The notes beneath the pieces are model-generated. The model was not told the origin of the DNA. It did no database searches and was given only the letters and a program-made list of their open reading frames with translations. The position numbers and the translations under genes were made by a program. DNA of 63,563 nucleotides, filler included, from Candidatus Fermentibacterota bacterium (GTDB taxonomy: Bacteria; JAFGKV01), in the NCBI GenBank assembly GCA_016928395.1. It is 5 parts of 5 records of this genome, joined end to end, with 100 filler letters (N's around TTAATTAATTAA, not from the genome) between each part and the next. Parts side by side here need not be neighbours in the genome. Positions count along the whole stretch, not along the records: positions 40,379 to 49,492 come from JAFGKV010000132.1; 4 more parts are not named here. One strand, written 5' to 3'. Of this stretch, positions 1 through 63,563 are shown piece after piece; the stretch's first letter is position 1; every line of letters starts with the position of its first letter.

Positions 1-14
1 CTTCCCTCCTGTAT

Positions 15-87
15 GGGCCGTTAGCTCAGTTGGTAGAGCACCGGACTTTTAATCCGGGTGTCGATGGTTCGAGCCCATCACGGCTCA
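15..87 (+). tRNA. tRNA-Lys(UUU); 3' CCA not encoded (CCT follows)
   Basis: Acceptor stem GGGCCGT/ACGGCTC, D-arm AGCTCAGTTGGTAGAGC, anticodon stem CCGGA/TCCGG with loop CTTTTAA (anticodon 48-50), T-loop GGTTCGAGCCC. Confidence 0.97.
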
Positions 88-94
88 CCTCAAG

Positions 95-125
95 AAAGCC
101 TCGCTTTGCGGGGCTTTTTGTTTTG
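95..125 (+). terminator. Rho-independent terminator after tRNA-Lys
   Basis: AAAGCCTCGC-TTT-GCGGGGCTTTTTGTTTT: GC stem followed by a T tract. Confidence 0.85.
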
Positions 126-559
126 GGCTGAGCGGGCGCCTTCGGCCCGGATGCCGTCGGGCGGGGCGAATGTACACGGAATGTGCACGCGCGATGTGTG
201 CGGTTCCTGATAACGTTCACGCGACCTGCGTACTTCTTCATGTAGCCTCGCCGCAGACGCTCGACATGGGGGCACTGGTAGATCGGCTTCGGAACCCATC
301 CACCTCGGTCCACCCCCAGAGACTGGACCACTTGTCGGCGGCGCTGATCTCCTGACTCACGGCGGCGCCGACATCGCACAGGCTTCCTCAGCAGTCCGTC
401 CGACCAACAGGCTACACTGGGACTACGAGCGAGATAGTGGCGGCGAAATGTCTTGCCGCCAACATGCGCGGACGTGGGCACGTATCTGGCTGTCGAATCC
501 GGGGGGCGATGGTAGTGGCAGCGGAGGAATCCTGCTCTTCACAACACGAGAGCGAGTCG

Positions 560-2863
560 ATGCCTGGTGCCCAGCGTGCTCACGGAAGCCCCGCGTACTA
601 CGCTCACACCTTGCCGAACCGCTCGCCAGAGGAGTGGCAGCCGCTTCGAGATCATCTCGTGAATGTCGCCGACCTGGCCGGTAGCTTTGCTTCAGCCTTT
701 GGGGCGAAGGAGTGGGGTCATCCTGCAGGCATGTGGCACGATCTGGGCAAGTTCTCCGAGACGTTCCAGCTCTACCTAGCAGCCCACGGCGACTATCACC
801 GGGAGGAAGTGGCCTCGAGTGACGCCGATCCAGCCACTCCCCTGAAAACCGATCACACAAGCGCCGGGGCGCAGCACGCGGTGTCGAGGGCTGCAATCCC
901 GGGACACTTGCTTGCCTACGCCATCGCGGGTCACCACGCCGGTCTGCTGGACGGCATATCGGAGGGGGCCTGCTTGGACAAGAGACTCCGCAAGCAGGTG
1001 GATCCCTGGGAACACGGTCTTGGAGAAATGCCTCCCCTCGCCTCTCCCGAGGAGTTCCCAGCAGTTCTTCGAGAAGCACTGGACAGAAGGGCTGAGTCTC
1101 CTGAGGAAGCCGCCTTCACCTTCGCCTTCTTCACTCGGATGTTGTTCTCATGCCTGGTGGATGCCGACTTCCTTGATACCGAACGCTTCATGGATCCTGC
1201 CAAGCATGAGAGCCGACTCCGGTGGCCTGATGATGTGCTTGAGCGCATGGCGAGAACGCTGGATTGCTATGCGGAGGGATTGCAGCAGGCCCCTACTCCC
1301 GTGGACGAAGAGCGCCGACGAGTGCGTGAGGCATGCCTCGAGGCCGCCGACATGGAGCCCGGACTCTTTTCGCTCACCGTCCCCACCGGGGGAGGAAAGA
1401 CGCTGTCCTCACTTGCCTTCGCGCTGCGGCATGCGCAGATTCATAACTTGAGCCGCGTCATCTACGTCATCCCATTCACCAGCATCATCGAACAGAATGC
1501 CGACGTCTTTCGCAGGGCTCTTGCCTCAATGGCCGATATCCCCGATCCGGTTGTGGAGCATCACAGCGCTCTCGATGCCGGCAGCGAGACCCTGACCAGT
1601 CGGCTTGCAGCGGAGAATTGGGATGCACCCCTGATTGTGACCACCTCGGTGCAATTCTACGAGTCACTCTTCGCGAACCGCCCCGGTCGCTGTCGAAAGC
1701 TACACAACTTGGCTCGCTCGGTCATAGTCCTAGACGAGGTTCAGAAGCTCCCCGTGAGCTACCTCCATCCATGCCTCCTCGCACTACGCGAACTCTCGGC
1801 GCACTACATGTCTTCCGTGGTCCTCTGCACGGCCACCCAGCCCGCCGTTGTGCGTCGCGAGGGATTCCCCATCGGGCTGAAAGACGTTCGAGAGATCGTG
1901 CCGGACCCGCCCGGTCTCTACGCGGCCCTGAAACGGGTCGTGGTCCGGGATCTAGGGTCACTGAGCGACGAGGAGTTGACCGAGAAGATTCTCCGCGAAC
2001 CACAGGTTCTCACTATCCTCAACACGCGCCGTCATGCCCGTGTTCTCTTTGAGAGGATCGGGGAGCAGGAAGGATGTGTTCATCTCAGCGCGGCCATGTG
2101 TCCGGCTCACCGAAGCGAAGTCCTCGATGACGTGCGTAAGCGACTCGATCGAGGCGAGCCTTGCCGAGTAGTGGCCACCCAGCTCATCGAGGCCGGAGTG
2201 GATGTGGACTTCCGGGTGGTGTTTCGCAGTCTGGCAGGGTTGGATGCGCTTGCGCAGGCGGCAGGGAGATGCAACCGCAATGGCCGCTTTGGCTCAGGTG
2301 TCACGTTCGTGTTCCGATCCGAGCACAGGGATTCGGAATGCTTCTTGCGAGAGACCGCTCAAGTTGCGGACCAACTACTGGGCGCCGGCTCAAGCCCGCC
2401 CCTGTTCGATGATCTCCTGTCACTGGAGGCTGTCGAGCGGTACTTCCAACTGTACTACTGGAGTCAGCAAACCCGATGGGACGAGAAGGGGATCGTTACT
2501 GATACCAGGCTTGCCAATCGCAAGGACCTTCCGTTCCTGTTCTCGTTCGCAGATATAGCCCGGAAGTTCCGGCTCATCGAAGACTCCGGTCAACCGGTGA
2601 TCATTCCGTGGGGGAAGGAAGGGCGGGAGTTGTGCGACCGGCTGCGGTTTGCCACGGAATTGCCCGATACGCGCCTGCTGCGAATGCTGCAGCGCTACAC
2701 CGTGCAGGTTTCTCAGCGTGTCTGGGGGCAACGTCTGGGGAGAAGTATTGAGTTGGTGCACGACCAATATCCCCTGCTCGTGAGCCCAGATATCCACTAC
2801 GACGAGCGATTGGGTCTGGTCTTGGACCGAGACGATCACAATCCCGCGACCTTCCTCATTTGA
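560..2863 (+). CDS. cas3: CRISPR-associated HD nuclease/helicase Cas3 (type I-C)
   Basis: YYAH..WQPLRDHL, HDLGK HD motif, LVDADFLDT, VPTGGGKT Walker A, LDEVQ, TATQP, QAAGRCNR. Start placed at ATG 560 although the ORF is open from 437. Confidence 0.96.
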   Translation: MPGAQRAHGSPAYYAHTLPNRSPEEWQPLRDHLVNVADLAGSFASAFGAKEWGHPAGMWHDLGKFSETFQLYLAAHGDYHREEVASSDADPATPLKTDHTSAGAQHAVSRAAIPGHLLAYAIAGHHAGLLDGISEGACLDKRLRKQVDPWEHGLGEMPPLASPEEFPAVLREALDRRAESPEEAAFTFAFFTRMLFSCLVDADFLDTERFMDPAKHESRLRWPDDVLERMARTLDCYAEGLQQAPTPVDEERRRVREACLEAADMEPGLFSLTVPTGGGKTLSSLAFALRHAQIHNLSRVIYVIPFTSIIEQNADVFRRALASMADIPDPVVEHHSALDAGSETLTSRLAAENWDAPLIVTTSVQFYESLFANRPGRCRKLHNLARSVIVLDEVQKLPVSYLHPCLLALRELSAHYMSSVVLCTATQPAVVRREGFPIGLKDVREIVPDPPGLYAALKRVVVRDLGSLSDEELTEKILREPQVLTILNTRRHARVLFERIGEQEGCVHLSAAMCPAHRSEVLDDVRKRLDRGEPCRVVATQLIEAGVDVDFRVVFRSLAGLDALAQAAGRCNRNGRFGSGVTFVFRSEHRDSECFLRETAQVADQLLGAGSSPPLFDDLLSLEAVERYFQLYYWSQQTRWDEKGIVTDTRLANRKDLPFLFSFADIARKFRLIEDSGQPVIIPWGKEGRELCDRLRFATELPDTRLLRMLQRYTVQVSQRVWGQRLGRSIELVHDQYPLLVSPDIHYDERLGLVLDRDDHNPATFLI

Positions 2864-2879
2864 CTACAAGGAGGCAGCC

Positions 2880-3614
2880 ATGGCATACGGCGTTCGTTTG
2901 GAGGTATGGGGAGACTACGCCTCATTCAACAGGCCGGAGATGAAGGTTGAGCGGGTTTCCTACGAGGTCATGACCCCGAGCGCGGCGCGGGGCATTCTTG
3001 AGGCCATCTACTGGAAGCCCGAGATGCGTTGGATTATCGACCGCATCCGGGTGCTCGCCCCCATTGAGTTCACTCATGTACGCCGCAACGAAATTGATAC
3101 GAAGATTCCGGTCAAGGGCAATACGGGGGTTGAGGTTGCCATGCGGGAGGGCTCGGGGGCTTTGGGCATCTCGGTGGAAGCTCACCGTCAGCAGAGAGCA
3201 GCCATGATCCTGCGCGGCGTGCGCTACGGCATCGAAGCCCACGTGCAGACCCTAGAGACAACGGATGGTGGAGGTGCCCGCATTGCCCACCCGGAGGCCA
3301 AACATCTCGACATGTTCAAGCGTCGCGCTTCGAAAGGACAGTACTTCCATCACCCGTATCTGGGGTGCCGGGAGTTTCCGGCGTTCTTCCGTTTGCTGAG
3401 CGACGAAGAGTCATTCCGCGCGTCTCCGGAAGAGCTTCGAGGCCAGCGAGAACTTGGGTACATGCTGTGGGATGTGGAATTCCAGCCTGATCCTCAGGGG
3501 TCCATAGTCGAGAGCAGCCAGGGACAGCGTGTTTCAGCCATGCCTCGCTTCTTCCACGCCAGAATGGCGGACGGAGTGATTGAAGTGCCCTCGTTTGATG
3601 AAATGAGGGGGTGA
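2880..3614 (+). CDS. cas5: Type I-C Cas5 (Cas5d)
   Basis: WGDYASFNRPEMKVERVSYEVMTPSAARGILEAIYWKP and PYLGCREF motifs; AAGGAGG RBS. Confidence 0.96.
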   Translation: MAYGVRLEVWGDYASFNRPEMKVERVSYEVMTPSAARGILEAIYWKPEMRWIIDRIRVLAPIEFTHVRRNEIDTKIPVKGNTGVEVAMREGSGALGISVEAHRQQRAAMILRGVRYGIEAHVQTLETTDGGGARIAHPEAKHLDMFKRRASKGQYFHHPYLGCREFPAFFRLLSDEESFRASPEELRGQRELGYMLWDVEFQPDPQGSIVESSQGQRVSAMPRFFHARMADGVIEVPSFDEMRG

Positions 3615-3617
3615 GGC

Positions 3618-5372
3618 ATGGTTCTGCATGCTCTCTACGAACTCCACGACCGGTTGGTGTCGGATGCCGCATACGGCATTGCGCCAAGCGGGTTCAGTTA
3701 CCAACGAATATCCTTCGTGGTGGTAGTCAACCCAGACGGCGCGCTCCACGCCATCGAAGACGCGCGGATTCCGGCGGGCGAGCGGTTTCGGCCTCGGAGG
3801 GTCTTGGTCCCGGGAGGGGCCAAGAAGACCGGCTCGGGGCTGAATCCATGCTTCTTGTGGGACAACCCGGCATACCTCCTAGGCTACGCTCCGGACAAGC
3901 CTGAACGGGCGGTCCGGGCGTTTGAGGCGTTTCGCGATCGACATCTTGGCTTGGAGTCCGAGATCGGCCTATCGGACTACTCCGCAGTGTGCCGCTTCCT
4001 TGAACACTGGGACCCAGCTGAGGCGGTTGGGCATCCCATCCTCGCTGACGTGGGTCCGGGGTTTGGCGTGTTCCAAATTCGGGGCCATGCCGGTTTTGTT
4101 CACGATCAGGCCAGGATCAGGGAGTGGTGGGAGAGAGCCCTTGACATCGAGGGCAACCCCCCCGAAGGTCAGTGCATTGTCACTGGGGAGTTATCCCCTC
4201 TTGCCCGACTTCATCCTTCAATCAAGGGGGTGGCCGGTGCCAACTCTTCAGGTGCCTCCATGGTTAGCTTCAATGTCAACTCCTACGAATCCTACGGCAA
4301 GCATCAGAGCTTCAACGCTCCGGTCTCAACGCAGGCGGCGCAGCGCTACACCACCGCGCTCAACGTCCTTCTGGATGGCCCGCAACGGGACAAGCATCGG
4401 CTTGTGGTAGGCGACATCACGGTGGTCTTCTGGACCGACCGTCCCAGCGATACCGAGGACATCTTCCTACGATTTGCGTCGGAGGGCTCTGCGTCGTTGG
4501 TCAACGCGGAGTCACAAGATACAGTCTTGCGCGCCAAACTCGAGGCTTTCCTGCAGGCCTTGCGCAGGGGTCGGGATGCCTACGGAGAACTTGAGGAGTC
4601 GCCGGAGACCACTTCCTACTACATCCTCGGGCTCTCTCCAAACGCGGCAAGAATAGTGGTGCGCTTCTTCCACCAAGGAACCGTGTTTGAGCTACTGGAT
4701 AATCTCCGCCGCCATTTCTCCGCCATGGCCACCGAGCGACAGTGGGGGGACGACGCCAAACGCCCCGACCCGGAATTCCCGCCCGTATACGTGCTGTTGC
4801 GTCAAACGGCGCGAGAAGCCAAGGACATCCCCCCCGTTCTCGGCGCTCCTCTGCTCAAGGCCATCATTGTCGGGACCAGGTATCCCGCAGGTCTCTACCA
4901 GGCTGTCATGAGGCGGATCGCAGCTGACCGAACCATCAACTACCCGCGGGCTTGTGTGATCAAAGGCTACCTCGTGAGAAACCTTGGAAAGGAGGTCCCT
5001 GTGAGCTTGGACGGCTCCCGAGAGGATCCCGCGTATCGGCTTGGACGCCTGTTTGCGGTACTCGAGAAGACCCAGGCAGATGCGTTGGGAGGAGGCACCA
5101 ACGCGACGATTCGCGATCGCTTCTACAGTTCGGCCTCGGCCACTCCGGCCATCGTGTTTCCGCGGTTGTTGCGTACATACCAGCACCATCTTGCGAAGCT
5201 CGAGGGTGGACGCAAGGTGGTGCGCGAGAAGCTCGTGCAAGAGATCTTGGACCCGATCGAAGGCTTCCCAACTCACCTTGCTCTTCCAGAGCAAGGACTG
5301 TTCGCCCTCGGCTACTATCATCAGATGAATGACCTATTCCGCCCCAAAGAGACCGGAACCTCGGACACCTAG
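3618..5372 (+). CDS. cas8c: Type I-C large subunit Cas8c/Csd1
   Basis: FLWDNPAYLLG, ARLHPSIKGV, LGLSPNAARI, AYRLGRLFAVLEKTQ, QGLFALGYYHQ. Confidence 0.96.
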   Translation: MVLHALYELHDRLVSDAAYGIAPSGFSYQRISFVVVVNPDGALHAIEDARIPAGERFRPRRVLVPGGAKKTGSGLNPCFLWDNPAYLLGYAPDKPERAVRAFEAFRDRHLGLESEIGLSDYSAVCRFLEHWDPAEAVGHPILADVGPGFGVFQIRGHAGFVHDQARIREWWERALDIEGNPPEGQCIVTGELSPLARLHPSIKGVAGANSSGASMVSFNVNSYESYGKHQSFNAPVSTQAAQRYTTALNVLLDGPQRDKHRLVVGDITVVFWTDRPSDTEDIFLRFASEGSASLVNAESQDTVLRAKLEAFLQALRRGRDAYGELEESPETTSYYILGLSPNAARIVVRFFHQGTVFELLDNLRRHFSAMATERQWGDDAKRPDPEFPPVYVLLRQTAREAKDIPPVLGAPLLKAIIVGTRYPAGLYQAVMRRIAADRTINYPRACVIKGYLVRNLGKEVPVSLDGSREDPAYRLGRLFAVLEKTQADALGGGTNATIRDRFYSSASATPAIVFPRLLRTYQHHLAKLEGGRKVVREKLVQEILDPIEGFPTHLALPEQGLFALGYYHQMNDLFRPKETGTSDT

Positions 5373-5408
5373 TCACCTAGGCCACACACAGGTAGGGAGG
5401 AACACAGC

Positions 5409-6266
5409 GTGAAGCGCCACGATTTCGTCTACGTGTTTGATGTGAAGGATGGCAACCCGAACGGCGATCCTGACGCCGGCAACCTACCCCGAGTGGACCC
5501 AGAGACAGGGCACGGCCTTGTGACCGACGTGTGTCTCAAGCGGAAGCTCAGAAACTACGTAGCTTTGACCCGCGGCGACGCGAATGGGTACCGCATCTAT
5601 TTCTCCGAGGGGGCCGTACTGAATCGGCTGCACGAAGAGGCCTACGACAGCATCGGCGAGAAACCCGTGGCAAAGAAGCTCCCCAAGGACGTGGAGAAGG
5701 CCCGTAAACTGACGGAGTTCATGTGTCAGAACTTCTGGGACGTTCGTACCTTCGGGGCTGTGATGGCAACCGAGGTCAACTGCGGGCAGGTCCGCGGCCC
5801 CATCCAGATGTCCTTCGGTCGCTCCACGGGACCGATTGTGACGTTGGAGCACGCTATCACGCGCAGTTCGGTCACCAATGAGCGGGACTTGGAGAAGGAG
5901 CGAACCATGGGTCGCAAGTTCACCGTTCCGTACGCCGTCTACGTCGCCTACGGTTTCGTCAACCCGTTTCTGGCTCGAGAGACGGGGTTCTCCGAAGAAG
6001 ACTTGGCGCTACTGTGGGAATCCTTGACGAATGCCTTCCAGTTCGATCAATCGGCGGCGAGGCCGGCTGGCAGCATGGCCTGCCGACGGCTAATCGTATT
6101 CCGGCATCCCAACGAACTTGGTGCCGCACCCAGTCATGCTTTACTGGACGCTGTTTCTGTGCGGACAAGAGATGGCGCCGAAACGCCTCGCTCTTTCGAG
6201 AACTATGAGATTGACGTTGATACAGCCACGATACCGGAGGGGATTGAAGTACTCGAGATGCCGTGA
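5409..6266 (+). CDS. cas7: Type I-C Cas7/Csd2
   Basis: FDVKDGNPNGDPDAGNLPR, TDVCLKRKLRNYV, DVRTFGAVM, GQVRGPIQ, TMGRK. Confidence 0.97.
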   Translation: MKRHDFVYVFDVKDGNPNGDPDAGNLPRVDPETGHGLVTDVCLKRKLRNYVALTRGDANGYRIYFSEGAVLNRLHEEAYDSIGEKPVAKKLPKDVEKARKLTEFMCQNFWDVRTFGAVMATEVNCGQVRGPIQMSFGRSTGPIVTLEHAITRSSVTNERDLEKERTMGRKFTVPYAVYVAYGFVNPFLARETGFSEEDLALLWESLTNAFQFDQSAARPAGSMACRRLIVFRHPNELGAAPSHALLDAVSVRTRDGAETPRSFENYEIDVDTATIPEGIEVLEMP

Positions 6267-6985
6267 GATACGACGAAGAGGATCTACTGCCCTTGTCCGG
6301 GGTTCAGCACCTTGTCTTCTGCGAGCGACAAGCCGCTTTGATCCACGCAGAAGGAATGTGGGCTGATAACGCACTCACCGTGGAGGGCTCTCACCGTCAC
6401 AAGCGGGTGCACGATGATGCGCCCCGAAGAGAACGGCGAAGAGACCTCATGATCGTGCGAGGGCTCTCACTTTGTTCCTTTGAGTTGGGGCTCTCCGGGG
6501 TAGCCGATGTTGTTGAATTCCGACGTCTGGTCAGCTCGGAGCAGCCGGACGAGGGCCGTCTCCCCTTGGGTGTCCAATTGCTAGGCGTCAGCGGTCTATG
6601 GATTCCGTTCCCGGTGGAGTACAAGCGGGGCCGACCGAAACCCCATCGGGCAGACGAGGTTCAGCTCTGCGCGCAGGCCCTGTGTATGGAGGAGATGCTT
6701 GGGGCGCAGGTTGCTGATGGGGCCTTGTTCTACGGAAAGGAGCAGCGCCGAATGGGTGTGACATTCGCGCCCGAACTGCGTGCATTGACTCGGGAGGCGG
6801 CCAATCGGCTTCACGAGCTGATCCGGACAGGCGAGACCCCGGCTGCAGTCAAGGACAAGAAGTGCCGATCCTGCTCCCTAGCCAGTCGTTGCCTGCCTGA
6901 AGCCGCAAGTCGGCGAGGCTCCGTCAAGTCTTTTGTGGCCTCTGAGATCGACCGGATGCTGTGTCCTGAACGAGCTGACTCTTGA
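6263..6985 (+). CDS. cas4: Cas4 exonuclease
   Basis: QHLVFCERQ, GVADVVEF, PVEYKRG, QLCAQALC and C-terminal CxxCS..xC Fe-S ligands. Confidence 0.95.
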   Translation: MRYDEEDLLPLSGVQHLVFCERQAALIHAEGMWADNALTVEGSHRHKRVHDDAPRRERRRDLMIVRGLSLCSFELGLSGVADVVEFRRLVSSEQPDEGRLPLGVQLLGVSGLWIPFPVEYKRGRPKPHRADEVQLCAQALCMEEMLGAQVADGALFYGKEQRRMGVTFAPELRALTREAANRLHELIRTGETPAAVKDKKCRSCSLASRCLPEAASRRGSVKSFVASEIDRMLCPERADS

Positions 6986-8007
6986 AGAAGCACCTCAACA
7001 CCCTGTTTGTCACTACTCAAGGGGCGTGGCTCTCCAAGGAGGGCGAAGCAGTGGCCGTATCGGTCGAAAGAGAGGTCCGACTTCGGGTCCCCGTTCACCT
7101 CCTGGAAAGTATCGTTTGCTTTGGCAATGTCTCCATGAGTCCGTTCCTGATGGCCCATTGCGCTGAGGCCGGAGTGGGCATCTCGTTTCTGACGGAACAT
7201 GGAAAGTTCCTGGCTCGGGTGGAAGGTCCCGTGTCGGGCAATGTCCGTCTTCGCCGCACGCAGTACCGGTGGGCGGATGATCCTGAACTCAGCGCCGCTC
7301 TTGCACGGGCGTTCGTGGTGGGCAAGATCGCGAACAGTCGCATGGTCCTCCAGCGCGCAGCCCGAGACCACCCAGAGAGAAGAAAGGGTCTGACACCGGC
7401 GGTGGACGCTCTCGCCGGGAGTGTCAAACAAGTTCAGCAGGCCTGCTCCGTGGAGACGATTCGGGGGATCGAAGGGGAGGCGGCCCGAACCTACTTCGGT
7501 GTGTTCCGTGAGCTTGTCGTGGTGGGCGAGAGTGAGTTCCGCTTTGAGGGTCGCACGCGAAGGCCACCTCGGGACGAGGTCAATGCGCTGCTCTCGTTCA
7601 TCTACGTGCTTCTGCTTCACGATATACGTTCTGCGCTTGAGTCTGTGGGAATGGACCCACAGGTTGGCTTCCTGCATCGAGACCGGCCTGGGCGTCCCAG
7701 CCTCGGTCTCGACTTGATGGAGGAGCTTCGTCCTGTTCTGGCAGACCGACTTGCGCTCACGCTTATCAACCGACGACAGGTACGGGCGCGAGGATTCGAG
7801 CGCCAGGAGGCCGGTGGTGTCTTCATGAATGATGAGACCCGGCGCACGACGCTTCTCGCCTACCAAGAACGGAAGAAGGAGGAAGTGCTCCATCCTTTCC
7901 TGGGGGAGAAATGCACGATTGGTGCGGTTCCCCGCATTCAGGCTCTCCTGCTATCCAGGAGGCTAAGAGGGGATCTCGATGCCTACCCGCCCTTCTTCTG
8001 GCGCTAG
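6982..8007 (+). CDS. cas1: Type I-C Cas1 integrase
   Basis: MKKHLNTLFVTTQGAWL, RGIEGEAARTYF, NALLSF, GFLHRDRPGRPSLGLDLMEELR, YPPFFWR. Confidence 0.97.
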   Translation: MKKHLNTLFVTTQGAWLSKEGEAVAVSVEREVRLRVPVHLLESIVCFGNVSMSPFLMAHCAEAGVGISFLTEHGKFLARVEGPVSGNVRLRRTQYRWADDPELSAALARAFVVGKIANSRMVLQRAARDHPERRKGLTPAVDALAGSVKQVQQACSVETIRGIEGEAARTYFGVFRELVVVGESEFRFEGRTRRPPRDEVNALLSFIYVLLLHDIRSALESVGMDPQVGFLHRDRPGRPSLGLDLMEELRPVLADRLALTLINRRQVRARGFERQEAGGVFMNDETRRTTLLAYQERKKEEVLHPFLGEKCTIGAVPRIQALLLSRRLRGDLDAYPPFFWR

Positions 8008-8018
8008 GAGGACCAGCC

Positions 8019-8309
8019 ATGATGGTGGTTGTGAGCTACGACGTTTCGACCAAGGACCGCGAGGGAGAACGCCGGCTGCGCCGCGTGGCCAAGGCTTGTT
8101 TGGACTACGGGCAAAGGGTGCAGAACTCGGTGTTTGAATGTCTGCTGGATCCCGAACAGTGGTCTCGACTCAGACTGCGTCTGTTTGATGAATACGACCC
8201 CGAGGAGGACAGCCTCAGATTCTACTTTCTAGGAGCCAACTACCAACGGAGGATAGAGCACCACGGTGCGAAGCAAGTCCCGGATCTTGCTGGCCCTCTG
8301 GTGCTGTGA
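8019..8309 (+). CDS. cas2: Cas2
   Basis: MMVVVSYDVS..RRLRRVAKACLDYGQRVQNSVFEC..DSLRFYFLG; GGAGG RBS before ATG 8019. Confidence 0.96.
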   Translation: MMVVVSYDVSTKDREGERRLRRVAKACLDYGQRVQNSVFECLLDPEQWSRLRLRLFDEYDPEEDSLRFYFLGANYQRRIEHHGAKQVPDLAGPLVL

Positions 8310-8495
8310 TCTCTGAGCGCGAACCACAGGCAACCATGCGAACTGTAGAAGATTCGCGTACAGTCGAAAATGGCTTGACATGAGGGTCTTGGCTTGTTGT
8401 TCACCGCAATCGGTGTGGCCAGCAGCGATGGCAGAGCGTGGTTCGCGAAATGAGCGCCAGAATGTGGCGGAAATACGTGAGTTGTAATGACTAGG
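8310..8495 (+). promoter_or_regulatory. CRISPR leader
   Basis: Non-coding segment between cas2 and the first repeat, with GCGAACC/GGTTCGC motifs common in I-C leaders and a TTGACA hexamer. Confidence 0.7.
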
Positions 8496-8582
8496 GTCGC
8501 CCCCCGCGCGGGGGCGTGGATTGAAACACATCACATCACCCCCCCCAGTCCAGTTTGACGTCGTCGCCCCCCGCGCGGGGGC
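8496..8582 (+). CRISPR. Type I-C CRISPR array truncated by contig end (1 full repeat, 1 spacer, 1 partial repeat)
   Basis: 32-nt repeat GTCGCCCCCCGCGCGGGGGCGTGGATTGAAAC at 8496-8527, 35-nt spacer 8528-8562, second repeat starting at 8563. Confidence 0.95.
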
Positions 8583-8682
8583 NNNNNNNNNNNNNNNNNN
8601 NNNNNNNNNNNNNNNNNNNNNNNNNNTTAATTAATTAANNNNNNNNNNNNNNNNNNNNNNNNNNNNNNNNNNNNNNNNNNNN
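8583..8682. other. Artificial contig linker
   Basis: N run + TTAATTAATTAA (stops in six frames) + N run, 100 nt. Confidence 0.99.
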
Positions 8683-9801
8683 GAGCGCGAGCACGCCTCT
8701 CGAAAGGCAGCGCAGGCCTCCCGGGTCTGGCGGAATCCACGGCTCATCATGGAGGACATCGCCGATCCTGCTCCCCTGCCCGATGAAGTGATCATCAAGG
8801 TCAAGACATGCGGCGTGTGCGGTTCAGACATTCACTGCGTCATGCCCGACTCCGAGGGCTATGTGCAGTTCAGCGGCCCTGCCCGCCTTCCCGTCATCCT
8901 TGGCCACGAGTATGCGGGCGAAGTCGTTGCTGCGGGAGATGATGTGCGCACCGTACGGGTCGGTGATCCGGTGGCTGCGGAAGGCATGCTGTGGTGCGGG
9001 CTGTGCGAATCGTGCCGGAGGGGGAGGCCCAATCAATGCGTGAACCTGGAGATGGTCGGGTTCTCAGCGCCGGGCGCCTTCGCCGAATACATCGCCACGA
9101 AGGAACGCTATTGCTGGAGCCTCCTTCCGCTCCTGGAATCCTTGGATCTCCCTGCATCGGGCGTTTTCGAGTTGGGCGCCCTGTTGGAGCCCGCGGGGTG
9201 CGCCTACAATGGGCTCTTCGTCGGCCATGAGTGTTTCAAGCCCGGAGTTCGAGTAGCCGTCTTCGGCGCCGGGCCCATCGGCCTGGCCGCCGTGGCGCTT
9301 GCCAGAGCTGCCGGCGCATCCCTGATCGTGGCCTTTGATCCCTCAGAAGACCGCCTGCGACTGGCTGGCGTCATGGGAGCGAATCGAACCTGCAGTCCCC
9401 ATGCCTCAGGCCAGCCCGACACATCCTTGGTTGAAGTGCTGATGGACCTTACTGGCGGCGAAGGAGTTGACATCATTGTGGAGGCCGCCGGCGCCGCAGA
9501 GGAGACCTTGCCGATCATGGAGCGAACCCTGGCTCCCAACGGCCGCATTGTGTACCTGGGGCGGACCGGCGCTCATGCCTCGGTAAACCTCGACCTCATG
9601 GTCAGCGGCGCCTCCGCTATCGCCGGGTCGCGGGGCCATGCGGGCCACGGCATCTACCCGAACCTTATCCGCATGGTCTCCGCGGGGCTTCTCCCCTTGG
9701 GCGCCATGGTCACCGCTCGCCATCCCTTCCCTCAGGTGGAAGCCGCCCTGCACGATGCCGGTGATCGGCGTCACGGCAAGGTGATGGTCGTGTCGGAATA
9801 G
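8683..9801 (+). CDS. iolM: Zn-dependent dehydrogenase, scyllo-inosose 3-dehydrogenase (IolM)-like, 5' truncated
   Basis: Frame open from contig start (SRVWRNPRL); CGVCGSD, GHEY, MLWCGLCESC..C, GAGPIG, GSRGHAGHGIYP resemble Thermotoga IolM as I recall it. Confidence 0.7.
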   Translation, partial: EREHASRKAAQASRVWRNPRLIMEDIADPAPLPDEVIIKVKTCGVCGSDIHCVMPDSEGYVQFSGPARLPVILGHEYAGEVVAAGDDVRTVRVGDPVAAEGMLWCGLCESCRRGRPNQCVNLEMVGFSAPGAFAEYIATKERYCWSLLPLLESLDLPASGVFELGALLEPAGCAYNGLFVGHECFKPGVRVAVFGAGPIGLAAVALARAAGASLIVAFDPSEDRLRLAGVMGANRTCSPHASGQPDTSLVEVLMDLTGGEGVDIIVEAAGAAEETLPIMERTLAPNGRIVYLGRTGAHASVNLDLMVSGASAIAGSRGHAGHGIYPNLIRMVSAGLLPLGAMVTARHPFPQVEAALHDAGDRRHGKVMVVSE

Positions 9802-9899
9802 CGGGGATGGAACAAGGGATGAAGGATGGGGGATCCGGCGGCAGTGCGCGGAGCCGCGATCGCGGACCACGGGCTGGTACAACGAGGATCCCAAACGCC

Positions 9900-10175
9900 G
9901 AGCGCAGCGAGCGTAGGAGGGCCTTCAGGCCCGACAGGACTGGCGTTAATCGGCGAATGCATCCTATGGAGTGCGGTGGCCTGGCTTGCGCACTCCAAAG
10001 CATCCAACCCAGCCGCCCCCTTCGCGCCTTACAGCGCTCCACAGCGCTCCAACATCGTGCGTGCACCGCATTCCCCGGCGTACTCTCAACCCCGAGAAAT
10101 CTGAGTGCGCCCGGCGTCCTCAGAGGCCGCACTGAATACTGAATCCTGAATCCTGAACCCCGAACCCTGAACCCC
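9900..10175 (+). repeat. Modular intergenic repeat, copy 1
   Basis: GTAGGAGGGCCTTCAGGCCCGA at 9913; CGGCGTACTCTCAACCCCGA..CTCAGAGGC module; CTGAA(T/C)C tandem; the same modules recur near 31.9, 38.8 and 57.1 kb. Confidence 0.75.
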
Positions 10176-10179
10176 TGGG

Positions 10180-11376
10180 CTACTCGACCTCCGCCAGGAT
10201 GCCGGTAAGATAGCGGCCCTCGGGATGCGCCGGCACGGAGGGATGATCGGCATCCGCGCTTAGTTCCCGAAGCACTCGGATCATTCGTCCCTTCTCGAGG
10301 GAAACCCCGGCTACCAGCCTCTCCAATTCCGCCGTGCCCAAGTGATGGGAGCAACTGAAGATCGCCAGCAGGCAATTCGGTGCGGCAACCCGTACCGACG
10401 CTCCAAGCTGCCATGACAGGCCCCGAAGCGCGGCGGCGACATTGACCTTGCGGCGGGCCATGGGCGGCGGGTCCATCACGATGATGTCATATCGGTCTGT
10501 CGCCGTGGCAAGGAAAGCGTCGACCTCGGCGCGAACCACTGTAGATCTGCCCGGGCCGACTGAATTGGAGGAGAGGTTCTGGTGCAGCAAATCGATGGTT
10601 GCCGACCCTGATTCCACGAAGGTGACATGAGCCGCGCCTCGGCCCAAGGCCGCCAGACCGAACCCGCCGGTGTGGGCGTACAAATCCAGCATACATCGGC
10701 CCTGCGCCCACTCGGAGACCAGTGCCCGGTTGACGCGTTGATCCAGATAGAAGCCCGTCTTCTGGCCGTTGCGCGCATCAACTACATAGACCACATCGTG
10801 CTCCACGATGCGCGGATGCGAATCATAGGATCCGGCGATCACCTCCTGCGACTGGCCAAGGCCTTCCCGTGCTCGGGCAGCCCGTTGGCTCCTATCCACC
10901 ACGGTGGATGCCGCAAGAGATTCCAGCGCAAACGAACATACAACCTCACGGTATCGCTCCACCCATGGATGGTGAAACTGAACCGATGCCGTCTCATCGT
11001 ACAGGTCCAGGACAAGACCGGGTAGGCCGTCGCCCTCGGCGTTCACGACCCGCACCCCGCCTGAGGCGCAGAGCCCCAGGCGTTGACGCAGCGACCACGC
11101 CCGCTGGAGCCGTTCTCGGAAGATGGCCTCATCGGGATACTCGTCGGTTCCGCGGGAGATGCACCGTGCACGGATTTGCGACTGCGCACTGAAGGCGGCC
11201 CAGGCAATGAAGGTGCCGTCGGCGCTCAGCACACTCACGATGTCGCCGGAGACGGGTGAGCCCTCTACCTCGGTGATGGCGCCGGCGAACACCCAGGGAT
11301 GTCCGTGCCGAACTGCAGCGGCTTTCATAGGGTGAAGCCGCAGTACCCCATCAGACTCTCGAACTCGATCACTCAC
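10180..11376 (-). CDS. rlmI: 23S rRNA m5C1962 methyltransferase RlmI-like
   Basis: PUA-like GHPWVF, EGDGLPGLVLD, GQKTGFYLDQR, LDLYAHTGGF, MDPPP, FSCS; GTG start after GGAGG. Confidence 0.85.
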   Translation of the reverse strand: MSDRVRESDGVLRLHPMKAAAVRHGHPWVFAGAITEVEGSPVSGDIVSVLSADGTFIAWAAFSAQSQIRARCISRGTDEYPDEAIFRERLQRAWSLRQRLGLCASGGVRVVNAEGDGLPGLVLDLYDETASVQFHHPWVERYREVVCSFALESLAASTVVDRSQRAARAREGLGQSQEVIAGSYDSHPRIVEHDVVYVVDARNGQKTGFYLDQRVNRALVSEWAQGRCMLDLYAHTGGFGLAALGRGAAHVTFVESGSATIDLLHQNLSSNSVGPGRSTVVRAEVDAFLATATDRYDIIVMDPPPMARRKVNVAAALRGLSWQLGASVRVAAPNCLLAIFSCSHHLGTAELERLVAGVSLEKGRMIRVLRELSADADHPSVPAHPEGRYLTGILAEVE

Positions 11377-11520
11377 GACGTCCTCCGTCTGTCTCGCACA
11401 TCGAAGTGCTTGATCTGTCGTCTGCACCGGTCTAAACTATGTCGGCCAAACGGTATTCCCAAGGCGGTTCATGAGCGCCTGAGCTTCGTCGAATCCGTTC
11501 CCGCTGTCAGGAGGCGTCAC

Positions 11521-12543
11521 ATGTTGGAAGATCGAGTCACGTCGCTGGACCGTTTCATCATCGAACAAGAGCGCCTCTACCCGGAAGCCACCGGAAGATT
11601 CTCGAACATACTCTACGACATCGCCCTCGCCGCGAAGGTGGTAACCCGCGAAGTGCGCCGGGCTGGGATCACCGATATTCTCGGCCGAGCCGGCCGCGCC
11701 AATGTCTACGGCGAGGACGTGACAAAGCTCGATGCGTTTGCGAACAATGTCTTTATCCACGCCACCGAGCACAGTGGCAATGTCTGTATCATGGCCAGCG
11801 AGGAGAATGACGGCTGCGTGGAGATCCCGCCGGAGTACCCGACGGGCAGCTACGCGCTCCTGATGGATCCTTTGGATGGCTCGTCCAATATCGACGTAAA
11901 TGTTGCTATCGGCACTATCTTCTCCTTCCATCGCAAGATCTCCAAGGGGCCCCGTGGTGCGGTGGAAGACTGCCTGCAGCCAGGGCGTAGGCAGGTCGCC
12001 GCGGGGTACGTAGTCTATGGCTCCAGCACGATGCTGGTGTACACCACGGGATCCGGAGTACACGGGTTCACGCTGGATCCGACCCTCGGCGAGTTCATCC
12101 TGAGTCACCGGAATATCCGGATCCCGGAGCGGTCGACCTACATCAGCGCAAATGAAAGCAACTACCCCAAGTGGCCCGAGGAAGTCCAGTCGTATGTTGG
12201 GCACCTCCGGAAGCGATCATACAGCAGCCGTTATATCGGCTCTCTGGTCGCCGACTTCCACCGCAACCTGCTGAAGGGCGGCTTCTTCATGTACCCCCCC
12301 GACCAGAAATCTCCGACGGGTAAACTCAGGCTGCTCTACGAAGCCGCACCGCTCGCGTTCGTCATCGAACAAGCCGGTGGCTATGCCAGTGACGGCCATG
12401 GCCCCATACTGGACATTCAGCCCACCGAGCTTCACCAGCGAGTCCCCCTGTACATCGGGAGCCCCTTCGAGACCCGGGAGGCCGAAGCCTGGATCAGTGG
12501 CCGAAAGCGACCGGATGCCGGGCCGTCATCATCCGCGGGCTGA
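11521..12543 (+). CDS. fbp: Fructose-1,6-bisphosphatase class 1
   Basis: MASEE, DPLDGSSNIDVN, RYIGSLVADFHRNLLKGG, GKLRLLYEAAP; AGGAGG RBS. Confidence 0.96.
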   Translation: MLEDRVTSLDRFIIEQERLYPEATGRFSNILYDIALAAKVVTREVRRAGITDILGRAGRANVYGEDVTKLDAFANNVFIHATEHSGNVCIMASEENDGCVEIPPEYPTGSYALLMDPLDGSSNIDVNVAIGTIFSFHRKISKGPRGAVEDCLQPGRRQVAAGYVVYGSSTMLVYTTGSGVHGFTLDPTLGEFILSHRNIRIPERSTYISANESNYPKWPEEVQSYVGHLRKRSYSSRYIGSLVADFHRNLLKGGFFMYPPDQKSPTGKLRLLYEAAPLAFVIEQAGGYASDGHGPILDIQPTELHQRVPLYIGSPFETREAEAWISGRKRPDAGPSSSAG

Positions 12544-12599
12544 GTTTCGTCTCCCATTCATCGAGGCGGTGATGCTATGAGAACGAGTGGGTACTGCCA

Positions 12600-13073
12600 T
12601 TGAGGATAGCCGACTACCTTCCGATCGGCGCCATCATGCCGAATCTGCCGGCCGACAGCAAGCTCGAGGCGCTGCAGCTCATGGTTCGGGCCATGGATAA
12701 GCTTATGTACCTGAGCGATGTGGGCGTGGCGGAGCGAGATATCCTCTCCCGGGAGGCGAAGATGACCACCGGAATTGGACACGGCATCGCGGTACCCCAT
12801 GCTCGATCCGAAGCCGCGAAAGGGCTTCAGGCGGTGCTGGCGCGCCACGCGGCTGGCCTTGATTGGGCAGCGCTGGACGGCAGGCCAGTCCACTTCATCG
12901 TGATGGTGTTGTCTCACCCCGATTCGCCGGGGCCCCATCTGCAGTTCTTGGCCGCCATCGCCAGGCTTCTCAACGATCCACCCGTGCAACACGCCCTCAT
13001 GCAGGCTGAAACCGCCCGTCAAATCCACCAGATCGTGTGCCCCCCGAAGCGGAAGGGACTATTCCGTCCGTGA
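12600..13073 (+). CDS. PTS EIIA (PtsN/Fru-type) domain protein
   Basis: REAKMTTGIGHGIAVPHAR phospho-His motif, LDGRPV, HLQFLA. Confidence 0.92.
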   Translation: MRIADYLPIGAIMPNLPADSKLEALQLMVRAMDKLMYLSDVGVAERDILSREAKMTTGIGHGIAVPHARSEAAKGLQAVLARHAAGLDWAALDGRPVHFIVMVLSHPDSPGPHLQFLAAIARLLNDPPVQHALMQAETARQIHQIVCPPKRKGLFRP

Positions 13074-14734
13074 TACCACGTGTGTTGGCGGCAGTGATGC
13101 TGCTGGCGACCCCGGCGCTGGCGTCGGAGGCCCACGATGTGCCGCATCTCATGGTGCAGTTGGTGCTCCAGTTGGCCGTCATCATTTTCGCCGCCAAGTT
13201 CGTCGGAGAGCTTGTGGAGCGACGCCTGCATCAGCCCGCTGTCTTGGGAGAACTCCTGGCAGGGACCATCATCGGGCCATATGCGCTGGGCGCCATCCCC
13301 TTTCCGGCCCTTGGCCCCCTCTTCCCCCGCCCTGACGCAGGTGCCCCCCTCCCGGTCACGCAGGAGCTCTATGCCATAGCCACCGTCGCCTCCATCGTGC
13401 TTCTTTTCCTGTCGGGATTGGAGACGGATCTGGCGACCTTCCTTCGGTATTCGGTGGCCGGAACAGTCGTGGGCATTGCGGGTGTCGTGTTTTCCTTCGC
13501 TCTGGGCGATCTGCTGACCGTTGCGCTGGGTTTCGCTGACGGTTTCATGGACCCCGTTGCTCTTTTCATGGGCACTGTCTCCACGGCGACGTCGGTAGGC
13601 ATCACCGCCCGCATCCTGTCTGAGAAGAGGAAGATGGACACGCCGGAAGGCGTGACGATCATGGCAGGCGCGGTAATAGACGATGTGCTTGGGATCATCG
13701 TCCTTGCCTTGGTAGTGGGCATTTCACGGGTCGGGGCACAGGGAGGAGACCTGGATTGGAGTGCCATCGGCATGATCGCCCTGAAGGCCTTCGGTTTCTG
13801 GCTGGGAGCCATGGCCGTGGGGTTGGCTCTGGCCCGCCGCGTGTCCGCCCTACTGAAATGGCTTCGCTCCAGGGAGACAATGGGCGCGGTGGCGTTCGGA
13901 TTCGCCCTGCTGCTGGCCGGGCTCGCCGAGAAGGCCGGGTTGGCCATGATCATCGGGGCCTACGTCATGGGGCTGTCGCTGTCTCGGGTGGACATTGCCC
14001 ATGAGCTGCGCGAGCGCCTTTCGCCTCTCTACAGTGTGTTGGTGCCGATCTTCTTCTGCGTAATGGGCATGCTGGTTGACCCTTCGGCCATGCGAGGCGT
14101 CGTGCTGTTCGGCCTGGCATTCACCGCAGTGGCCATCGTTTCGAAGGTGGCCGCGTGCGGAGGCGCTGCCTTGCTGGTCGGGTTCAACCTTCGGGGTTGT
14201 GCGCGTATCGGGGCTGGCATGCTACCCCGGGGCGAGGTCGCCCTCATCGTCGCCGGAGTCGGCTTGGCCGCCGGCGCGGTGACTCAGTCGATGTTCGGCG
14301 TTGCCATCATGATGACCCTGGTGACCACGCTGGCGGCGCCCCCCCTTCTCGTGCGGCTACTCGCGGGAGGCTCGGGGCTGCGGTCTCGCACTGGGCAGCC
14401 CACCGAGGCCGAGGCGGAGCCGCTGACCCTGGAGCTACCCACTGTGGAAGTCGCCGAGTTCATCCTGTCGCGGCTCCTGGAGTCGTTCGTTCGGGAGGAA
14501 TTCTTCGTTCATCGGATGGACCCTGGAGCGCGGCTCTTCCAGGTACGCAAGGAGGACATTTCCCTGACTATCCGCCGCGAGAGAAACGCCCTTCATCTCA
14601 CGTCTCGCCCGGAGGACACGGAGGTGGTGCGCGTGTTCGTGCTGGAGGAGATCGCCACGCTCCGGGAGTTGATGTCCAGTTTGAGCAGTCTCAGCTCTCT
14701 GACGGATCTCGGCGTCAGCCTACGGTTGGACTGA
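13070..14734 (+). CDS. Cation:proton antiporter (CPA2/NapA-like) with soluble C-terminal extension
   Basis: QPAVLGELLAG, LLFLSGLETDL, ATSVGITARIL, AVIDDVLG, GMLPRGEVALI; GTG start overlaps the upstream stop. Confidence 0.92.
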   Translation: MIPRVLAAVMLLATPALASEAHDVPHLMVQLVLQLAVIIFAAKFVGELVERRLHQPAVLGELLAGTIIGPYALGAIPFPALGPLFPRPDAGAPLPVTQELYAIATVASIVLLFLSGLETDLATFLRYSVAGTVVGIAGVVFSFALGDLLTVALGFADGFMDPVALFMGTVSTATSVGITARILSEKRKMDTPEGVTIMAGAVIDDVLGIIVLALVVGISRVGAQGGDLDWSAIGMIALKAFGFWLGAMAVGLALARRVSALLKWLRSRETMGAVAFGFALLLAGLAEKAGLAMIIGAYVMGLSLSRVDIAHELRERLSPLYSVLVPIFFCVMGMLVDPSAMRGVVLFGLAFTAVAIVSKVAACGGAALLVGFNLRGCARIGAGMLPRGEVALIVAGVGLAAGAVTQSMFGVAIMMTLVTTLAAPPLLVRLLAGGSGLRSRTGQPTEAEAEPLTLELPTVEVAEFILSRLLESFVREEFFVHRMDPGARLFQVRKEDISLTIRRERNALHLTSRPEDTEVVRVFVLEEIATLRELMSSLSSLSSLTDLGVSLRLD

Positions 14735-14763
14735 GCCAAGGCCTACGCCGGCAAAGGCGTGCG

Positions 14764-17499
14764 CTACTCCCCGCACACAAAGACGCGATCGAACCCGACA
14801 TCTCCTTCGCCCCGTGCCGCCAAACCCACCGCCCCCAGAGGGGGCAATCGGAGCTGCACCGGGAACTGGTACTGAGTCACTTCCTGGCCATTGAGCGTGC
14901 CCCCAAGGTGGGTCGCGTGCAGGGTGACGGCCAGAGAGTTCCATCCCTGGGCGAAGAAGACGCCTCCGCCTGCACTGCTACAGGGAAACCAGAGCCCTGT
15001 GGCTGCGGCTCGCCCCTGAAGCTCTACGGTTCCATCGGAACGCACGACGGAGGCAATGGCATCACAGGAACTTCCCTGGACATTGATGGTGAAACCATCT
15101 TGACACACGAATGCGGTGGCCCCCTCCGCATCTCCCGCGGGTTCAGCCCCAAAGAACACGTCGGCCTGGCATCGGGTCGAACCCGTGTAGTCGATGGCGT
15201 GCTGCGACCAGCCCGTGACACCCTGGGGGATTGCGCCGGCGACGTATCGCCCATCTTCGACGCGCCAGGTCACGGCCGGGTCGACAACCCATCCCTGAGC
15301 GGTGCCATCGTTGAAGTCAGCCGCACACACGGGATCCGCGCACCCCGCAGCGCCGACGTCCATCGTGACGCTTGTGCCGTGCGATCCACCATTGGACTCT
15401 ATGGTCAGCACTCCCTCATGCGAGCCCAGATCAAGACCGTACCGCTCTACGCTGAGCACGGGATAGGCATATTCGCCCTGGGGTAGAATCCCCGATTCAG
15501 GCACCAGAGAGCTCCAGGTGGGAAGACCTGTCACTGCCCATGCCAAGACACCCGTACCGGCATTCTCGACCGTGAGAACCGCACCATCGGTGTCGGCATG
15601 GAGATAGACCTCCGCAGGCGACAGGCCGAGTACCGGAACGCCGGGGACCATGACCGTCACGATCAGATACACCGGCGCATCAGCTCCAAAGAACGAAACG
15701 CCGGTCTGCGCGAAACCGGAGGGTAGCCCGGCAAGGTCGGCGCTGACGGCTACGGGATTCGCCTCAAATGGGGCGAGCCCGCCCTCGGATGGCACCACGG
15801 TGATCCACGGTTCCTCCGGCGAGGCGCTCCAGGTAAGCTGCGCGGTACCGCAGTTGGCCACCACACACTGGACCGACGATGCGGCAATGCCGATGTGCAC
15901 CGAATCCGGTATGACGTCGAGACAGAGGCCCTGGGGAACCCGTAGAGTGACATAAATGAGGGACGATGTGGTGGACGCATTGAGCACGAGAGTGGCAGCA
16001 TGGTCGCCGATGCTCATGCCGGTGGTATCCCCCCGCACCCGCACGCTGCCTATGCCTCCTTCGGGCACGATACCGCTGGCCGGAAGGGCCAACATCCATG
16101 CCGCATCCCCCTGCGTCTCCCAGGCCAGGTCACCGCACCCCGTGTTGGCAAAGAGCAGGGTATCCTCGAATGCAGGCACCTCCAGGAACAGGGAATCAGG
16201 AAGTGCCCCTCCGAGCTCGGGCGCAACCTCCATCTCGACGGTCACCGGCGCGACGAAACCCTCGCCCTGAAAATGCACGGCCCCCCACTGCGACCCTGGG
16301 GAGAAGCCCGCCCGCGACACCACGGTAATCCATACGGTCTGGTCGACTCCCTCCAGCACGCCGCTGGAAGGCGAGACGTCAAGCCACGTATCCTGGGACA
16401 CGGCGGTCCACTGGAGAGCCTCGTCGCCGATGGCTGCCAGCGTGATGGTGAGCTGGTTCGCCTCACACGGAAAGCGGAGGGTGTCCGGCTGCGCGGTGAA
16501 TGCCGCCGACGCGGTCACAAAATCCCACAGTTCGCCACGGGACACATCTTCCCCATCAGAGGCGACCACCTTCCAGAAATAGCGCATCTCCGCCTGGAGC
16601 CCGGTGATCGTGACGGAATCCGTGACGCTGACAACGGATGAGGCGGAAGAACGTTCCTCCGTCACCGAGGCGCTGTCCGAACCATACCATACGGTGAACG
16701 AGAGGACATCGGCGTCAGGGTCTGACGAGCTCCACTGAAGGCAGGGCGCCAGGCTCCGCACGGTCTCACCGGGTTCGGGCCGCGGCGAGCCGGGCGACCC
16801 CGGTGGTGTATTCAGCACGTGCAAGGTGCATGATGCCGCACCCACTACTCCCGCGCCGTTCCTGGCTTCGGCGCCCACGCACCATCGGCCCTTCACTGGC
16901 GCAGGAAACGTATCGCGGCAGGCAGTGCTCCATCCTCTGATCTCATCGCCGCCCAGCATGAAACGGAAGACCAGCACACTGTCGGGCTCGTAGGGGTCAA
17001 GGCTCGCCGAGGCATCCGCAACTACATCACGGCCCACTCGGGTGGTATCCGGAAAGACCTCCACATGCGCCAAGGGGCCAACTTGAAGCCTGCTCATGAC
17101 CAAAGTTGCCTCGGTCGTCGTGCCGGCCTCGATGGCAAGCGTGGTGTCACCGCCGTACAGATTCACCCTGGGTTCGGCCGACCACGCCACAGCGTCAACC
17201 CATCGGTTTCGACCGACAGGGATGCCCTCGATCGTTCCCGAGGCCTCATTGTCAACCACCGGCACCACGACGCGCAGGGTATCCATACCCGATCCGCTCA
17301 CTGTCACCGAGAGCGAATCGGGAACAAGGGCGTCAGGAGTATGGGATCCGCCAAGCCCGCGTTCTTCCGTGGCAAACACCAGCGCAAGCATCAATGAACC
17401 CGTGCGATCGCCCGCAGAAGCCGGATCACGGCCGCAGGAGAACACGAAGATCAGAATGAGCAGAATTCCAGTAGCGGCAAGGGCGAGCGTGCGGATCAC
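14764..17499 (-). CDS. Large surface lipoprotein with Ig/Fn3-like and about four BACON-type repeats
   Basis: Lipobox-like IFVFSC; repeated N.G...L.W.....W....P.SG motifs; YFWKVVASDG Fn3-like segment; beta-rich C-terminus. Confidence 0.8.
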   Translation of the reverse strand: MIRTLALAATGILLILIFVFSCGRDPASAGDRTGSLMLALVFATEERGLGGSHTPDALVPDSLSVTVSGSGMDTLRVVVPVVDNEASGTIEGIPVGRNRWVDAVAWSAEPRVNLYGGDTTLAIEAGTTTEATLVMSRLQVGPLAHVEVFPDTTRVGRDVVADASASLDPYEPDSVLVFRFMLGGDEIRGWSTACRDTFPAPVKGRWCVGAEARNGAGVVGAASCTLHVLNTPPGSPGSPRPEPGETVRSLAPCLQWSSSDPDADVLSFTVWYGSDSASVTEERSSASSVVSVTDSVTITGLQAEMRYFWKVVASDGEDVSRGELWDFVTASAAFTAQPDTLRFPCEANQLTITLAAIGDEALQWTAVSQDTWLDVSPSSGVLEGVDQTVWITVVSRAGFSPGSQWGAVHFQGEGFVAPVTVEMEVAPELGGALPDSLFLEVPAFEDTLLFANTGCGDLAWETQGDAAWMLALPASGIVPEGGIGSVRVRGDTTGMSIGDHAATLVLNASTTSSLIYVTLRVPQGLCLDVIPDSVHIGIAASSVQCVVANCGTAQLTWSASPEEPWITVVPSEGGLAPFEANPVAVSADLAGLPSGFAQTGVSFFGADAPVYLIVTVMVPGVPVLGLSPAEVYLHADTDGAVLTVENAGTGVLAWAVTGLPTWSSLVPESGILPQGEYAYPVLSVERYGLDLGSHEGVLTIESNGGSHGTSVTMDVGAAGCADPVCAADFNDGTAQGWVVDPAVTWRVEDGRYVAGAIPQGVTGWSQHAIDYTGSTRCQADVFFGAEPAGDAEGATAFVCQDGFTINVQGSSCDAIASVVRSDGTVELQGRAAATGLWFPCSSAGGGVFFAQGWNSLAVTLHATHLGGTLNGQEVTQYQFPVQLRLPPLGAVGLAARGEGDVGFDRVFVCGE

Positions 17500-18023
17500 G
17501 GGAACACCACGTGGAAACTCAGTGAACCGGTGTCTTTGTCCTCACCTCCCGACAGCACCAGCGCGGTAACGACGCCGGTCGCCACCGCCCCGGCGCCGAT
17601 CCATAGCCATGGCAGGCCGCCCTTGTGCGTCTCGGGCACGAGTGGTGGAGAGGGCAGTACGGAAGGAAAGGATTCCGGCTCGATGGAGGGATCGTGGGCG
17701 ATTACGCCGGGAACCGGCGCAACAGGAAGAGAGTCGGCGGGAATTTCGTGCACCCACTTGGCAAAGACCCACGAAGGGCGTTCATCCTCACCCTCGATCC
17801 TGTACCATCCGCCTTCTTCCGCCAGAATGGTGACCTCGTCACCGGCCTGCAGGCGGCCCAGCCTCTCAAAGGCGACCGCCGGGCCTTGTCGAACCGAGAC
17901 GCCGTCGCCAGTGATCACGCCCCGGCGAGCCGCCGCCTGGCCGACGACACACGGGGCAACAACCATGGAACAGCACAGACACACTCGCACGATGATATCC
18001 ACGTGAGATGCCGCATGGCGCAT
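17496..18023 (-). CDS. Secreted SH3b-domain protein with hydrophobic C-terminal segment
   Basis: VSVRQGP..LGRLQAGDEVTILAEEGGWYRI..WVFAKWV; GAGGAGG RBS. Confidence 0.8.
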   Translation of the reverse strand: MRHAASHVDIIVRVCLCCSMVVAPCVVGQAAARRGVITGDGVSVRQGPAVAFERLGRLQAGDEVTILAEEGGWYRIEGEDERPSWVFAKWVHEIPADSLPVAPVPGVIAHDPSIEPESFPSVLPSPPLVPETHKGGLPWLWIGAGAVATGVVTALVLSGGEDKDTGSLSFHVVFP

Positions 18024-18514
18024 GGTGCCTCCTCGCCCACACGGGCCTGATGGCCCGGCTGTCCTCTCTGGTGGCCGGTGTGGCCGTGAACCTCCCGCTG
18101 AGTGAGCATAATACATACCTAATGGCCGCCCTGGGTCAAGCCCGGAGGTTGCCGGCCCGATCCAAGGCTACGCAACGGTTGACATTCCGCTGTGCGCTCC
18201 CTACCATCGAGATAGTCAGCCAGAGACTACGCGTACATGCATCAGACTCTGCATTCGATTTCTCTCCGGGAACTCCGACGGCAGGTCCCCGCAGGTCTTT
18301 GTACATCGAGATCATCCGCCGCGCATGCAGAGGCCGCTTCTGCATCCTTGGTGCACGCGTCGCCCATTGCCCGCGGCCCTTTCGGTGAGGATACCCCATG
18401 AAGGAAATGACCGCGCACACCAGAACCGCGGGGGGCCGCGCGACACCACTGCAGATATCGGAACGCCCGCACCATCTCAGCAGGAATCTCCGTGTCGGCG
18501 CGAATTTTCGTGCC

Positions 18515-20317
18515 ATGTCGAACGCCAGGGATTACCTCCCGGAGCTAAGGGCTGCCAATGGGCAAATCGCTTCGCTCCTTTGCTGCTCCCGGGACCTCGA
18601 AACCGTGCGAGACAGCCTTTTCAGGTACCTCGAGATGCGCGAACGCCGGCTGCTGGAGCCGGGCCACGCAAGCCCTCGGTTGTCGCGGGTTCTGGCAAAC
18701 CAAGCCATCCGGGTGTGCAAGCACGTCATCGGCCGCCTCAATGAGGAACGCGTCGGCACGTCTGCTCTGGCCACTCTGGCGCAGATGGCAGCCGATGAAA
18801 GCATCGCTGACACGGTATCACCAGGGTTCGTCCTGGAGTTCATTCACCTGTTCCGGGCAATCTGCGGTCATCCTGACCTCTACGACGGTGGTATGTTTCA
18901 AAGCGAGGATCTCCTAAACGTTGTTGAGGGTACCGGGCGCGAAGCAGCACGGGCCTACTCCCGGATCTTGGACACGCTTGCCATGCGGATGGCCCGCGAC
19001 ATCGGCCGGTATCCCTCGGGCCTGGAGCCCCAAGTACGGGTAATCCGCGCGCACAACCGAGAGAGAATCCGCCGCTACTTCGAATGTTCGAGCACCGAAT
19101 GGAATGACTATGTCTGGCAGATCCGCCACGTCATCACGGATGCCGAGACGCTATCCGCTCTGGTGGAGCTGACGCCCGAGGACACCGACGCCATCCAGCG
19201 GGCACGAGTGTACGGAATCCCTTTCGGTATCACCCCCTACTATGCCAGCCTCATGGACCGCGTGCCGTCGGACCACGACCACGCGGTACGGGCCCAGGTC
19301 ATACCCCCCGGTGACTATGTGTCGTGCATGATCGAGCACAGCGAAGACCGGGCGACCGCGTTGGATTTCATGGGCGAACACGAAACCTCACCGGTGGATC
19401 TGGTAACCCGCAGGTATCCCGAAATCGCCATACTGAAGCCCTTCAACACCTGCGCGCAGATCTGCGTCTACTGCCAGCGTAACTGGGAGATCGACCGCGT
19501 CTTGTCCCCTTCCGCCATGGCATCGCGGGAAAAGCTGGAGGGTGCCTTGGCGTGGATAGAGCGACACCGGGCCATCCGGGAAATCCTCGTGACGGGAGGC
19601 GACCCCTGCCTTATGTCGGATGCGACCATCTTCCACGTGCTGTCGCGTCTCTCCCGAATACCTCATATCTCCCGGATCCGCGTCGGCACCCGAACGCCGG
19701 TGGTGCTGCCGATGCGTTGGACAGAGGAGTTGGTCGGCGTCTTGGCGCAGTTTCATGAACCGGGAATGAGGGAAGTAGCGGTGGTGACTCATTTCGAGCA
19801 CTCGTACGAGGTCACTCCCGAGGCCATGGAGGCGGTGCAGCGCATACGACGAGGTGGCATGAGTGTGTACAACCAAGAGGTCTTCACGATAGAAAACTCC
19901 CGTCGCTTCGAAACGGCAAGACTGCGCAAGGACCTGCGGCTCATTGGCGTGGATCCCTACTACACCTTCAACCTGAAGGGCAAGTCGGAGCTGCAGCGGT
20001 ATCGCGTCCCCATTGCCCGGCTGCTCCAGGAACGTCGTGAGGAAGCTCGCCTCTTGCCCGGTTTGGAACGCACTGATGAGCCTGTATTCAATGTCCCGCG
20101 GATGGGCAAGACACATCTGAGAGCCGGCCAGGACCACCGGGTGATAATGATCCGCCCCGATGGCGCGAGGATCTACGAATTCGACCCGTGGGAAAAGGGG
20201 ATTACGCCGGTGCCGACCTACCTGTTCACCGATGTGCCCATCTACGACTACCTCATGGAGCTCACCCGGCGTGGCGAGGACTCCGCAGACTACGCGTCCA
20301 TTTGGTACTACTACTAG
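18515..20317 (+). CDS. Long-form KamA-family radical SAM protein (lysine 2,3-aminomutase-like)
   Basis: WNDYVWQ, FGITPYY, TRRYP, CAQICVYCQR (CxxxCxxC), ILVTGGDP, RVGTRTPVVLP, GVDPYY; start uncertain (18398 or 18515). Confidence 0.9.
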   Translation: MSNARDYLPELRAANGQIASLLCCSRDLETVRDSLFRYLEMRERRLLEPGHASPRLSRVLANQAIRVCKHVIGRLNEERVGTSALATLAQMAADESIADTVSPGFVLEFIHLFRAICGHPDLYDGGMFQSEDLLNVVEGTGREAARAYSRILDTLAMRMARDIGRYPSGLEPQVRVIRAHNRERIRRYFECSSTEWNDYVWQIRHVITDAETLSALVELTPEDTDAIQRARVYGIPFGITPYYASLMDRVPSDHDHAVRAQVIPPGDYVSCMIEHSEDRATALDFMGEHETSPVDLVTRRYPEIAILKPFNTCAQICVYCQRNWEIDRVLSPSAMASREKLEGALAWIERHRAIREILVTGGDPCLMSDATIFHVLSRLSRIPHISRIRVGTRTPVVLPMRWTEELVGVLAQFHEPGMREVAVVTHFEHSYEVTPEAMEAVQRIRRGGMSVYNQEVFTIENSRRFETARLRKDLRLIGVDPYYTFNLKGKSELQRYRVPIARLLQERREEARLLPGLERTDEPVFNVPRMGKTHLRAGQDHRVIMIRPDGARIYEFDPWEKGITPVPTYLFTDVPIYDYLMELTRRGEDSADYASIWYYY

Positions 20318-20447
20318 TTCCGACGCGCCGGAGGAACTGGCGAACAGCGATGTGAATCGAACTCACCGGCGTATCCGCGGGTACCATGACAAAGCGTGCG
20401 CTGACGACCGTCGGAGCAGGTTGTACCGATGACCGGGAGGTGGTGCC

Positions 20448-22832
20448 GTGCCCGACCAGATTCGACTCTCTGTTGAAGGCATGTCGTGTGCGAACTGCGC
20501 CAAGGCAATCGAACGGGCCCTTGTCGCACGCGAGGGTGTCAAGTCGGCGGTCGTGAACCTTCCGTCGGCGTCGGTGGCCATCACCTACGATCCCCACGCG
20601 ATCAGCGTGTCGCAGCTGGCAGGCGCGGTGGAAACTGCGGGCTACCGCGTGCCGACACGCCGGATGCAGGCCGAGATCCGCGGCATGCACTGTGCGGCCT
20701 GCGCAACCGCGGTCGAGCGGGCCTTGGCCTCTGTGCCGGGCGTAGTTGACTCGGCCGTCAACAGCGCGACCGGAAAAGCCGCGATCACCGTACTTCCAGA
20801 CCTTGTGGCATCGCCGTCTCTGGCCCATGCGGTACGCGAGGCCGGCTTTGAATGGATCAGCGACAACGGCAGTCCCTCAAAGCATCTTCAAGTCGCCTCA
20901 CAGAAACGATTAGTGTGGGTAGGAATCGCATTCACCACGCCATTGTTTGTGCTGAGCATGGGCGCCGACGCTGGGCTGATTCCCTCTGCCCACGCATGGT
21001 GGTTCGGATGGCTTCTTGCGGCCCTGGCCTTACCGGTGCAGACCATCGTGGCCAAAGACTACTATGTCGGCGCTTTCAAGGCGCTCCGCCTGCGAGTCGG
21101 CACCATGGATCTACTGATCGCCGTGGGGTCTTCGGCCGCGTTCGCGCTCAGTCTGTACCGTCTCATCCGGGGAGTTGAGGGCCACCTCTACTTCGAGACC
21201 GCCGCCGTGATCGTGACGTTGGTGCGCGTGGGAAAGCTGCTGGAGGCCCGCGCTACCCGGAAGACTGGAGAGGCCATCCGAGCACTGGGCGAGCTGCGGC
21301 CTTCCACCGCCACGGTGCTGCGGGACGGCAAGATGGTGGAGATTGCGGTGGAGGGCGTCCAGGAAGGCGATGTCGTCTGGGTAAGGCCGGGTGAGCGTAT
21401 CCCGGTTGACGGCCGCATCGTGGAGGGATCCAGCGCGGTGGACGAGAGCATGCTCACGGGGGAGAGTATGCCGGTAGACAAGACCGTGGGAGACGCCGTC
21501 ACGGCGGGGACTCTGAACCTGAACGGCCTGCTGCGCGTCCTTACCGAGAGGGTGGGACAGGAAACCACGCTGGCCCAGATCATACGGATGGTGGATCAAG
21601 CCCAGAGCACCAAAGCGCCGATCCAACACCTAGCCGATCGGGTAGCCGGAGTCTTCGTGCCTGCGGTGATTGCGGTCGCCGTGCTCACGTTCGCCGGGTG
21701 GGTCACGGTGGGCGGTATTCAGGCGTCGGACGCGCTCGTTCATGCCATTGCCGTGTTGGTGATAGCATGCCCGTGCGCCTTGGGGCTTGCCACACCCACC
21801 GCGGTAGTCGTCGGCTCCGGCCGCGCCGCCCGAATGGGGATACTCTTTCGCAGCGGAGAGACGCTGGAGCGTACCGCGACGATAGATACCATGATGATTG
21901 ACAAGACCGGCACCTTGACCACCGGCCGCCCCGTGGTCACGGATATCGTGGTCTTTCCCGTCGGTGGGCTGGATCAGGCTGGGCTTCTCGCGTACGCCGC
22001 CAGTGTGGAGCAAGGGAGTGATCATCCCATAGCGGTTGCCCTCAGAGAGGCCGCTGCGGCACAAGGCGTGCAGTTACACACGCCGGAGGATTTCGTTGCC
22101 ACCGGCGGTGTCGGAGTCGAAGCCTCCATTGAGGGACGCCGGGTCATGGTGCATCGCGCCGCCGAGGTATCTCCCGATGCTCCTGAGAATGCCTCGCTCT
22201 GGAGCCTTCGTCGCCAGGGCAAAACGGTGGCCGCGGTGACCATCGACGGCGAGCTCCGGGGTTTGATAGCCGTCGCCGATTCAGCCAGAGATGAGGCAGC
22301 CGAGGCCGTCGCATTGCTCAGGGAGCTTGGTCTCACGACAATCATGCTAACCGGTGACCACGAAACCACCGCGTCGGCCATTGCCGCTGGCGTGGGTATT
22401 GACCAGGCCATGGCGGGGCTTTCTCCCAACGACAAGGCCGACCATGTCCGCAGCGTGCGGGACACGGGCCGCGTGGTGGCCATGGTTGGTGACGGCATCA
22501 ATGACGCGCCGGCCCTTGCCCACGCCGACCTCGGCATCGCCATGGGAAGCGGCTCCGATATCGCTTTGAACACAGCCGATATTGTGCTGTTGGGGGGCGA
22601 TCTTCGAGCGTTGCCCACCTCGGTCGCCCTGGCTCGGGGAACGTTACGCACCATCCGGCAGAACCTGTTCTGGGCCTTCGCGTACAATGTACTCCTGATC
22701 CCCGCGGCGATGCTGGGATTCCTGCATCCCATGATGGCCGCGCTCGCCATGGCGGTGAGCTCGCTGTTCGTGGTGACCAATTCACTGCGTCTCAGGGGCT
22801 TCACGCCCTCATGGAAGGCAGGCCAGGTCTAG
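20448..22832 (+). CDS. copA: Cu(I)-translocating P1B-type ATPase
   Basis: Two HMA domains (CANC, CAAC), [31 protein letters not shown] and MAVSS. Confidence 0.93.
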
Positions 22833-25800
22833 AACTTGTACTTCAGCTTGAGTTGAACCTGGTAGTTCGTACGCGAGTAGACGTCCTGCATTCGTTCGCC
22901 CACAAGCTTCAGGTCGATAGTGTCACCGAGACCCAGTTGCCGGGCGAGCGTTCTCAGGAGGTACTCGATTCGTACTTCGTCAAATCCCATGCTCCGCAGC
23001 CCGCTGGCCACCGAGACGAAAAGTTCGGGTGTCAAGTACTTGCCCAAGCGGACGTGCACGTCCCGATCCTCTGCTGAGAGCAAATTGGGCGAGACCTCAA
23101 GCTCGTCGAGCCCCGCCTCCGCCCGGAGCATCCGCACCAACTCGCCTGCCAGAAATTCCTCCACCGCACCGGCGGCTTCCTTGGCGAAGGCATCTCCTTG
23201 CCACAGCGCAAGCACATCATCCGGCGTGAGGTTAAAGAGCAGCATGGTCTTAATCTGTTCCTCGCTGTATCCCTCCTCGTCAGCCGACACACGCAGCACT
23301 GGGTCATCCACCTTTCCCGTGACGGTGAGCGTAAGGGTGATATCCGAACCATCACGACGGTCAGCCCGTACCGTGGTGGTGGCCGTCACGTTCAGCTCGG
23401 GGATGATCAAAGGCCCGCCCAGAAAGGAGACTCGCCCCTCCTGGAGGGTGAACTTGCGCCCGAGATAGAGATAGGTACCCCGGAGCACGTCGAAATCGCC
23501 CTGCATAGAAATGATCCCGTGTTCCTTTGCCACCACGACGTGCCCGGCCACCTCGGCATTGAGAAACCGATCACGTACCCATACGCCTCGATCCGCGACG
23601 ATGTTTATGAACCATCGATCATCCCTGCCCGACGCGCTGGGAGGAGCGGGTTCAATGGGGATGGACGGAAGGTCGATGAGCCCCTCGATCAGCCTCGCTT
23701 CGCCATCCAGGGCGATACCCATCCCTCGTTTTGCCAAAGTGATGTCAGCATCATAGATCCCGTAGATCCCACGAAGAATCCGGAACTCCTGCATACGTCC
23801 GGTGATATCGAATGACGCGGAGTCCAGGATCAGCCCGGGCAGATCAAGCCGACCCTTCAGCCCGGCATGGCCCTTTCCCGATAGTCCCTGTACGTCGTCG
23901 ATGATGATGCTGTGACCTTCCAGACGGCCCAGACCCTGCACGGATCGGAACGCTGTTCGGATGGGCTTCACAATGATCTCGGCCCCGCCATCGACCGCCA
24001 TGGAACCCGTGAGCACCGGTTTCGAGAGCGAACCGGATACGGCCATCCGCGCCGAAATCGTACCTGATCGGGCATCGAAGATGGGTCTGAGCCCTGCATG
24101 AAGCAGTTCGTCGGAGAGAATCAAGACCTTTCCCAAGGGGCTCTGCTGGGTCTCAGCCTCCGCCAGAAGAACGCCGGTGGAATCGATCCGGCCGTGACCT
24201 GTGATTCTGAGATCGGCATGAGTGATTTCGAGGGAATGCACGATGGTCTCCCGTGGATCGCGGGAGATGCAGAGTTCAATATCCACGGGGAAATCCGCCA
24301 TGACTGGCAGTCGTCGGAGCTCCTTGACGCTGGCCAATCCACGGACCGTGGCCCCGGCGTGAATCACGCCGTAACCCCGGCCGGTGAAGGATCCCGGGAT
24401 ACCGCCGAGGTGTGCCGCGACACCCATGGGTATGTGGCGCATGAGCACGACCCCGCCGAGGTGGCCCGGTGCCCACGCAATGTCACTGGCGTCCACCAGG
24501 CCCCCTCCGGACATAGCCAGCCGAAGCTGGGGAAGCCGCAACGTGCCGCCCTCTCGTTCGATGGCCGCACCGCCGATCAAGGCAACTGCCCAGCGGTCAG
24601 AGAGCGCCATGAGATGGGCGATCCTGCCGGAACGCCCCCGCCATTCTCCGTTCCCCCCTACCAACACACCCCCCGGCCTCAGAAAAGTCGCCTCGGAGGC
24701 CACCACGGCCTCCTTCGATGCCTCGAGCACTATGCGGCCTGCCAATAGCAGAACTTCTTCCCCACGGCACAACCTTCCCAGCGAGGCGATTCCCTCCGCG
24801 TGCCATTCTCCGCCCCGTAGACCGGCCGAACCGGCAAATGACCCAGAGGAAAGCTCCACGTTGCGAATTCGAACAGCATTCATCGTGAGTGTCCCCGCCC
24901 ATCCAAAGTCCGGGAAACTGCCCGAAAGAGAACCCTTCATTCGTGCGTCGCCTGCGAGGAACTCCCCCCCCGTGAACGGTGCGAGAAGGGGGCCGATAGA
25001 TCCTTGGAAGTCATGCCACAGGCGTACTGCTGTTGCCGACATGCAACCGTGTGCGGATCCTCTGAGTGTGCCTTCCGCAACGGTGAGCTCGTGGACAGTT
25101 GCAACGCCGTCCTGCCACCCAACACGGGCGTCAACAGAACCGAGTCGCCATGACTTCCACGCCAGATGGCCCGAGCTCAAGGTGGCGGTCAAACCGCGGG
25201 AAGCGCCTGCAAGGCCTCCTTCCGCTTCCAACTCACCGGAAACGACAACCACTCCGCCCAGTGAACCGGGAGGAATGATTCCGATGGAATCGGCACGCAA
25301 GGATGTCTCCACCCACCAGCCGGCGTCCTGACGCACCAGCCGCCCTGATCCGGCCAACTGCCCGCCATCGTGCCGAAGCAGAAAGCGCCGCGCCACAAAG
25401 GCCCCCGGCCTGGCTTGGAAGCCGGTGCCCACCTCGTCGACTCTCAAGGATCCCCATTGAAGCCGAGAGATGTCGACCCTTCCCCGCGCGTCAAGTCCTT
25501 GCCCGCTGGCTTCGATGTGGGCGATGCCGCCAAGGCTGTCCGCCAAAGACGCGACCAGGCTCGACCACACAGAGAGATCGACGCTGTCGGCAGCCACGTC
25601 CCAGGTCCAGCCGCCCTCTGCCTCGGATGCGGTACCCGAGAACATGCCTGCAGTAGTGGCTATGGTGATCTGGGCGTCCCATGGCCCAAGTGCCAACCGC
25701 CAGAGGCTCGCATGTCCACGTACGTCAATGCGGTCGTGAATGGATACGTGTGCACTCCGGATCCGGATGGATGATTCAGGCCCTCCGAGCCGGATTAGGG

Positions 25801-26308
25801 CCTCCACCTCGGCGACACGCAAGGGGATCAAGCTCTTGCCAACCGACATGAGCATGCTCCCGTTGTTCAGAGCTAAGTCAACCACTTCCAGAGTTGGGAC
25901 CCGTTCGTCACCGGGGGTGGCGCGTCGCCGGTGCAAGGCGCCCGGAGCCAGCACCGCTGTCCAACCACTCACGGAGATTGAGCGAAACCGCAGCGTGCCA
26001 CCCGCTAAATCACGCCACTCAGGTCGAATCACAAGCCGCGCCGCGGTGACAGAAGAACCTTCGGTCGGCCAGCCCGCAACGTAAAGACCCTTGATTTCGA
26101 CCCCCGTGGTGAAACTGACTCGGATATCATCGTAGTGGATATCCGCCTGCAGCAGATCTGACAGCCACCGGGCCGCAGCGGCGTCGATCACTCCCTTACC
26201 AAACAACGCCATCAACGCTCCGGCCAGCAGAAGTGCGATACCCAGACCGACGATGATGCCCCGCACTAGCCGCAGCAGGGCGCGTGTGCTTCGTCCTACT
26301 CGGGTCAT
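22829..26308 (-). CDS. tamB: Translocation/assembly module TamB (DUF490) family protein
   Basis: N-terminal anchor, AsmA-like beta repeats, C-terminal [33 protein letters not shown]; adjacent to an Omp85 gene. Confidence 0.8.
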
Positions 26309-26500
26309 GGATCGCCTCCCGATCTGACCTGTCGGTCGATGCGACAGCGGCACCCATCGATGGCGCGCAAGAGAAGCGGAGGCCTATGCCACGGGATAAA
26401 CAACGCTGAGTAAGAAGACCGGGGAGGCCTTTGCAGCAGCAGCCTCGACACCACGGGACACGTGGGCCCCGGAATGAGGCGGAAATGAAACGGCTGGACG

Positions 26501-28276
26501 CTAAAACGCATGACCCAATGTGATGTAGACCCGACCCAACCGCCGACCGCGAAGCGGGATGCCCCAATCAAGACGAACAGGGCCAATCACCGTCGCATAT
26601 CGCAACCCCCCACCTGCAGTCGGCTCCAAGGTACCCACCGCCGCCTGGCGCCAACGTTCCCATACCTGGCCGCAGTCAAAGAAGGCAGCCACCCCGACAT
26701 ATCCCCAGACAGGCACGCGAGCCTCAGCGGAGAAAATCGCCATAGCCTCGCCGCCCAAAGGGTTCCCGGCATTGTCAACCGGACCAAGCCCCTCTTCCGT
26801 GAATCCCCTCACCGTGTTCGCCCCACCGGCACGAAATCGCTCCTCTTCCGGAGCCGTCGGCGAGTTCCCCAAAGGACGAATCAGACCCGCGGTAGCCCGG
26901 AAGGCCATTGTCGTCTCCCAGAAACGGTGATAGAGGCTGAAGTCCGCCAAGGTCTTGCGGAAGGACCAATCACCACCCAGCAACCCCCCGGCATGCGTAA
27001 TCTGCACCCGAACAAGCTGCCCTCCGGTTGGATCAGTGAATGATGTCCTCCTGTCAACGGAAAGAATGAGACCCAAGCTGTTTGTAATGGGGCGTTTGCT
27101 CTCCTCCAGGATAAAGTCCGATGGGTCCTCGCCCCTGATTTCCGTGGTCCTCGATCGGTACCGATAGCGTCCGGTTATCGAAGCGCGTTCGCGCCACGAC
27201 TTCCCGAGTTCAACGGTGGTGCCTGCCGCTTCCGACCAGGCATTGGGATCCGACCTCCACAAGTAGTCAAAAGTCACGCCGGCGTCGACGGGTAATCCCA
27301 AGAGCCATGGCTGAAAGAAGGATGCTTCTGCGGTGTACTGCTGCCGGTCAGTCACCCAACCTCGGTCGAGGCCAAGGCTCAGTCGGGTACTGGCGGCAAT
27401 GCCCAAGAGGTTCTGATGTCCCACGGCCAGCGAGAGGGCGCTGCGATCGGGCGACGCGTAGCCAATACCCGACTCGATGAAACGGCCCGGGGCCTCCCGG
27501 ACTTGGATAAAGACCCGCAGTGTCTCCTCGGCGGCCTCCATGCCGGGCACTAAGATGCGCACGCTGGAGAACAGCCCCGTAGCCAGCAGCAATCGCTGGC
27601 TGTCATAGACATCTCCTGGGCGGAATAGCCGCCCAGGAATCAGACGAATCCAACGCATCGCAACGTGCGGTTTGAGCCTCTGCAGGCCCGCTATTGAGAC
27701 CTCGCCGACCCACGCGAGCGTTCCCTCCTCGATGGTCACGGTGACTGTCGCTCGATCGCCCTCAACGACGATGATCGGGGTTGCCTTGGCGTGCACATAC
27801 CCCTCCTCTGCCAAGGCTGCACGGACACGCCCTAACCCCAGTTCCAGCTTGATCCTGTCCACCCGCTCCCCGGGCGCCAGCCCCAGCAACTCCATTAGTC
27901 GTGACGCAGGCACGGCGCCGCCTCCCACCACCGATACCGCTGCGGCCCTCAACGCCGGGCCGGGATCAACGATGTAAACTAACCTGATACCCGTGCGCTC
28001 CATGAAGGCTTCGACGGTGTCCAGGGTGGCCTGGTGAAACCCCCGGGAGCGATAGTAGGCGATGATGCGATCCTTGTCCTTGGTCCATTCATAATGATCG
28101 AACAGCTCGCCGGGAACCATGGACAACAAGGCGTCGTGGGCCACATCGACTCCTGACAACGCCCCACGGTCAACGAGGTCAAGCTGCCGCACGAGGTACT
28201 CTGCGGGAAATCTCGGCGCCTCCCGCGCCACCATGGCGCACGACACGAACAGCAAAAGTGGAAAGAGTCGCCTCAT
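26501..28276 (-). CDS. Omp85 family TamA/BamA-like outer membrane protein
   Basis: POTRA-like YYRSRGF and LAEEGY repeats, ERFRAGGANTVRGF, GGGLRYATVIGPVRLDWG, terminal F. Confidence 0.9.
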   Translation of the reverse strand: MRRLFPLLLFVSCAMVAREAPRFPAEYLVRQLDLVDRGALSGVDVAHDALLSMVPGELFDHYEWTKDKDRIIAYYRSRGFHQATLDTVEAFMERTGIRLVYIVDPGPALRAAAVSVVGGGAVPASRLMELLGLAPGERVDRIKLELGLGRVRAALAEEGYVHAKATPIIVVEGDRATVTVTIEEGTLAWVGEVSIAGLQRLKPHVAMRWIRLIPGRLFRPGDVYDSQRLLLATGLFSSVRILVPGMEAAEETLRVFIQVREAPGRFIESGIGYASPDRSALSLAVGHQNLLGIAASTRLSLGLDRGWVTDRQQYTAEASFFQPWLLGLPVDAGVTFDYLWRSDPNAWSEAAGTTVELGKSWRERASITGRYRYRSRTTEIRGEDPSDFILEESKRPITNSLGLILSVDRRTSFTDPTGGQLVRVQITHAGGLLGGDWSFRKTLADFSLYHRFWETTMAFRATAGLIRPLGNSPTAPEEERFRAGGANTVRGFTEEGLGPVDNAGNPLGGEAMAIFSAEARVPVWGYVGVAAFFDCGQVWERWRQAAVGTLEPTAGGGLRYATVIGPVRLDWGIPLRGRRLGRVYITLGHAF

Positions 28277-29223
28277 GACCGGGCCTCCAGGCCTACCGTC
28301 ATGTGGTTCACTATGTCCTCCAGCGTGATGATGCCCACCTGCACACCTCCGTGCACCACCGCCACGACATGCTCCGCCGACGCGCGCATGGTCTCGATGA
28401 TCTTCTCCAAACCGGCATCTTGGTCGACCTCGGGAAGAGGGGATGCGAGCTTGGAAAGCGGGCCAGCCCCTCTGCTCTCCAATAGATCAAACACGTGTAT
28501 GAACCCGATCCACCAGCCCCCGCGCTCCAAGGGGTACAGGGGCAACCCCGTGCCGCGCACCGTGGGTATGACATCAGCCAAGGACACATCAGCGGGAAGG
28601 GCGACTACGCGTTCTCGGGGAACCATGACATCACCCGCGATTCGTTGAGCAGTAGCTATTCGGCCCTCCAGCAACCGGCTGATGGTCCCCGACAACCGGA
28701 CGCTGCTCACCCCGGGCCGCACGAGAAGCAGGAGTTCCTCGCGGGAGACCGACACGGCCGCTCCACCGCCCCTGCGACACACAAGCCGAGCCGGGGCACT
28801 CGCCACCATCGCCAAAGGCCCCAGCACCATACGGAGCACACCCAGAGGTCGCGACAGAGGCACGCACAGAGTGCGCGCATGGGCGAGGAAGTAGCTCTTG
28901 GGAAGGATCTCGCTGAGCACCAGAAACACCGGCGTCAGTATGAGCGTCGCCAACACTTCCCCTCTGCCGGGGGAAACCCGGTCAAACAGCCTGGTGGCTG
29001 CCACTGTGCCGCCTATCACCGACATGTTAGTGCCAACCAGAAGACTCGTCAGATATGGTTCAGGCTTCTGCAACGCCTGCTCCATACTCTTGGCCCCCGC
29101 AAGCCCTTTCCGCGCCAGATGCCGCACTTTGAGCCGCGGGCACGCCAGGAAGGCCGTCTCCACGCCACTGAAGAGACCAGCCCCGGCGATGCTGATGAGA
29201 ACGAAGATGGCCAAGAGGATCAT
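28273..29223 (-). CDS. CNNM/DUF21 + CBS domain protein
   Basis: FSGVETAF, LLVGTN, SEILPK, VMVPRE, GIITLEDI. Confidence 0.9.
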   Translation of the reverse strand: MILLAIFVLISIAGAGLFSGVETAFLACPRLKVRHLARKGLAGAKSMEQALQKPEPYLTSLLVGTNMSVIGGTVAATRLFDRVSPGRGEVLATLILTPVFLVLSEILPKSYFLAHARTLCVPLSRPLGVLRMVLGPLAMVASAPARLVCRRGGGAAVSVSREELLLLVRPGVSSVRLSGTISRLLEGRIATAQRIAGDVMVPRERVVALPADVSLADVIPTVRGTGLPLYPLERGGWWIGFIHVFDLLESRGAGPLSKLASPLPEVDQDAGLEKIIETMRASAEHVVAVVHGGVQVGIITLEDIVNHMTVGLEARS

Positions 29224-30485
29224 GGCGAGATCCCCTTGGTCATCGTACGGAGGGAGACTTCCAAGACCCTTCGGCTGTCAGCCCGCGTGACGAGAACCAG
29301 CAAACCCTCGGGCAATTCCACCGACTCCCCGCCGGCCGGAATGCAACCAAGGATCTGGGCGACTCGGCCCCCGATGGTCTCCACCTCGTCATCATCGATG
29401 ATCATGCCCAGTTCCGTTCGAAGCCGTTCGAGTGGGAAGGTGCCGGGCACCAGCCAACCTCCATCACCATCCGGCATCATCGCCGGCGATGCAGGATCGT
29501 GCCGATCCGGAACCGGACCAAAAACCTGTTCAACCACGTCGTGGATGGTAACCAGTCCGGCCACGGAACCGAACTCGTCGACGACAACCGCAATACTCTC
29601 ACCCTCCACGCGAAGACGGAGCAAGAGACGATCGAGGGTGAGATTCTCCGGCACAAACAAGGCTGGCCTGGCCAGCTCTTTGGCGGTCTGATATGCAACA
29701 AGAGGACCGGCAAGGTCGTTGGCCCTCAGCATCCCAATGATGGTGTCCACCGAACCGGCGAAGACCGGAAGCCGGGTTCGCCGTAGCCGACGTACCAGTC
29801 TACGCAGTTCCGTTACGGGAGTAGTCTGCTCGATGGCACGGATGTGTACCCGTGGCGTCATGACCTCCCGCACGCGTATCTCCTCCAGATCAAGCAAGGC
29901 CAGAAGGAGGTCAGACTCGAACGGCTGAAGGTGCCCCGCCTCCTCCGCCTCTTCCACGGCGGTATGCAGCTCGGCGCGCTCCAGCAGGTGTCGCGTGCTG
30001 TGGCTGTACCAACCGGAGGTCATGGGCGCCATGGCCCGCATGATGAGCGCGCGAAGCGGCGCCAACACGATGTAGAGACCGTGAAGAACCGGAGCACCAC
30101 GACGCGCCCACGACTCCGATCTCTGTAAGGCGAAGATCTTCGGGGTTGTCTCTCCCGCGACCAAGACAAGCAGCGTCATGCCGATCCAGGCAACCCAGGG
30201 TCCTGTGTTCTCGCCCAAGACCGCCACGAGGATTTGCGTGGCGCGGCTTGTGGCCAGCAGATTCACGACCAGATTGGAGAGCAGAATTGTAATGAGGAGG
30301 CCTTGAGGGTTTCGCAGCAGTTGGGCTGCTGCCCGCTCCGAGCCTCGTGGTGCCTCCCGGAAACGCTGCACGGCCGATGCGGGTAAAGAGAATAAGGCGG
30401 CCTCCGAGCCGGAGAAGAAAGCAGATGCAGCCAAGAGCCCTACGACGAACAGGATTTGTGGCAGGATGTCGCCGGTGGCCATCAT
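29220..30485 (-). CDS. Hemolysin-family CNNM/CBS/CorC protein
   Basis: FFSGSEAALFSL, GETTPK, VMTPR, VVDEFGSVAGLVT, ETIGG. Confidence 0.92.
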   Translation of the reverse strand: MMATGDILPQILFVVGLLAASAFFSGSEAALFSLPASAVQRFREAPRGSERAAAQLLRNPQGLLITILLSNLVVNLLATSRATQILVAVLGENTGPWVAWIGMTLLVLVAGETTPKIFALQRSESWARRGAPVLHGLYIVLAPLRALIMRAMAPMTSGWYSHSTRHLLERAELHTAVEEAEEAGHLQPFESDLLLALLDLEEIRVREVMTPRVHIRAIEQTTPVTELRRLVRRLRRTRLPVFAGSVDTIIGMLRANDLAGPLVAYQTAKELARPALFVPENLTLDRLLLRLRVEGESIAVVVDEFGSVAGLVTIHDVVEQVFGPVPDRHDPASPAMMPDGDGGWLVPGTFPLERLRTELGMIIDDDEVETIGGRVAQILGCIPAGGESVELPEGLLVLVTRADSRRVLEVSLRTMTKGISP

Positions 30486-31028
30486 GACACGGGCTCTGTC
30501 ATTGTGGAGCCCTGCACGACCTCGGCCAGGGGATAGGAAGCACGGATGAGGCGCCCGACCGTTTCCGGCGTGGCGGTCAGGATGGCTACTGTGCCGGCGA
30601 CCATGCCTGTGGATTCAGCGCCGCAGGTGAATCCTTCAGGCCGGGCTCGCGGCACGACGGACCGCTGTCGTGTGTGTGCGGTCATGGGGGACTCTCTGTG
30701 TTGGGACCAGGTGTTCCGGCGATCATGGACTCCTTGAACCGGATGCTTCCGGCGTGTGCGTTACATTTGTGCGACTTCATCGACTGCGCTACTGCGCATG
30801 TGAGGAGCATCAAGAAACAGAGGGACAGCGTCAGCCGCCAGTTAGGCGGGTTTCGGGGTCCTTCGATGGGCCTGGCTGATGAACCGCCGGCACCTGAGCC
30901 GATGCCTCCTACTACGTGCCGGCGGTCCAATAGGACCTGGTGAGTGCATCAGTGAGTCGAAGCGAGGGCAACACTGTGCGATGCAGTTCTTTCCAGGCTA
31001 TTCTCCCCCGGGAAACGGGTCCCACATC

Positions 31029-31757
31029 ATGACTCTGCACCTTCCCCCTCGTAAACGCCCGTGGACGCGTGCGCTGCTCTATTCCGGCTGGGCTCTGGCA
31101 GCCGTGTTCGCCGTGGTCGCCTACAGGGAGCACTCCCTGGCGCGTGTGGCCCGAGCCGGCATGTCCTTGGCCCAACAAGAAACCGCCCGGATGCGGCTGC
31201 TGGAACAGGATCTCTACCGGCTTAAGACCCGCCAGGACTGGCTCGTGGGGCTTCTGCAGTCGGTCCGGCAATCGGTCGACTCTGATTCTCTACCCCTGAA
31301 CCCGCTCACCGAAACGGCAGTGCCGGATCTTTCCATGGGGCCTGACTCGACATTCACCGATCTCGCCATCGATAACCCCGTCCCGCATTTGTGGCCCGTC
31401 ACCGGGTGGGTGACCCAGGAGTTTCGGCACCCCAAGAGCCCTCGTCACCAGGGGATCGACATCGCCGACAAGCTGGGAACGCCAGTGGTGGCGCCGGCCC
31501 GGGGCGAAGTGTTCAAGATATACTGGGACGATACTATGGGCCGGGTGCTGGAGATCCAACATATCGAAGGGCATCTTACCAGGTATGCCCACCTCCAGAC
31601 CGTTGAGGTACAGCCGGGAGATCCTATCGAGGCGGGCCAGATGGTGGCCCGCCTCGGTACGTCGGGGAAGAGCACGGCACCTCATCTGCACTACGAGGTG
31701 GAAATCCGTGGAGAGCTAGTCGATCCGGCCAAGTTCCTTCCCAATTACGACAATTGA
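31029..31757 (+). CDS. M23 family metallopeptidase
   Basis: N-terminal TM and coiled segment; WPVTG, HQGIDI, YAHL, STAPHLHYEV. Confidence 0.9.
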   Translation: MTLHLPPRKRPWTRALLYSGWALAAVFAVVAYREHSLARVARAGMSLAQQETARMRLLEQDLYRLKTRQDWLVGLLQSVRQSVDSDSLPLNPLTETAVPDLSMGPDSTFTDLAIDNPVPHLWPVTGWVTQEFRHPKSPRHQGIDIADKLGTPVVAPARGEVFKIYWDDTMGRVLEIQHIEGHLTRYAHLQTVEVQPGDPIEAGQMVARLGTSGKSTAPHLHYEVEIRGELVDPAKFLPNYDN

Positions 31758-31914
31758 TACGCTGACCACCGACGACGAACACGAAGACAAGAGCGATGAC
31801 GACCGGGTCGCACGACGCGACAGGGGATGGCCTCCGGGTGGTCAGGAAACTCAGCCTGGATTGCCCCGACGCGCCGGGCAATGACAGGAGCAAGGGCCGA
31901 GGTCACCACGCGTG

Positions 31915-32109
31915 TCGTCCGGGCGAACCAGGGACGAGCATGGACGGTGTAGGAGGGCCTTCAGACCCGACAGCGGTGGCGTGTCGCGGCGGACGCCGCT
32001 ACAGCGAAGTCGAGGCGGCGCCCACCGGTGCAATGCGGCGTTCTCTCCGACCCTTGAGCGAGCCGTTAGGGAACCCGCGCACTCAGAGGCGTCATTGACC
32101 CCCGAACCC
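31915..32109 (+). repeat. Modular intergenic repeat, copy 2 (diverged)
   Basis: CCAGGGACGAGCATGGAC..GTAGGAGGGCCTTCAGACCCGACAG..GTGGCGTGTCGCGGC closely matches the reverse complement of 38890-38960; ends with CTCAGAGGC. Confidence 0.75.
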
Positions 32110-33009
32110 TTACCGTCTGACAGGATAGAGCCGGCCGGCCAACCATACCGCCCCCATGCCCACTGCCCAGCCTGCCGAGACATCCACGGTGTAGTGATAC
32201 CAGCCGTATACCGTGGCAAAGCTGAGCAGGGGAACGAGAACAAGGAAGACATGAAACACCCCGCGGTGATGCTGCCACGCTTGGAGCAACGCTGCCATGG
32301 CTACCGCGCAATGGGAGCTGGGAAAAGCGCCTCCCACCAGGCCGCCCATCTCAACCATTCGATGCTCAAGCCATGTGATGAAATATCCATCCAACGATGC
32401 CGTACGGAAATGCCCGTAGAACAGCCGGGGGCCCTGAGTCGGGAAGATAAGAAAGAGCACAAGACAGACCAAAAACGAAATAAAGATGGCCGCGGCGCTC
32501 TGATGGAAGGCGGCGCGGTCCCGTCGAAGGTAGAGGGGGATGCAGAGGATGTAGGGGATGACATAGTACGAGAAGTACCCGAGGAGCAGGATCTCATTCA
32601 GGGGTCGGTTATAGAACTGCTCGAAGAAGCAGGAAGGGAACCCCCCGAAGAACCGGACGTCGATGGAGAGGAAAAACTCGTCATACCACTTCGTCACGAC
32701 GAGATGCATGAGGTTGCGCATCTCCTCGAAAACGAAGGCGATGCCCCATACGGGATACCAGTCGTAGGTGAGCCGTAGCGGGCGCATGAGGCGGTGCCGA
32801 TTCCAGGCCGCGGCCAGAATCAGCGTGCCTCCAACCAGATTCAGCGCCACGAGCTGGCGCCACTCCTCGGGACGGCGGGGGCTCAACAGAATGGCCACGG
32901 TCAGCCACAGCAGATACCCCGCGGCGATCCAGTCCATGGGCCGCGGCCGAGGGTGACCCCTGAGCGAGACGCGGTCGTTGTTTGAACCGGCTACGGCGTC
33001 ACTCATCAT
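32110..33009 (-). CDS. PAP2-family membrane phosphatase/phosphotransferase
   Basis: Multiple TM segments; FPTQGPR, AFPSSHC, HYTVD motifs. Confidence 0.88.
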   Translation of the reverse strand: MMSDAVAGSNNDRVSLRGHPRPRPMDWIAAGYLLWLTVAILLSPRRPEEWRQLVALNLVGGTLILAAAWNRHRLMRPLRLTYDWYPVWGIAFVFEEMRNLMHLVVTKWYDEFFLSIDVRFFGGFPSCFFEQFYNRPLNEILLLGYFSYYVIPYILCIPLYLRRDRAAFHQSAAAIFISFLVCLVLFLIFPTQGPRLFYGHFRTASLDGYFITWLEHRMVEMGGLVGGAFPSSHCAVAMAALLQAWQHHRGVFHVFLVLVPLLSFATVYGWYHYTVDVSAGWAVGMGAVWLAGRLYPVRR

Positions 33010-33053
33010 CCCGTTCTCCGAATCGTGCGCCGCACCAGGTGATGCAGGCTCCG

Positions 33054-33094
33054 AAAAGCAGCCGAGACGGCCGGGTTCGCCCGGCCGCCTCGGC
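33054..33094 (-). terminator. Probable terminator hairpin downstream of the TonB receptor
   Basis: GCCGAGACGGCCGGG-TTCG-CCCGGCCGCCTCGGC; minus strand continues TGCTTTT. Confidence 0.65.
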
Positions 33095-33110
33095 GTGGAG
33101 AGATACGAGC

Positions 33111-35840
33111 TTAGAACACGATCTCTACGGTGAAGAATGCATTAAATAACGGCGACTGGGCCACGTACATGTAGTTGTCGCCGTTGAGGTCGTCGTTTCT
33201 GCCATAGTCAGCGGCCCACTGGGCCTTGGCAAAGTTCTGACGGTTCGCCAGATTGTTCAGGTCGAGGCGCAGGTTCACATTCCTGTCTGCCAGCTTCAAG
33301 CCGTAGGATAGGTCGGCGTTGAGCTCCAGGAAGCTCGGAAGCTTGGCTTCCTCCCAGGTCCCGTCCGCCAACTGGTAGTTGTTCGTGTAGCTGGCATAGT
33401 AGTCATCAAACCAGCGGGTGCTGAGACCGACCCGTAGCGCGCCCAGCGTATACCCGACGGCAGCGCTGGCCATCTTCTCCGGAGAAAACGGCACGACCTT
33501 GTCCGCCACGCTGTCGGCCGGCGCGCCAAAGATCTGCTGTACGTCGATCTTCTGCCAGCGATTCTGCGCCAGAGTAAGCGAGCCCGAAAAATCAACCGGC
33601 CCCATCCCCGCGGTCGCGGCCAGCTCCAAACCCGAATGCTTGGCCTTGCCGGCATTGATGGTGACACGGCTTCCGTCCCGGTCGTAGATGCTCTCGATCT
33701 TGTCCTCGAAATTGAGGATGTAGTAGTTGGCATCCAACTTGAGGGCGCCAGTACGGTAGCCCGCGCCGAACTCGATGTTCGCGCTCTTCTCGGGATCCAG
33801 TTCCTGCTCGGTATTGGGGCCGGTACCGCGGTTATACCAGTCGCCGGTCTTCGGCTCCTTGTAGGCGATGGAGTAGTTGGCCAGGACGTTGAGCTGCTCG
33901 TTCACATTGTAGTTCAGACCGAACTTCGGGCTGAAGAAACTGTAGGTTCGCTCATAGTCGGAATCCGTGAACTTCGGCGTGCCATCGGCGTTCTTGAGAT
34001 CCATGCTCACACGATAGTAGGCATCGATGAAACGTCGGGCCTCAAAGTCCCAGATCCGTACCGGGTTCTCCTCGACCTTCGAACTATAGCTGGCATACTG
34101 ACCGTCTACCACGGCATTCAGCCTCTCCATGGGCTGAAGCTGGAGCCGGGCAAAGCCTGACATATTCATCACCGTGGACGAGTAGTCGTACCGGCGCTCC
34201 ACTTCCGGGTCTTCCAGAAGGTTCCCAGCCGCGTCCGTGTGACGGAACTTGTAGGACTTGGCATAGTGATCCGCCTTCCACAACCGCGCTTCGCCGCCGA
34301 TGAACGCAGTACCCAGCGTCGAGATGGGAGTGCGAAACACCGTGTTGAGGCCGAACTGGTTGTGGTCGTTGACGCTGTCGTTGTGCCAGCTATGGGCATA
34401 GTCGCCGGGGATCAAGGATCGCGCGCTCGTGACCTTGACACCGTTGAAGGTCGTGTCAGCCGGGTTGAAGCCGGTGAGCGTTACCGCGCCACCGGTAATG
34501 CCATAGATGTACCAGGCATTGCGGCCGAAGTATTTGGTGTCATTGCTCTCGGAAAGGTCCTGGAACGTAACCTCGCCCGTCTCGACGTTGAACCGGTCGT
34601 TGCGCAGGTACTTGCCGCCGCCGCGTCCGAACGTGACGAAATAGTTCGTGGACAGATTGGAGGCATCTGACATGATCCAGTCATGCCGCAGGGAGAACTG
34701 GGGCTTGAAGTAGTAGTTCTCCTGATAGGGATGGTTGTAGCGATTGTACTCCCAGCCCAGCGTGTCGAGAAGCTCCATGTCCTGATTCGCATAGGCCTGG
34801 TTATGGCTCTGCGGGGCGCCGATGAAGCTGAAGGTCATGATGTGCTTGCTGAGGATCGCCTTGGCGTCGAACCCGAACGACCATCCATCGTAGTTCGTGG
34901 CGTTGACGTACGAATCGCCGCCTTTGCGCTCGGCCGAAGCACTGAAGATGAGTTTGTTGTCCATGACAAGGCCCGAGTTGTACCGCAGCGATGCCATGTA
35001 GTTGATCGGAGAATAGTCTTCAAACCCGCCCTCGCCATCGGCGATCTGGCCGGCGTTGGCGCCCTCTTCGGCGCCATTGGTCGTCAGCATTCCCAGCGAC
35101 GAGCGGAAACTGAGCCCTTTGCGGGAAGAGACGCCCATGGTCTCGACGTTCAGCGAGCCGCCGAATGCGCCCGAACCATAGAGCGAGGAGCCCGCGCCAC
35201 GCTGCACCTGGATAGAGGTGGCGTTGCTGGCCAGGCCGGTCCAGTTCGACCAGTAGACGACCTGGCTCTCCGGATCATTGACGGGAATGCCGTTGATCAA
35301 GATCTGGACGCGCTCAGAGTCGAAGCCTCTGATGTAGAGGTCAGACTCACCCAGACCGCTGCTGGAGGTGAAGACACCCGGCACCGTCGTGAGGAGGGCA
35401 GGCACATCCTGGGTGGTATAGGCCTTATCCATCTGTTCTTTGGTCACGTCGGTGAAGGCGATAGGAGTTTCTCGTTCCACGGCGCGGCTGGCCGTGACGA
35501 CAACGGATCCTCCTTCGAGGATGGTCGAGACGAGACCGAAGTCGGCCAGGACCTTGCCCCCCGGGATGACCATGACCTGTTGTGACAAGTTCTCGTAGCC
35601 GATGTAGTATGCTTCAAGGTCATAGGTCCCCACGGGGACATTCTGGATCGTAAACCGACCGGTCACATCGGATGCCGTACCGAACGGGGTTCCCTTGACG
35701 ACGATATTGGCTCCTTCAAGAGCCGTCCCAGATCTGGCGTCTGTCACCCGGCCTTCGATGGTGCCACGGCCTTGGGCAAAGGCGGTGGCGGGAACGATCA
35801 GAAGGATTGAGAGCAAAATCAATGCAGTCCAGCGGGTCAC
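33111..35840 (-). CDS. TonB-dependent receptor with N-terminal carboxypeptidase-regulatory-like domain
   Basis: Signal peptide, GTIEGRVTD, plug YIRGF..INGIPVND..IQVQRG..SLYG, LNNLAN, terminal F; AAGGAGG RBS before GTG 35840. Confidence 0.95.
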   Translation of the reverse strand: MTRWTALILLSILLIVPATAFAQGRGTIEGRVTDARSGTALEGANIVVKGTPFGTASDVTGRFTIQNVPVGTYDLEAYYIGYENLSQQVMVIPGGKVLADFGLVSTILEGGSVVVTASRAVERETPIAFTDVTKEQMDKAYTTQDVPALLTTVPGVFTSSSGLGESDLYIRGFDSERVQILINGIPVNDPESQVVYWSNWTGLASNATSIQVQRGAGSSLYGSGAFGGSLNVETMGVSSRKGLSFRSSLGMLTTNGAEEGANAGQIADGEGGFEDYSPINYMASLRYNSGLVMDNKLIFSASAERKGGDSYVNATNYDGWSFGFDAKAILSKHIMTFSFIGAPQSHNQAYANQDMELLDTLGWEYNRYNHPYQENYYFKPQFSLRHDWIMSDASNLSTNYFVTFGRGGGKYLRNDRFNVETGEVTFQDLSESNDTKYFGRNAWYIYGITGGAVTLTGFNPADTTFNGVKVTSARSLIPGDYAHSWHNDSVNDHNQFGLNTVFRTPISTLGTAFIGGEARLWKADHYAKSYKFRHTDAAGNLLEDPEVERRYDYSSTVMNMSGFARLQLQPMERLNAVVDGQYASYSSKVEENPVRIWDFEARRFIDAYYRVSMDLKNADGTPKFTDSDYERTYSFFSPKFGLNYNVNEQLNVLANYSIAYKEPKTGDWYNRGTGPNTEQELDPEKSANIEFGAGYRTGALKLDANYYILNFEDKIESIYDRDGSRVTINAGKAKHSGLELAATAGMGPVDFSGSLTLAQNRWQKIDVQQIFGAPADSVADKVVPFSPEKMASAAVGYTLGALRVGLSTRWFDDYYASYTNNYQLADGTWEEAKLPSFLELNADLSYGLKLADRNVNLRLDLNNLANRQNFAKAQWAADYGRNDDLNGDNYMYVAQSPLFNAFFTVEIVF

Positions 35841-36168
35841 CTGGGCAACCTCCTTGCTCGGGATCATGGTCTCGGTGCATCCACAGCGACACGCCGGATG
35901 CGCCGCATGAGATCTGCCGCCGGTCGAGGCGGCGGGGCGCCACCACGGTGGCATACCACCACGGTTCGCGGTAGGGGACCGGGTGAATCACCTCCTTGCA
36001 GAAAGGGCCATCAGACAGCTCCGTTGTCACGGAATGACGAAGAGAATGACGGCAAGGTACACCGTGATGCCGGATCAGGCAACCCGTTGGCATCTCCTGC
36101 CAGACGGCCTTGTTCCACAATGCGTTCGGTGGTCACGCCGACGCGAAGAAATCGTCACAGAGAGCCGA

Positions 36169-37641
36169 TCAGCGCGCCTCGCCCTGGGGCCTGTCTGCCC
36201 GGCCGCCCGTGGCGGTCGCTCCTATGATGCCCGCAAGGGCAGCCAACACGAACGACACGAAGCGCACGGAGAGGGCCGCGTCCAGACCCGGCGTCCACTT
36301 CCAGATCGCCGTGGAGACCGCGCCGGTCACCATGGCCGCCACGATGCCGGCGCCATTCATCCTTCGCCAGTAGAGCGTCAGCAGTATGGCGGGGCCGAAC
36401 GACGCACCCAGGCCGCTCCATGCCAGCGAGACAACGTCGTAGATGAGATCCCCGCTGGAGACGGCCAAGAAATAGGCGACCAGACCGACCGCGATGGTGA
36501 CAAGCCTGCTCATGGTGACTAGTCTGCGCTGCGACACCTCGCGCCGCAAAGCCCGAGAGTAGAAGTCTTCCACCACCGTCGAAGTCGTCACCAAGAGCTG
36601 GCTGTCCGCGGTGGACATCATCGCCGCCACCGCCCCCGAAATAAGGATGCCCGCAAACCACGCCGGAAAGAGGAAACTGGCCATCACGGGCAGGATGCGC
36701 TCCGGATCCGCTTCCAACGAGACGATCGTCTCGCCGGAGAACTGCCCGTGATAGACCAGCGCGATGCCGACCAGGCCCACGAGGCAGGCGCCGGTGTAGG
36801 CGATAACGGTCCACGTGATGGCAACGGCACGGCTGGTGCGCACGGCCTCAGGTTTGTTGATGGCCATGAACTTCGTCACCAGATGGGGCTGGCCGCAATA
36901 GCCGAATCCCCAGGAGAGCCCGCCGATCACCGCGGCCAGGGCCGGCCACCCCGTCTTGCCGCCTAACAGCGAGGCCTTGTCGGCCGCGGCATGCAATGCG
37001 GTGAATGCATCAAGGCCATGGGAGCTCAGGTAGAACAGGCCCAGAATTGGCATGATGAACAAGGTGATGAGCATGACAATCCCTTGGATCACATCGGTGT
37101 AGCAGACAGCGCAGAACCCACCCATCATGGTGTAAAGAACGACCACCACAGCGGCCAGAGGCATGCCCACGGATTGATCGAGCCCGAATGTCACGTGAAG
37201 TGTCTTGCCCGCGCCCAAGAACTGTGCGGCCACGTAGAAGGAAAAGAAGAAGGTGATGATGATCATGCTGATCACACGGACTGCCTGCCCCTGACGACCG
37301 CTCACCTTGAAAAAATACTGGGGGAGGGTGATGGCCCCATACTCTTCCGTCACCTGCCGCAGCCGTCTGGCCACCAGCATCCACGATGCGATGATGCCTG
37401 CCACGCAACCGATCACGGTCCAAATCTCCAGCATGCCGATGGAAAAGAGGGCGCCGGAGAGCCCGAGAATCAGCCAGGCCGACTCGGCGGCGGTACGTTC
37501 CGAAAACGCGATGACCCACGCACCAAGCCTGCGGCTGCCGATGATGAAATCCTCCTTGGTGCGGTTCAGCCTCCACGTCCACGTTCCGATGCCGGCGATG
37601 ATGATGAGATAGCCTATCAGGCCAACAAGGGGGGAGTTCAT
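36169..37641 (-). CDS. putP: Sodium/proline symporter (SSF family)
   Basis: FIIGSRRLGAWV, ESAWLILGLSG, YTMMGGF..TDVIQG, GYCGQPH, AAMMSTADSQLL, AWSGLGASFGP. Confidence 0.88.
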   Translation of the reverse strand: MNSPLVGLIGYLIIIAGIGTWTWRLNRTKEDFIIGSRRLGAWVIAFSERTAAESAWLILGLSGALFSIGMLEIWTVIGCVAGIIASWMLVARRLRQVTEEYGAITLPQYFFKVSGRQGQAVRVISMIIITFFFSFYVAAQFLGAGKTLHVTFGLDQSVGMPLAAVVVVLYTMMGGFCAVCYTDVIQGIVMLITLFIMPILGLFYLSSHGLDAFTALHAAADKASLLGGKTGWPALAAVIGGLSWGFGYCGQPHLVTKFMAINKPEAVRTSRAVAITWTVIAYTGACLVGLVGIALVYHGQFSGETIVSLEADPERILPVMASFLFPAWFAGILISGAVAAMMSTADSQLLVTTSTVVEDFYSRALRREVSQRRLVTMSRLVTIAVGLVAYFLAVSSGDLIYDVVSLAWSGLGASFGPAILLTLYWRRMNGAGIVAAMVTGAVSTAIWKWTPGLDAALSVRFVSFVLAALAGIIGATATGGRADRPQGEAR

Positions 37642-37947
37642 CGGCACACTCCTTTCCGGGCGGGTAACGAGAAAGCGGCGGCACCCACGGGGCAAAAACC
37701 ACACGTCGCGCTCCCGGTGCCTGCCGTCAGAGCTCCGATCAGTATACACGATATGAGCCCCGGTTCAACCGTGCGGAGGAGCAGCCCGCGGTTCCATTGC
37801 GGAGTGCGGAATGCTCAATCGGCACATTGTCCTTGACCTACGAGGTGATCAAAGGCAAGTTGTTCTTGTCAATAATGAGCGTGCGTACCTTGTACCCAGG
37901 ATTGAGGCAATCATCCAGATTATACTGTGGCCAGAAGGGATCTGCCC

Positions 37948-38721
37948 ATGACACAACGTCACTGTGCCACTATTCTTGCCGCCTTGATTCTCTTCCTCCC
38001 CCTGTCGGGGGCTTCAGAACAGGCGGAGGACACCGGTGGTGAGGAGAGAGCCGAAAGCATCCACGACGTGGTGCGCCGTGGGGCCCTGGCAGAGGTTCAG
38101 GCCATGGTTGATGCCGGAGAGGATGTCAATGCCCGTGAGCCCGGTGGCCACACACCGCTTCACTGGGCCGCGTTCAACGGATCGATGGAGATAGCCAACC
38201 TCCTTATTGCCAGCGGTGCAGAAATCGATGCCGCCATTGACCTGGGGTGGACTCCGCTCACCATGGCTGCTATGCAAGGCCAGCGCGACATGGTGAACGT
38301 GCTTCTGGACAATGGGGCAAACATCGAGTCTCGATGCACTCGCCGGTCAACCGTACTCCATTCCGCCGCGCAGAACGGACACAGTGATATCATCAGGATC
38401 CTGGTGGACCGTGGTGCACAACTGGAGACCAGGAACGATCGAGGCCTGACCCCGCTCCAGGAGGCAGCGATGAAGGGACACCGGGACGCGGTGAAGATTC
38501 TCGCGACTATGGGAGCCGATGTTACCTCGCGGCTCCTCCAAGGAGGAACCGCGTTGCATCTGGCGGCAGCCGAAGGCTATCTAGACGTCGTAAGAGTCCT
38601 GGTGGAAAAGGGCGCAGACATCGCCGCGATCGATAACGCCGGGCGAACCGCCGCGGATCTTGCCCGTGCGGAGGATCATAAAAAGATAGTCTCCTACCTC
38701 GAATCCAAGGCGAAAGAGTAG
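37948..38721 (+). CDS. Secreted ankyrin-repeat protein
   Basis: Signal peptide followed by about six ANK repeats (GHTPLHWAA, GWTPLTMAA, GLTPLQEAA, GGTALHLAA). Confidence 0.93.
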   Translation: MTQRHCATILAALILFLPLSGASEQAEDTGGEERAESIHDVVRRGALAEVQAMVDAGEDVNAREPGGHTPLHWAAFNGSMEIANLLIASGAEIDAAIDLGWTPLTMAAMQGQRDMVNVLLDNGANIESRCTRRSTVLHSAAQNGHSDIIRILVDRGAQLETRNDRGLTPLQEAAMKGHRDAVKILATMGADVTSRLLQGGTALHLAAAEGYLDVVRVLVEKGADIAAIDNAGRTAADLARAEDHKKIVSYLESKAKE

Positions 38722-38744
38722 TACAAGTACTCCCCCCAGGGTGA

Positions 38745-39139
38745 AGGGTTCAGGGGTCGGCTCGCGTTGCGAGCAGGGTTCAGGTTCCAGGGTTCAGTCG
38801 GGCCTCTGAGGGCGCGGCCGCCCTCAGATTGGTCGAGGTTGAGAGGACGGCGAGTTGCGGGTGCACGGTGCCGCGGCTTCTCTGGAGCGGCTTCAGCCGC
38901 GACACGCCACCCCTGTCGGGCCTGAAGGCCCTCCTACTCTGTCCATGCTCGTCCCTGGTCGCCCGCCGGATCGAGGTCGGTATCGGTATCGGTATCGCTA
39001 TCGTTGTCGTAGTCGGCGGGCTGGGGCAGTCGAGCAGAGCACAGCACGAGCACGAACTTTGCATGTTCTCTCAAACAAGTCGGGCCTCTGAGGGCGCGGC
39101 CGCACTCAGATTGGTCGAGGTTGAGAGGACGGCGAGTTG
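38745..39139 (-). repeat. Modular intergenic repeat, copy 3, with a duplicated ~60-bp terminal module
   Basis: GTCGGGCCTCTGAGGGCGCGGCCGC.CTCAGATTGGTCGAGGTTGAGAGGACGGCGAGTTG near 38797 and 39079; REP pair 38883-38937; 23-bp block 39057-39079 identical to the reverse complement of 57059-57081. Confidence 0.85.
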
Positions 39140-39362
39140 TAGCTCAGCTCTCAGTTCCACTCCTCATTCCGAATCTCGCACTCAGAAAGCCGCTGCCCTC
39201 TCCCCTCACTCCTATCTCCTTACTCAGTCGACCCCTTTCACCTCTCTGCGAGCGTTGCGTCTCTGCGCCAGATCCGTGTCTCGGATTTCGAGATTCGTGC
39301 CTGGGATTTCCCGCGGGGCGGGCTGACTGCCGAATGCCTACTGACCCCACCCTGCGCGTTCA

Positions 39363-39413
39363 AATTGGACTGTTCGATTAATCATGGAATTGGTCGTTGA
39401 CGGCAGACCGATT
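39363..39413 (+). promoter_or_regulatory. Putative MocR-family operator (two direct motifs plus one inverted)
   Basis: AATTGGAC (39363), AATTGGTC (39388), inverted GACCGATT (39406), directly upstream of the MocR gene; this arrangement is known for GabR/PdxR-type regulators. Confidence 0.55.
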
Positions 39414-39477
39414 TGGTGCATCTTTCTCGTGTGAGGCGCGTTGGCCCACATGAGGCCCACCCCAATGAGGTTCTTCC

Positions 39478-40278
39478 ATGGTCATTCTGAAGCTCGAAAG
39501 AAACGGCTCAATACCCCTTCACCGGCAGATCACCGACGGACTCCGCCGTCTCATAGACGAGGGCAGCCTCCCGATCGGCTCGAGACTGCCCCCGACCCGG
39601 GGCTTTGCAGAGAACCTCGGTGTGAACCGCGCCACGGTGTACCGCGCCTACGAGGAACTCTGGTCTCTGGGCTATCTGGAAGGGAGGCCCGGTTCATATA
39701 CGCGGGTGCGCGGCCGGGCGCCTCTGAGCCGATCCGAAATGACACCCGACTCCGGATCTATCCGGTGGGAATCCCGCGTGTCGCACGAGGGTTCCGAAGC
39801 CCTTAGGACCTTCCTGAAGTTCAGCCCCGAAGGACGTTCGGTGACTCCCGATACGGTGGATTTCAGCCATCTTGACATGGATGAATCACTCATCCCCGTC
39901 GATGCATTCCGCCGATGCCTCAACACGGTGCTGCGCCGCGACGGCGCTAGACTCCTGCGCTACGGAGCGCGGGCTGGGCACGAGCTTCTCCGGGAACAGA
40001 TCGCCCGCCGCCTGCGAGTCCACGGGATTCATGTCTGTGCCGACGAAATCTTCATCGCCAATGGCTCTCAGCATGCCCTCGACCTGCTGATCCGGACTCT
40101 GGCTGATCCCTCCCGAGGCGTAGTGGTGGAGGCTCCCACCTATGCCATGATGCTACCGCTGCTTCGGCTTCACGGCGTGCCGGCCATACCCGTTCCCATG
40201 AGGGAGGATGGCATGGATCTTGACCTGCTGGAAGGCGCTCTGTCGAGGCCGGTGGCATTCGTCTACACCATGCCTAAC
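39478..40278 (+). CDS. GntR/MocR-family regulator (wHTH + PLP aminotransferase-like domain), 3' truncated
   Basis: PLHRQI..GSRLPPTR..LGVNRATVYRAYEEL..GSYT; NGSQHALDL, VEAPTY, YTMPN. Confidence 0.92.
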
Positions 40279-40378
40279 NNNNNNNNNNNNNNNNNNNNNN
40301 NNNNNNNNNNNNNNNNNNNNNNTTAATTAATTAANNNNNNNNNNNNNNNNNNNNNNNNNNNNNNNNNNNNNNNNNNNN
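40279..40378. other. Artificial contig linker
   Basis: N/TTAATTAATTAA/N, 100 nt. Confidence 0.99.
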
Positions 40379-40600
40379 GCAGTAGGCTGTCAGCTAACGG
40401 GGCCATCTCCTCACTCCTCACCCCCATGTCAGAGCGAAGCGAAGCCGCATTCTCTCGCCACGGTGTGCCTTCGACCTGCGGTGGGGAACGTCTCACGCAA
40501 AGCCGCGAAGCACGCCAAGGGAGCGGCATGATTCACCATGAAGGGCACGAAGAGTGACGGAAGAATGGGCTGGGGAGCCTCATTCTTCCGTCACAGGGTG
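40379..40600 (+). repeat. Repeat mosaic (GAGCGAAGCGAAGC core, GTGACG..CAC hairpin)
   Basis: Shares GTCAGCTAACGGG.CCATCTCCTCACTCCT..CACCCCCATGTCAGAGCGAAGCGAAGCC with ~58137-58210, and the hairpin with 47335 and 49599. Confidence 0.8.
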
Positions 40601-40634
40601 CCCTTCCCGGCCTATGAGCCGGGCCTGCCTTGGA

Positions 40635-42677
40635 CTATCGCAGCACCATCACAGGTCGCACGCTTCGATCAGATCCGGAGACCAGTCGGCAGAAGTAAAC
40701 TCCGGAGGGGATCGATGAGGCGTCCCAGGATACGGTGTGATACCCGGCGGGAAGCGTCTTGTCGACCAAGGTCGTGATCTCCCTGCCTAGCGCATCCATC
40801 ACCACCAGGCGTACATGTCCCATGGTCGGAATACCATAGGAGAACATCGTCTCGGTGCCAAAGGGATTCGGGCTGTTTGGCAGCAGCACGCATGCCACCG
40901 GCAACGCCACATCCGGGTGACCATACGAGATCTCGGGCGTGTCGGTCGGGATGAGGCCGACATCGAGAATGTCGCCCTCGTTGATGGCCTCCGCGACATC
41001 CTTGGCCAGCTCATCGTTGGCCGTCTCGTCATCGGTGATGAGCTGCCAGCAGTACGTGATGGCCTGCGAAGCCGTGGCGCCGTCGTAGCTCACTGATGCG
41101 AACTGCGGCAGCTGCAGCGAGGTCACATTCAGCAGCAATGCCATCATCTGTCGCTTGGCCTTCTGCACCATCGGCACATTGCCGTCTGTATTGAGCAGAT
41201 CATATGCTGCCTGCAGGCTGTCCACGTGGTCCGCAGGCTGGTTGACCACGTAGACCCCCAACGGGTTCGCAGGGCTGTTGGTGAAGTGCATCGAGATGTC
41301 ACTCAAGTAGCCCGTGAAGTCAGCCTCGTCGATCTGCGCGGCGCCTCGTCCGGTGAGATAGACCTTGAGCTGATGCTTCCAGAAGCCCACCGAACGAGGA
41401 TCATATGCCAGGTCCATCGGGGTGAGGAAGAAGTCACACACAATATCCTCGCCTGCGATGGTCACGCCCTTCGATTCCGCATCGGCGACGTAGCCCAGAG
41501 GAGTGATGATGGAGACGGTGTAGTCGCCCCATGGCAGTTCAGAGAACGAATAGGCCCCAGACGCATCAGACTCTGTCATCCCGAGCTCTACACCTAACGC
41601 ATCGTGAAGCTCAACAGGAACCCCAGCGCGACCACCGGCAGAGCTCTTCACCGAGCCGGCAATCCTGCAGAACTGGGGAAGATCTTGATACCTCAGGATC
41701 TTGAATCCCGTGTTGTCAGCCACGTAGACAAGTTTATCCAAGACACAGAGATTCCTCATGTTCGTCCCGGGATTGTAGCGCGTGAGGTATTCACAATTCT
41801 GTGGATCAGAGATATCCACCACCCAGAGGCCACCGTAGTAATCACTCACATAGGCGATTTCATCCTCGACTTCGACGGAGACCGTTAAGTCCATTCCGGG
41901 TGGATTGAAGGAGCCGACTAACGACGGTGTTGCCGGGGCACTTACATCGAATATCACCAAACCTTCGGTCTTATCAGTCACATATGCGTGTGTGTCAACA
42001 ACCTCGACATCATACGCCACGAAACCTGTCGTGATGGTGGAGATGGTGGAAAGAGCAGAGGGGTTCGTGGCATCGACTATCCGAAGTCCCGCGTACCAGT
42101 CGCCGACGAAGACAAGACCATCTCGAGTGGCCACCCAGTGTGCGTTGTTCGTCGAGAGGCTGCCTACCTGAACGGGGTTTGAGGGGTCAGTCACATCAAT
42201 CGCTCGGAGCCCTCCGAACCCACTTCCGACGAAGGCTATCGTACCATCGACCACCACTCCCCTTGCCTCGTGAGGAGTGGGGATGTGACCCTCGAGCTTC
42301 AGGTCGGCAGGATCGGAGATGTCGAAAATCCACATGCCACCGGTATCATGGTGAAAACCATCAGTGACGAAGGCGAGGGTACCCTCGATGTCGATTTGGC
42401 TGGCCGCGAATGAAGGATCACTCCACCCATCGAGGAATACCGGATTGCTGGGATCTGACACATCATAGGCAAGAAGACCAGCCGCCTTTGCTCCCACGAA
42501 GGCGTAGGGGAATGCAACCTCCACAGCCATGGCGCCATCGGCCAGGAAGGCTTCGCCAAGAAGGACTAGCTCCGGAAGCACATCTCCTGTGGAGACCGAG
42601 GGGACTATGGTCGTGAGGAAGATCAGGACTACCGCAAGCACAGTTAGAAATCGTGGTCTATTCAGTGGCTCTCTCAT
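40635..42677 (-). CDS. Secreted LVIVD-repeat protein with Ig-like domain and FlgD/T9SS-type C-terminal domain
   Basis: Signal peptide; about eight G-L-x-I-x-D-V/I-S-D-P repeats; IAGSV..TESDASGAYSF; PNSPNPF..YGIP..GHVRLVV..GREI..SGVYFCRL; GGAG RBS. Confidence 0.88.
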   Translation of the reverse strand: MREPLNRPRFLTVLAVVLIFLTTIVPSVSTGDVLPELVLLGEAFLADGAMAVEVAFPYAFVGAKAAGLLAYDVSDPSNPVFLDGWSDPSFAASQIDIEGTLAFVTDGFHHDTGGMWIFDISDPADLKLEGHIPTPHEARGVVVDGTIAFVGSGFGGLRAIDVTDPSNPVQVGSLSTNNAHWVATRDGLVFVGDWYAGLRIVDATNPSALSTISTITTGFVAYDVEVVDTHAYVTDKTEGLVIFDVSAPATPSLVGSFNPPGMDLTVSVEVEDEIAYVSDYYGGLWVVDISDPQNCEYLTRYNPGTNMRNLCVLDKLVYVADNTGFKILRYQDLPQFCRIAGSVKSSAGGRAGVPVELHDALGVELGMTESDASGAYSFSELPWGDYTVSIITPLGYVADAESKGVTIAGEDIVCDFFLTPMDLAYDPRSVGFWKHQLKVYLTGRGAAQIDEADFTGYLSDISMHFTNSPANPLGVYVVNQPADHVDSLQAAYDLLNTDGNVPMVQKAKRQMMALLLNVTSLQLPQFASVSYDGATASQAITYCWQLITDDETANDELAKDVAEAINEGDILDVGLIPTDTPEISYGHPDVALPVACVLLPNSPNPFGTETMFSYGIPTMGHVRLVVMDALGREITTLVDKTLPAGYHTVSWDASSIPSGVYFCRLVSGSDRSVRPVMVLR

Positions 42678-43121
42678 TTGTCTTTCTCCATGTTGAGGGT
42701 GTTGCCTAATGGGAATAGCGAGGATCGACGCCCCGCTCCGCGGTGGGGAGCGGTTCCGTGTGGACAGTCGGCGGCACCCGAGGCGCATGTGATTCCTCCC
42801 TTCACTCATTAGGCCACCGTTGATGCACGGGAATTGGTTCGTGCAGTGGACCGTCGCGCGGCAAGGGCCTGCGCAACAGTGAGTCATCGTGTTTGATATC
42901 TCAAACGATCGGCAGGGGTCCATTGCTTATTCGAGATAGAAATGCGGTTGATACTGGGCCGCAGTTCGGGGAGTCCGGACCTGTTCGCAGAGAGGTGTTG
43001 TGTCGGGGCGATTGGCCAGACTCATGGATCTATCCACACTCTGGGCATCCACAGGAGTGGACACGGCGGCAGGCGAACCACCCCACTGAGGACATGTAAG
43101 CGATGGCCTTCGGGGGTTCTA

Positions 43122-45446
43122 CTATCTGTGGCTTTGCCGCCTAAGGTGCTTCGATCCATGGAGCACTTGGATGCGTCGCATCGAACGGTCGAAGGCTTCG
43201 GAGCGTGCATCCCACGTTATCACGTTGTTTCGCCTTGCCTTCTCGGACCAGACCTTGAAGGCATCGCACGCGTAGAAGTCGACCACATTGAGATCGGTAT
43301 CCAAGAAGTATCGGAAGACTGGCTCAGGCATTTTCCAGCCGGGTAGCCGCGCTGATATTTGAACAGAGAGAATAATCACGCCATTATGGTGCTCGACTCG
43401 AGCGTTGGTAGCATCGAGACGACTCATGCCGAGAGCTTCAGGGAGGCCGATCGGAGTGGGAAAGATGATGTAGTCCTGGTAGCCCGTAGCAGCATCGTCA
43501 GTCTCGTACATTGGACCTCGACCGCAGCCTCCTCTCGGATCGAGGACCACGACAACAGGTGAACGGCAAGGAACATTGGTACCCGTACAGATGAATTCCT
43601 CGTACCCATCCTGGTCTATGTCATACACCGCTGACTTCTCGGTACCGTTGCAAAAAAACGCCGACCCATGATGTCCAGGATTCCAGAAGCTGTGAAGGTG
43701 TTCCCCACTGGAGGATAGCACGGCAGTCTGACACACGCCCGTTGGTCGGTGATAACAGCTCACAGCGAGCCAATGATCTTGACAGGTTGGCCCTCGGAGG
43801 AGCACCACGCCACTGATCCCGAAATTGTCGGCGACATCCCACGGCAAGGGGCACTCGAGGTTATTCCCCGCCCTAAAACGCCAGAGTTCATTGCCGCGAG
43901 AGTCGAGGCAGAACAGCGTTCCGGGGACTGAATCTTCGACCGCGGTTCCATAGACTATCTCGGAACCTGCCAGCCCATCCACATCTATCAGTTTGCTGAA
44001 TCGGTTTGTGGTGTGGACGACTGGAAAACGCCGGATGCAGCGTCCCTTGCTATTGGAAAGCAGCATGTGCTGATGGTCCGGAGCCAGCCGCACTTCAGCT
44101 GGACGGGAATCCAGCCACCAAGCCAAGCGTGGAATGCTCCATGCAGCGGCAACCAACACGATGGCACACGCAAAGACTGTCATCAGCCTCCTCCCAGGTC
44201 GACCCTGACTCACGACAGCCATCAGACGCGTCGCGGGTCCACGCTTCTTGATCGTGACAAGGTGGTGCGAGCCGAGTGCATCTCGAATACTCCGCAAGGG
44301 ATAGCACTGCGTTTCGACACGAGACGACGCGAGCAGTCCACGGACAGCGGTTGACATCTCTTCATGCACTTCCGCAGGATAGGCGATCCCCCGTAGTCGC
44401 GAGGCAGCAACCCGTTCGACCTTCTCTCGGAGGCTGCCGACCGGCCGGATCTGTCCCTCCTCGTCCAAGTCACCCGTCCAGGCAATCTGCTGGCTGGGAC
44501 ACATCTGATGAGGAAGATTCAGTTGTTCCCCGAGAGCATTGGCTGCCACAAGCGCGACGGGAAGAAGGATCGATCTACCTTGGATTTCGGCTACCGCTTC
44601 CAGTCGCCCAAGGGTGAATGTGAATTCCAAGTGAGATCGGGCTCCCTCCTCGCCCGCCGAGGGACCGAGGAGGAGCAAGACATGCTCGACCGCGCGCCGG
44701 ATTGCAGCGTCCAAAGCATTAGGGATGCTTCCCCCTTGCGCGTTTCTGATCTGAATCATGATGGATGGCGTCTTGCGAGCCTTGCTCACCTTGAGATATG
44801 CCGACAGCTGAGTCAGATAGCCCTCGCGGTATCGAGCAGGTACGTCTGGCGTGTCCACGAGCACCGTCAGAAGTACGCCAACCGGAACATCATCCGGTCT
44901 CATCAGGTGATACGGCCACACCAACCGATCGTACCCGCCTTGATCCGATTGCCTCGAGTCAATCTCTCGGAGAGCGTCGAGTGTTCCGTCGAGATCATGC
45001 TCCGGGATGGGCACATCCGGGACCAGCCTACTCATGATCCCTTTTGCAGCAGACCAATCTGCACGGATGACGTGCTCAGCAGCCTGAAGGACACGCAATC
45101 TCCCAAGTGCACAGGACAACGTTGTGATACTCCGGCCAGCATCAGTGGATAGATGAGTCTCGATTGTCTGTAGAACATCTGCGAGGAACCCGAGATGCCC
45201 GGAAATCGGAACTGGTCCAAGAGTGAGGTCGCACAGACGAGTCAGCGTATCAACGTGGTAGAACAACACGGATGGCAACTCAGCGAGAGGCGGAAGGGAC
45301 TTCAGATGATCGAGGAGCCGCACTGCGGCTTGCTTCCTTGTGAGAACAGGCAGAGTGATGAGCAGTTCGCTGTGGCGACCGTCGATCAGCGGAAGAGAGT
45401 GCCCCCGGTCGTTAGCCATCACTGCTATTGTGTCAGGAAGCCACAC
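43122..45446 (-). CDS. Single-pass membrane protein: N-terminal helical region + Lon/S16-type protease domain + TM + FG-GAP-like C-terminal domain
   Basis: IQGRSILLPVALVAA..IAWTGDLDEEGQIRPVGSLREKVE..LRGIAYP matches Lon_C (putative S292/K342); hydrophobic residues ~421-445; IDVDG..EIVYGT and YDIDQDGYEEFI repeats. Confidence 0.78.
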   Translation of the reverse strand: MWLPDTIAVMANDRGHSLPLIDGRHSELLITLPVLTRKQAAVRLLDHLKSLPPLAELPSVLFYHVDTLTRLCDLTLGPVPISGHLGFLADVLQTIETHLSTDAGRSITTLSCALGRLRVLQAAEHVIRADWSAAKGIMSRLVPDVPIPEHDLDGTLDALREIDSRQSDQGGYDRLVWPYHLMRPDDVPVGVLLTVLVDTPDVPARYREGYLTQLSAYLKVSKARKTPSIMIQIRNAQGGSIPNALDAAIRRAVEHVLLLLGPSAGEEGARSHLEFTFTLGRLEAVAEIQGRSILLPVALVAANALGEQLNLPHQMCPSQQIAWTGDLDEEGQIRPVGSLREKVERVAASRLRGIAYPAEVHEEMSTAVRGLLASSRVETQCYPLRSIRDALGSHHLVTIKKRGPATRLMAVVSQGRPGRRLMTVFACAIVLVAAAWSIPRLAWWLDSRPAEVRLAPDHQHMLLSNSKGRCIRRFPVVHTTNRFSKLIDVDGLAGSEIVYGTAVEDSVPGTLFCLDSRGNELWRFRAGNNLECPLPWDVADNFGISGVVLLRGPTCQDHWLAVSCYHRPTGVCQTAVLSSSGEHLHSFWNPGHHGSAFFCNGTEKSAVYDIDQDGYEEFICTGTNVPCRSPVVVVLDPRGGCGRGPMYETDDAATGYQDYIIFPTPIGLPEALGMSRLDATNARVEHHNGVIILSVQISARLPGWKMPEPVFRYFLDTDLNVVDFYACDAFKVWSEKARRNNVITWDARSEAFDRSMRRIQVLHGSKHLRRQSHR

Positions 45447-46353
45447 CTACGACGTATGCAGTCAAGGAGAATTCACGCGCTTCAGTGTCCTCATCTGACA
45501 CCCATCCGATCCCTCCCGCGTCAACAGAGATAAGCTCTTCACGCGAGCCATGAGAAACATAGGCGCGCAAGCTGCACTTGGGATGTCTCGTAGTCATGTC
45601 GCTGAGATCGAGTCTATAGCGTCTTCCAGCGGCAGTTTCGATCAGCGAGACGATGAGTTTGTATCCCTGGCGAGAGGTGATGGTCACTGCCCCTTCTGCG
45701 ACCAGCGAATCATGGAGAGCACGAGGTTGGAGGTGGAAATGTGCATCACCGTGGAAGAGGACCACGGACGTATCCGCGGGGGACAAGGCGGGCGCATCTT
45801 CGACGATTAGGCAGCCCTTCACGTCGGGCCTGCCCTCGTAGTAGAACCCCACTTTCGGATTCGAGATCACCAAAATGCTCTCGCCCAGCCATGGCACGTC
45901 CTCTCCAATGAGGTACAGCCGCACCTGGCCAGACCAGGCTTGCCGAAGCGAGCGCAGCAGAATCGATCCATCTTCGGAGACGAAAGCATCGATGTCGCCC
46001 TCGCCACCAGTGTCTGCTGCCAAAGCGCGTGGCGCTGTGATTGGCGTCATCGGTTGATGTCGGGGGTAGAACCTGACGACATTAGAGGCAGAAGGAGATA
46101 CGCGTCGCGCCAGCACCCGTTGCCATAGATCCGGTCGGTCTTCCACCTCCGCACTTTTGCGATGCGCAACTCGCACACAATCGACGAGGATGTCACAGCA
46201 GTACTGGCACTCCGAGAAGTGCCCCTCAAGCACGGACCGGAGTTCATCCGAAATCGCTCCCGAGAGGTATGAGGCGAGCAGCATTTCGTCGGGGCACGAG
46301 ATCGGCGGATTCTCAAGCATTGCAGCGCTCCATATGAGTTCGCGTCTTGGCAT
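45433..46353 (-). CDS. Soluble zinc-finger (zf-HC2/ZAS) anti-sigma factor-like protein
   Basis: CPDEMLLASYLSG.IS..LRS.LEGHFSECQYC (HxxxCxxC); no hydrophobic TM; directly downstream of the ECF sigma gene. Confidence 0.82.
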   Translation of the reverse strand: MPRRELIWSAAMLENPPISCPDEMLLASYLSGAISDELRSVLEGHFSECQYCCDILVDCVRVAHRKSAEVEDRPDLWQRVLARRVSPSASNVVRFYPRHQPMTPITAPRALAADTGGEGDIDAFVSEDGSILLRSLRQAWSGQVRLYLIGEDVPWLGESILVISNPKVGFYYEGRPDVKGCLIVEDAPALSPADTSVVLFHGDAHFHLQPRALHDSLVAEGAVTITSRQGYKLIVSLIETAAGRRYRLDLSDMTTRHPKCSLRAYVSHGSREELISVDAGGIGWVSDEDTEAREFSLTAYVVGVAS

Positions 46354-46397
46354 TCACAAGACTCAGCCCTCGTTCAATGCCGCAAGCATGCGACCGC

Positions 46398-47036
46398 TTA
46401 CTCCAGGGCATTTCCGGGGCCCTCGCATGAACAACGGCTAAGGCTCTCGTTTTGCTGGAGAGCACTGCGCATTTTCACCTTGGCCTGTGCTATCGAGGAC
46501 GATACCGCTCCGATTGTGACTCGCGCCAACTCTGCGATTTCGCGATACTTCAGACCGCCAAAGTAGAATAGCCGCACGTAGTAGCGTTCCCTTTCGGAGA
46601 GGCAGCCGAGAGCCGCATTGAGGGATTCCTCCGTGCAGATGGCCTCCAGAGGATCCAGTTCCATGTGTCCTTCAGAGGAAGCGGCCAGGCCTGGCGCACC
46701 CCGTATGTAGGGCGACGCGTCACCAATCGGGATGACAAAACGATCATGTCTGAGGTGATCGCGATAGAGGTTTCTGGCGATGATGAGGAGCCACCATCGG
46801 AATTGGTGATCCGAGGCAAAAGCGGCATCCCTGATTCGTTGGCCGTTCTTGGCCATCAACCGGCAGAAGAGCTCGATGAGAATGTCATCCGCAGTGTCGG
46901 GGTCAGCGCCTGATTGCCGAAGAAAACCCGTGATCGTTCCAGAGTGCTCAACAAAAAGCCTGTGCCACGCTTCTACATCGCCCTCGATGCACCTCTGGAG
47001 TATTGAGAGAATCGGGTTTCCTCGTTGTTCGCTCAA
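46398..47036 (-). CDS. ECF-type RNA polymerase sigma factor
   Basis: GDVEAW..LF, ADDILIELF, FRWWLLIIARNLYRDHLR (region 2); LSERER..L.Y..GLKYREIAE..IGAVSSSI..AK.KMR (region 4). Confidence 0.92.
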   Translation of the reverse strand: MSEQRGNPILSILQRCIEGDVEAWHRLFVEHSGTITGFLRQSGADPDTADDILIELFCRLMAKNGQRIRDAAFASDHQFRWWLLIIARNLYRDHLRHDRFVIPIGDASPYIRGAPGLAASSEGHMELDPLEAICTEESLNAALGCLSERERYYVRLFYFGGLKYREIAELARVTIGAVSSSIAQAKVKMRSALQQNESLSRCSCEGPGNALE

Positions 47037-47261
47037 GGGCCAATCCTATGCACGTTGGCAAAATGTAAGCTTGCTATGGCTGAACGGGGCGTATCGGGAG
47101 CGTGACGGCGGTAATCTTTCGAGCTCCAGAGACGAGTTGACTCCACGAGCATCGTCTTCCCCCATGGGACGCGGCAGTGGCCGCGACGTAAGAACCACGC
47201 GGTGGTGTGTGCGGAAGTGTAGCGCGCGGGGGGCGGGAATGCAAGCGCGGTGGGGAAGCAG

Positions 47262-47420
47262 GGTTCACCACCAAGACACGAAGGACACCAAGGAAGCAAG
47301 AACTTCACCATGAAGAACATGAAGGGCATGAAGAGTGACGAGAGAATGAAACGATGTCCTGCATTCTCTCGCCACAGGTGTGCCTTGCCCTGCGGGGCGG
47401 GGGACCAGTCGGCAGTAGGG
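47262..47420 (+). repeat. Repeat mosaic (ACACGAAGG/CATGAAG nonamers, hairpin, GGCAGT tail)
   Basis: GAGTGACGAGAGAATG..CCTGCATTCTCTCGCCAC..GCCTTGCCCTGCGGGGCGGGG..CAGTCGGCAGTAGG also occurs at ~49597-49680. Confidence 0.82.
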
Positions 47421-47485
47421 ACAATGGAGGGTCAGACATCGCACTATTGCATTCTCCGGGACCAGAGGGAAGACAGCCTGCAAGG

Positions 47486-47704
47486 TCAATCGACCTTCTC
47501 GCCACACTGCCGCCCCTCGGCGTCATACTCGCCCGTGGATTCGCGGACTTTGCGGGTGGGCGGCATCTCCTCCACCACCTTCCCATCACGCCAGATGACA
47601 AGGGGTCTGCCTCGGCGACGATGTTCTTCTATCACCCCGTCCACGGCCGCACGCATTGCGGCCATCGCCTTCTCAGTCAGTGTGTCTTCCTTCTTGTGCG
47701 TCAT
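47486..47704 (-). CDS. Small protein coupled to the zeta-like ATPase (putative antitoxin/partner)
   Basis: ATGA overlap with the upstream gene, GGAGG RBS, sequence AV..VIEEHRRRGRPLVIWRDGKVV. Confidence 0.7.
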   Translation of the reverse strand: MTHKKEDTLTEKAMAAMRAAVDGVIEEHRRRGRPLVIWRDGKVVEEMPPTRKVRESTGEYDAEGRQCGEKVD

Positions 47705-48282
47705 CGGTGTCCTCCGGCTGTCGCGATGATCCTATCATAGAGACGTCGATCGATAATCGTCACCTCACCTTGTTCCTCGTGAAAGACCATTCTTGGCTCA
47801 GCCGTAGAATTGTCAAAGAAATGCAGGGAATCAAGTTCTTTGCGATAGACACAGAACAGGTTTCTGAGGCTGCGGCTGTAACGCCTCCGTACGTCCGTTT
47901 CCGGCACATCGTGGCCACCCTGGTCGACCCGGTCCCTGATTCGCGCCACCGCCATCTCAGCACTGGGTATCCAGAGATAGAACATGTGTGCCCGATACCC
48001 CGTCACACGAATGGACCGGATGAGGTTGAGATGCGTGCGGCCCGAGAGCGTCGTCTCGAACGCAAAATCATCCCGGCGCCGGACGGATTCCGCAATCTCC
48101 TCAAGAACGAGGCGCCCTGCCTTCACTATCGCCCTGCTTGGGTCGAAAGGAGATAGCCCACCTGCGATGAGATCAGGATTGATGAAATTCAGGCAATGCG
48201 CGTACCTGGGCAGAAATTCCCGCGCGAACGTAGTCTTGCCGGCTCCGTTCGACCCTGCGACGATATGGCACTCAAGCACCAC
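47701..48282 (-). CDS. Zeta-toxin-like / AAA_33 P-loop protein
   Basis: IVAGSNGAGKTTFAREFLP, FINPDLIAGGLSP, FAFETTLSG, RIRDRVDQGGHDVPE..VRRRY, FFDNS. Confidence 0.88.
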   Translation of the reverse strand: MVLECHIVAGSNGAGKTTFAREFLPRYAHCLNFINPDLIAGGLSPFDPSRAIVKAGRLVLEEIAESVRRRDDFAFETTLSGRTHLNLIRSIRVTGYRAHMFYLWIPSAEMAVARIRDRVDQGGHDVPETDVRRRYSRSLRNLFCVYRKELDSLHFFDNSTAEPRMVFHEEQGEVTIIDRRLYDRIIATAGGHR

Positions 48283-48486
48283 TCACCACCCGAGGAAGCA
48301 GGGTTTGAGCACCTTGGGGACGTACATGAAATCAGTACTTTCCGCCCTCGCCGCGGCCAACGGCCGCCTCGCCGACCACAAGTGCAGCGTACTCGGATGT
48401 CCATGCCGTATCGACTTCTCCCTCGCACTCGCCGCATTGATCGCATCCAACGGCAACGCCACCTCAATGAGCTTCCTGTGGTTCAC
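48283..48486 (-). pseudogene. N-terminal fragment of a DUF1156 (DNA methylase-associated) gene
   Basis: [45 protein letters not shown]; similarity stops after about 48 aa; AGGAG RBS. Confidence 0.8.
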
Positions 48487-48699
48487 TCTGTCTCCTGGGT
48501 TTGGCATGCGGCATACCCGATCCATTCTCGGGCATCGGCCGGTTGGGCCCGGCTCTCTAATGCCACGCGAGAAGCGGATCGCTTGTGGATCATCTGACGC
48601 AGGCTGAGGCATATCAGACGATTGCCGGACGATTCCGGCGTGCGTGGTGATGAGCCGCATCGATGGATTAGACCAAGTCGTCGATGGATTGTCGATGGA

Positions 48700-48834
48700 T
48701 TACGCATGGTTACCTGCAGAAACGTACCTGGTGCTTCGACCGCTTCCAACCGGCTCAATCAAACCTAAGTCTACCAAACCTTGAAGGTCTCGGTACGCAG
48801 TGTTGTGGTCAACGAGTAGGGTCAAGTATTGCAT
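48700..48834 (-). pseudogene. C-terminal winged-HTH remnant of a Fic/AlbA-type gene
   Basis: Manual translation MQYLTLLVDHNTAYRDLQGLVDLGLIEPVGSGRSTRYVSAGNHA* (below the ORF-track cut-off). Confidence 0.6.
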
Positions 48835-49181
48835 TGTGGGATTTGGATGGGCGGATTGAGCAGCACGAATCGCCGCGCCTGCAGGCGCGTGCCTTGTATG
48901 GAGAAGCCAATGTGGAGCGGAATCCGGTCGAGTCCATCGCTGCCCCAGGGTGAAGGCTCTCTATCGAGTAAGGAAATAGGAGTAAGGAGTGAGGAGATGA
49001 AGAGGTCAAGGGGTGAAGAGGTGAAGGGGGAAAGAGGGCCGGAGTGAACCCTGAACCCTTGACCTTGGCAGAGAGCTGATAGCTGAGAGCTGCCGCGCAG
49101 CGGCAACCGTGCCCACTCCAGGGCGCAGATTCTCGTTAGACAACTTCGGAACCGGCGCCGGGGATTCCCCGTAGCTCGACA

Positions 49182-49277
49182 TTTCACCAACGTGCCTAAA
49201 CCGCTTCAACCCTACACCACAACCGTGGCTTCATGCGGTCTTCTCTTCTACTCGTGGAACTAGGGACGTTGGTAAAA
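49182..49277. repeat. 96-bp imperfect inverted repeat, attC-like ends
   Basis: TTTCACCAACGTGCCTA...TAGGGACGTTGGTAAAA, 15 of 17 positions complementary. Confidence 0.45.
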
Positions 49278-49310
49278 TGGTAAGTTACCGATCGAGTATG
49301 GCCCCCGAAG

Positions 49311-49338
49311 CCCACTATTCTAAGGTTAGAATAGTGGG
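49311..49338. promoter_or_regulatory. Perfect palindrome with 13-bp arms (operator-like)
   Basis: CCCACTATTCTAA-GG-TTAGAATAGTGGG. Confidence 0.55.
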
Positions 49339-49405
49339 TAAATACGGCCCGGCGGGCCATGGAAGGGCATGGGATGTGGGATGAGAGTGCGGGCATGCTT
49401 CCCCC

Positions 49406-49492
49406 TGGGAATGCGGAGCAACCCCACGCGACGGCACTACGCCGTCACCACAGCAGGGCAAACGGTATGGCGGGAGGAGGGGGAAGTCAAGA
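49406..49492 (-). repeat. 87-bp repeat at contig end carrying a sigma70-like promoter
   Basis: Identical to 59707-59793; minus strand reads TTGACT-N17-TACCGT. Confidence 0.85.
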
Positions 49493-49592
49493 NNNNNNNN
49501 NNNNNNNNNNNNNNNNNNNNNNNNNNNNNNNNNNNNTTAATTAATTAANNNNNNNNNNNNNNNNNNNNNNNNNNNNNNNNNNNNNNNNNNNN
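49493..49592. other. Artificial contig linker
   Basis: N/TTAATTAATTAA/N, 100 nt. Confidence 0.99.
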
Positions 49593-49810
49593 GGGAGAGT
49601 GACGAGAGAATGGGAAGTATCCTGCATTCTCTCGCCACGGGGGCCTTGCCCTGCGGGGCGGGGGATCAGTCGGCAGTAGGCAGTCGGCAGTAGGCAGTCG
49701 GCAGTCGGCAGTCGGCAGTCGGCAGTCGGCAGTATTCAGAATTCAGAAGGCCCATCCATCCATCCAACCCCGACCCCTGAACCCTGGGGCCTGCGAGCGA
49801 AGCGAAGCCG
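49593..49810 (+). repeat. Repeat mosaic with (CAGT[C/A]GG)n heptamer tandem
   Basis: Hairpin 49599-49638, about nine heptamers ~49667-49733, CCATCCATCC, GCGAGCGAAGCGAAGCC. Confidence 0.85.
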
Positions 49811-49851
49811 CCGTGACTCGATTATCGAGTAGCCTGCCAGAGTGGCTCAGT

Positions 49852-51246
49852 CTATGATGCCACCTCCCAATGTCCGCCCTTGTCTGATCCCACGCGACGG
49901 AGCAAACCATTGGCCTGCAACCTCTTAATGTGGTACTTGACACCACTATCGGATATACCCAGCTCCATTGCCAGTTCCCGGCGGGTGCTACGTGGGTTCA
50001 GGCGGATCAAAGCCACGATCTTCTGGGCAGTTTTCTGGGCAGTTTTCTGGGCAGTTCCTGCCCCGGGTCTTGGCCCATTCTCATCACTACCGGGGGTTCC
50101 GCCCTTCATGGCGAACTCGGGAGAACGGTGGAAGATCGCCCGGAAGAACCCGTCCGGCTCGAAGACCGGCTCCCTGAGTCCTGCCGCCATCATTGCCTCC
50201 TTCATCCTCCGAATCCCCATGCCGATGCGTTCAACTTTGTGCAGACGGAAGAAGAGGTCCGCGATCAGCTCGTTCCTTCGGATCGACACCGTGCCGAGAT
50301 CCCGCACGGACAGACCCTTTGGGAGGCCACCCGGGTTCACGATCTCAACCCTGTCGTCATAGACCTCCACACTCACCTGGGTGCCGGCGATGCTATAGTC
50401 TCGATGCATAAGGGCGTTGACCACAGCCTCGCGCAACACCTCTAGCGGGATCTCGTAGATGTCCTCGCGATTTACCCCCTTGATGACGCTTCGGACATTC
50501 AAGTGCTTCCTGAGAAACGCCACCGCCTCATTGAACTGGGTGAGCAAATCGCCCCGTACATCACGCCGATCATAGATGTGAAGCCGCTCTGTTCCCTTGA
50601 ACGCAAGAAGGGTTGCCTGGGCCTGATGCAGATGGCCGTACACATCTTTGGCGAAGAAGAGGATGCCCGCGTTCTTGACCCGTGTTTCATCTGCCACTCT
50701 GAGGCTGCGCAAGAAGTCGGGCACGGCGATAGAACCGATGCGGATGCCCGCTTCCTTGGTGAACGCACGAATCCTCGACACCGAGATGCCGTCGAAGGAG
50801 AAATCCCGGACCGTTCTTTCCTCGAAAGGCAACGGCTCATTCTCAGCGAACATGATCCTCAGTTCGTCGTGACTCATCTTCTGTGTCGTGGCGTCGAGCC
50901 TCCGGTAATACCCGGACCTACAGGAGTATGGTTTCTCTCCACCCTCCGGCACGACAATGGCCACGACCTTGTCGACCTGCAGAAGCTCCACAGCGATCGC
51001 CGGCTTGCAGTTCCGCGAAAGGCTGTTGATCTTGGCCTTCAAGTCATTCGAAAGGTGCTCACCTACGATGGACCCGTCCTCGCGCACGCCCAGGAGTAGG
51101 GACCCGCCCTTAGCGTTGGCGAAGGCCACAAGATCCTCATCTATTCGGGGAGAATAGCGTTCTTTGAACTCAACGGTGAGTCCTTCGCCCTCGAGGAGCA
51201 GAAGCCGCACCTGATCGCAAGCTGCGGCGGGATCGGTGGGAGGCAT
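49852..51246 (-). CDS. AlbA_2 (Schlafen-like) + HATPase_c_4 + wHTH protein
   Basis: EGEGLTVEFK..LVAFANAKGG..LGV; LREAVVNALMHRDY; DRVEIVNPGGL; ERIGMGI; C-terminal RRVGSDKGGHWEV. Confidence 0.9.
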   Translation of the reverse strand: MPPTDPAAACDQVRLLLLEGEGLTVEFKERYSPRIDEDLVAFANAKGGSLLLGVREDGSIVGEHLSNDLKAKINSLSRNCKPAIAVELLQVDKVVAIVVPEGGEKPYSCRSGYYRRLDATTQKMSHDELRIMFAENEPLPFEERTVRDFSFDGISVSRIRAFTKEAGIRIGSIAVPDFLRSLRVADETRVKNAGILFFAKDVYGHLHQAQATLLAFKGTERLHIYDRRDVRGDLLTQFNEAVAFLRKHLNVRSVIKGVNREDIYEIPLEVLREAVVNALMHRDYSIAGTQVSVEVYDDRVEIVNPGGLPKGLSVRDLGTVSIRRNELIADLFFRLHKVERIGMGIRRMKEAMMAAGLREPVFEPDGFFRAIFHRSPEFAMKGGTPGSDENGPRPGAGTAQKTAQKTAQKIVALIRLNPRSTRRELAMELGISDSGVKYHIKRLQANGLLRRVGSDKGGHWEVAS

Positions 51247-51399
51247 TCTTGTCAGTCCTTCACCTGCAGACTCTGTTTATTGGACCGCAGTTGAAACCTT
51301 GCCGAGATGACGCGGACCTCAGCTGCACCCCGTTGAGGCCTGCGGGTGATGCCCGGCGCGCTGCGCGCTATGCCCTCTCCCTCGAGGCTCGGGGCAAGG

Positions 51400-51680
51400 C
51401 CAGTCGGCAGTCAGGAGCAAACACTAAGGTTGGAGGAGGGGGAAGTCAAGAACGGAGGGAAGGGCTCACGCAAAGAGGTGAAGAGGTAAAGAAGTGAAGA
51501 GGTAAAGAAGCAAAGAAGTCGGCCTGAATCCTGGAACCTGCGAGCGAAGCGAGGCCCAAGGGGCAAAGAAGTAAAAGAAGTAAAGAGGTAAAGAAGTGAA
51601 GAAGTGAAGAAGAGAGCGAGTCGGCAGCCCGGACTGAGAACTGACAACTGAAGACTGAGAACTGCGAGCGCAGCGACGCG
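51400..51680 (+). repeat. Repeat mosaic with (AAGA[A/G]GT[A/G])n octamers and a promoter variant
   Basis: GGAGGAGGGGGAAGTCAAGA shared with the 87-bp repeat; octamer runs ~51472-51612; GCGAGCGAAGCGA. Confidence 0.8.
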
Positions 51681-51827
51681 GAGTGAGGAGGTGGGGCGGG
51701 GGGTTCATTTTCACTTTGCGAGATAGCGCCTCAGAGGATAGGTTCCCGATACTCAGCGTATGGGCGAGTATGCGCTTTTCCGGGGTATTCGCCGTCGTGT
51801 CAGTGGCCAGAAAGAAGGAGTGCCGTA

Positions 51828-53906
51828 ATGCGAGTGGTCATCTCTGTCCTCATGCTGTCTATGCTCATCGCCGTGAGTCTTGCCGAGATTCCCCAAGTCA
51901 TCACCTACCAGGGGAAGGTAAGCGATGCAGGCGGCGCTCCTGTTGCCGACGGTGACTACACCATGACGTTCAGCATCCATGATGCCGCCAGCGGCGGTAC
52001 TTCGCTGTGGAGTAGCGGGGCGCTGACTGTAGCGGTGAATGGCGGGGTGTTCAGCGTGCTGCTGGGCGAGAGTCCGCAACCGACGTTGAGCCTGGACTTC
52101 TCGGCAGACTACTGGGTCGAGGTGAACATCGCGGGCGATGTGCAGGCGCCACGGGTGAAGATGGGCTCCGTAGGCTACGCCTATATGGCCAGCGGGATCG
52201 TGCCGCAGACAGAAGTAGTCGGGTCATCGGGCTATCCGACGCTCAAGGGCAGCAACAGCGGCGCGGGCGCGGGTCTGCGGGGAGAGAGCGACCTGGGGAT
52301 CGGGGTGCGTGGTGAGACGCAGGCAACGGACAGCAAGGGGGTGTACGGCGTTGCCAATGCGACTGAGGGCCAGACCACGGGAGTGTACGGGGTCAGCCAG
52401 AGTACCGGCGGAACCGGTGTGGTCGGCGAGGCGACGGCAACGACCGGCGTCAACTACGGGATTCGGGGAATGCACGTGTCGAACAACGGAGCGGGCGTGC
52501 TCGGATACGCCAGTGGCACCACCGGTGTGGCGGCCGGTGTCGCCGGCTACAGCAGTTCATCCACCGGCTCTGGCGTCGCCGGGCGGGCAACGTCCTCAAC
52601 CGGCGTCAACTACGGGCTATACGGATCCAGCAATTCAACTGGTGGTTTTGGTGTCTACGCCAGCGCCAATGCATCCTCGGGCACGAATTACGGTGTCTAC
52701 GGCACCACCAACTCCACCGATGGATTCGCAGGCTACTTCGATGGGCACGGGCACTTCAGCGGGAACGTTGGGATAGGGACAGACTCGCCGGACCGGAGTC
52801 TCTCCGTGGTCGGGTATGTCCGGGGCGCCAATGCCGCGGACGAGGCCGAATACGTGGAGATCGCCCATGAAGACAGCAACGCCGTGATCAACTGGAACGG
52901 TGACGGTCGCTTCGACATCAGATACGCCGATACGACACGAGTGACGGTGGAGCAGGACGGCGACGTGGGTATCGGGACGACGACGCCGGGAGCGACACTC
53001 GATGTCCGGGGAAGCGCCGTGTTCAATGAAGATGGCGGCAACAACGATTTCCGCGTCGAGGGAGACACCAGGGCAAATCTCCTGTTTGTCGATGCCAGCC
53101 TCGACCAAGTGGGGATCGGGACCGCATTGCCCAATGCCTTGCTCGATGTTCGCGGAGACGCTGTCTTCAATGAAGGTGGTGGCAACAACGACTTCCGCGT
53201 CGAGGGCGACACCGACCAGTACCTGTTCAGCACCGATGCACAGCATGACCGAATCGGAATCGGCACGGAATACCCGGAGGAACGCCTGGATATCAGAATC
53301 GCGGGCGGCGCGCTGAGGTGCCAAGTACATGCGGAGAGTGGCGAACCTGGAGAGCTCACCGTGTATGGTGTGAACGAGAATCGGAACGTCATCTTGTCCA
53401 GCACCAACGACTACGACAATAACGGTATGGTGGCGGTGTGTCGCTGGGATGGTATACGCATGGCCGGAATGCAGGTCGATGCGGCCGGTGATGGCATTGT
53501 CTGGGGGGATACCAAGAGTTTCCGTATGGCAAACCCGAAGGACCCGGGCACCGAGATCTGGTATGCGTGCATCGAAGGGCCTGAGGCAGCAGCGTATTTG
53601 CGCGGAACCGCGCGGCTGGAGAATGGCCGGGCCACGATCTCATTCCCGGAGCACTTCCAATCCGTAGCCATTGCGGAAGGCATGACGGTGCAGCTCACGC
53701 CGTTGTCCGCTGAATGCAAGGGCCTGGCAGTGACCAGAAAGAGCATCCAGGGCATCGATGTTGAGGAACTATGGGACGGGACGGGGACCTACGACTTCGA
53801 CTACACGGTCATGGCGGTACGCACGGGCCACGAAGACTACCAGGTGATCCGGCCGGTGGAGCGAGAAGACGCCGAGGAGAGACCCGGGTTAGCCAGCGAG
53901 TTGTGA
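51828..53906 (+). CDS. Secreted fibre-like surface protein
   Basis: Signal peptide; IPQVITYQG..DGDYTMTFSI; G-V-x-G beta-solenoid repeats; VGIGT repeats; internal duplication; C-terminal KSF..P..Y..IEGPE..RG..L..G. Confidence 0.8.
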   Translation: MRVVISVLMLSMLIAVSLAEIPQVITYQGKVSDAGGAPVADGDYTMTFSIHDAASGGTSLWSSGALTVAVNGGVFSVLLGESPQPTLSLDFSADYWVEVNIAGDVQAPRVKMGSVGYAYMASGIVPQTEVVGSSGYPTLKGSNSGAGAGLRGESDLGIGVRGETQATDSKGVYGVANATEGQTTGVYGVSQSTGGTGVVGEATATTGVNYGIRGMHVSNNGAGVLGYASGTTGVAAGVAGYSSSSTGSGVAGRATSSTGVNYGLYGSSNSTGGFGVYASANASSGTNYGVYGTTNSTDGFAGYFDGHGHFSGNVGIGTDSPDRSLSVVGYVRGANAADEAEYVEIAHEDSNAVINWNGDGRFDIRYADTTRVTVEQDGDVGIGTTTPGATLDVRGSAVFNEDGGNNDFRVEGDTRANLLFVDASLDQVGIGTALPNALLDVRGDAVFNEGGGNNDFRVEGDTDQYLFSTDAQHDRIGIGTEYPEERLDIRIAGGALRCQVHAESGEPGELTVYGVNENRNVILSSTNDYDNNGMVAVCRWDGIRMAGMQVDAAGDGIVWGDTKSFRMANPKDPGTEIWYACIEGPEAAAYLRGTARLENGRATISFPEHFQSVAIAEGMTVQLTPLSAECKGLAVTRKSIQGIDVEELWDGTGTYDFDYTVMAVRTGHEDYQVIRPVEREDAEERPGLASEL

Positions 53907-53909
53907 GGC

Positions 53910-54210
53910 ACGAGCCGCGCAAAGCTCGAAATCCGAAGCAAACAAGGTCTCACGCCCCTCGACTGCGCTCAGGGTCAACGACAAAGCCGCAAAGCCCGCA
54001 AAGGAAGCAAAGAAGTGAAGAAGTGAAGAAGTGAAGAAGTGAAGAGGTGACGAAGAGAGCGAGTCGGCAGTCCGGGCTGAATACCAAACCCTGAACCCTG
54101 TCGCCTGCGAGCGAAGCGAAGCTATCGAGCGAAGCAAAGCCGGCAGTTCGCAGGGCTGAACCATGCTCTCAACGTCTAACCCCGCTGCTACCTTCTGAAT
54201 TCTGAATACT
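53910..54210 (+). repeat. Repeat mosaic (GAAGAAGT octamers, GAGCGAAGCGAAGC, CTGAA heptamers)
   Basis: AAAGAAGTGAAGAAGTGAAG..GAAGAGAGCGAGTCGGCAG.CCGG.CTGA shared with ~51590-51640. Confidence 0.78.
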
Positions 54211-54443
54211 GCCCTACGTCTCCTCACTTGTGCGGTCGGTGGGTGCCGCGAGGCATCTTCATGTCGTGCTGTGCGGTGCCCCGTGGAGCTCAAGCCTCAT
54301 CAGCGTCGGCGACAAGATAGACGCTGAGGGTCCTGCGCAGTCTCCTATGCCGCTTTTGCGCCACACCTCGTCAACCGGGCCACGCATCATGATCGCCTCC
54401 CTGTTCCAGTGCCCGGCCCATACCTCGCCTTCATCGCCAGTCC

Positions 54444-55061
54444 TCACGGGATGTGTCGCGGCGCGACGCCATCCGTGGCACAGGGTACCTGAAGCTCCGG
54501 ATCACGCGATCCACCCCGCCCGATGCTGTCCAGGTCGGCTTGCCGCACCCAGAAGGTGGTCAGACACTCCGGCCGGTCCAACTCAGAGTTGAGGTCGAAT
54601 CGGTAGATGGCCTGCGTCGCGTCAAATGCAATGCGGTCAGGAAACACGATGGAACCGCTGGTACGGAGTGGCAGCACCACGTATGCGCTGTCGGCAAGGG
54701 ATGCGAAGTCCCAGCCCACGGACAGCGGAATGTCCCGAACATCGGGCGAGTGGCCGAGTCGCGCATGCTCCGTCGAGAGGTGCGTGATCTCGATCCACAG
54801 GCTGTCGGCCTTGCGCAGTATGAGGAACGCCGGGGTATGCATTCCTTCCCCGCCGTAGTGACGAAGTTGGAAGGCATAGAGTGAATCCCCATAGACGAGA
54901 CGGTGGGTGAAAGGCTCCGCCTGGACGGCATTCCCTCTCACCGTCGGCCGGCTGAACCCTGCCGGACTCGCCTCCGAGATCGCCCCAACCTCGGCGCGTA
55001 CGAACGCACAGGATAGACATACCGCGCATGCAGCGAGGCGCCAGGTCCACGCGGCAGTCAC
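54444..55061 (-). CDS. Hypothetical secreted protein
   Basis: 205-aa ORF with signal-like N-terminus, GTGA overlap with the GGDEF gene stop. Confidence 0.6.
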   Translation of the reverse strand: MTAAWTWRLAACAVCLSCAFVRAEVGAISEASPAGFSRPTVRGNAVQAEPFTHRLVYGDSLYAFQLRHYGGEGMHTPAFLILRKADSLWIEITHLSTEHARLGHSPDVRDIPLSVGWDFASLADSAYVVLPLRTSGSIVFPDRIAFDATQAIYRFDLNSELDRPECLTTFWVRQADLDSIGRGGSRDPELQVPCATDGVAPRHIP

Positions 55062-56899
55062 GAGTGGGCCACCACCCGATTGCGGCCTCGCTCTTTGGCC
55101 GCGTAGAGGGCCCGATCAACGGCGCCGAGAAGTTCGGAGGGACTCGTACTGCCGACATCGTCGGCAACGCCGACACTGACGGTTGGACGTAGCGCCGCCG
55201 AGAATTCGGACGACGCCAGTGACTCGACCTCAAGACGGATGCGCTCGCCGATCAGGAGGGCGTCGCCAACACGAGTCTCCGGGAGTACGACGACAAACTC
55301 GTCACCGCCGTACCGTGCTGCCGCATCGACGGTTCGGCACGCCGACCTGATAACCGCCCCGACATGCCTTAGGACGGCATCGCCTGCGACGTGGGAATGC
55401 CGGTCGTTGATATCCTTGAAGCGGTCCACGTCGATCATGATAAGTGCCAGAGGATGCCCGAATCGCCGCGCGCGCCGGAATTCGTGATCCAGCATCTGCT
55501 CCAGGTGCCTGCGATTGGAGAGGCCGGTGAGCGCATCCTCGCGGGTTTCCTGCTCCAGCAGTGCCGACTTCTCCCTGAGTTGTTCCACGAGCGCGCTCTT
55601 CTCCTGGTCAGACCTGCGCAGCCGCTCGCTGGCCGCCTCCAGCTCCTGATTTGCCCGGGCCAGCTCAACGTGGCGGAGACGGTGCATCTCCCCGTCGTGC
55701 CGGACCTTGCCGAGTTCAAGCCGCAGCCTCAGCGCCTGGGCTGCCTCCTCTGCCTGCGCCTCGAGCAAGGCTGTCTTCTCGTGATGAAAGGCCTTCCAGT
55801 GCTCAAGCGCCCTGGAAAGATCTCCCGTTGCCTCGTAAGCCGTTGCCAGCGCCTCGTGGGCATTCCTGACCCATTGCCGGTATCCAGTGCGATGGGCGAT
55901 GGCGAGCGCCGCGTGGAGGTGAACGAGGGCACCGTGGGGATCGTGCGCGTCGCATCGAGTGATTCCGATGCTCATCTCGGCGTTCATTTCCACCGTCGCG
56001 TTCCCTGCTCTTTGACCTACGTCCAGACTTTGGAGCAGCAGACGCTCAGCCTCTTCGTAGGCACCCAGCAGGCGATAGGTATCGCCCATGTTGCCGAGGG
56101 TCAGGGCTATCGTTTCCGGATCCTGCATTGCCGTGGCTGCCTCATGGGCCTTTTCGTAGTGCTGTAGCGCGCGGGGATAGTCCTGACGGTCCCTGCATAC
56201 CACCCCGAGGTTGTTGAGGCATTTGGCCTGGTGCTTTCGATCTCCGAGCCTCTCGAAGACCTCGGCGCCCCTCTCGAATGCCTCCATGGCCGATACCCAG
56301 TCTCCGAGGAGCTGGTGTACGACGCCGATGTTGGCAAGTGCGGTTGCGGTCCGATCCTGGTCACCGATTTCCTCGGATACGGCAAGACTCCGATGGCAGT
56401 ACTCCAGCGATTTCGAGTAGTCCCCCAGCTTCTCGTAGATCGTGCCGATATTCGAGAGCGTGGCGGCCTCGGCACGGCGGTCTGAAGCAACCTCCCGGAG
56501 CCGGAGGCTGTGCTCATAGGCCCCGAGAGCCTCTGCGTACTCTCCTCGTGCCACCTGCACGTTCCCAAGCATATTCAGCGAGGAAGCCGCACCATCCTGG
56601 TCAGACGCCTCCTCGCAGAGAGAGAACGCCTCCCGGGCACAGTTCGCTGCCTCTGACAGCTCTGACAGCCGGACATGACCTGCTGCAGAGGCGAGCAGGC
56701 TCCGGGCGAGCCCTCTTGGATGCGACAGCTCGCGCGCAAGGGTGGCCGCTTCCCTCCCCAGCAAGATGGCGCGTCTGGGGTCTTGGGCGCGCAACTCCCA
56801 CGCTAAGGCTGCCAGCGCGTCCACGCGGGCGGCTGTTGCCGGGTCTTCCCGTGACATGCGTTCGAGACTGGCTTCGAGCTCGGCAACTGTGAAGGTCAC
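55058..56899 (-). CDS. TPR-repeat diguanylate cyclase
   Basis: Multiple TPRs, coiled linker, DALTGLSNRR, IDVDRFKDIND, RTVD I-site, RYGGDEF. Confidence 0.93.
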   Translation of the reverse strand: MTFTVAELEASLERMSREDPATAARVDALAALAWELRAQDPRRAILLGREAATLARELSHPRGLARSLLASAAGHVRLSELSEAANCAREAFSLCEEASDQDGAASSLNMLGNVQVARGEYAEALGAYEHSLRLREVASDRRAEAATLSNIGTIYEKLGDYSKSLEYCHRSLAVSEEIGDQDRTATALANIGVVHQLLGDWVSAMEAFERGAEVFERLGDRKHQAKCLNNLGVVCRDRQDYPRALQHYEKAHEAATAMQDPETIALTLGNMGDTYRLLGAYEEAERLLLQSLDVGQRAGNATVEMNAEMSIGITRCDAHDPHGALVHLHAALAIAHRTGYRQWVRNAHEALATAYEATGDLSRALEHWKAFHHEKTALLEAQAEEAAQALRLRLELGKVRHDGEMHRLRHVELARANQELEAASERLRRSDQEKSALVEQLREKSALLEQETREDALTGLSNRRHLEQMLDHEFRRARRFGHPLALIMIDVDRFKDINDRHSHVAGDAVLRHVGAVIRSACRTVDAAARYGGDEFVVVLPETRVGDALLIGERIRLEVESLASSEFSAALRPTVSVGVADDVGSTSPSELLGAVDRALYAAKERGRNRVVAHS

Positions 56900-57058
56900 G
56901 GCATCCTCAAGGCACTCTCGGCCGCGGTCTGGGATTCGGAGTGCGCCGTTGAGGTCAAGTCTTGAATCGACAATCTAGGGGGAAGGCAGCCGTGCCGCCT
57001 GAACTCGCAGCACAAAACGCTGGGAAGCGGCAGGTTCGCGGCCTGTGGCACGTAGACC

Positions 57059-57332
57059 CTTGTTTGAGAGAACATGCAAAGCTCGTACAGGTGCTCGTGC
57101 TTGACCGCCCCAGCTCAACGATTACGACTACGATACCGACCCCGAACCCCGCCCCGGCGGGCGACCAGGAACGATCGCCCCTACGAGGCAACGGTTCCTC
57201 GCAGAGCTAGGTAGGGGCGGGACTCTGTGCCCGCCCGGGTGACACGCCGCAGAGCGGCGTGGCTACAACTCGGCGTACTCTCACCCTCGAAAAACCTGAG
57301 GGCGCCCCGCACCCTCAGAGGCTCGACTGAAC
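57059..57332 (+). repeat. Modular intergenic repeat, copy 4
   Basis: CTTGTTTGAGAGAACATGCAAAG...CGGCGGGCGACCAGG...GTAG REP...CAACTCGGCGTACTCTCA...CCCTCAGAGGCTCGACTGAA, collinear with the 38.8-39.1 kb copy. Confidence 0.85.
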
Positions 57333-57352
57333 TGTGAACTCCGCGCCAGGTG

Positions 57353-57715
57353 TTATTGGCCATCGCGCTCGTGGACCATTGTGACGGGGGTGGCGCGGTC
57401 GCGCTGGGCGTCATCGTATCGCAACCGCCGATCCGACGTGGCGGAGCGGGGGGAGACGCTCACGTTGAGATCCGCGCCCAGCGCGCGAACAAGGCGGATC
57501 ATGGTCGTCAGAGTGAAGTTGGCATCGCCTCGGAGGATCTTGGTGACATACGCCTGAGATGTGCCGAGCCTGCGTGCCAACTCTGCCCTCGACACCCCCC
57601 GTTCGGCCATCAGGGCGCACAGGGACTCGGTAAATCCGATCGCCGCAATCTCGGCATGGTACTCCGGCGTCTCCTCCATCCGCTTGATGAAACTGCCGTA
57701 GTCCTCTCGTCCCAT
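57353..57715 (-). CDS. XRE-family HTH protein (HigA-like antitoxin)
   Basis: GVSRAELARRLGTSQAYVTKILRGDANFTLTTMIRLVRALG. Confidence 0.85.
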   Translation of the reverse strand: MGREDYGSFIKRMEETPEYHAEIAAIGFTESLCALMAERGVSRAELARRLGTSQAYVTKILRGDANFTLTTMIRLVRALGADLNVSVSPRSATSDRRLRYDDAQRDRATPVTMVHERDGQ

Positions 57716-57728
57716 GGCGCTCGTCTCC

Positions 57729-57810
57729 CTACAGATCCACGATGGTCACGCGGCCCTGGCGTCGGGCCTCGCCGTACTCCTTGGCTGCAGCCTCGGCCCT
57801 TCCCGATCCG
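57729..57810 (-). pseudogene. Possible C-terminal remnant of a deleted upstream (toxin) gene
   Basis: GRAEAAAKEYGEARRQGRVTIVDL* lies between the promoter/operator and the HTH gene; toxin identity is inferred. Confidence 0.35.
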
Positions 57811-57820
57811 CAGTACCTGC

Positions 57821-57848
57821 ATATTAACCTATAGGTTTAATCCGTCAA
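57821..57848 (-). promoter_or_regulatory. Promoter with palindromic operator
   Basis: TTGACG-N16-TAATAT on minus strand enclosing the AACCTATAGGTT palindrome (57826-57837). Confidence 0.55.
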
Positions 57849-58048
57849 GCGTGCCGTGCCACAAGGGCGGGATCGGAAGCGCGAAGCACGAAGCCCGAAA
57901 CAGGAACCAGGGAAGGGTGGAATGATGGAATGACGCTTCCAAAGGGGTAGGCGGGACTGTGGGCACGATTCCCCCCTGTTGGTGCAAGGGCTCGAATCGG
58001 GCGACGGCGCATGCCGCCGTCATGAATGAGAGCAAACGGTATCGCGGG

Positions 58049-58350
58049 GGCAGTCGGCAGTCGGCAGTCGGCAGTCGGCAGTCGGCAGTAGCCAGTCGGC
58101 AGTAGCCAGTCGGCAGTAGCCAGTCGGCAGTAGGCAGTCAGCTAACGGGACCATCTCCTCACTCCTATCTCCTTACTCCTCACCCCCATGTCAGAGCGAA
58201 GCGAAGCCCGAGGGGCAAAGAGGTGAAGGGTCAAAGAAGTGAAGAAGTGAAGAAGGCCGGTCGAGCTCTGCTCGACACCATCTTTCGCACTCCGCATTCC
58301 GCACTCAGGGAGCGAAGCGAAGCGTCCATCATTCCGACCCCGACCCTGCA
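58049..58350 (+). repeat. Repeat mosaic with about 13 (GGCAGTC/GCCAGTC/GGCAGTA) heptamers
   Basis: Heptamer tandem 58049-58139, CTCCT octamers, two GAGCGAAGCGAAGC cores, GAAGAAGT octamers. Confidence 0.88.
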
Positions 58351-58376
58351 AACAGGGGTGTCCCCGGTGTAGCGGT

Positions 58377-59624
58377 TCATCCATCCGCCCAAAGCTGTGA
58401 GATGGGCACCGCGCACAGTTTGTCGCCAAAACGCGCCACGGCGTCGCCATCATAGAGCACGACACCAGCGGCAAAGCTCTCTTGCGCGGCGTCCTTCAAC
58501 TTCCGCAGTCCCCGGAAATCATTGCCGGTTACGGTTGAACCCGCCTTCACTTCCACTCCGGCCACACGCCCTTCGGATTCGCACACGACGTCCACTTCGA
58601 CCTGGTCCTTGTCACGGAAGTGGTGGAAGGCAAATCCCTCCTCCTCCCAGCTGGCCAATCGTCGTAGCTCTTGATACACAAAGGTTTCCAGCAGCCTTCC
58701 GAACAGAGGGCGGTCTGCCCACAGGGAATCACCGTTCAATCCCAGAAGGGAACAGGCCAGTCCAGTGTCGCCGAGATGCAGCTTGGGTGTCTTCACAAGC
58801 CGCTTCATCCGGTTCCTGTGCCATGAGGGCAATTCGTCCACCAAGAAAATCCGGGACAACAGCGTCAGATACTCGCGAATCGTCTGGCGGCTGATCTGAA
58901 ACGGCGCCGCCAGCTCCGAGATATTCACCAGGCACGCCGTCTGTCCTGCGGCCAATGCCAGCAGACGCGGCAACGCATCCAATGCGCTGATCCGTGCCAG
59001 ATCTCGAATGTCGCGCTGGATCGGGGTGTCGGCATAATCCCGATACCAGGCCGCACGGCGGCGTTGGCCAGTACGCGCCAGGGCAGCCGGGAAACCACCA
59101 CCGACCACCCGCTCTGCCAGGGCCTTTCCGAGACGCAGCCCGGGCAGACCCGCCCTGAAGTCCGCGGCAAACAGCCTTGAAAGAAACCCGCAAGGCTTCC
59201 TGCCCAACTCCGCCTGTGACAGCGGATGCAGCCGCAAGATTTCCATCCTGCCGGCCAGCGAATCCGCCAGTCTGGGCACCAACAGCACATTGGCCGACCC
59301 AGTAAGGATGAAGCGGCCGGGCGTCCTGCGCGTGTCCACCGCCGCCTTGAGCGATGTAAAAAGCTCCGGGACTTGCTGCACCTCGTCCAGCACCGCTCGC
59401 TCCGGCAGATCGGCCACAAAACCAACCGGATCGGCCTGGGCCGCTGCCCGCTGGACATCGTCGTCAAAGGTGAAATAGGCAAGACCGGCCCGATCCGCCA
59501 CGAGCCGGGCCAGCGTTGTCTTTCCGCACTGGCGAGGCCCGTGGATCAGCACGACGGGCGAATCCGCCAGGGCCTCCACGATGCGCGGACGTAGAAAGCG
59601 GGGATACAAGGCTTCTCTATTCAT
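58377..59624 (-). CDS. AAA_14 ATPase with DUF4143 domain
   Basis: LIHGPRQCGKTT, LDEVQ, FILTGSA, SLAGR, GGFP, KTPKLHLGDTGL, LLETFV, EVDVV..VEVK. Confidence 0.93.
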   Translation of the reverse strand: MNREALYPRFLRPRIVEALADSPVVLIHGPRQCGKTTLARLVADRAGLAYFTFDDDVQRAAAQADPVGFVADLPERAVLDEVQQVPELFTSLKAAVDTRRTPGRFILTGSANVLLVPRLADSLAGRMEILRLHPLSQAELGRKPCGFLSRLFAADFRAGLPGLRLGKALAERVVGGGFPAALARTGQRRRAAWYRDYADTPIQRDIRDLARISALDALPRLLALAAGQTACLVNISELAAPFQISRQTIREYLTLLSRIFLVDELPSWHRNRMKRLVKTPKLHLGDTGLACSLLGLNGDSLWADRPLFGRLLETFVYQELRRLASWEEEGFAFHHFRDKDQVEVDVVCESEGRVAGVEVKAGSTVTGNDFRGLRKLKDAAQESFAAGVVLYDGDAVARFGDKLCAVPISQLWADG

Positions 59625-59706
59625 GACGGCTCTCTGTAACAGACGTGGCGGCCAATTGCCAGTTCTTACTCGTCCAATAGTCGATAGAGTGCCGTCCAAT
59701 TGTCGG

Positions 59707-59793
59707 TGGGAATGCGGAGCAACCCCACGCGACGGCACTACGCCGTCACCACAGCAGGGCAAACGGTATGGCGGGAGGAGGGGGAAGTCAAGA
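59707..59793 (-). repeat. 87-bp promoter-bearing repeat at contig end
   Basis: Identical to 49406-49492. Confidence 0.85.
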
Positions 59794-59893
59794 NNNNNNN
59801 NNNNNNNNNNNNNNNNNNNNNNNNNNNNNNNNNNNNNTTAATTAATTAANNNNNNNNNNNNNNNNNNNNNNNNNNNNNNNNNNNNNNNNNNNN
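59794..59893. other. Artificial contig linker
   Basis: N/TTAATTAATTAA/N, 100 nt. Confidence 0.99.
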
Positions 59894-61505
59894 GCTGATA
59901 GGGATCCGAGATACCCGTGAACCCCTGGATTGACCCTGCCCGCGCCTTGGCATAGAGCCCCTTGCGGTCGCGCCGTTCGCACACTTCCAAGGGTGTGCTG
60001 ACATACACAAGAATGAACCCGCCCCGTGCTTGGATCATCGAGCGAACTTCCTTACGGACGGCGTCGTACGGCGCGATGGGTGCGCAGATGGCGATGGCGC
60101 CGTTCTTCGTGTTCTCCGATGCCACGAAACCGATGCGCCGGATATTGATATCGCGATGCTCCTTGGAGAAGCCCAGTTCCGAGGAGAGGTGCGTGCGCAC
60201 GATGTCGCCGTCCCACAGCGTGACCGGCCTGCCTCCCATCTCCAGCAGCCTGATCATCAGGACATTGGCGATGGTCGATTTCCCCGCGCCTGAAAGGCCT
60301 GTGAAGAACACGGTAAACCCTTGCCTGTGCCGTGGAGGATGCGTTCGCCTGAGCTCCCGGATCACCTCCGGGAAGGAAGACCAGGAGGGGATCTCCCTGC
60401 CGTCGGCAAGACGCTCGCGAAGTTCGGCCCCGGAGATGGATCGTGTCTCCGTGCCGGGCGGTACTTCGTCCGCCGCAACAAAGGCATCCCGGTCGGGCGA
60501 ATAGACCAGTTCGGCAAATGGCATCATGGCCACGCCGATCTCGTCTGCGTGGCGAGCAAAGGTCTCCTGCGCGGCATACGGGCCGTAGAATGAGCATCCA
60601 TTGAGATCACGACCCAAGCCCGCATGGTCGCGCCCGACAATCATGTGCGTACACCCATAGTTGCGCCGGATGATCGCATGGAGCAGCGTCTCTCGCGGGC
60701 CTGCCATTCTCATTGCCAAGGGCAGCAGACTCAGCGTGGCAGTTCCGGGAGTGTAACGGTGCATCACGGCCTGGTAGCAGCGCACGCGGGTGTAGTGATC
60801 CAGGTCTCCAGGCCGGGTCATGCCGACTGCCGGGTGGATCAGTATGCCCGCGTTGGCTGCCGTGGCGGCTCTGACCGTCAACTCGTAGTGGGCCCGGTGC
60901 ATGGGATTGCGGGTCTGGAACGCGACGACGCGCCGCCATCCCATGCGGGCGAACAGGTCGCGCAGCTCACGCGGGGTGTGCCGCAGAAACTTGAAATCGT
61001 AGTGCCCCGGGAGCTGAAGCCCTTCGATTCGTCCCCCCAGATACCACGGATTGGTATGTTGAAGAAGCGTACGCACCCCCGGGTGCTCTGGATTGCTGGT
61101 TCCGTAGACGAGCGCGGCCTCCTCCAGCTTGTTGGGCTTCCACGTGTCCTCCACCTGGAGTGCCGCAAGCATCACGCCTTCCGCATCGCGCAGGGCGACG
61201 CTCTCACCAACGCCTACTTTGGCCGCGAGCTCCTCTGAGACATCCAGCACAATAGGCACCGGCCAGAGCCCGCCGCCCGCGAGGCGCATCTCGTGGCACA
61301 CGGCCTCATAGTCAGGCTGCCGCATGAAACCCGAAAGGGGCGAGAACGCCCCATTGAGCAGCAGCTCCAGATCGCAGAGCTGCCGGGGCGTCAGGTCCCA
61401 CGAGAGCCATTCCCGCGAATCGCGCTGGAGGATCTCTTGCCGCTGTGGAGAGACCAATCCGTCGATCAGGGTTCCGCCGTAGGGTGTGTTCAGATGAGCA
61501 GTCAT
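59894..61505 (-). CDS. sat/cysC: Bifunctional sulfate adenylyltransferase/adenylylsulfate kinase, 3' truncated
   Basis: DLELLLNGAFSPL, AFQTRNPMHRAH, IVGRDHAG, FFTGLSGAGKSTIA, RDRKGLYAKARAG. Confidence 0.95.
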
Positions 61506-61800
61506 GAGGTCTCCTGGAAAACTCGCAACCGGGAGGGCACGTGATCCCGCACCACTGGATGCTGCGGATTGGAGTTACGAATTCGGCACCCAGCGCCCCA
61601 TCCCCTCACTCCGTGCTCCCCAGCAGAGCGGTGGGCCTCTCCTACGAATCCAAGGGCACGCGGGAGGGCAGGATCCTCGCCGCGTGGGGTTTCATGGTTG
61701 GAGGAGCCTCCTGCCGCACCCTGCGGACGACACGAGTGCGGTCGAAGGGCGTGAGGCGTGGGTTCACATCCTGCCCTTCTTGGTCGGCTCCAGCCTCGGC

Positions 61801-62184
61801 TCAGATCCAAAGAATCGGTACATCGTAAGGAGCCATCTTCCGATCGTGGGTCACCAACGCCAATCCCTCGAGTTGCGCCTGGGCCACAAGCATGCGGTCG
61901 AATGGATCGCTGTGATGGGGAGGCAGGTTCGCGGCGGCTTCTGCGTGAGAGAACCCGATGGACAGTTGCTCGAATCCGCATTCTCGCACCCCCGCTTCAA
62001 GCGAATCCGGCAGCGAGAGCCTCCCGATGGCCGCTTTGATGGCCGCTTCCCATGCCGACGCCGCACTCACAAACACGAGAGCAGCCCGTGAGATCGTGGA
62101 TCTCGTCGTGGTGCCGATCCGTGGGTCGCCCGAGAGCCACCACAGGAACACGTGGGTGTCGAGAAGAAGTTTGTCAGTCCTCAC
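61801..62184 (-). CDS. vapC: VapC-family PIN toxin
   Basis: LLLDTHVFLWW, VSAASAWE..IK, HSDPFDRMLVAQA, LVTHD. Confidence 0.93.
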   Translation of the reverse strand: MRTDKLLLDTHVFLWWLSGDPRIGTTTRSTISRAALVFVSAASAWEAAIKAAIGRLSLPDSLEAGVRECGFEQLSIGFSHAEAAANLPPHHSDPFDRMLVAQAQLEGLALVTHDRKMAPYDVPILWI

Positions 62185-62428
62185 GGATGCGCATCTCGAG
62201 GGAGGCTTGAAGCTCCTCCGGCAGCGGATCATCGAAGTCCTCGGCGATCCGCATCCGACCCTTCCAAGCTCCCGGCTTTCGAGTCTTCCCATGACCTCCG
62301 AATCGCACGAGCTTCGCCAAGGGCTTTCCCGCCTTGGCGATAATGATCTCCTCGCCCGATGCGGCCCGATCCACGAGCTTGGACAGCGCGGTTTTGGCGT
62401 CATAGAGGTTCATCACTGTTTCCGCCAT
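62174..62428 (-). CDS. Phd/YefM-family antitoxin
   Basis: NLYDAKTALSKLVDRAASGEEIIIAKAGKPLAKLV..IAEDFDDPLP; AGGAGG RBS. Confidence 0.93.
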   Translation of the reverse strand: MAETVMNLYDAKTALSKLVDRAASGEEIIIAKAGKPLAKLVRFGGHGKTRKPGAWKGRMRIAEDFDDPLPEELQASLEMRIRED

Positions 62429-62450
62429 GGAATCCCACCTCCTATGGTGT

Positions 62451-62466
62451 TGGTCAACCTTGACCA
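62451..62466. promoter_or_regulatory. TA operator palindrome
   Basis: TGGTCAA-CC-TTGACCA just upstream of the antitoxin. Confidence 0.65.
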
Positions 62467-62523
62467 TAAGGTATCAACCCGCCCCATCTTCGTCAACGAA
62501 CTTCACGTCACCGGCAGTCTTTC

Positions 62524-62947
62524 GTGGGAACGACCACCCTGGTCGCCCGAGACCGGGAGGGCACAGGTCCCTCCCCTACGGACGGAACAACCGACGTCAA
62601 CCCAACCCCGTAGGGGCGACCGCCTCTGGTCGCCCGAAACCGGGAGGGCAGAGACGCCCTCCCCTACGAACCGACGTCAACCCAACCCCGTAGGGGCGAC
62701 CGCCTCTGGTCGCCCGAGACCGGGAGGGCACAGACGCCCTCCCCTACGAACGGAACAACAACGGGAGGGCACGGGTCCCTCCCCTACGAACCGATGTCAA
62801 CCCAACCCCGTAGGGGCGACCGCCTCTGGTCGCCCGAAACCACGAGAGGGCACAGGTCCCTCCCCTACGAACCGACGTCAACCCAACCCCGTAGGGGCGA
62901 CCGCCTCTGGTCGCCCGAGACCGGGAGGGCACAGGTCCCTCCCCTAC
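62524..62947. repeat. Tandem array of alternating, oppositely oriented GTAG-type REP palindromes (BIME/REPIN-like, ~80-bp unit)
   Basis: GTAGGGGCGACCGCCTCTGGTCGCCC at 62610, 62690, 62810, 62891 (degenerate at 62524); six GGGCAC..CCCTCCCCTAC-type copies. Confidence 0.9.
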
Positions 62948-63563
62948 GGGCAATGCGGCAGGACCGCTCCGATGTGCTCCCAGAAGCGGCCGGTCAGGGT
63001 GGCCGTGAGGCGGTAGGCGGAAACCGCCCCTGCCATGGCGCAGGCGTTCTCGAAGAGCCGGGCCCGAAGATCCTGGGCAACCACGGGGTCCAGGCGAGAC
63101 AAGACCGTGGAGAGAAGCTGCTGCTGGGCGTCGAACAGCATGGCCAGCATTTGGTGCGGGGCCAGGGGCTCAACGTGATCGACGTTCCCTTGTTCCAGGA
63201 AGAACACCGCACTCAGCGGCGCCGATCGACAGCAGAGCCACGTTCTGGATGACTTCGACTCCAGATACTCGCTGAAAGTCGGGAAGGGGTGTGCCGCATA
63301 CTGCCCCGGGCCGTGCTGGACAACCAGGGCATAGTCGTCGCAAAGGGGCTCCCACGGAGGCGGCAACCTTCGATAGCAGGTTGATTTCCCCATGCCTGCG
63401 GGCGCGGCGATGAGCACGCCTCGGCCTTGGTGCGCCGCCAGGGTCGCATGAAACGGGCCTCCACCGGCTGCAATGGCCTGGAACTGGATGGACCGAAGCG
63501 CGGTCCACATCGCGATGACGCGGATCTCTGGATGCTCCAGAAGCCCCGGATCAACCTCGACCA
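62944..63563 (-). CDS. scmC: SynChlorMet cassette protein ScmC-like (HPr-kinase-like P-loop), 5' truncated by window end
   Basis: GGPFHA..GVLIAAPAGMGKSTCYRRLPPPW..LCDD..AHPFPTFSEYL..AVFFLEQ..LFENAC..TGRFWEHI; frame open to the window edge. Confidence 0.75.
   Translation of the reverse strand, partial: VEVDPGLLEHPEIRVIAMWTALRSIQFQAIAAGGGPFHATLAAHQGRGVLIAAPAGMGKSTCYRRLPPPWEPLCDDYALVVQHGPGQYAAHPFPTFSEYLESKSSRTWLCCRSAPLSAVFFLEQGNVDHVEPLAPHQMLAMLFDAQQQLLSTVLSRLDPVVAQDLRARLFENACAMAGAVSAYRLTATLTGRFWEHIGAVLPHCP

Follow-up and report, generated by a model that had tools for sequence, protein, structure and literature searches.

In the RseA/DegS/RseP, RsiV and RsiP systems, a signal outside the cell leads to proteolysis of an anti-sigma factor and thereby to release of an ECF sigma factor. 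RsrA is an example of a different kind of anti-sigma factor, the zinc-binding soluble type (ZAS). Soluble anti-sigma factors occur in 10 ECF groups (PMC7826278). For CalpL, the SAVED-Lon protease of type III CRISPR, the available excerpts of one report (10.1101/2024.05.08.593097) describe a protein without an AAA+ module, in which a helical domain at the N terminus is combined with Lon and sensor domains; ligand-driven formation of a CalpL filament leads to cleavage in trans of the soluble anti-sigma factor CalpT (itself composed of MazF-like and DUF2080 domains), which frees the ECF-like factor CalpS. Excerpts of a second report (10.1101/2021.12.06.471393) place the CalpT gene directly upstream of calpL, identify a serine in CalpL at the position of the aspartate that autoinhibits other Lon proteases, and describe RadA as being without the active-site residues.

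The locus described below encodes an ECF sigma factor, a likely zinc-type anti-sigma factor and a membrane-spanning protein with a Lon-type domain, an architecture that we rate as a variant of the signal-fused, AAA-less Lon proteases, a kind to which CalpL belongs. Our literature searches returned no description of this combination of sigma factor, anti-sigma factor and Lon-type receptor, and the triad may represent an undescribed way of relaying an outside signal to gene expression.

The locus and its soluble components

The window (the whole stretch of DNA analysed, 63,563 nucleotides, filler included) is a string of contigs with N spacers between them. The triad, which is known from one 9.1-kb contig, lies on a 9114-bp piece (40379–49492), so only genes within that piece count as known neighbours. 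The genes considered are as follows.

46398–47036, minus strand: ECF-type sigma-70 family factor, 212 aa, TTG start (TIGR02937, Sigma70_r4_2, Sigma70_r2)
45433–46353, minus strand: 306-aa soluble protein, likely zinc-type (ZAS-like) anti-sigma factor, adjoining the sigma gene downstream, no TM helix
43122–45446, minus strand: 774-aa one-pass membrane protein with helical N-terminal domain, Lon-type protease domain, TM helix and propeller
40635–42923, minus strand: LVIVD-repeat surface protein with a T9SS sorting tail, downstream of the triad and co-oriented

The ORF list agrees with the three close, co-oriented genes described in an earlier, sequence-only reading: all three are on the minus strand, with a 44-bp gap between the sigma gene and the 306-aa gene. 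If translation of the 774-aa protein begins at the GTG at 45446, its gene overlaps the 306-aa gene by 14 nt; an alternative ATG at 45419 (M10) would leave a 13-nt gap. The 212-aa protein is an ECF sigma factor, as that reading had also proposed; it scores well above the cut-off for NCBIfam TIGR02937 sigma70-ECF (63.9 bits versus 42.9) and for Pfam Sigma70_r4_2 (36.8 bits versus 25.7, E 3.1e-9), and matches Sigma70_r2 with an E-value of 9.2e-5.

The downstream surface protein matches LVIVD (Pfam, E 7.7e-34) and the TIGR04183 Por_Secre_tail model (29.4 bits versus a cut-off of 23). It contains a signal-peptide-like stretch at residues 89–110, suggesting a later start (M83), in which case the gap to the triad would be about 440 bp. 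This gene is a possible target of the ECF sigma factor and is regarded here as a candidate member of the system only; no ECF-type promoter common to the operon and to this gene was found in their upstream regions. The 9.1-kb contig carries no site-1 or site-2 protease gene, and no CRISPR genes or cas-like ORFs were seen on this short piece.

Within the 306-aa protein the following features were recognized.

46198–46221, minus strand: HxxxCxxC motif (H45, C49, C52; translation HFSECQYC, residues 45–52), with C20 upstream
46027–46098, minus strand: predicted unstructured linker, residues 86–109, candidate cleavage region (low-confidence AF2 model)
45448–46026, minus strand: beta-rich C-terminal part, residues 110–302 (AF2 single-sequence model)

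The sequence-only reading had described this protein as an HxxxCxxC protein without a TM helix, and both points stand. The ZAS-type zinc motif is present (H45-F-S-E-C49-Q-Y-C52). Kyte-Doolittle means over 19 residues peak at 1.09, with no segment reaching 1.6, which indicates that there is no TM helix. A single-sequence AF2 model of poor confidence (pLDDT 45.6) suggests a helical N-terminal part (four helices at residues 23–85), an unstructured linker and a C-terminal part made mostly of strands; no secondary structure is modelled between the helix at 74–85 and the strand at 110–114, and on the strength of that model we infer residues 86–109 as a candidate cleavage region. The protein matches the NCBIfam ‘anti-sigma factor’ model NF052375 weakly over residues 25–94 (E 0.0045; 17 bits versus a cut-off of 100). 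It matches no Pfam family at E ≤ 1 (zf-HC2 included), has no PDB relative and no PADLOC match, and a homologue search returned the protein itself alone. We consider it a likely zinc-type anti-sigma factor, the call being a soft one that draws on the motif and on gene position.

Look-alike clusters of the 306-aa protein, with members of about 275 aa, are present in the ESM Atlas, and zf-HC2 is found in 35% of the members of one of them; we treat both observations as leads only.

The Lon-type domain, membrane helix and propeller of the 774-aa protein

The features of the third protein are listed below.

44937–45395, minus strand: all-helical N-terminal domain, residues 18–170 (AF2 model, pLDDT 92.2)
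44241–44909, minus strand: Lon (S16) proteolytic-domain fold, residues 180–402
44571–44573, minus strand: Ser292 codon, predicted catalytic serine, aligned with the Ser of DGPSAG in canonical LonA
44421–44423, minus strand: Lys342 codon, predicted catalytic lysine, aligned with the second Lys of KEK in canonical LonA
44118–44186, minus strand: single TM helix, residues 421–443 (maximum 19-residue Kyte-Doolittle mean 2.18, at 421)
43125–44111, minus strand: predicted extracytoplasmic FG-GAP/VCBS-type beta-propeller and C-terminal tail, residues 446–774

The 774-aa protein taken alone falls below the threshold for Pfam Lon_C (12.7 bits versus 21.1, E 0.092). A profile built from 30 sequences of its family (members 15–38% identical to it) matches A. 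fulgidus LonB (1z0e, E 2.1e-10), LonC (4fw9, E 2.5e-9) and E. coli Lon (1rr9, E 9.3e-9) in the PDB, and Lon_C itself matches 11 of the 30 members at E ≤ 0.1 (best 8.9e-6). An AF2 model of residues 1–420 (pLDDT 92.2, pTM 0.89) was compared with known structures by Foldseek, and the best matches are all Lon (E down to 1.4e-10). Fold comparison and family profile thus bear out the Lon-type segment first noticed in the sequence.

Conservation of a Ser292/Lys342 dyad, which the sequence-only reading had set beforehand as a test of its proposal, is close to complete: of 50 relatives, 49 have the serine (the sole exception being a fragment) and all have the lysine. S292 and K342 are also invariant in the 30-sequence alignment, as are M1, G290, G331, S349 and P357; at the T324 position the 50 relatives have Thr (42), Ser (7) or Ile (1). 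In the model, S292 is located just before a helix (294–308) and K342 within another (339–347). Three positions ahead of the predicted catalytic serine the family has mostly T or S, with no Asp among the eight commonest residues in 51 sequences. Ser-Lys protease activity is accordingly a prediction that draws on an aligned and conserved dyad.

The absence of an AAA+ Walker motif, also part of the original description, extends to the family: the Walker A pattern is missing from the 774-aa protein and from all 43 full-length relatives. In this, and in the all-helical character of residues 18–170, the protein departs from the ATP-dependent Lon of the LonA or LonB type, which has an AAA+ module with Walker A/B. 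Residues ~82–170 give a loose superposition with the small helical part of the LonA AAA+ module (rmsd 5–6 Å over longer alignments, among the best 50 matches listed). The evidence that the protein holds a true Lon-type domain without an AAA+ module is solid.

As to a CRISPR-type sensor, no Pfam or NCBIfam match to SAVED or CARF was obtained for the 774-aa protein, and PADLOC matches cover only its Lon part (residues 287–389). PADLOC CARF_LON matches 11 of the 30 family members (best E 3.9e-6), the same number as Lon_C, so these models give no sign of a special closeness of the family to CRISPR-Lon. The analogy with CalpL drawn from the sequence holds for the layout (helical N-terminal domain, AAA-less Lon, gene of the candidate substrate directly upstream); read as an evolutionary statement, the proposal that the SAVED sensor had been replaced gains no support from these matches.

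The single hydrophobic stretch at ~421–443 confirms the one TM helix reported earlier. Four K/R residues are found in the 18 residues before it versus two in the 20 after, and this topology fits a protease in the cytoplasm with the propeller outside, an orientation predicted from the sequence. The family profile matches the PL11 propellers YesW/YesX and designed propellers. The FG-GAP-like repeats of DxD type proposed for this region are upheld at the family level, FG-GAP_3 matching 22 of 30 aligned members at E ≤ 0.1; the window's protein itself displays one clean DxDxDG (DIDQDG, 609–614), its own Pfam propeller matches being sub-threshold. Homologous TM-propeller modules are also present in other proteins of about 420–470 aa; of ten of these that were scanned, seven have an N-terminal HTH_17, MerR or HTH_23 match, all below the Pfam cut-offs. 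Of 301 Acidobacteriota genomes sampled, 38 gave matches to the TM and propeller only. The joining of one outside module to differing cytoplasmic outputs fits a putative sensor role for the propeller and TM helix.

Relatives, gene neighbourhoods and predicted pairing

Six full-length close relatives of the 774-aa protein are 32–38% identical to it; MBN1426088.1 and MCU0611253.1 are examples of close orthologues. Distant relatives were found in one Acidobacteriota class (14 of 201 sampled genomes), and at each of ten fetched loci the gene is preceded by two co-directional genes encoding proteins of ~350 and ~230 aa. At none of these ten distant loci can the upstream genes be recognised as a sigma/anti-sigma pair such as the one in the window. 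The ~350-aa protein displays no likeness to the window's sigma factor (hhalign E 0.76), has no PDB match and gave no Pfam or NCBIfam match of note. The ~230-aa protein bears a weak likeness to the C-terminal part of the 306-aa protein (hhalign probability 47%, E 1.9e-4); in a control hmmsearch against the window's 571 ORFs, the 306-aa ORF ranked second with an E-value that is not significant (0.14). One further locus (G258) has neither upstream gene. At 12 of 14 distant loci, as in the window, the gene overlaps or nearly touches its upstream neighbour at the stop/start junction, which suggests a pair of proteins that are made together.

Complex prediction with residues 12–416 of the 774-aa protein (with alignment) and the 306-aa protein gave a median score of 0.37 (runs of 0.43, 0.25 and 0.37), versus 0.00 for the best of three controls. 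According to the tool's own figures, 58 of 80 solved complexes pass its mark, as do 2 of 110 mismatched pairs, and passes with scores of 0.60 or under comprise 7 of the 80 solved complexes plus both mismatches; unless the pairing is likely beforehand, a pass of this kind will be wrong more often than not. At least 45% of contacts are common to the runs, with a partner pLDDT of at least 63. The prediction lends weak support to a physical pairing of the Lon-type cytoplasmic part with the 306-aa protein.

A possible receptor-protease relay and its relation to known systems

We propose that the 774-aa protein would display its FG-GAP-type propeller outside the cell and hold two parts in the cytoplasm, a helical domain for docking and a Lon protease domain that works without AAA+; there the 306-aa protein would retain the ECF sigma factor via its N-terminal zinc-type helical domain. 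An outside signal would change the state of the receptor, most likely by clustering; the Lon domain would then cut the 306-aa protein, probably within the linker at ~86–109, and the sigma factor would be released at once or when other proteases had cleared the remnant. We give this reading as a whole a little less than an even chance. The AAA-less Lon domain, the conserved dyad and the topology lend partial support to the relay that had been suggested from the sequence; the putative substrate role of the 306-aa protein has the weak complex score (0.37) as its only direct hint. The relay is plausible on thin evidence, namely one contig, the stop/start packing of the genes and that score. A broader reading, that of a class of one-pass receptor-proteases in which propeller clustering controls an ATP-independent Lon domain that cuts a cytosolic partner, encoded directly upstream by a gene in stop/start contact, is in our view somewhat unlikely; the partners and outputs of such a class would be swappable, with a zinc-type anti-sigma and an ECF sigma in the window's lineage and the ~230- and ~350-aa proteins in the Acidobacteriota class. 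If correct, this broader reading would amount to a third envelope-to-ECF-sigma route, beside intramembrane proteolysis and partner switching, and would extend the logic of CalpL beyond phage defence.

An active protease might instead cut something other than the 306-aa protein (itself, the sigma factor in a shut-off loop, or another cytoplasmic or membrane protein), its gene being in the operon only because the sigma factor controls its expression. ECF sigmas commonly transcribe their own operon, and distant relatives keep protease and propeller with different upstream genes, or with no partner genes at the G258 locus; the complex score points the same way in being low and the opposite way in exceeding its controls, and the stop/start contact, here and at 12 of 14 distant loci, also speaks against this explanation, which we regard as unlikely. 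Less probable again is that the 306-aa protein is a self-sufficient zinc or redox anti-sigma factor of the RsrA type, co-transcribed with an unrelated, envelope-linked protease. No protease would be needed for a ZAS-type protein to respond to redox or zinc. On the other side, many HxxxCxxC anti-sigma factors are not redox sensors, and this explanation leaves without a known role the extra beta-rich part of ~200 residues, and has to accommodate the tight packing of the 306-aa gene against the receptor gene. In its favour are the HxxxCxxC motif with an upstream cysteine, the solubility of the protein and the spread of soluble anti-sigma factors over 10 ECF groups (PMC7826278).

A non-catalytic, scaffold-like role for the Lon-like domain, of the kind known from RadA or ComM, with signalling by binding only, appears very improbable: of 50 relatives, which are down to ~15% identical to the window's protein, 49 retain the Ser and all retain the Lys of the dyad, in contrast to RadA, described in the available excerpts as being without the active-site residues (10.1101/2021.12.06.471393).

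Returning to the proposed relay and its closest counterparts, the 774-aa protein and CalpL have in common an AAA-less Lon domain, a Ser-Lys dyad and an N-terminal helical domain, and neither has an Asp three residues before the catalytic serine; both systems contain a soluble partner of ~300 aa encoded directly upstream and an ECF-type sigma in the cluster. They differ in that the 774-aa protein carries no SAVED/CARF domain but one TM helix with a propeller outside, in that the 306-aa protein has an HxxxCxxC helical N-terminal part and no MazF-like or DUF2080 match (Pfam, PADLOC), and in that no cas-like ORF was seen on the 9.1-kb contig. With LonA, LonB and LonC (MEROPS S16) the protein shares the proteolytic fold and a dyad placed in G-x-S and K motifs, whereas it departs from canonical Lon in having no AAA+ module and in being tethered by a C-terminal TM helix that leads to an outside domain. 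The HTH-TM-propeller proteins possess a homologous TM helix and FG-GAP-type propeller, but their cytoplasmic part is a short helix-turn-helix. Like RsrA and other ZAS proteins, the 306-aa protein has HxxxCxxC, is soluble and is encoded next to an ECF sigma; unlike them it has an extra beta-rich C-terminal part of ~200 residues, and no Pfam zf-HC2 match at E ≤ 1. The proposed flow, from outside signal through anti-sigma proteolysis to sigma release, is alike to that of regulated intramembrane proteolysis of the RseA type, but here the candidate anti-sigma factor has no TM helix and the proposed protease would itself span the membrane and cut in the cytoplasm.

Gene layout and genomic setting of the operon

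A sequence-only reading had placed three closely packed, co-oriented genes at 43122-47036, and ORF listing recovered all three there on the minus strand. The operon sits on a 9114-bp piece of the window (40379-49492), and its known neighbours are the genes on that piece only. Because the window is a concatenation of contigs, gene order across its joins is without meaning; the joins appear as four pairs of 44-N runs, at 8583-8682, 40279-40378, 49493-49592 and 59794-59893.

Features of the operon-bearing piece (the three operon genes from the ORF listing)
46398-47036, minus strand: ECF sigma, 212 aa
45433-46353, minus strand: 306-aa protein
43122-45446, minus strand: 774-aa protein
40635-42923, minus strand: protein with LVIVD repeats, an SdrD_B-like domain and a T9SS type A sorting tail, downstream of the operon
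47486-47704, minus strand: 72-aa ORF that comes after the zeta-toxin-like gene, its ATG overlapping the stop of that gene (ATGA)
47701-48282, minus strand: zeta-toxin-like / AAA_33 P-loop protein, 193 aa (Zeta_toxin E 6.9e-8), upstream of the operon
48283-48660, minus strand: 125-aa ORF, DUF1156/HmaB-type DNA adenine methylase fragment (PADLOC E 4.3e-25)

The sigma and 306-aa genes are spaced by 44 bp. With the GTG at 45446 as its start, the 774-aa gene overlaps the 306-aa gene by 14 nt; with the ATG of M10, the two are spaced by 13 nt. The GC content of this piece is 0.556-0.58, compared with about 0.60-0.64 in most other pieces of the window, and no second copy of the cassette was found elsewhere in the window. 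One DNA run, which probably represents the source sample, contains the operon stretch; no RNA run is among those listed.

The downstream LVIVD protein carries a signal-peptide-like segment at residues 89-110, the position of which suggests that its true start lies near M83. No ECF-type promoter shared between the regions upstream of the operon and upstream of the LVIVD gene was found; 36 bipartite words common to the two regions look like chance occurrences in GC-rich DNA. On the other side of the operon, the zeta-toxin-like protein and the 72-aa ORF possibly form a toxin-antitoxin-like pair. The neighbouring 125-aa ORF covers only some 50 residues at the start of a methylase profile of about 970, and is apparently what is left of a truncated defence-system gene.

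A Lon-type protease domain joined to a membrane helix and a propeller

Taken alone, the 774-aa protein gave weak matches to Pfam Lon_C (E 0.092) and, in a PDB search, to LonB (E 0.07). An exhaustive search returned 282 relatives at E ≤ 1e-3, and a profile built from 30 of them (15-38% identity to the 774-aa protein) matched Lon proteolytic domains in the PDB, including 1z0e (E 2.1e-10), LonC 4fw9 (E 2.5e-9) and the E. coli domain 1rr9 (E 9.3e-9). An AF2 model of residues 1-420, computed with the alignment, was confident (pLDDT 92.2, pTM 0.89) and contains an all-helical domain at residues 18-170. The Lon/S16-like segment noted from the sequence was substantiated by Foldseek, for which the top matches to this model were all Lon (E down to 1.4e-10). 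Matches of residues 197-271 to TIR (SARM1), with E about 0.3, lie within the Lon fold and were discarded as noise.

The columns invariant in the 30-sequence alignment are M1, G290, S292, G331, K342, S349 and P357. Alignment of a cytoplasmic-part profile with a canonical LonA from genome G001 paired S292 with the Ser of DGPSAG and K342 with the second Lys of KEK. Lon domains were present in 51 of 160 collected proteins, the 774-aa protein included; among the 50 others, 49 retain the dyad Ser (the one that does not is a fragment beginning past the site) and all 50 the Lys, so that the proposed Ser292/Lys342 dyad withstood this comparison. The absence of an AAA+ Walker motif was likewise upheld, with a Walker A pattern in none of 43 full-length family members. 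We conclude firmly that the 774-aa protein contains a Lon-type protease domain without an ATPase, and its conserved residues predict that this domain is most likely active. Fusion of such an AAA-less domain, with its conserved dyad, to a transmembrane (TM) helix and a propeller is found in 43 full-length cluster representatives.

The single hydrophobic helix spans residues 421-443 and is closely flanked by four K/R residues on its N-terminal side and two on its C-terminal side, a bias that fits a cytoplasmic location for the N-terminal part. The C-terminal part is, as judged from profile matches, an FG-GAP-type propeller: FG-GAP_3 is matched by 22 of 30 members of the family, PL11 propellers are among the matches of its profile, and the 774-aa protein itself has one clean DxDxDG. 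Matches to the designed proteins 'Cake' and 'Scone' merely reflect the repeated propeller blade.

A homologous TM-propeller module is also found in proteins of about 420-470 aa, and seven of ten such proteins that were scanned have N-terminal HTH_17, MerR or HTH_23 matches, all sub-threshold. Among 301 sampled Acidobacteriota genomes, 38 have TM-propeller-only matches and one has the full Lon form. The joining of the module to varied cytoplasmic outputs is as expected of a sensor, and the 774-aa protein is likely to be a receptor. The HTH-TM-propeller family is widespread (loci L011-L038, proteins P0024-P0049), with an HTH motif of the kind SWKEIA..L..S.RTVQRWE; some TM-propeller relatives have a kinase-like or multi-TM N-terminal part in place of the HTH. 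A DUF2510-like C-terminal segment is seen in some propeller proteins (P0019, P0036), and DUF2510 matches 3 of the 30 aligned members. No sigma gene was found by phmmer with the window's sigma in loci extending about 1.5 kb to each side of TM-propeller-only genes.

The sigma, the putative anti-sigma and their proposed link to the probable receptor

The 212-aa protein exceeds the cut-off of the NCBIfam ECF superfamily model (63.9 bits versus 42.9). Its neighbour of 306 aa has the motif HFSECQYC at residues 45-52, a further Cys at residue 20 and no hydrophobic stretch. Its match to the NCBIfam 'anti-sigma factor' model (E 0.0045) lies far under that model's cut-off; Pfam gave no match at E ≤ 1, phmmer against the PDB none at E ≤ 10, and word-index database searches returned the protein itself alone. 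AF2 run on the single sequence gave a poor model (pLDDT 45.6), with four helices within residues 23-85, an unstructured stretch at 86-109 and then mainly strands. The ESM Atlas leads are unnamed clusters with proteins of about 275 aa (scoring 0.95 and 0.94), together with a cluster scoring 0.93 in which 35% of members have zf-HC2. The 306-aa protein can reasonably be read as an anti-sigma, though the assignment is soft.

We also examined the genes that accompany relatives of the receptor. In the Acidobacteriota class to which genome G258 belongs, 14 of 201 sampled genomes have a full-length relative. Twelve of these 14 have an ORF on the same strand that touches or overlaps the start of the receptor gene; this ORF is shortened in one of the remaining two and absent in the other, G258. 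A small gene that touches the receptor gene stop to start is thus a recurrent upstream feature. All ten distant loci spanning 11-17 kb have the same order (a gene of about 350 aa, a gene of about 230 aa, the receptor gene), and are syntenic throughout, so that they are not independent cases.

Upstream genes conserved in distant loci L053-L062 (examples from L053)
L053:9669-10727, minus strand: 350-aa-type gene, upstream of the Lon-propeller gene
L053:8954-9649, minus strand: 230-aa-type gene, directly upstream of the Lon-propeller gene

The proteins of about 350 aa are helical, and those of about 230 aa end in ..YE. Neither is recognisable: the 350-aa protein matched nothing when compared with the window's sigma, the PDB, NCBIfam and Pfam, and the look-alikes it has in the Atlas belong to clusters without a name, from Calditrichota, Ignavibacteriota and Bacteroidota. 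By hhalign, the 230-aa protein resembles the C-terminal part of the 306-aa protein (probability 47%, E 1.9e-4), a likeness that is unproven because a HMMER control ranked the 306-aa ORF only second of 571 window ORFs (E 0.14). Conservation of the triad was not recognisable in the distant loci, which carry these 350- and 230-aa proteins in place of a recognisable sigma and anti-sigma, and conservation of the partner cannot be claimed. Searches of genome contigs with a 3-sequence alignment gave one locus (propeller-only), searches of metagenome contigs with the same alignment gave none, a contig search with an alignment of relatives P0006 and P0007 gave five loci (all propeller-only), and tblastn of residues 1-420 against plasmids gave no match. 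Close orthologues of the receptor include MBN1426088.1 (Ca. Fermentibacteria, on a 29.9-kb contig), MCU0611253.1 (Ca. Eisenbacteria, on a 16.6-kb contig) and, from JGI contigs, P0006, P0018 and P0026/P0156.

The proposed relay from the receptor to a soluble anti-sigma was examined by a complex prediction of residues 12-416 (with alignment) and the 306-aa protein. The median score was 0.37 (runs 0.43, 0.25 and 0.37) against a best of 0.00 in three controls, a result classed as weak support. Of 80 solved complexes, 58 reach the mark used, as do 2 of 110 mismatches; passing scores of 0.60 or under were seen in only 7 of the 80 solved complexes and in both passing mismatches. Contact agreement among runs was at least 45%, and partner pLDDT at least 63. 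Tight gene packing, parallels with the CalpL layout and this one prediction make the 306-aa protein a candidate substrate of the Lon-type receptor. The full mechanism, in which the receptor-protease would relay an outside signal by cutting the 306-aa anti-sigma and freeing the ECF sigma, is in our estimate possible, if slightly on the doubtful side.

Significance and comparison with known systems

In our search of the full-text literature, no account of a Lon domain joined to a TM helix and a propeller came to light. Neither that search nor the main text of the ECF reclassification paper PMC7826278, whose supplements may list neighbourhoods, gave an ECF group with a Lon-TM-propeller neighbour; that main text mentions no 'FG-GAP', 'VCBS' or Lon protease. 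Public labels of family members read 'VCBS repeat-containing protein' or 'hypothetical protein'. Mechanism aside, the architecture of an AAA-less Lon domain, TM helix and propeller corrects this annotation. If the mechanism is true, a family known only by those labels would gain a function, as a receptor with its own cytoplasmic Lon-type protease acting on a soluble anti-sigma. In that case a signal would cross the membrane without intramembrane cleavage, a kinase or an ATPase, and the CalpL principle (sensor-gated, site-specific Lon proteolysis) would reach beyond nucleotide sensing in defence to outside sensing.

The classical RseA/DegS/RseP route needs a membrane anti-sigma; unlike the RseA type, the 306-aa putative anti-sigma has no TM helix. 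In the type III CRISPR system CalpL-CalpT-CalpS, CalpL has a helical bundle at its N-terminus, a Lon domain (dyad S152-K193) and a SAVED domain (10.1101/2024.05.08.593097; 10.1101/2021.12.06.471393). It cuts soluble CalpT in trans once cA4 drives filament formation (10.1101/2024.05.08.593097); release of the ECF-like CalpS follows further degradation (10.1101/2024.05.08.593097; 10.1101/2021.12.06.471393). The calpL gene has calpT immediately upstream, and CalpL has a Ser three positions before its catalytic Ser, where other Lon proteases have an autoinhibitory Asp (10.1101/2021.12.06.471393). In the Lon-propeller family T or S predominates at that position, and its eight commonest residues do not include Asp. 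Scans of single proteins placed PADLOC CARF_LON and Pfam Lon_C equally near (11 of 30 members each), and CalpL structures are absent from the best 50 structural-search entries and from 60 profile-search rows, a result compatible with likeness to CalpL. CalpL and the 774-aa protein have in common an AAA-less Lon domain, a helical N-terminal domain, an upstream partner and an ECF sigma. Unlike the CalpL system, that of the 774-aa protein has no SAVED domain, no CalpT-type partner and no CRISPR context on its 9114-bp piece, and it would be a form of sensor-gated, AAA-less Lon proteolysis.

Follow-up and report, generated by a model that had tools for sequence, protein, structure and literature searches.

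The window analyzed here is a stretch of DNA of 63,563 nt with a GC content of 61%, and positions 40379 to 49492 of it come from contig JAFGKV010000132.1 (9,114 nt). The ORFs scanned on this contig encode a sigma factor, an anti-sigma, a protease, an LVIVD protein, and a zeta-like ATPase; no cas genes were found among them, linkage being judged within the contig alone. A search for tmRNA within the window found none. All the genes of the module described here lie on the minus strand. The sigma factor (212 aa; 46398–47036) is of the ECF type, with Pfam matches to Sigma70_r4_2 (3.1e-09) and Sigma70_r2 (9.2e-05) and an NCBIfam match to TIGR02937 sigma70-ECF (1.3e-17) that exceeds its cut-off. It lies 44 nt upstream of, and on the same strand as, a gene for a soluble zinc-type (HxxxCxxC) anti-sigma of 306 aa (45433–46353, ORF from the ATG at 46353), and adjacency to a co-oriented ECF sigma gene is one of the criteria for ZAS anti-sigmas. 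The genes of the module are tightly packed, with the stop codon of the anti-sigma at 45433 overlapping, or almost touching, the start of the protease gene. Downstream of the protease is a secreted beta-propeller protein with LVIVD repeats (40635–42923; Pfam LVIVD, 7.7e-34) and a T9SS sorting tail, whose match to Por_Secre_tail (0.0017) is below the cut-off of that family. This protein may be a target of the module or a partner to it.

The zinc motif of the anti-sigma, H45-x3-C49-x2-C52 (46198–46221, minus strand), is located near the N-terminus, as the HxxxCxxC criterion for class I ZAS anti-sigmas asks, and is invariant in all 15 aligned sequences. The protein itself matches no Pfam family at an E value of up to 0.1, and its match to the NCBIfam model “antisigma” is weak (E 0.0045, 17 bits against a cut-off of 100, residues 25–94). 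Among its homologues, P0016 scores 20.5 bits against zf-HC2 (cut-off, 22.2), and P0017 carries a precomputed PF13490 (zf-HC2) annotation. Gene callers chose an alternative start, M12 at 46320, which gives a version of 295 aa (P0001). Neither the sigma factor nor the anti-sigma has a transmembrane segment in a hydropathy scan, and we found no hydrophobic segment anywhere in the anti-sigma. Its absence rules out a signal-peptidase A-x-A site, as well as a substrate of a site-2 protease or a rhomboid.

An AlphaFold2 model of the anti-sigma (mean pLDDT, 77) begins with a four-helix domain at residues 23–83 (46105–46287, minus strand; helices 23–31, 36–48, 50–66, and 74–83). A conserved strand, VVRFYPR, follows at residues 92–98 (46060–46080, minus strand). 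It is modeled as a strand over residues 92–97, with a mean pLDDT of 83 over residues 91–100, and has the family consensus V-I-x-L-x-P-R; the commonest residue occurs in 11 of 14 sequences at position 93, 13 of 14 at 95, 11 of 14 at 97, and 10 of 14 at 98. The C-terminal region, residues 121–303 (45445–45993, minus strand), is rich in beta strands and forms two beta-sandwich-like parts, with a pLDDT of 77 to 91 per 10-residue block; G180 within it is invariant among the aligned homologues. A Foldseek search with the model returned generic Ig/beta-sandwich matches only, with a TM score by query of at most 0.19.

A conserved LAA tripeptide in a disordered loop

Between the conserved strand and the beta-rich region lies a loop, residues 101–118 (46000–46053, minus strand), which AlphaFold2 models with a pLDDT below 50 and without secondary structure. 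The minus strand of 46003–46035 translates to APRALAADTGG. The original prediction had placed an ALAAD motif at 46012–46026, residues 110–114, in a linker between the zinc domain and a beta-rich region, and our translation and the residue count from the ATG at 46353 agree with it (the same residues are 99–103 in P0001). The core, L111-A112-A113, occupies 46015–46023, and the proposed scissile bond would be A113|D114. The description of the linker was right in substance: the helices end at residue 83, strand 92–97 and coil 101–118 come next, and strands resume from 121. The LAA tripeptide sits in the coil, outside the four-helix domain, rather than buried in a folded domain. Strand 92–97, ahead of the loop, is modeled confidently beside the beta region. 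If it packs on that region, the fragments of the anti-sigma could remain associated after a cut.

We then examined conservation in the window protein and 14 homologues that have the zinc motif, continue beyond it, and share 20 to 37% identity. An LAA is present at the homologous place in 13 of the 15 sequences. The other two have IAA (P0034) and LIA (P0036), departures that we counted against reading the motif as a cleavage site. When the 90-residue stretch beginning 10 residues beyond each zinc motif is shuffled, 1.57 sequences out of 15 are expected to contain LAA, a figure that illustrates only and is not a probability, since the homologues share kinship; for a single sequence, the chance of LAA in such a stretch is about 9%. 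The tripeptide is kept in Ala-poor sequences, where the stretch is 4 to 7% Ala (4% in P0016). In a 12-row alignment of 343 columns, seven are invariant: M1, H45, C49, C52, A112, A113, and G180. The loop columns that flank LAA are variable, their commonest residue occurring in at most 6 of the 15 sequences. The residue that follows the second Ala varies (D, A, T, K, E, or R), as does the one that precedes the Leu. Judged from these alignments, LAA appears to be, besides the zinc ligands and one Gly, the sole near-invariant feature of the anti-sigma family, as expected of the isolated conserved motif that had been predicted. Conservation that ends at the second Ala, with variable flanks, is consistent with a signal recognized at a newly formed C-terminus. 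P0020, a 124-aa fragment outside the alignments, has VVPFEPR and then LAA nine residues on.

The neighboring Lon-like protease and its predicted docking

The protease gene (43122–45446, minus strand) encodes 774 aa from a GTG at 45446, although the true start is likely the ATG at 45419 (M10). The homologues P0003 and P0004 share 35 to 36% identity with the protein over 97% of its length, and the gene callers' version of 637 aa leaves out the conserved N-terminus. AlphaFold2 (mean pLDDT, 68) models residues 24–170 as helical. The N-terminal helical domain, residues 18–108 (45123–45395, minus strand), contains an invariant LFYHVDT at 61–67 and is where the anti-sigma is predicted to dock. It is followed by a Lon (S16) proteolytic domain at residues 189–400 (44247–44882, minus strand), with Ser292 at 44571–44573 and Lys342 at 44421–44423. 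When compared by VIA-align with the E. coli Lon catalytic domain 1rr9, this region gives a Z score of 16.8 and an rmsd of 3.1 Å over 178 of 182 residues, and Foldseek matches the model to 3wu3 at an E value of 1.9e-07. In a profile alignment, its G-x-S falls on the G-D-S and its K on the Q-K-I-E of Archaeoglobus fulgidus Lon. G290, S292, T324, G325, D328, G331, and K342 are invariant in all four protease sequences (21 to 36% identity). The fold comparison and the profile alignment thus bear out the prediction that the neighboring gene encodes a protease, with an intact Ser-Lys dyad; the retention of this dyad in all four sequences, together with that of the remaining Lon signature residues, argues for catalysis. 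No AAA family of Pfam or NCBIfam matches ahead of the Lon domain, where an AAA+ module would lie. A SAVED domain likewise has no match in Pfam or PADLOC, and the PADLOC matches to CRISPR-Lon and CARF-Lon are weak (E 0.0057 to 0.04).

After the Lon domain, a single transmembrane helix spans approximately residues 420–445 (44112–44189, minus strand), with a Kyte-Doolittle maximum over 19 residues of 2.18 at 421. The 20 residues before it contain four K/R and no D/E, and the 20 after it contain two K/R and three D/E. One such segment is found at the same place in all four protease homologues; P0004 has a marginal second one at 272–290 (Kyte-Doolittle, 1.65). Since the single helix is positive on its N-terminal side and the anti-sigma has no transmembrane segment, enzyme and substrate are on the same side of the membrane. 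The rest of the protein, approximately residues 460–774 (43122–44069, minus strand), is an FG-GAP/VCBS-like beta-propeller region that is presumably extracytoplasmic. This assignment comes from homologue annotations: P0003 has matches to PF01839 and PF13517, and the name given to P0004 is that of a VCBS repeat protein. The C-terminal region of the protease also has profile matches to designed propeller proteins.

To assess docking, we predicted complexes of protease residues 1–420 with anti-sigma residues 88–306 in three runs, alongside three controls. The median ipSAE was 0.64 (runs of 0.31, 0.64, and 0.66), against 0.00 for the best control, and the pLDDT of the partners was at least 72. In calibration, 58 of 80 solved complexes came up to the mark of 0.32, as did 2 of 110 mismatched pairs; the run at 0.31 falls under it. 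Predicted contacts join protease residues 18–108, including LFYHVDT, to anti-sigma residues 122–181, including G180, and the LAA loop is absent from the confidently placed interface residues. The runs share only “at least 3%” of contacts, and this poor agreement leaves the docking geometry uncertain. The complex prediction favors the proposal that the C-terminal region of the anti-sigma docks on the protease, and supports such an interaction as a modeled one.

Relatives of the module

The same gene order is found at a second locus, L002, a distant, low-GC one from a metagenome: an anti-sigma, a protein with Lon, transmembrane, and FG-GAP parts, and a T9SS-tailed propeller. Its protease homologue matches ours at an E value of 3e-16 and FG-GAP_3 at 7.1e-08. 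Our gene context thus covers two loci, the window and L002. The 350-aa gene upstream of the L002 anti-sigma is not recognizable as a sigma; an Atlas search with this ORF gave clusters from the FCB group, along with weak leads to Sigma70 at 0.84.

The search for anti-sigma homologues gave 31 non-self matches, of which 17 did not enter the alignments. Four of these reach some way beyond the zinc domain: P0014, in which a double zinc domain is joined to an unrelated tail; P0018 and P0021, apparently membrane anti-sigmas of a different type; and the P0020 fragment described above. For most of the other 13, the best listed stretch spans the zinc-domain region alone, and P0035, a fragment without the zinc domain, was excluded from the counts. 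A word-index search with the anti-sigma sequence found only itself, and profile A2 in the same type of search added P0017 and P0036 alone. Scanning metagenomes with profile A3 gave 14 loci, with a full-length relative in L002 only; L015 was set aside as a different, 763-aa TPR anti-sigma, and in the remaining 12 only the zinc domain was matched. The protease profile had no match in the metagenome scan and found one locus in genome contigs, L001, which ends at a contig edge. Its source genome, G001, has zinc-domain matches only and no family member of full length. A search with the N-terminal half of the protease in 301 genomes of the G001 phylum found no family member; the Lon-domain matches that it returned, in seven genomes, lie in open frames some 800 aa long and presumably represent canonical Lon proteases. 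An Atlas search with the same half gave only leads below 0.9. From the names seen (Fermentibacteria, Eisenbacteria, and Zixibacteria), the module appears to be confined to FCB-group candidate phyla.

A proposed route to the sigma factor

The LAA tripeptide in its floppy loop probably marks a cut by the neighboring membrane-anchored Lon-like protease, a cut that would expose a destruction tag. We propose that the four-helix N-terminal domain of the anti-sigma holds the ECF sigma encoded just upstream, and that its beta-rich C-terminal region binds the helical domain at the N-terminus of the single-pass protease. A signal from outside would then activate the cytoplasmic Lon domain. It may do so by assembling protease molecules, one of which could then cleave an anti-sigma bound to its neighbor, much as in filaments of CalpL. 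The activated enzyme would cut the flexible loop after L111-A112-A113, leaving the sigma-bound fragment with an ...ALAA-COOH end, a ClpX-type C-degron. This fragment would be unfolded and degraded, freeing the sigma. We give about even chances to this reading, in which ALAAD is the place where a soluble zinc-type anti-sigma undergoes regulated cleavage.

CalpL, CalpT, and CalpS are a type III CRISPR-associated SAVED-Lon protease, an anti-sigma, and an ECF-like sigma. According to the preprint on this system, the cut that CCaCalpL makes in CalpT falls within LAAA and separates A204 from A205. The LAA terminus that it exposes serves as a C-degron, A204D abolishes the effect, and the fragment is degraded in E. 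coli “by cellular proteases,” with ClpXP argued by analogy (10.1101/2024.05.08.593097). The original prediction had taken CalpT as a precedent for a cut that exposes a ClpXP degron. A real cut that exposes a C-degron stands, but the wording “ClpXP degron” exceeds what the preprint shows (10.1101/2024.05.08.593097). Like CalpL/T/S, our module pairs a sigma with a soluble anti-sigma and adds a Lon-type Ser-Lys protease that has a domain N-terminal to Lon. The anti-sigma resembles CalpT in having a sigma-binding N-terminal part, a poorly structured LAA stretch, and a C-terminal part that docks on the N-terminal domain of the protease, an arrangement that is here a predicted one. The sensors differ: CalpL has a SAVED domain for cA4, whereas our protease has a transmembrane helix and an outside FG-GAP-like domain. 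CalpT is built of MazF-like and DUF2080 domains, whereas our protein joins a zinc HxxxCxxC four-helix domain to a beta-sandwich C-terminus without a Pfam match. The association with type III CRISPR-Cas also has no parallel among the ORFs scanned on our 9.1-kb contig. Specific sequence similarity to CalpL is absent (PADLOC CRISPR-Lon, E 0.04). No CalpL or CalpT chain is among the structure and profile matches listed, the protease matching canonical Lon, and a likeness may exist all the same. Because it has neither a SAVED domain nor MazF/DUF2080 domains, the module is not a member of CalpL/T/S.

The comparison extends to other systems. RseA is a membrane protein on which two proteases act, the periplasmic site-1 protease DegS and the intramembrane site-2 protease RseP. 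Cleavage leaves a sigma-bound cytoplasmic fragment ending in VAA, which ClpXP destroys, as recounted in the CalpL preprint (10.1101/2024.05.08.593097). The sigma-bound fragment that we propose would similarly end in a small-hydrophobic-Ala-Ala degron. Unlike RseA, our anti-sigma has no membrane segment; the membrane-spanning part is the protease, with its catalytic domain in the cytoplasm. According to the same preprint, it is the terminal AA of the ssrA tag that counts for ClpX (10.1101/2024.05.08.593097). The tag ends in ...YALAA, and the proposed new end, ...RALAA, would share its last four residues, ALAA. The tag is added cotranslationally, however, whereas the LAA of the anti-sigma is internal and would have to be exposed as an end by a cut at A113|D114. 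The protease shares its fold (Z, 14 to 17) and an aligned Ser-Lys dyad with Lon (MEROPS S16) and with stand-alone domains (LonB, TTC1975, BrxL, RadA, and the ComM C-domains). It differs from Lon in lacking the AAA+ module, in place of which it has an N-terminal helical domain, and in carrying a transmembrane helix and a propeller-like domain after the Lon domain.

Other explanations of the motif have to be weighed. LAA could be a recognition or cleavage site of the Lon-like protease without being a ClpX degron, so that the cut alone or another protease, possibly the Lon-like enzyme itself, frees the sigma, or the scissile bond lies at least one residue away from A113|D114. A conserved, exposed motif beside an intact Lon-fold protease fits this too, and conservation on one side is also expected from P-side protease specificity alone. 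The CalpT precedent cuts both ways. The preprint shows no more than degradation by “cellular proteases,” with ClpXP entering by analogy, but the cut is LAA|A, the degron was demonstrated through A204D and a GFP reporter, and cleavage of CalpT alone left the sigma unreleased in vitro (10.1101/2024.05.08.593097). L-A-A with an invariant last Ala is also an exact ssrA-type end. We regard this explanation as fairly unlikely.

Less probable again is an uncut short binding motif, either a pseudo-substrate or inhibitor in the active site or a segment that folds onto the sigma or the N-terminal domain of the protease, with regulation by release. Three small residues with variable flanks are a thin basis for an interface, and the Ser-Lys dyad and Lon signature residues in all four proteases argue for catalysis. 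Short conserved motifs in disordered loops do often become ordered upon binding, however, the neighboring strand 92–97 is both conserved and well modeled, and the loop simply lacked confident placement in the complex model. Finally, ALAA could be a functionless chance tetrapeptide of an Ala-rich, GC-rich gene, as the per-sequence odds of LAA and the base composition of the window would allow. Its presence in 13 sequences where 1.57 are expected, including the stretches poorest in Ala, and the place of A112 and A113 among the seven invariant columns effectively refute this explanation.

The preferred reading remains regulated cleavage after LAA. ECF sigmas are usually released by intramembrane proteolysis of a membrane anti-sigma, by partner switching, or by a direct change in the anti-sigma, e.g., redox. 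Full-text literature searches returned no paper describing a module of the present kind. In the 2021 ECF reclassification (PMC7826278), the whole word “Lon” is absent from the main text, and the supplements might list such a neighborhood. We suggest, with somewhat less than even confidence, that the module is an undescribed transmembrane route to an ECF sigma, in which an FG-GAP propeller signals to its own Lon domain, and one LAA cut produces a ClpXP degron. Such a module would be a transmembrane equivalent, outside CRISPR, of CalpL/T/S in FCB candidate phyla, maybe tied to the T9SS propeller. If this is true, the membrane-spanning sensor is itself the protease and the anti-sigma is soluble, and one conserved tripeptide links the cut to the general degradation machinery of the cell. 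The prediction would be testable at the level of single residues, at S292, at A113, and with fragment 1–113 and ClpXP. An internal LAA in a disordered loop beside a Lon-like gene would become a searchable signature for protease-gated regulators, and the logic of CalpL, to dock, make a single LAA cut, and expose a degron, would reach beyond CRISPR immunity to ordinary envelope signaling.

The motif and its operon

The peptide APRALAADTGG is the translation of window positions 46003-46035 on the minus strand, within an open reading frame (ORF) of 306 amino acids that begins at ATG 46353 (45433-46353). Counted from this ATG, ALAAD occupies residues 110-114 (46012-46026), just where the original prediction had placed it. 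Gene callers start this protein at M12 (P0001, the public 295-aa call), and residue numbers in that version are lower by 11. A zinc motif, H45-x3-C49-x2-C52, is present. Pfam gave no match at E up to 0.1, and the protein's sole profile match is a weak one to NCBIfam "antisigma" (E 0.0045, residues 25-94).

An ECF sigma gene lies 44 nt upstream (46398-47036; TIGR02937 1.3e-17, Sigma70_r4_2 3.1e-09), and the 774-aa ORF of the Lon-like protease (43122-45446) overlaps the anti-sigma stop or lies almost flush with it. The downstream gene (40635-42923) codes for a protein of LVIVD repeats with a T9SS sorting tail whose score falls short of the cut-off. All four genes are on the minus strand. The first ~82 residues of the LVIVD ORF look like an over-extension, because the sequence after them, MREPLNRPRF, resembles the start of a signal peptide. 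Physical linkage holds inside the operon's own contig alone (40379-49492, 9,114 nt, a length identical to that recorded for the contig of P0001 and of the public protease call P0002); because the window consists of several joined contigs, genes past an N block are not shown to be linked to the operon. Each of the N blocks (8583-8682, 40279-40378, 49493-49592, and 59794-59893) is a pair of 44-N runs with 12 bases between them.

Just upstream of the sigma gene, on the same contig, is a Zeta_toxin/AAA_33-like ATPase ORF (47701-48282, minus strand, E 6.9e-08), whose end is overlapped by 4 nt by a 72-aa ORF (47486-47704, minus strand); the two may form a toxin-antitoxin-like pair. Another contig of the window encodes a Schlafen AlbA_2/HATPase_c_4/winged-helix protein (49852-51246, minus strand, E 4.3e-23).

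Conservation and exposure of LAA

A full HMMER search against 1.84 billion representatives returned 32 matches at E up to 1e-3, self included. We aligned 14 of the 31 non-self matches together with P0036, a homologue from a separate search (alignments A2 and A5), and left P0035, a fragment without the zinc domain, out of the counts. LAA was expected to be conserved among homologues, and by motif count 13 of 15 sequences have it at the corresponding site: the window protein, P0005-P0012, P0016, P0017, P0022, and P0023. The other two have IAA (P0034) and LIA (P0036). Because MAFFT offsets three rows of A5 by a single column, the counts per column there are 12, 15, and 12 of 15. In a 12-row alignment, M1, H45, C49, C52, A112, A113, and G180 are invariant and L111 almost so. 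The position following AA is variable (D, A, T, K, E, or R), as is the one preceding L.

Seventeen matches fall outside the alignments, and we read the four that reach somewhat beyond the zinc domain. P0014, P0018, and P0021 appear to be anti-sigmas of other kinds; P0020, a fragment, has VVPFEPR and then LAA nine residues on. For most of the remaining 13, the best listed stretch is confined to the zinc-domain region. The family is rare, with clusters of 1-9 members and source names including Candidatus Eisenbacteria, Candidatus Zixiibacteriota, and "bacterium."

An AlphaFold2 model of the anti-sigma (12-row alignment, mean pLDDT 77, pTM 0.59) has a four-helix anti-sigma domain (residues 23-83), a confident strand at 92-97 on a conserved V-I-x-L-x-P-R, and a beta-rich region at 121-303 (pLDDT 77-91 per 10-residue block). 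Rather than being buried, LAA is exposed and flexible in this model, since it lies in a coil (101-118) with pLDDT below 50. For the C-terminal part, Foldseek returned nothing beyond generic beta-sandwich likenesses. Four homologues (P0009, P0011 on a 15.7-kb contig, P0022, and P0023) have just 198-218 residues and end past the first beta-sandwich. Since they retain the zinc domain, the LAA loop, and the predicted protease-docking part, the second beta-sandwich seems dispensable.

The protease and its predicted partner

Two relatives of the protease share 35-36% identity over 97% of its length, one of them named from a Candidatus Fermentibacteria MAG; a third is encoded in a metagenome locus, L002 (E 3e-16). 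Residues G290, S292, T324, G325, D328, G331, and K342 are invariant among the four. A profile of the N-terminal half matched Lon proteolytic domains in the PDB (Archaeoglobus fulgidus Lon, 6.5e-4; TTC1975, 8.8e-4), placing the family G-x-S on the Lon G-D-S and the family Lys on the catalytic-Lys stretch; we take the aligned Ser and Lys of the matched entries to be their catalytic residues. The AlphaFold2 model of residues 1-420 (four-row alignment, mean pLDDT 68) has a helical N-domain (helices 24-170) followed by a Lon fold (189-400), which resembles 3wu3 (Foldseek E 1.9e-07) and 1rr9 (VIA-align Z 16.8, rmsd 3.1 A, 178 of 182 residues aligned). By fold the protein is a Lon S16 member, though without the AAA+ module.

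A hydrophobic segment at ~420-445 occupies the same place in all four proteases, P0004 having an additional marginal one at 272-290; neither the anti-sigma nor the sigma has one. The 20 residues preceding it hold four Arg/Lys and no acidic residue, so the established positive-inside rule places the Lon domain on the cytoplasmic side of the membrane and the C-terminal part on the outer side. That part is FG-GAP/VCBS-like (PF01839 and PF13517 on the homologue P0003; FG-GAP_3, 7.1e-08, on the L002 homologue). The public 637-aa call (P0002) begins ~137 residues late and misses an N-terminus conserved in relatives (residues 14-137, including an invariant LFYHVDT); the true start is likely ATG 45419, 13 nt past the anti-sigma stop.

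The C-terminal region of the anti-sigma had been proposed to dock on the protease. Prediction of a complex between protease 1-420 (4-row alignment) and anti-sigma 88-306 (12-row alignment) favored this, with a median ipSAE of 0.64 (runs 0.31, 0.64, and 0.66) versus 0.00 for the best of 3 controls. Among solved complexes 58 of 80 attain that mark, as do 2 of 110 mismatched pairs, counts that hold only roughly because we fed the prediction our own alignments. Partner pLDDT was at least 72, and contact agreement between runs was low (at least 3%). In the best run, protease 18-108 contacts anti-sigma 100-101, 122-153, and 178-181, and the contact sets take in LFYHVDT and G180. The LAA residues lie outside the confidently placed contacts. 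The prediction supports binding but does not show it, and its geometry is poorly reproducible.

L002, a low-GC metagenome contig, encodes in order a 350-aa protein (708-1760, plus strand), the anti-sigma homologue P0016 (motif stretch YLLAADD), a 775-aa Lon/TM/FG-GAP homologue, and a Reg_prop/PKD protein (5136-7514, plus strand) with a T9SS tail (Por_Secre_tail, 4.4e-09). From the anti-sigma onward this order matches the window, so the anti-sigma/protease pair and a T9SS-tailed propeller gene occur together in two genomes that differ greatly. The Lon/FG-GAP gene is followed each time by one for a large beta-propeller protein that has a C-terminal sorting domain of the T9SS type; the propeller families differ (LVIVD-type in the window, Reg_prop/PKD-type in L002), but architecture and position are alike. 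The propeller protein could be the module's target or ligand source. The 350-aa protein has no Pfam or NCBIfam match. In the Atlas its neighbors (0.96-0.97) belong to clusters without a name, from Calditrichota, Ignavibacteriota, and Bacteroidota. Sigma70_r2/r4 came up there only as weak leads (0.84); the protein may be a sigma-like partner that has escaped recognition.

A proposed Calp-like mode of action

We give about even chances to the following reading. The zinc domain of the anti-sigma would keep hold of sigma while its beta region docks on the protease N-domain. A signal at the outside FG-GAP domain would turn on the Lon domain, perhaps through clustering, and a cut in the loop after A113 would leave an ...ALAA end, read as a C-degron, freeing sigma. 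A preprint on CalpL/T/S, a CRISPR-associated SAVED-Lon protease, anti-sigma, and sigma, describes close parallels (10.1101/2024.05.08.593097). CCaCalpL cleaves CalpT within LAAA, at the A204/A205 bond; the new LAA terminus acts as a degron, an effect blocked by A204D, and the case made for ClpXP is one of analogy. As in the complex predicted here, the C-terminal fragment of the substrate binds to the N-domain; in CalpL that place is far from the molecule's own active site, and a cut in trans, inside a filament, has been proposed. The same preprint notes that the cleaved fragment of RseA, which the module also resembles, ends in VAA.

LAA might also be a cleavage site without any role for ClpX, which we consider distinctly less probable; the exposed loop suits a cut under either account. 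An uncleaved binding motif is more doubtful still. Chance is highly improbable. Shuffling the 90 residues beginning 10 residues past each zinc motif gives LAA in an expected 1.57 of 15, and in the Ala-poor P0016, P0009, and P0007 its probability of turning up by chance is 1.5-3% apiece. Kinship among homologues inflates the observed counts against this expectation, but common descent alone does not explain them, because the commonest residue in the surrounding loop columns reaches only 2-6 of 15.

The module is not itself a member of the Calp family, since it lacks a SAVED domain, the anti-sigma lacks MazF/DUF2080 domains, the ORFs scanned on the 9,114-nt contig included no cas gene, and PADLOC matches are weak (0.0057-0.04). 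Full-text literature searches for such a module returned nothing apart from Calp papers; the whole word "Lon" is absent from the main text of the ECF reclassification paper, whose supplements may list gene neighborhoods. In its logic the module would work like CalpL/T/S. The original prediction came through every test that could be computed, and it yields a residue-level experiment.
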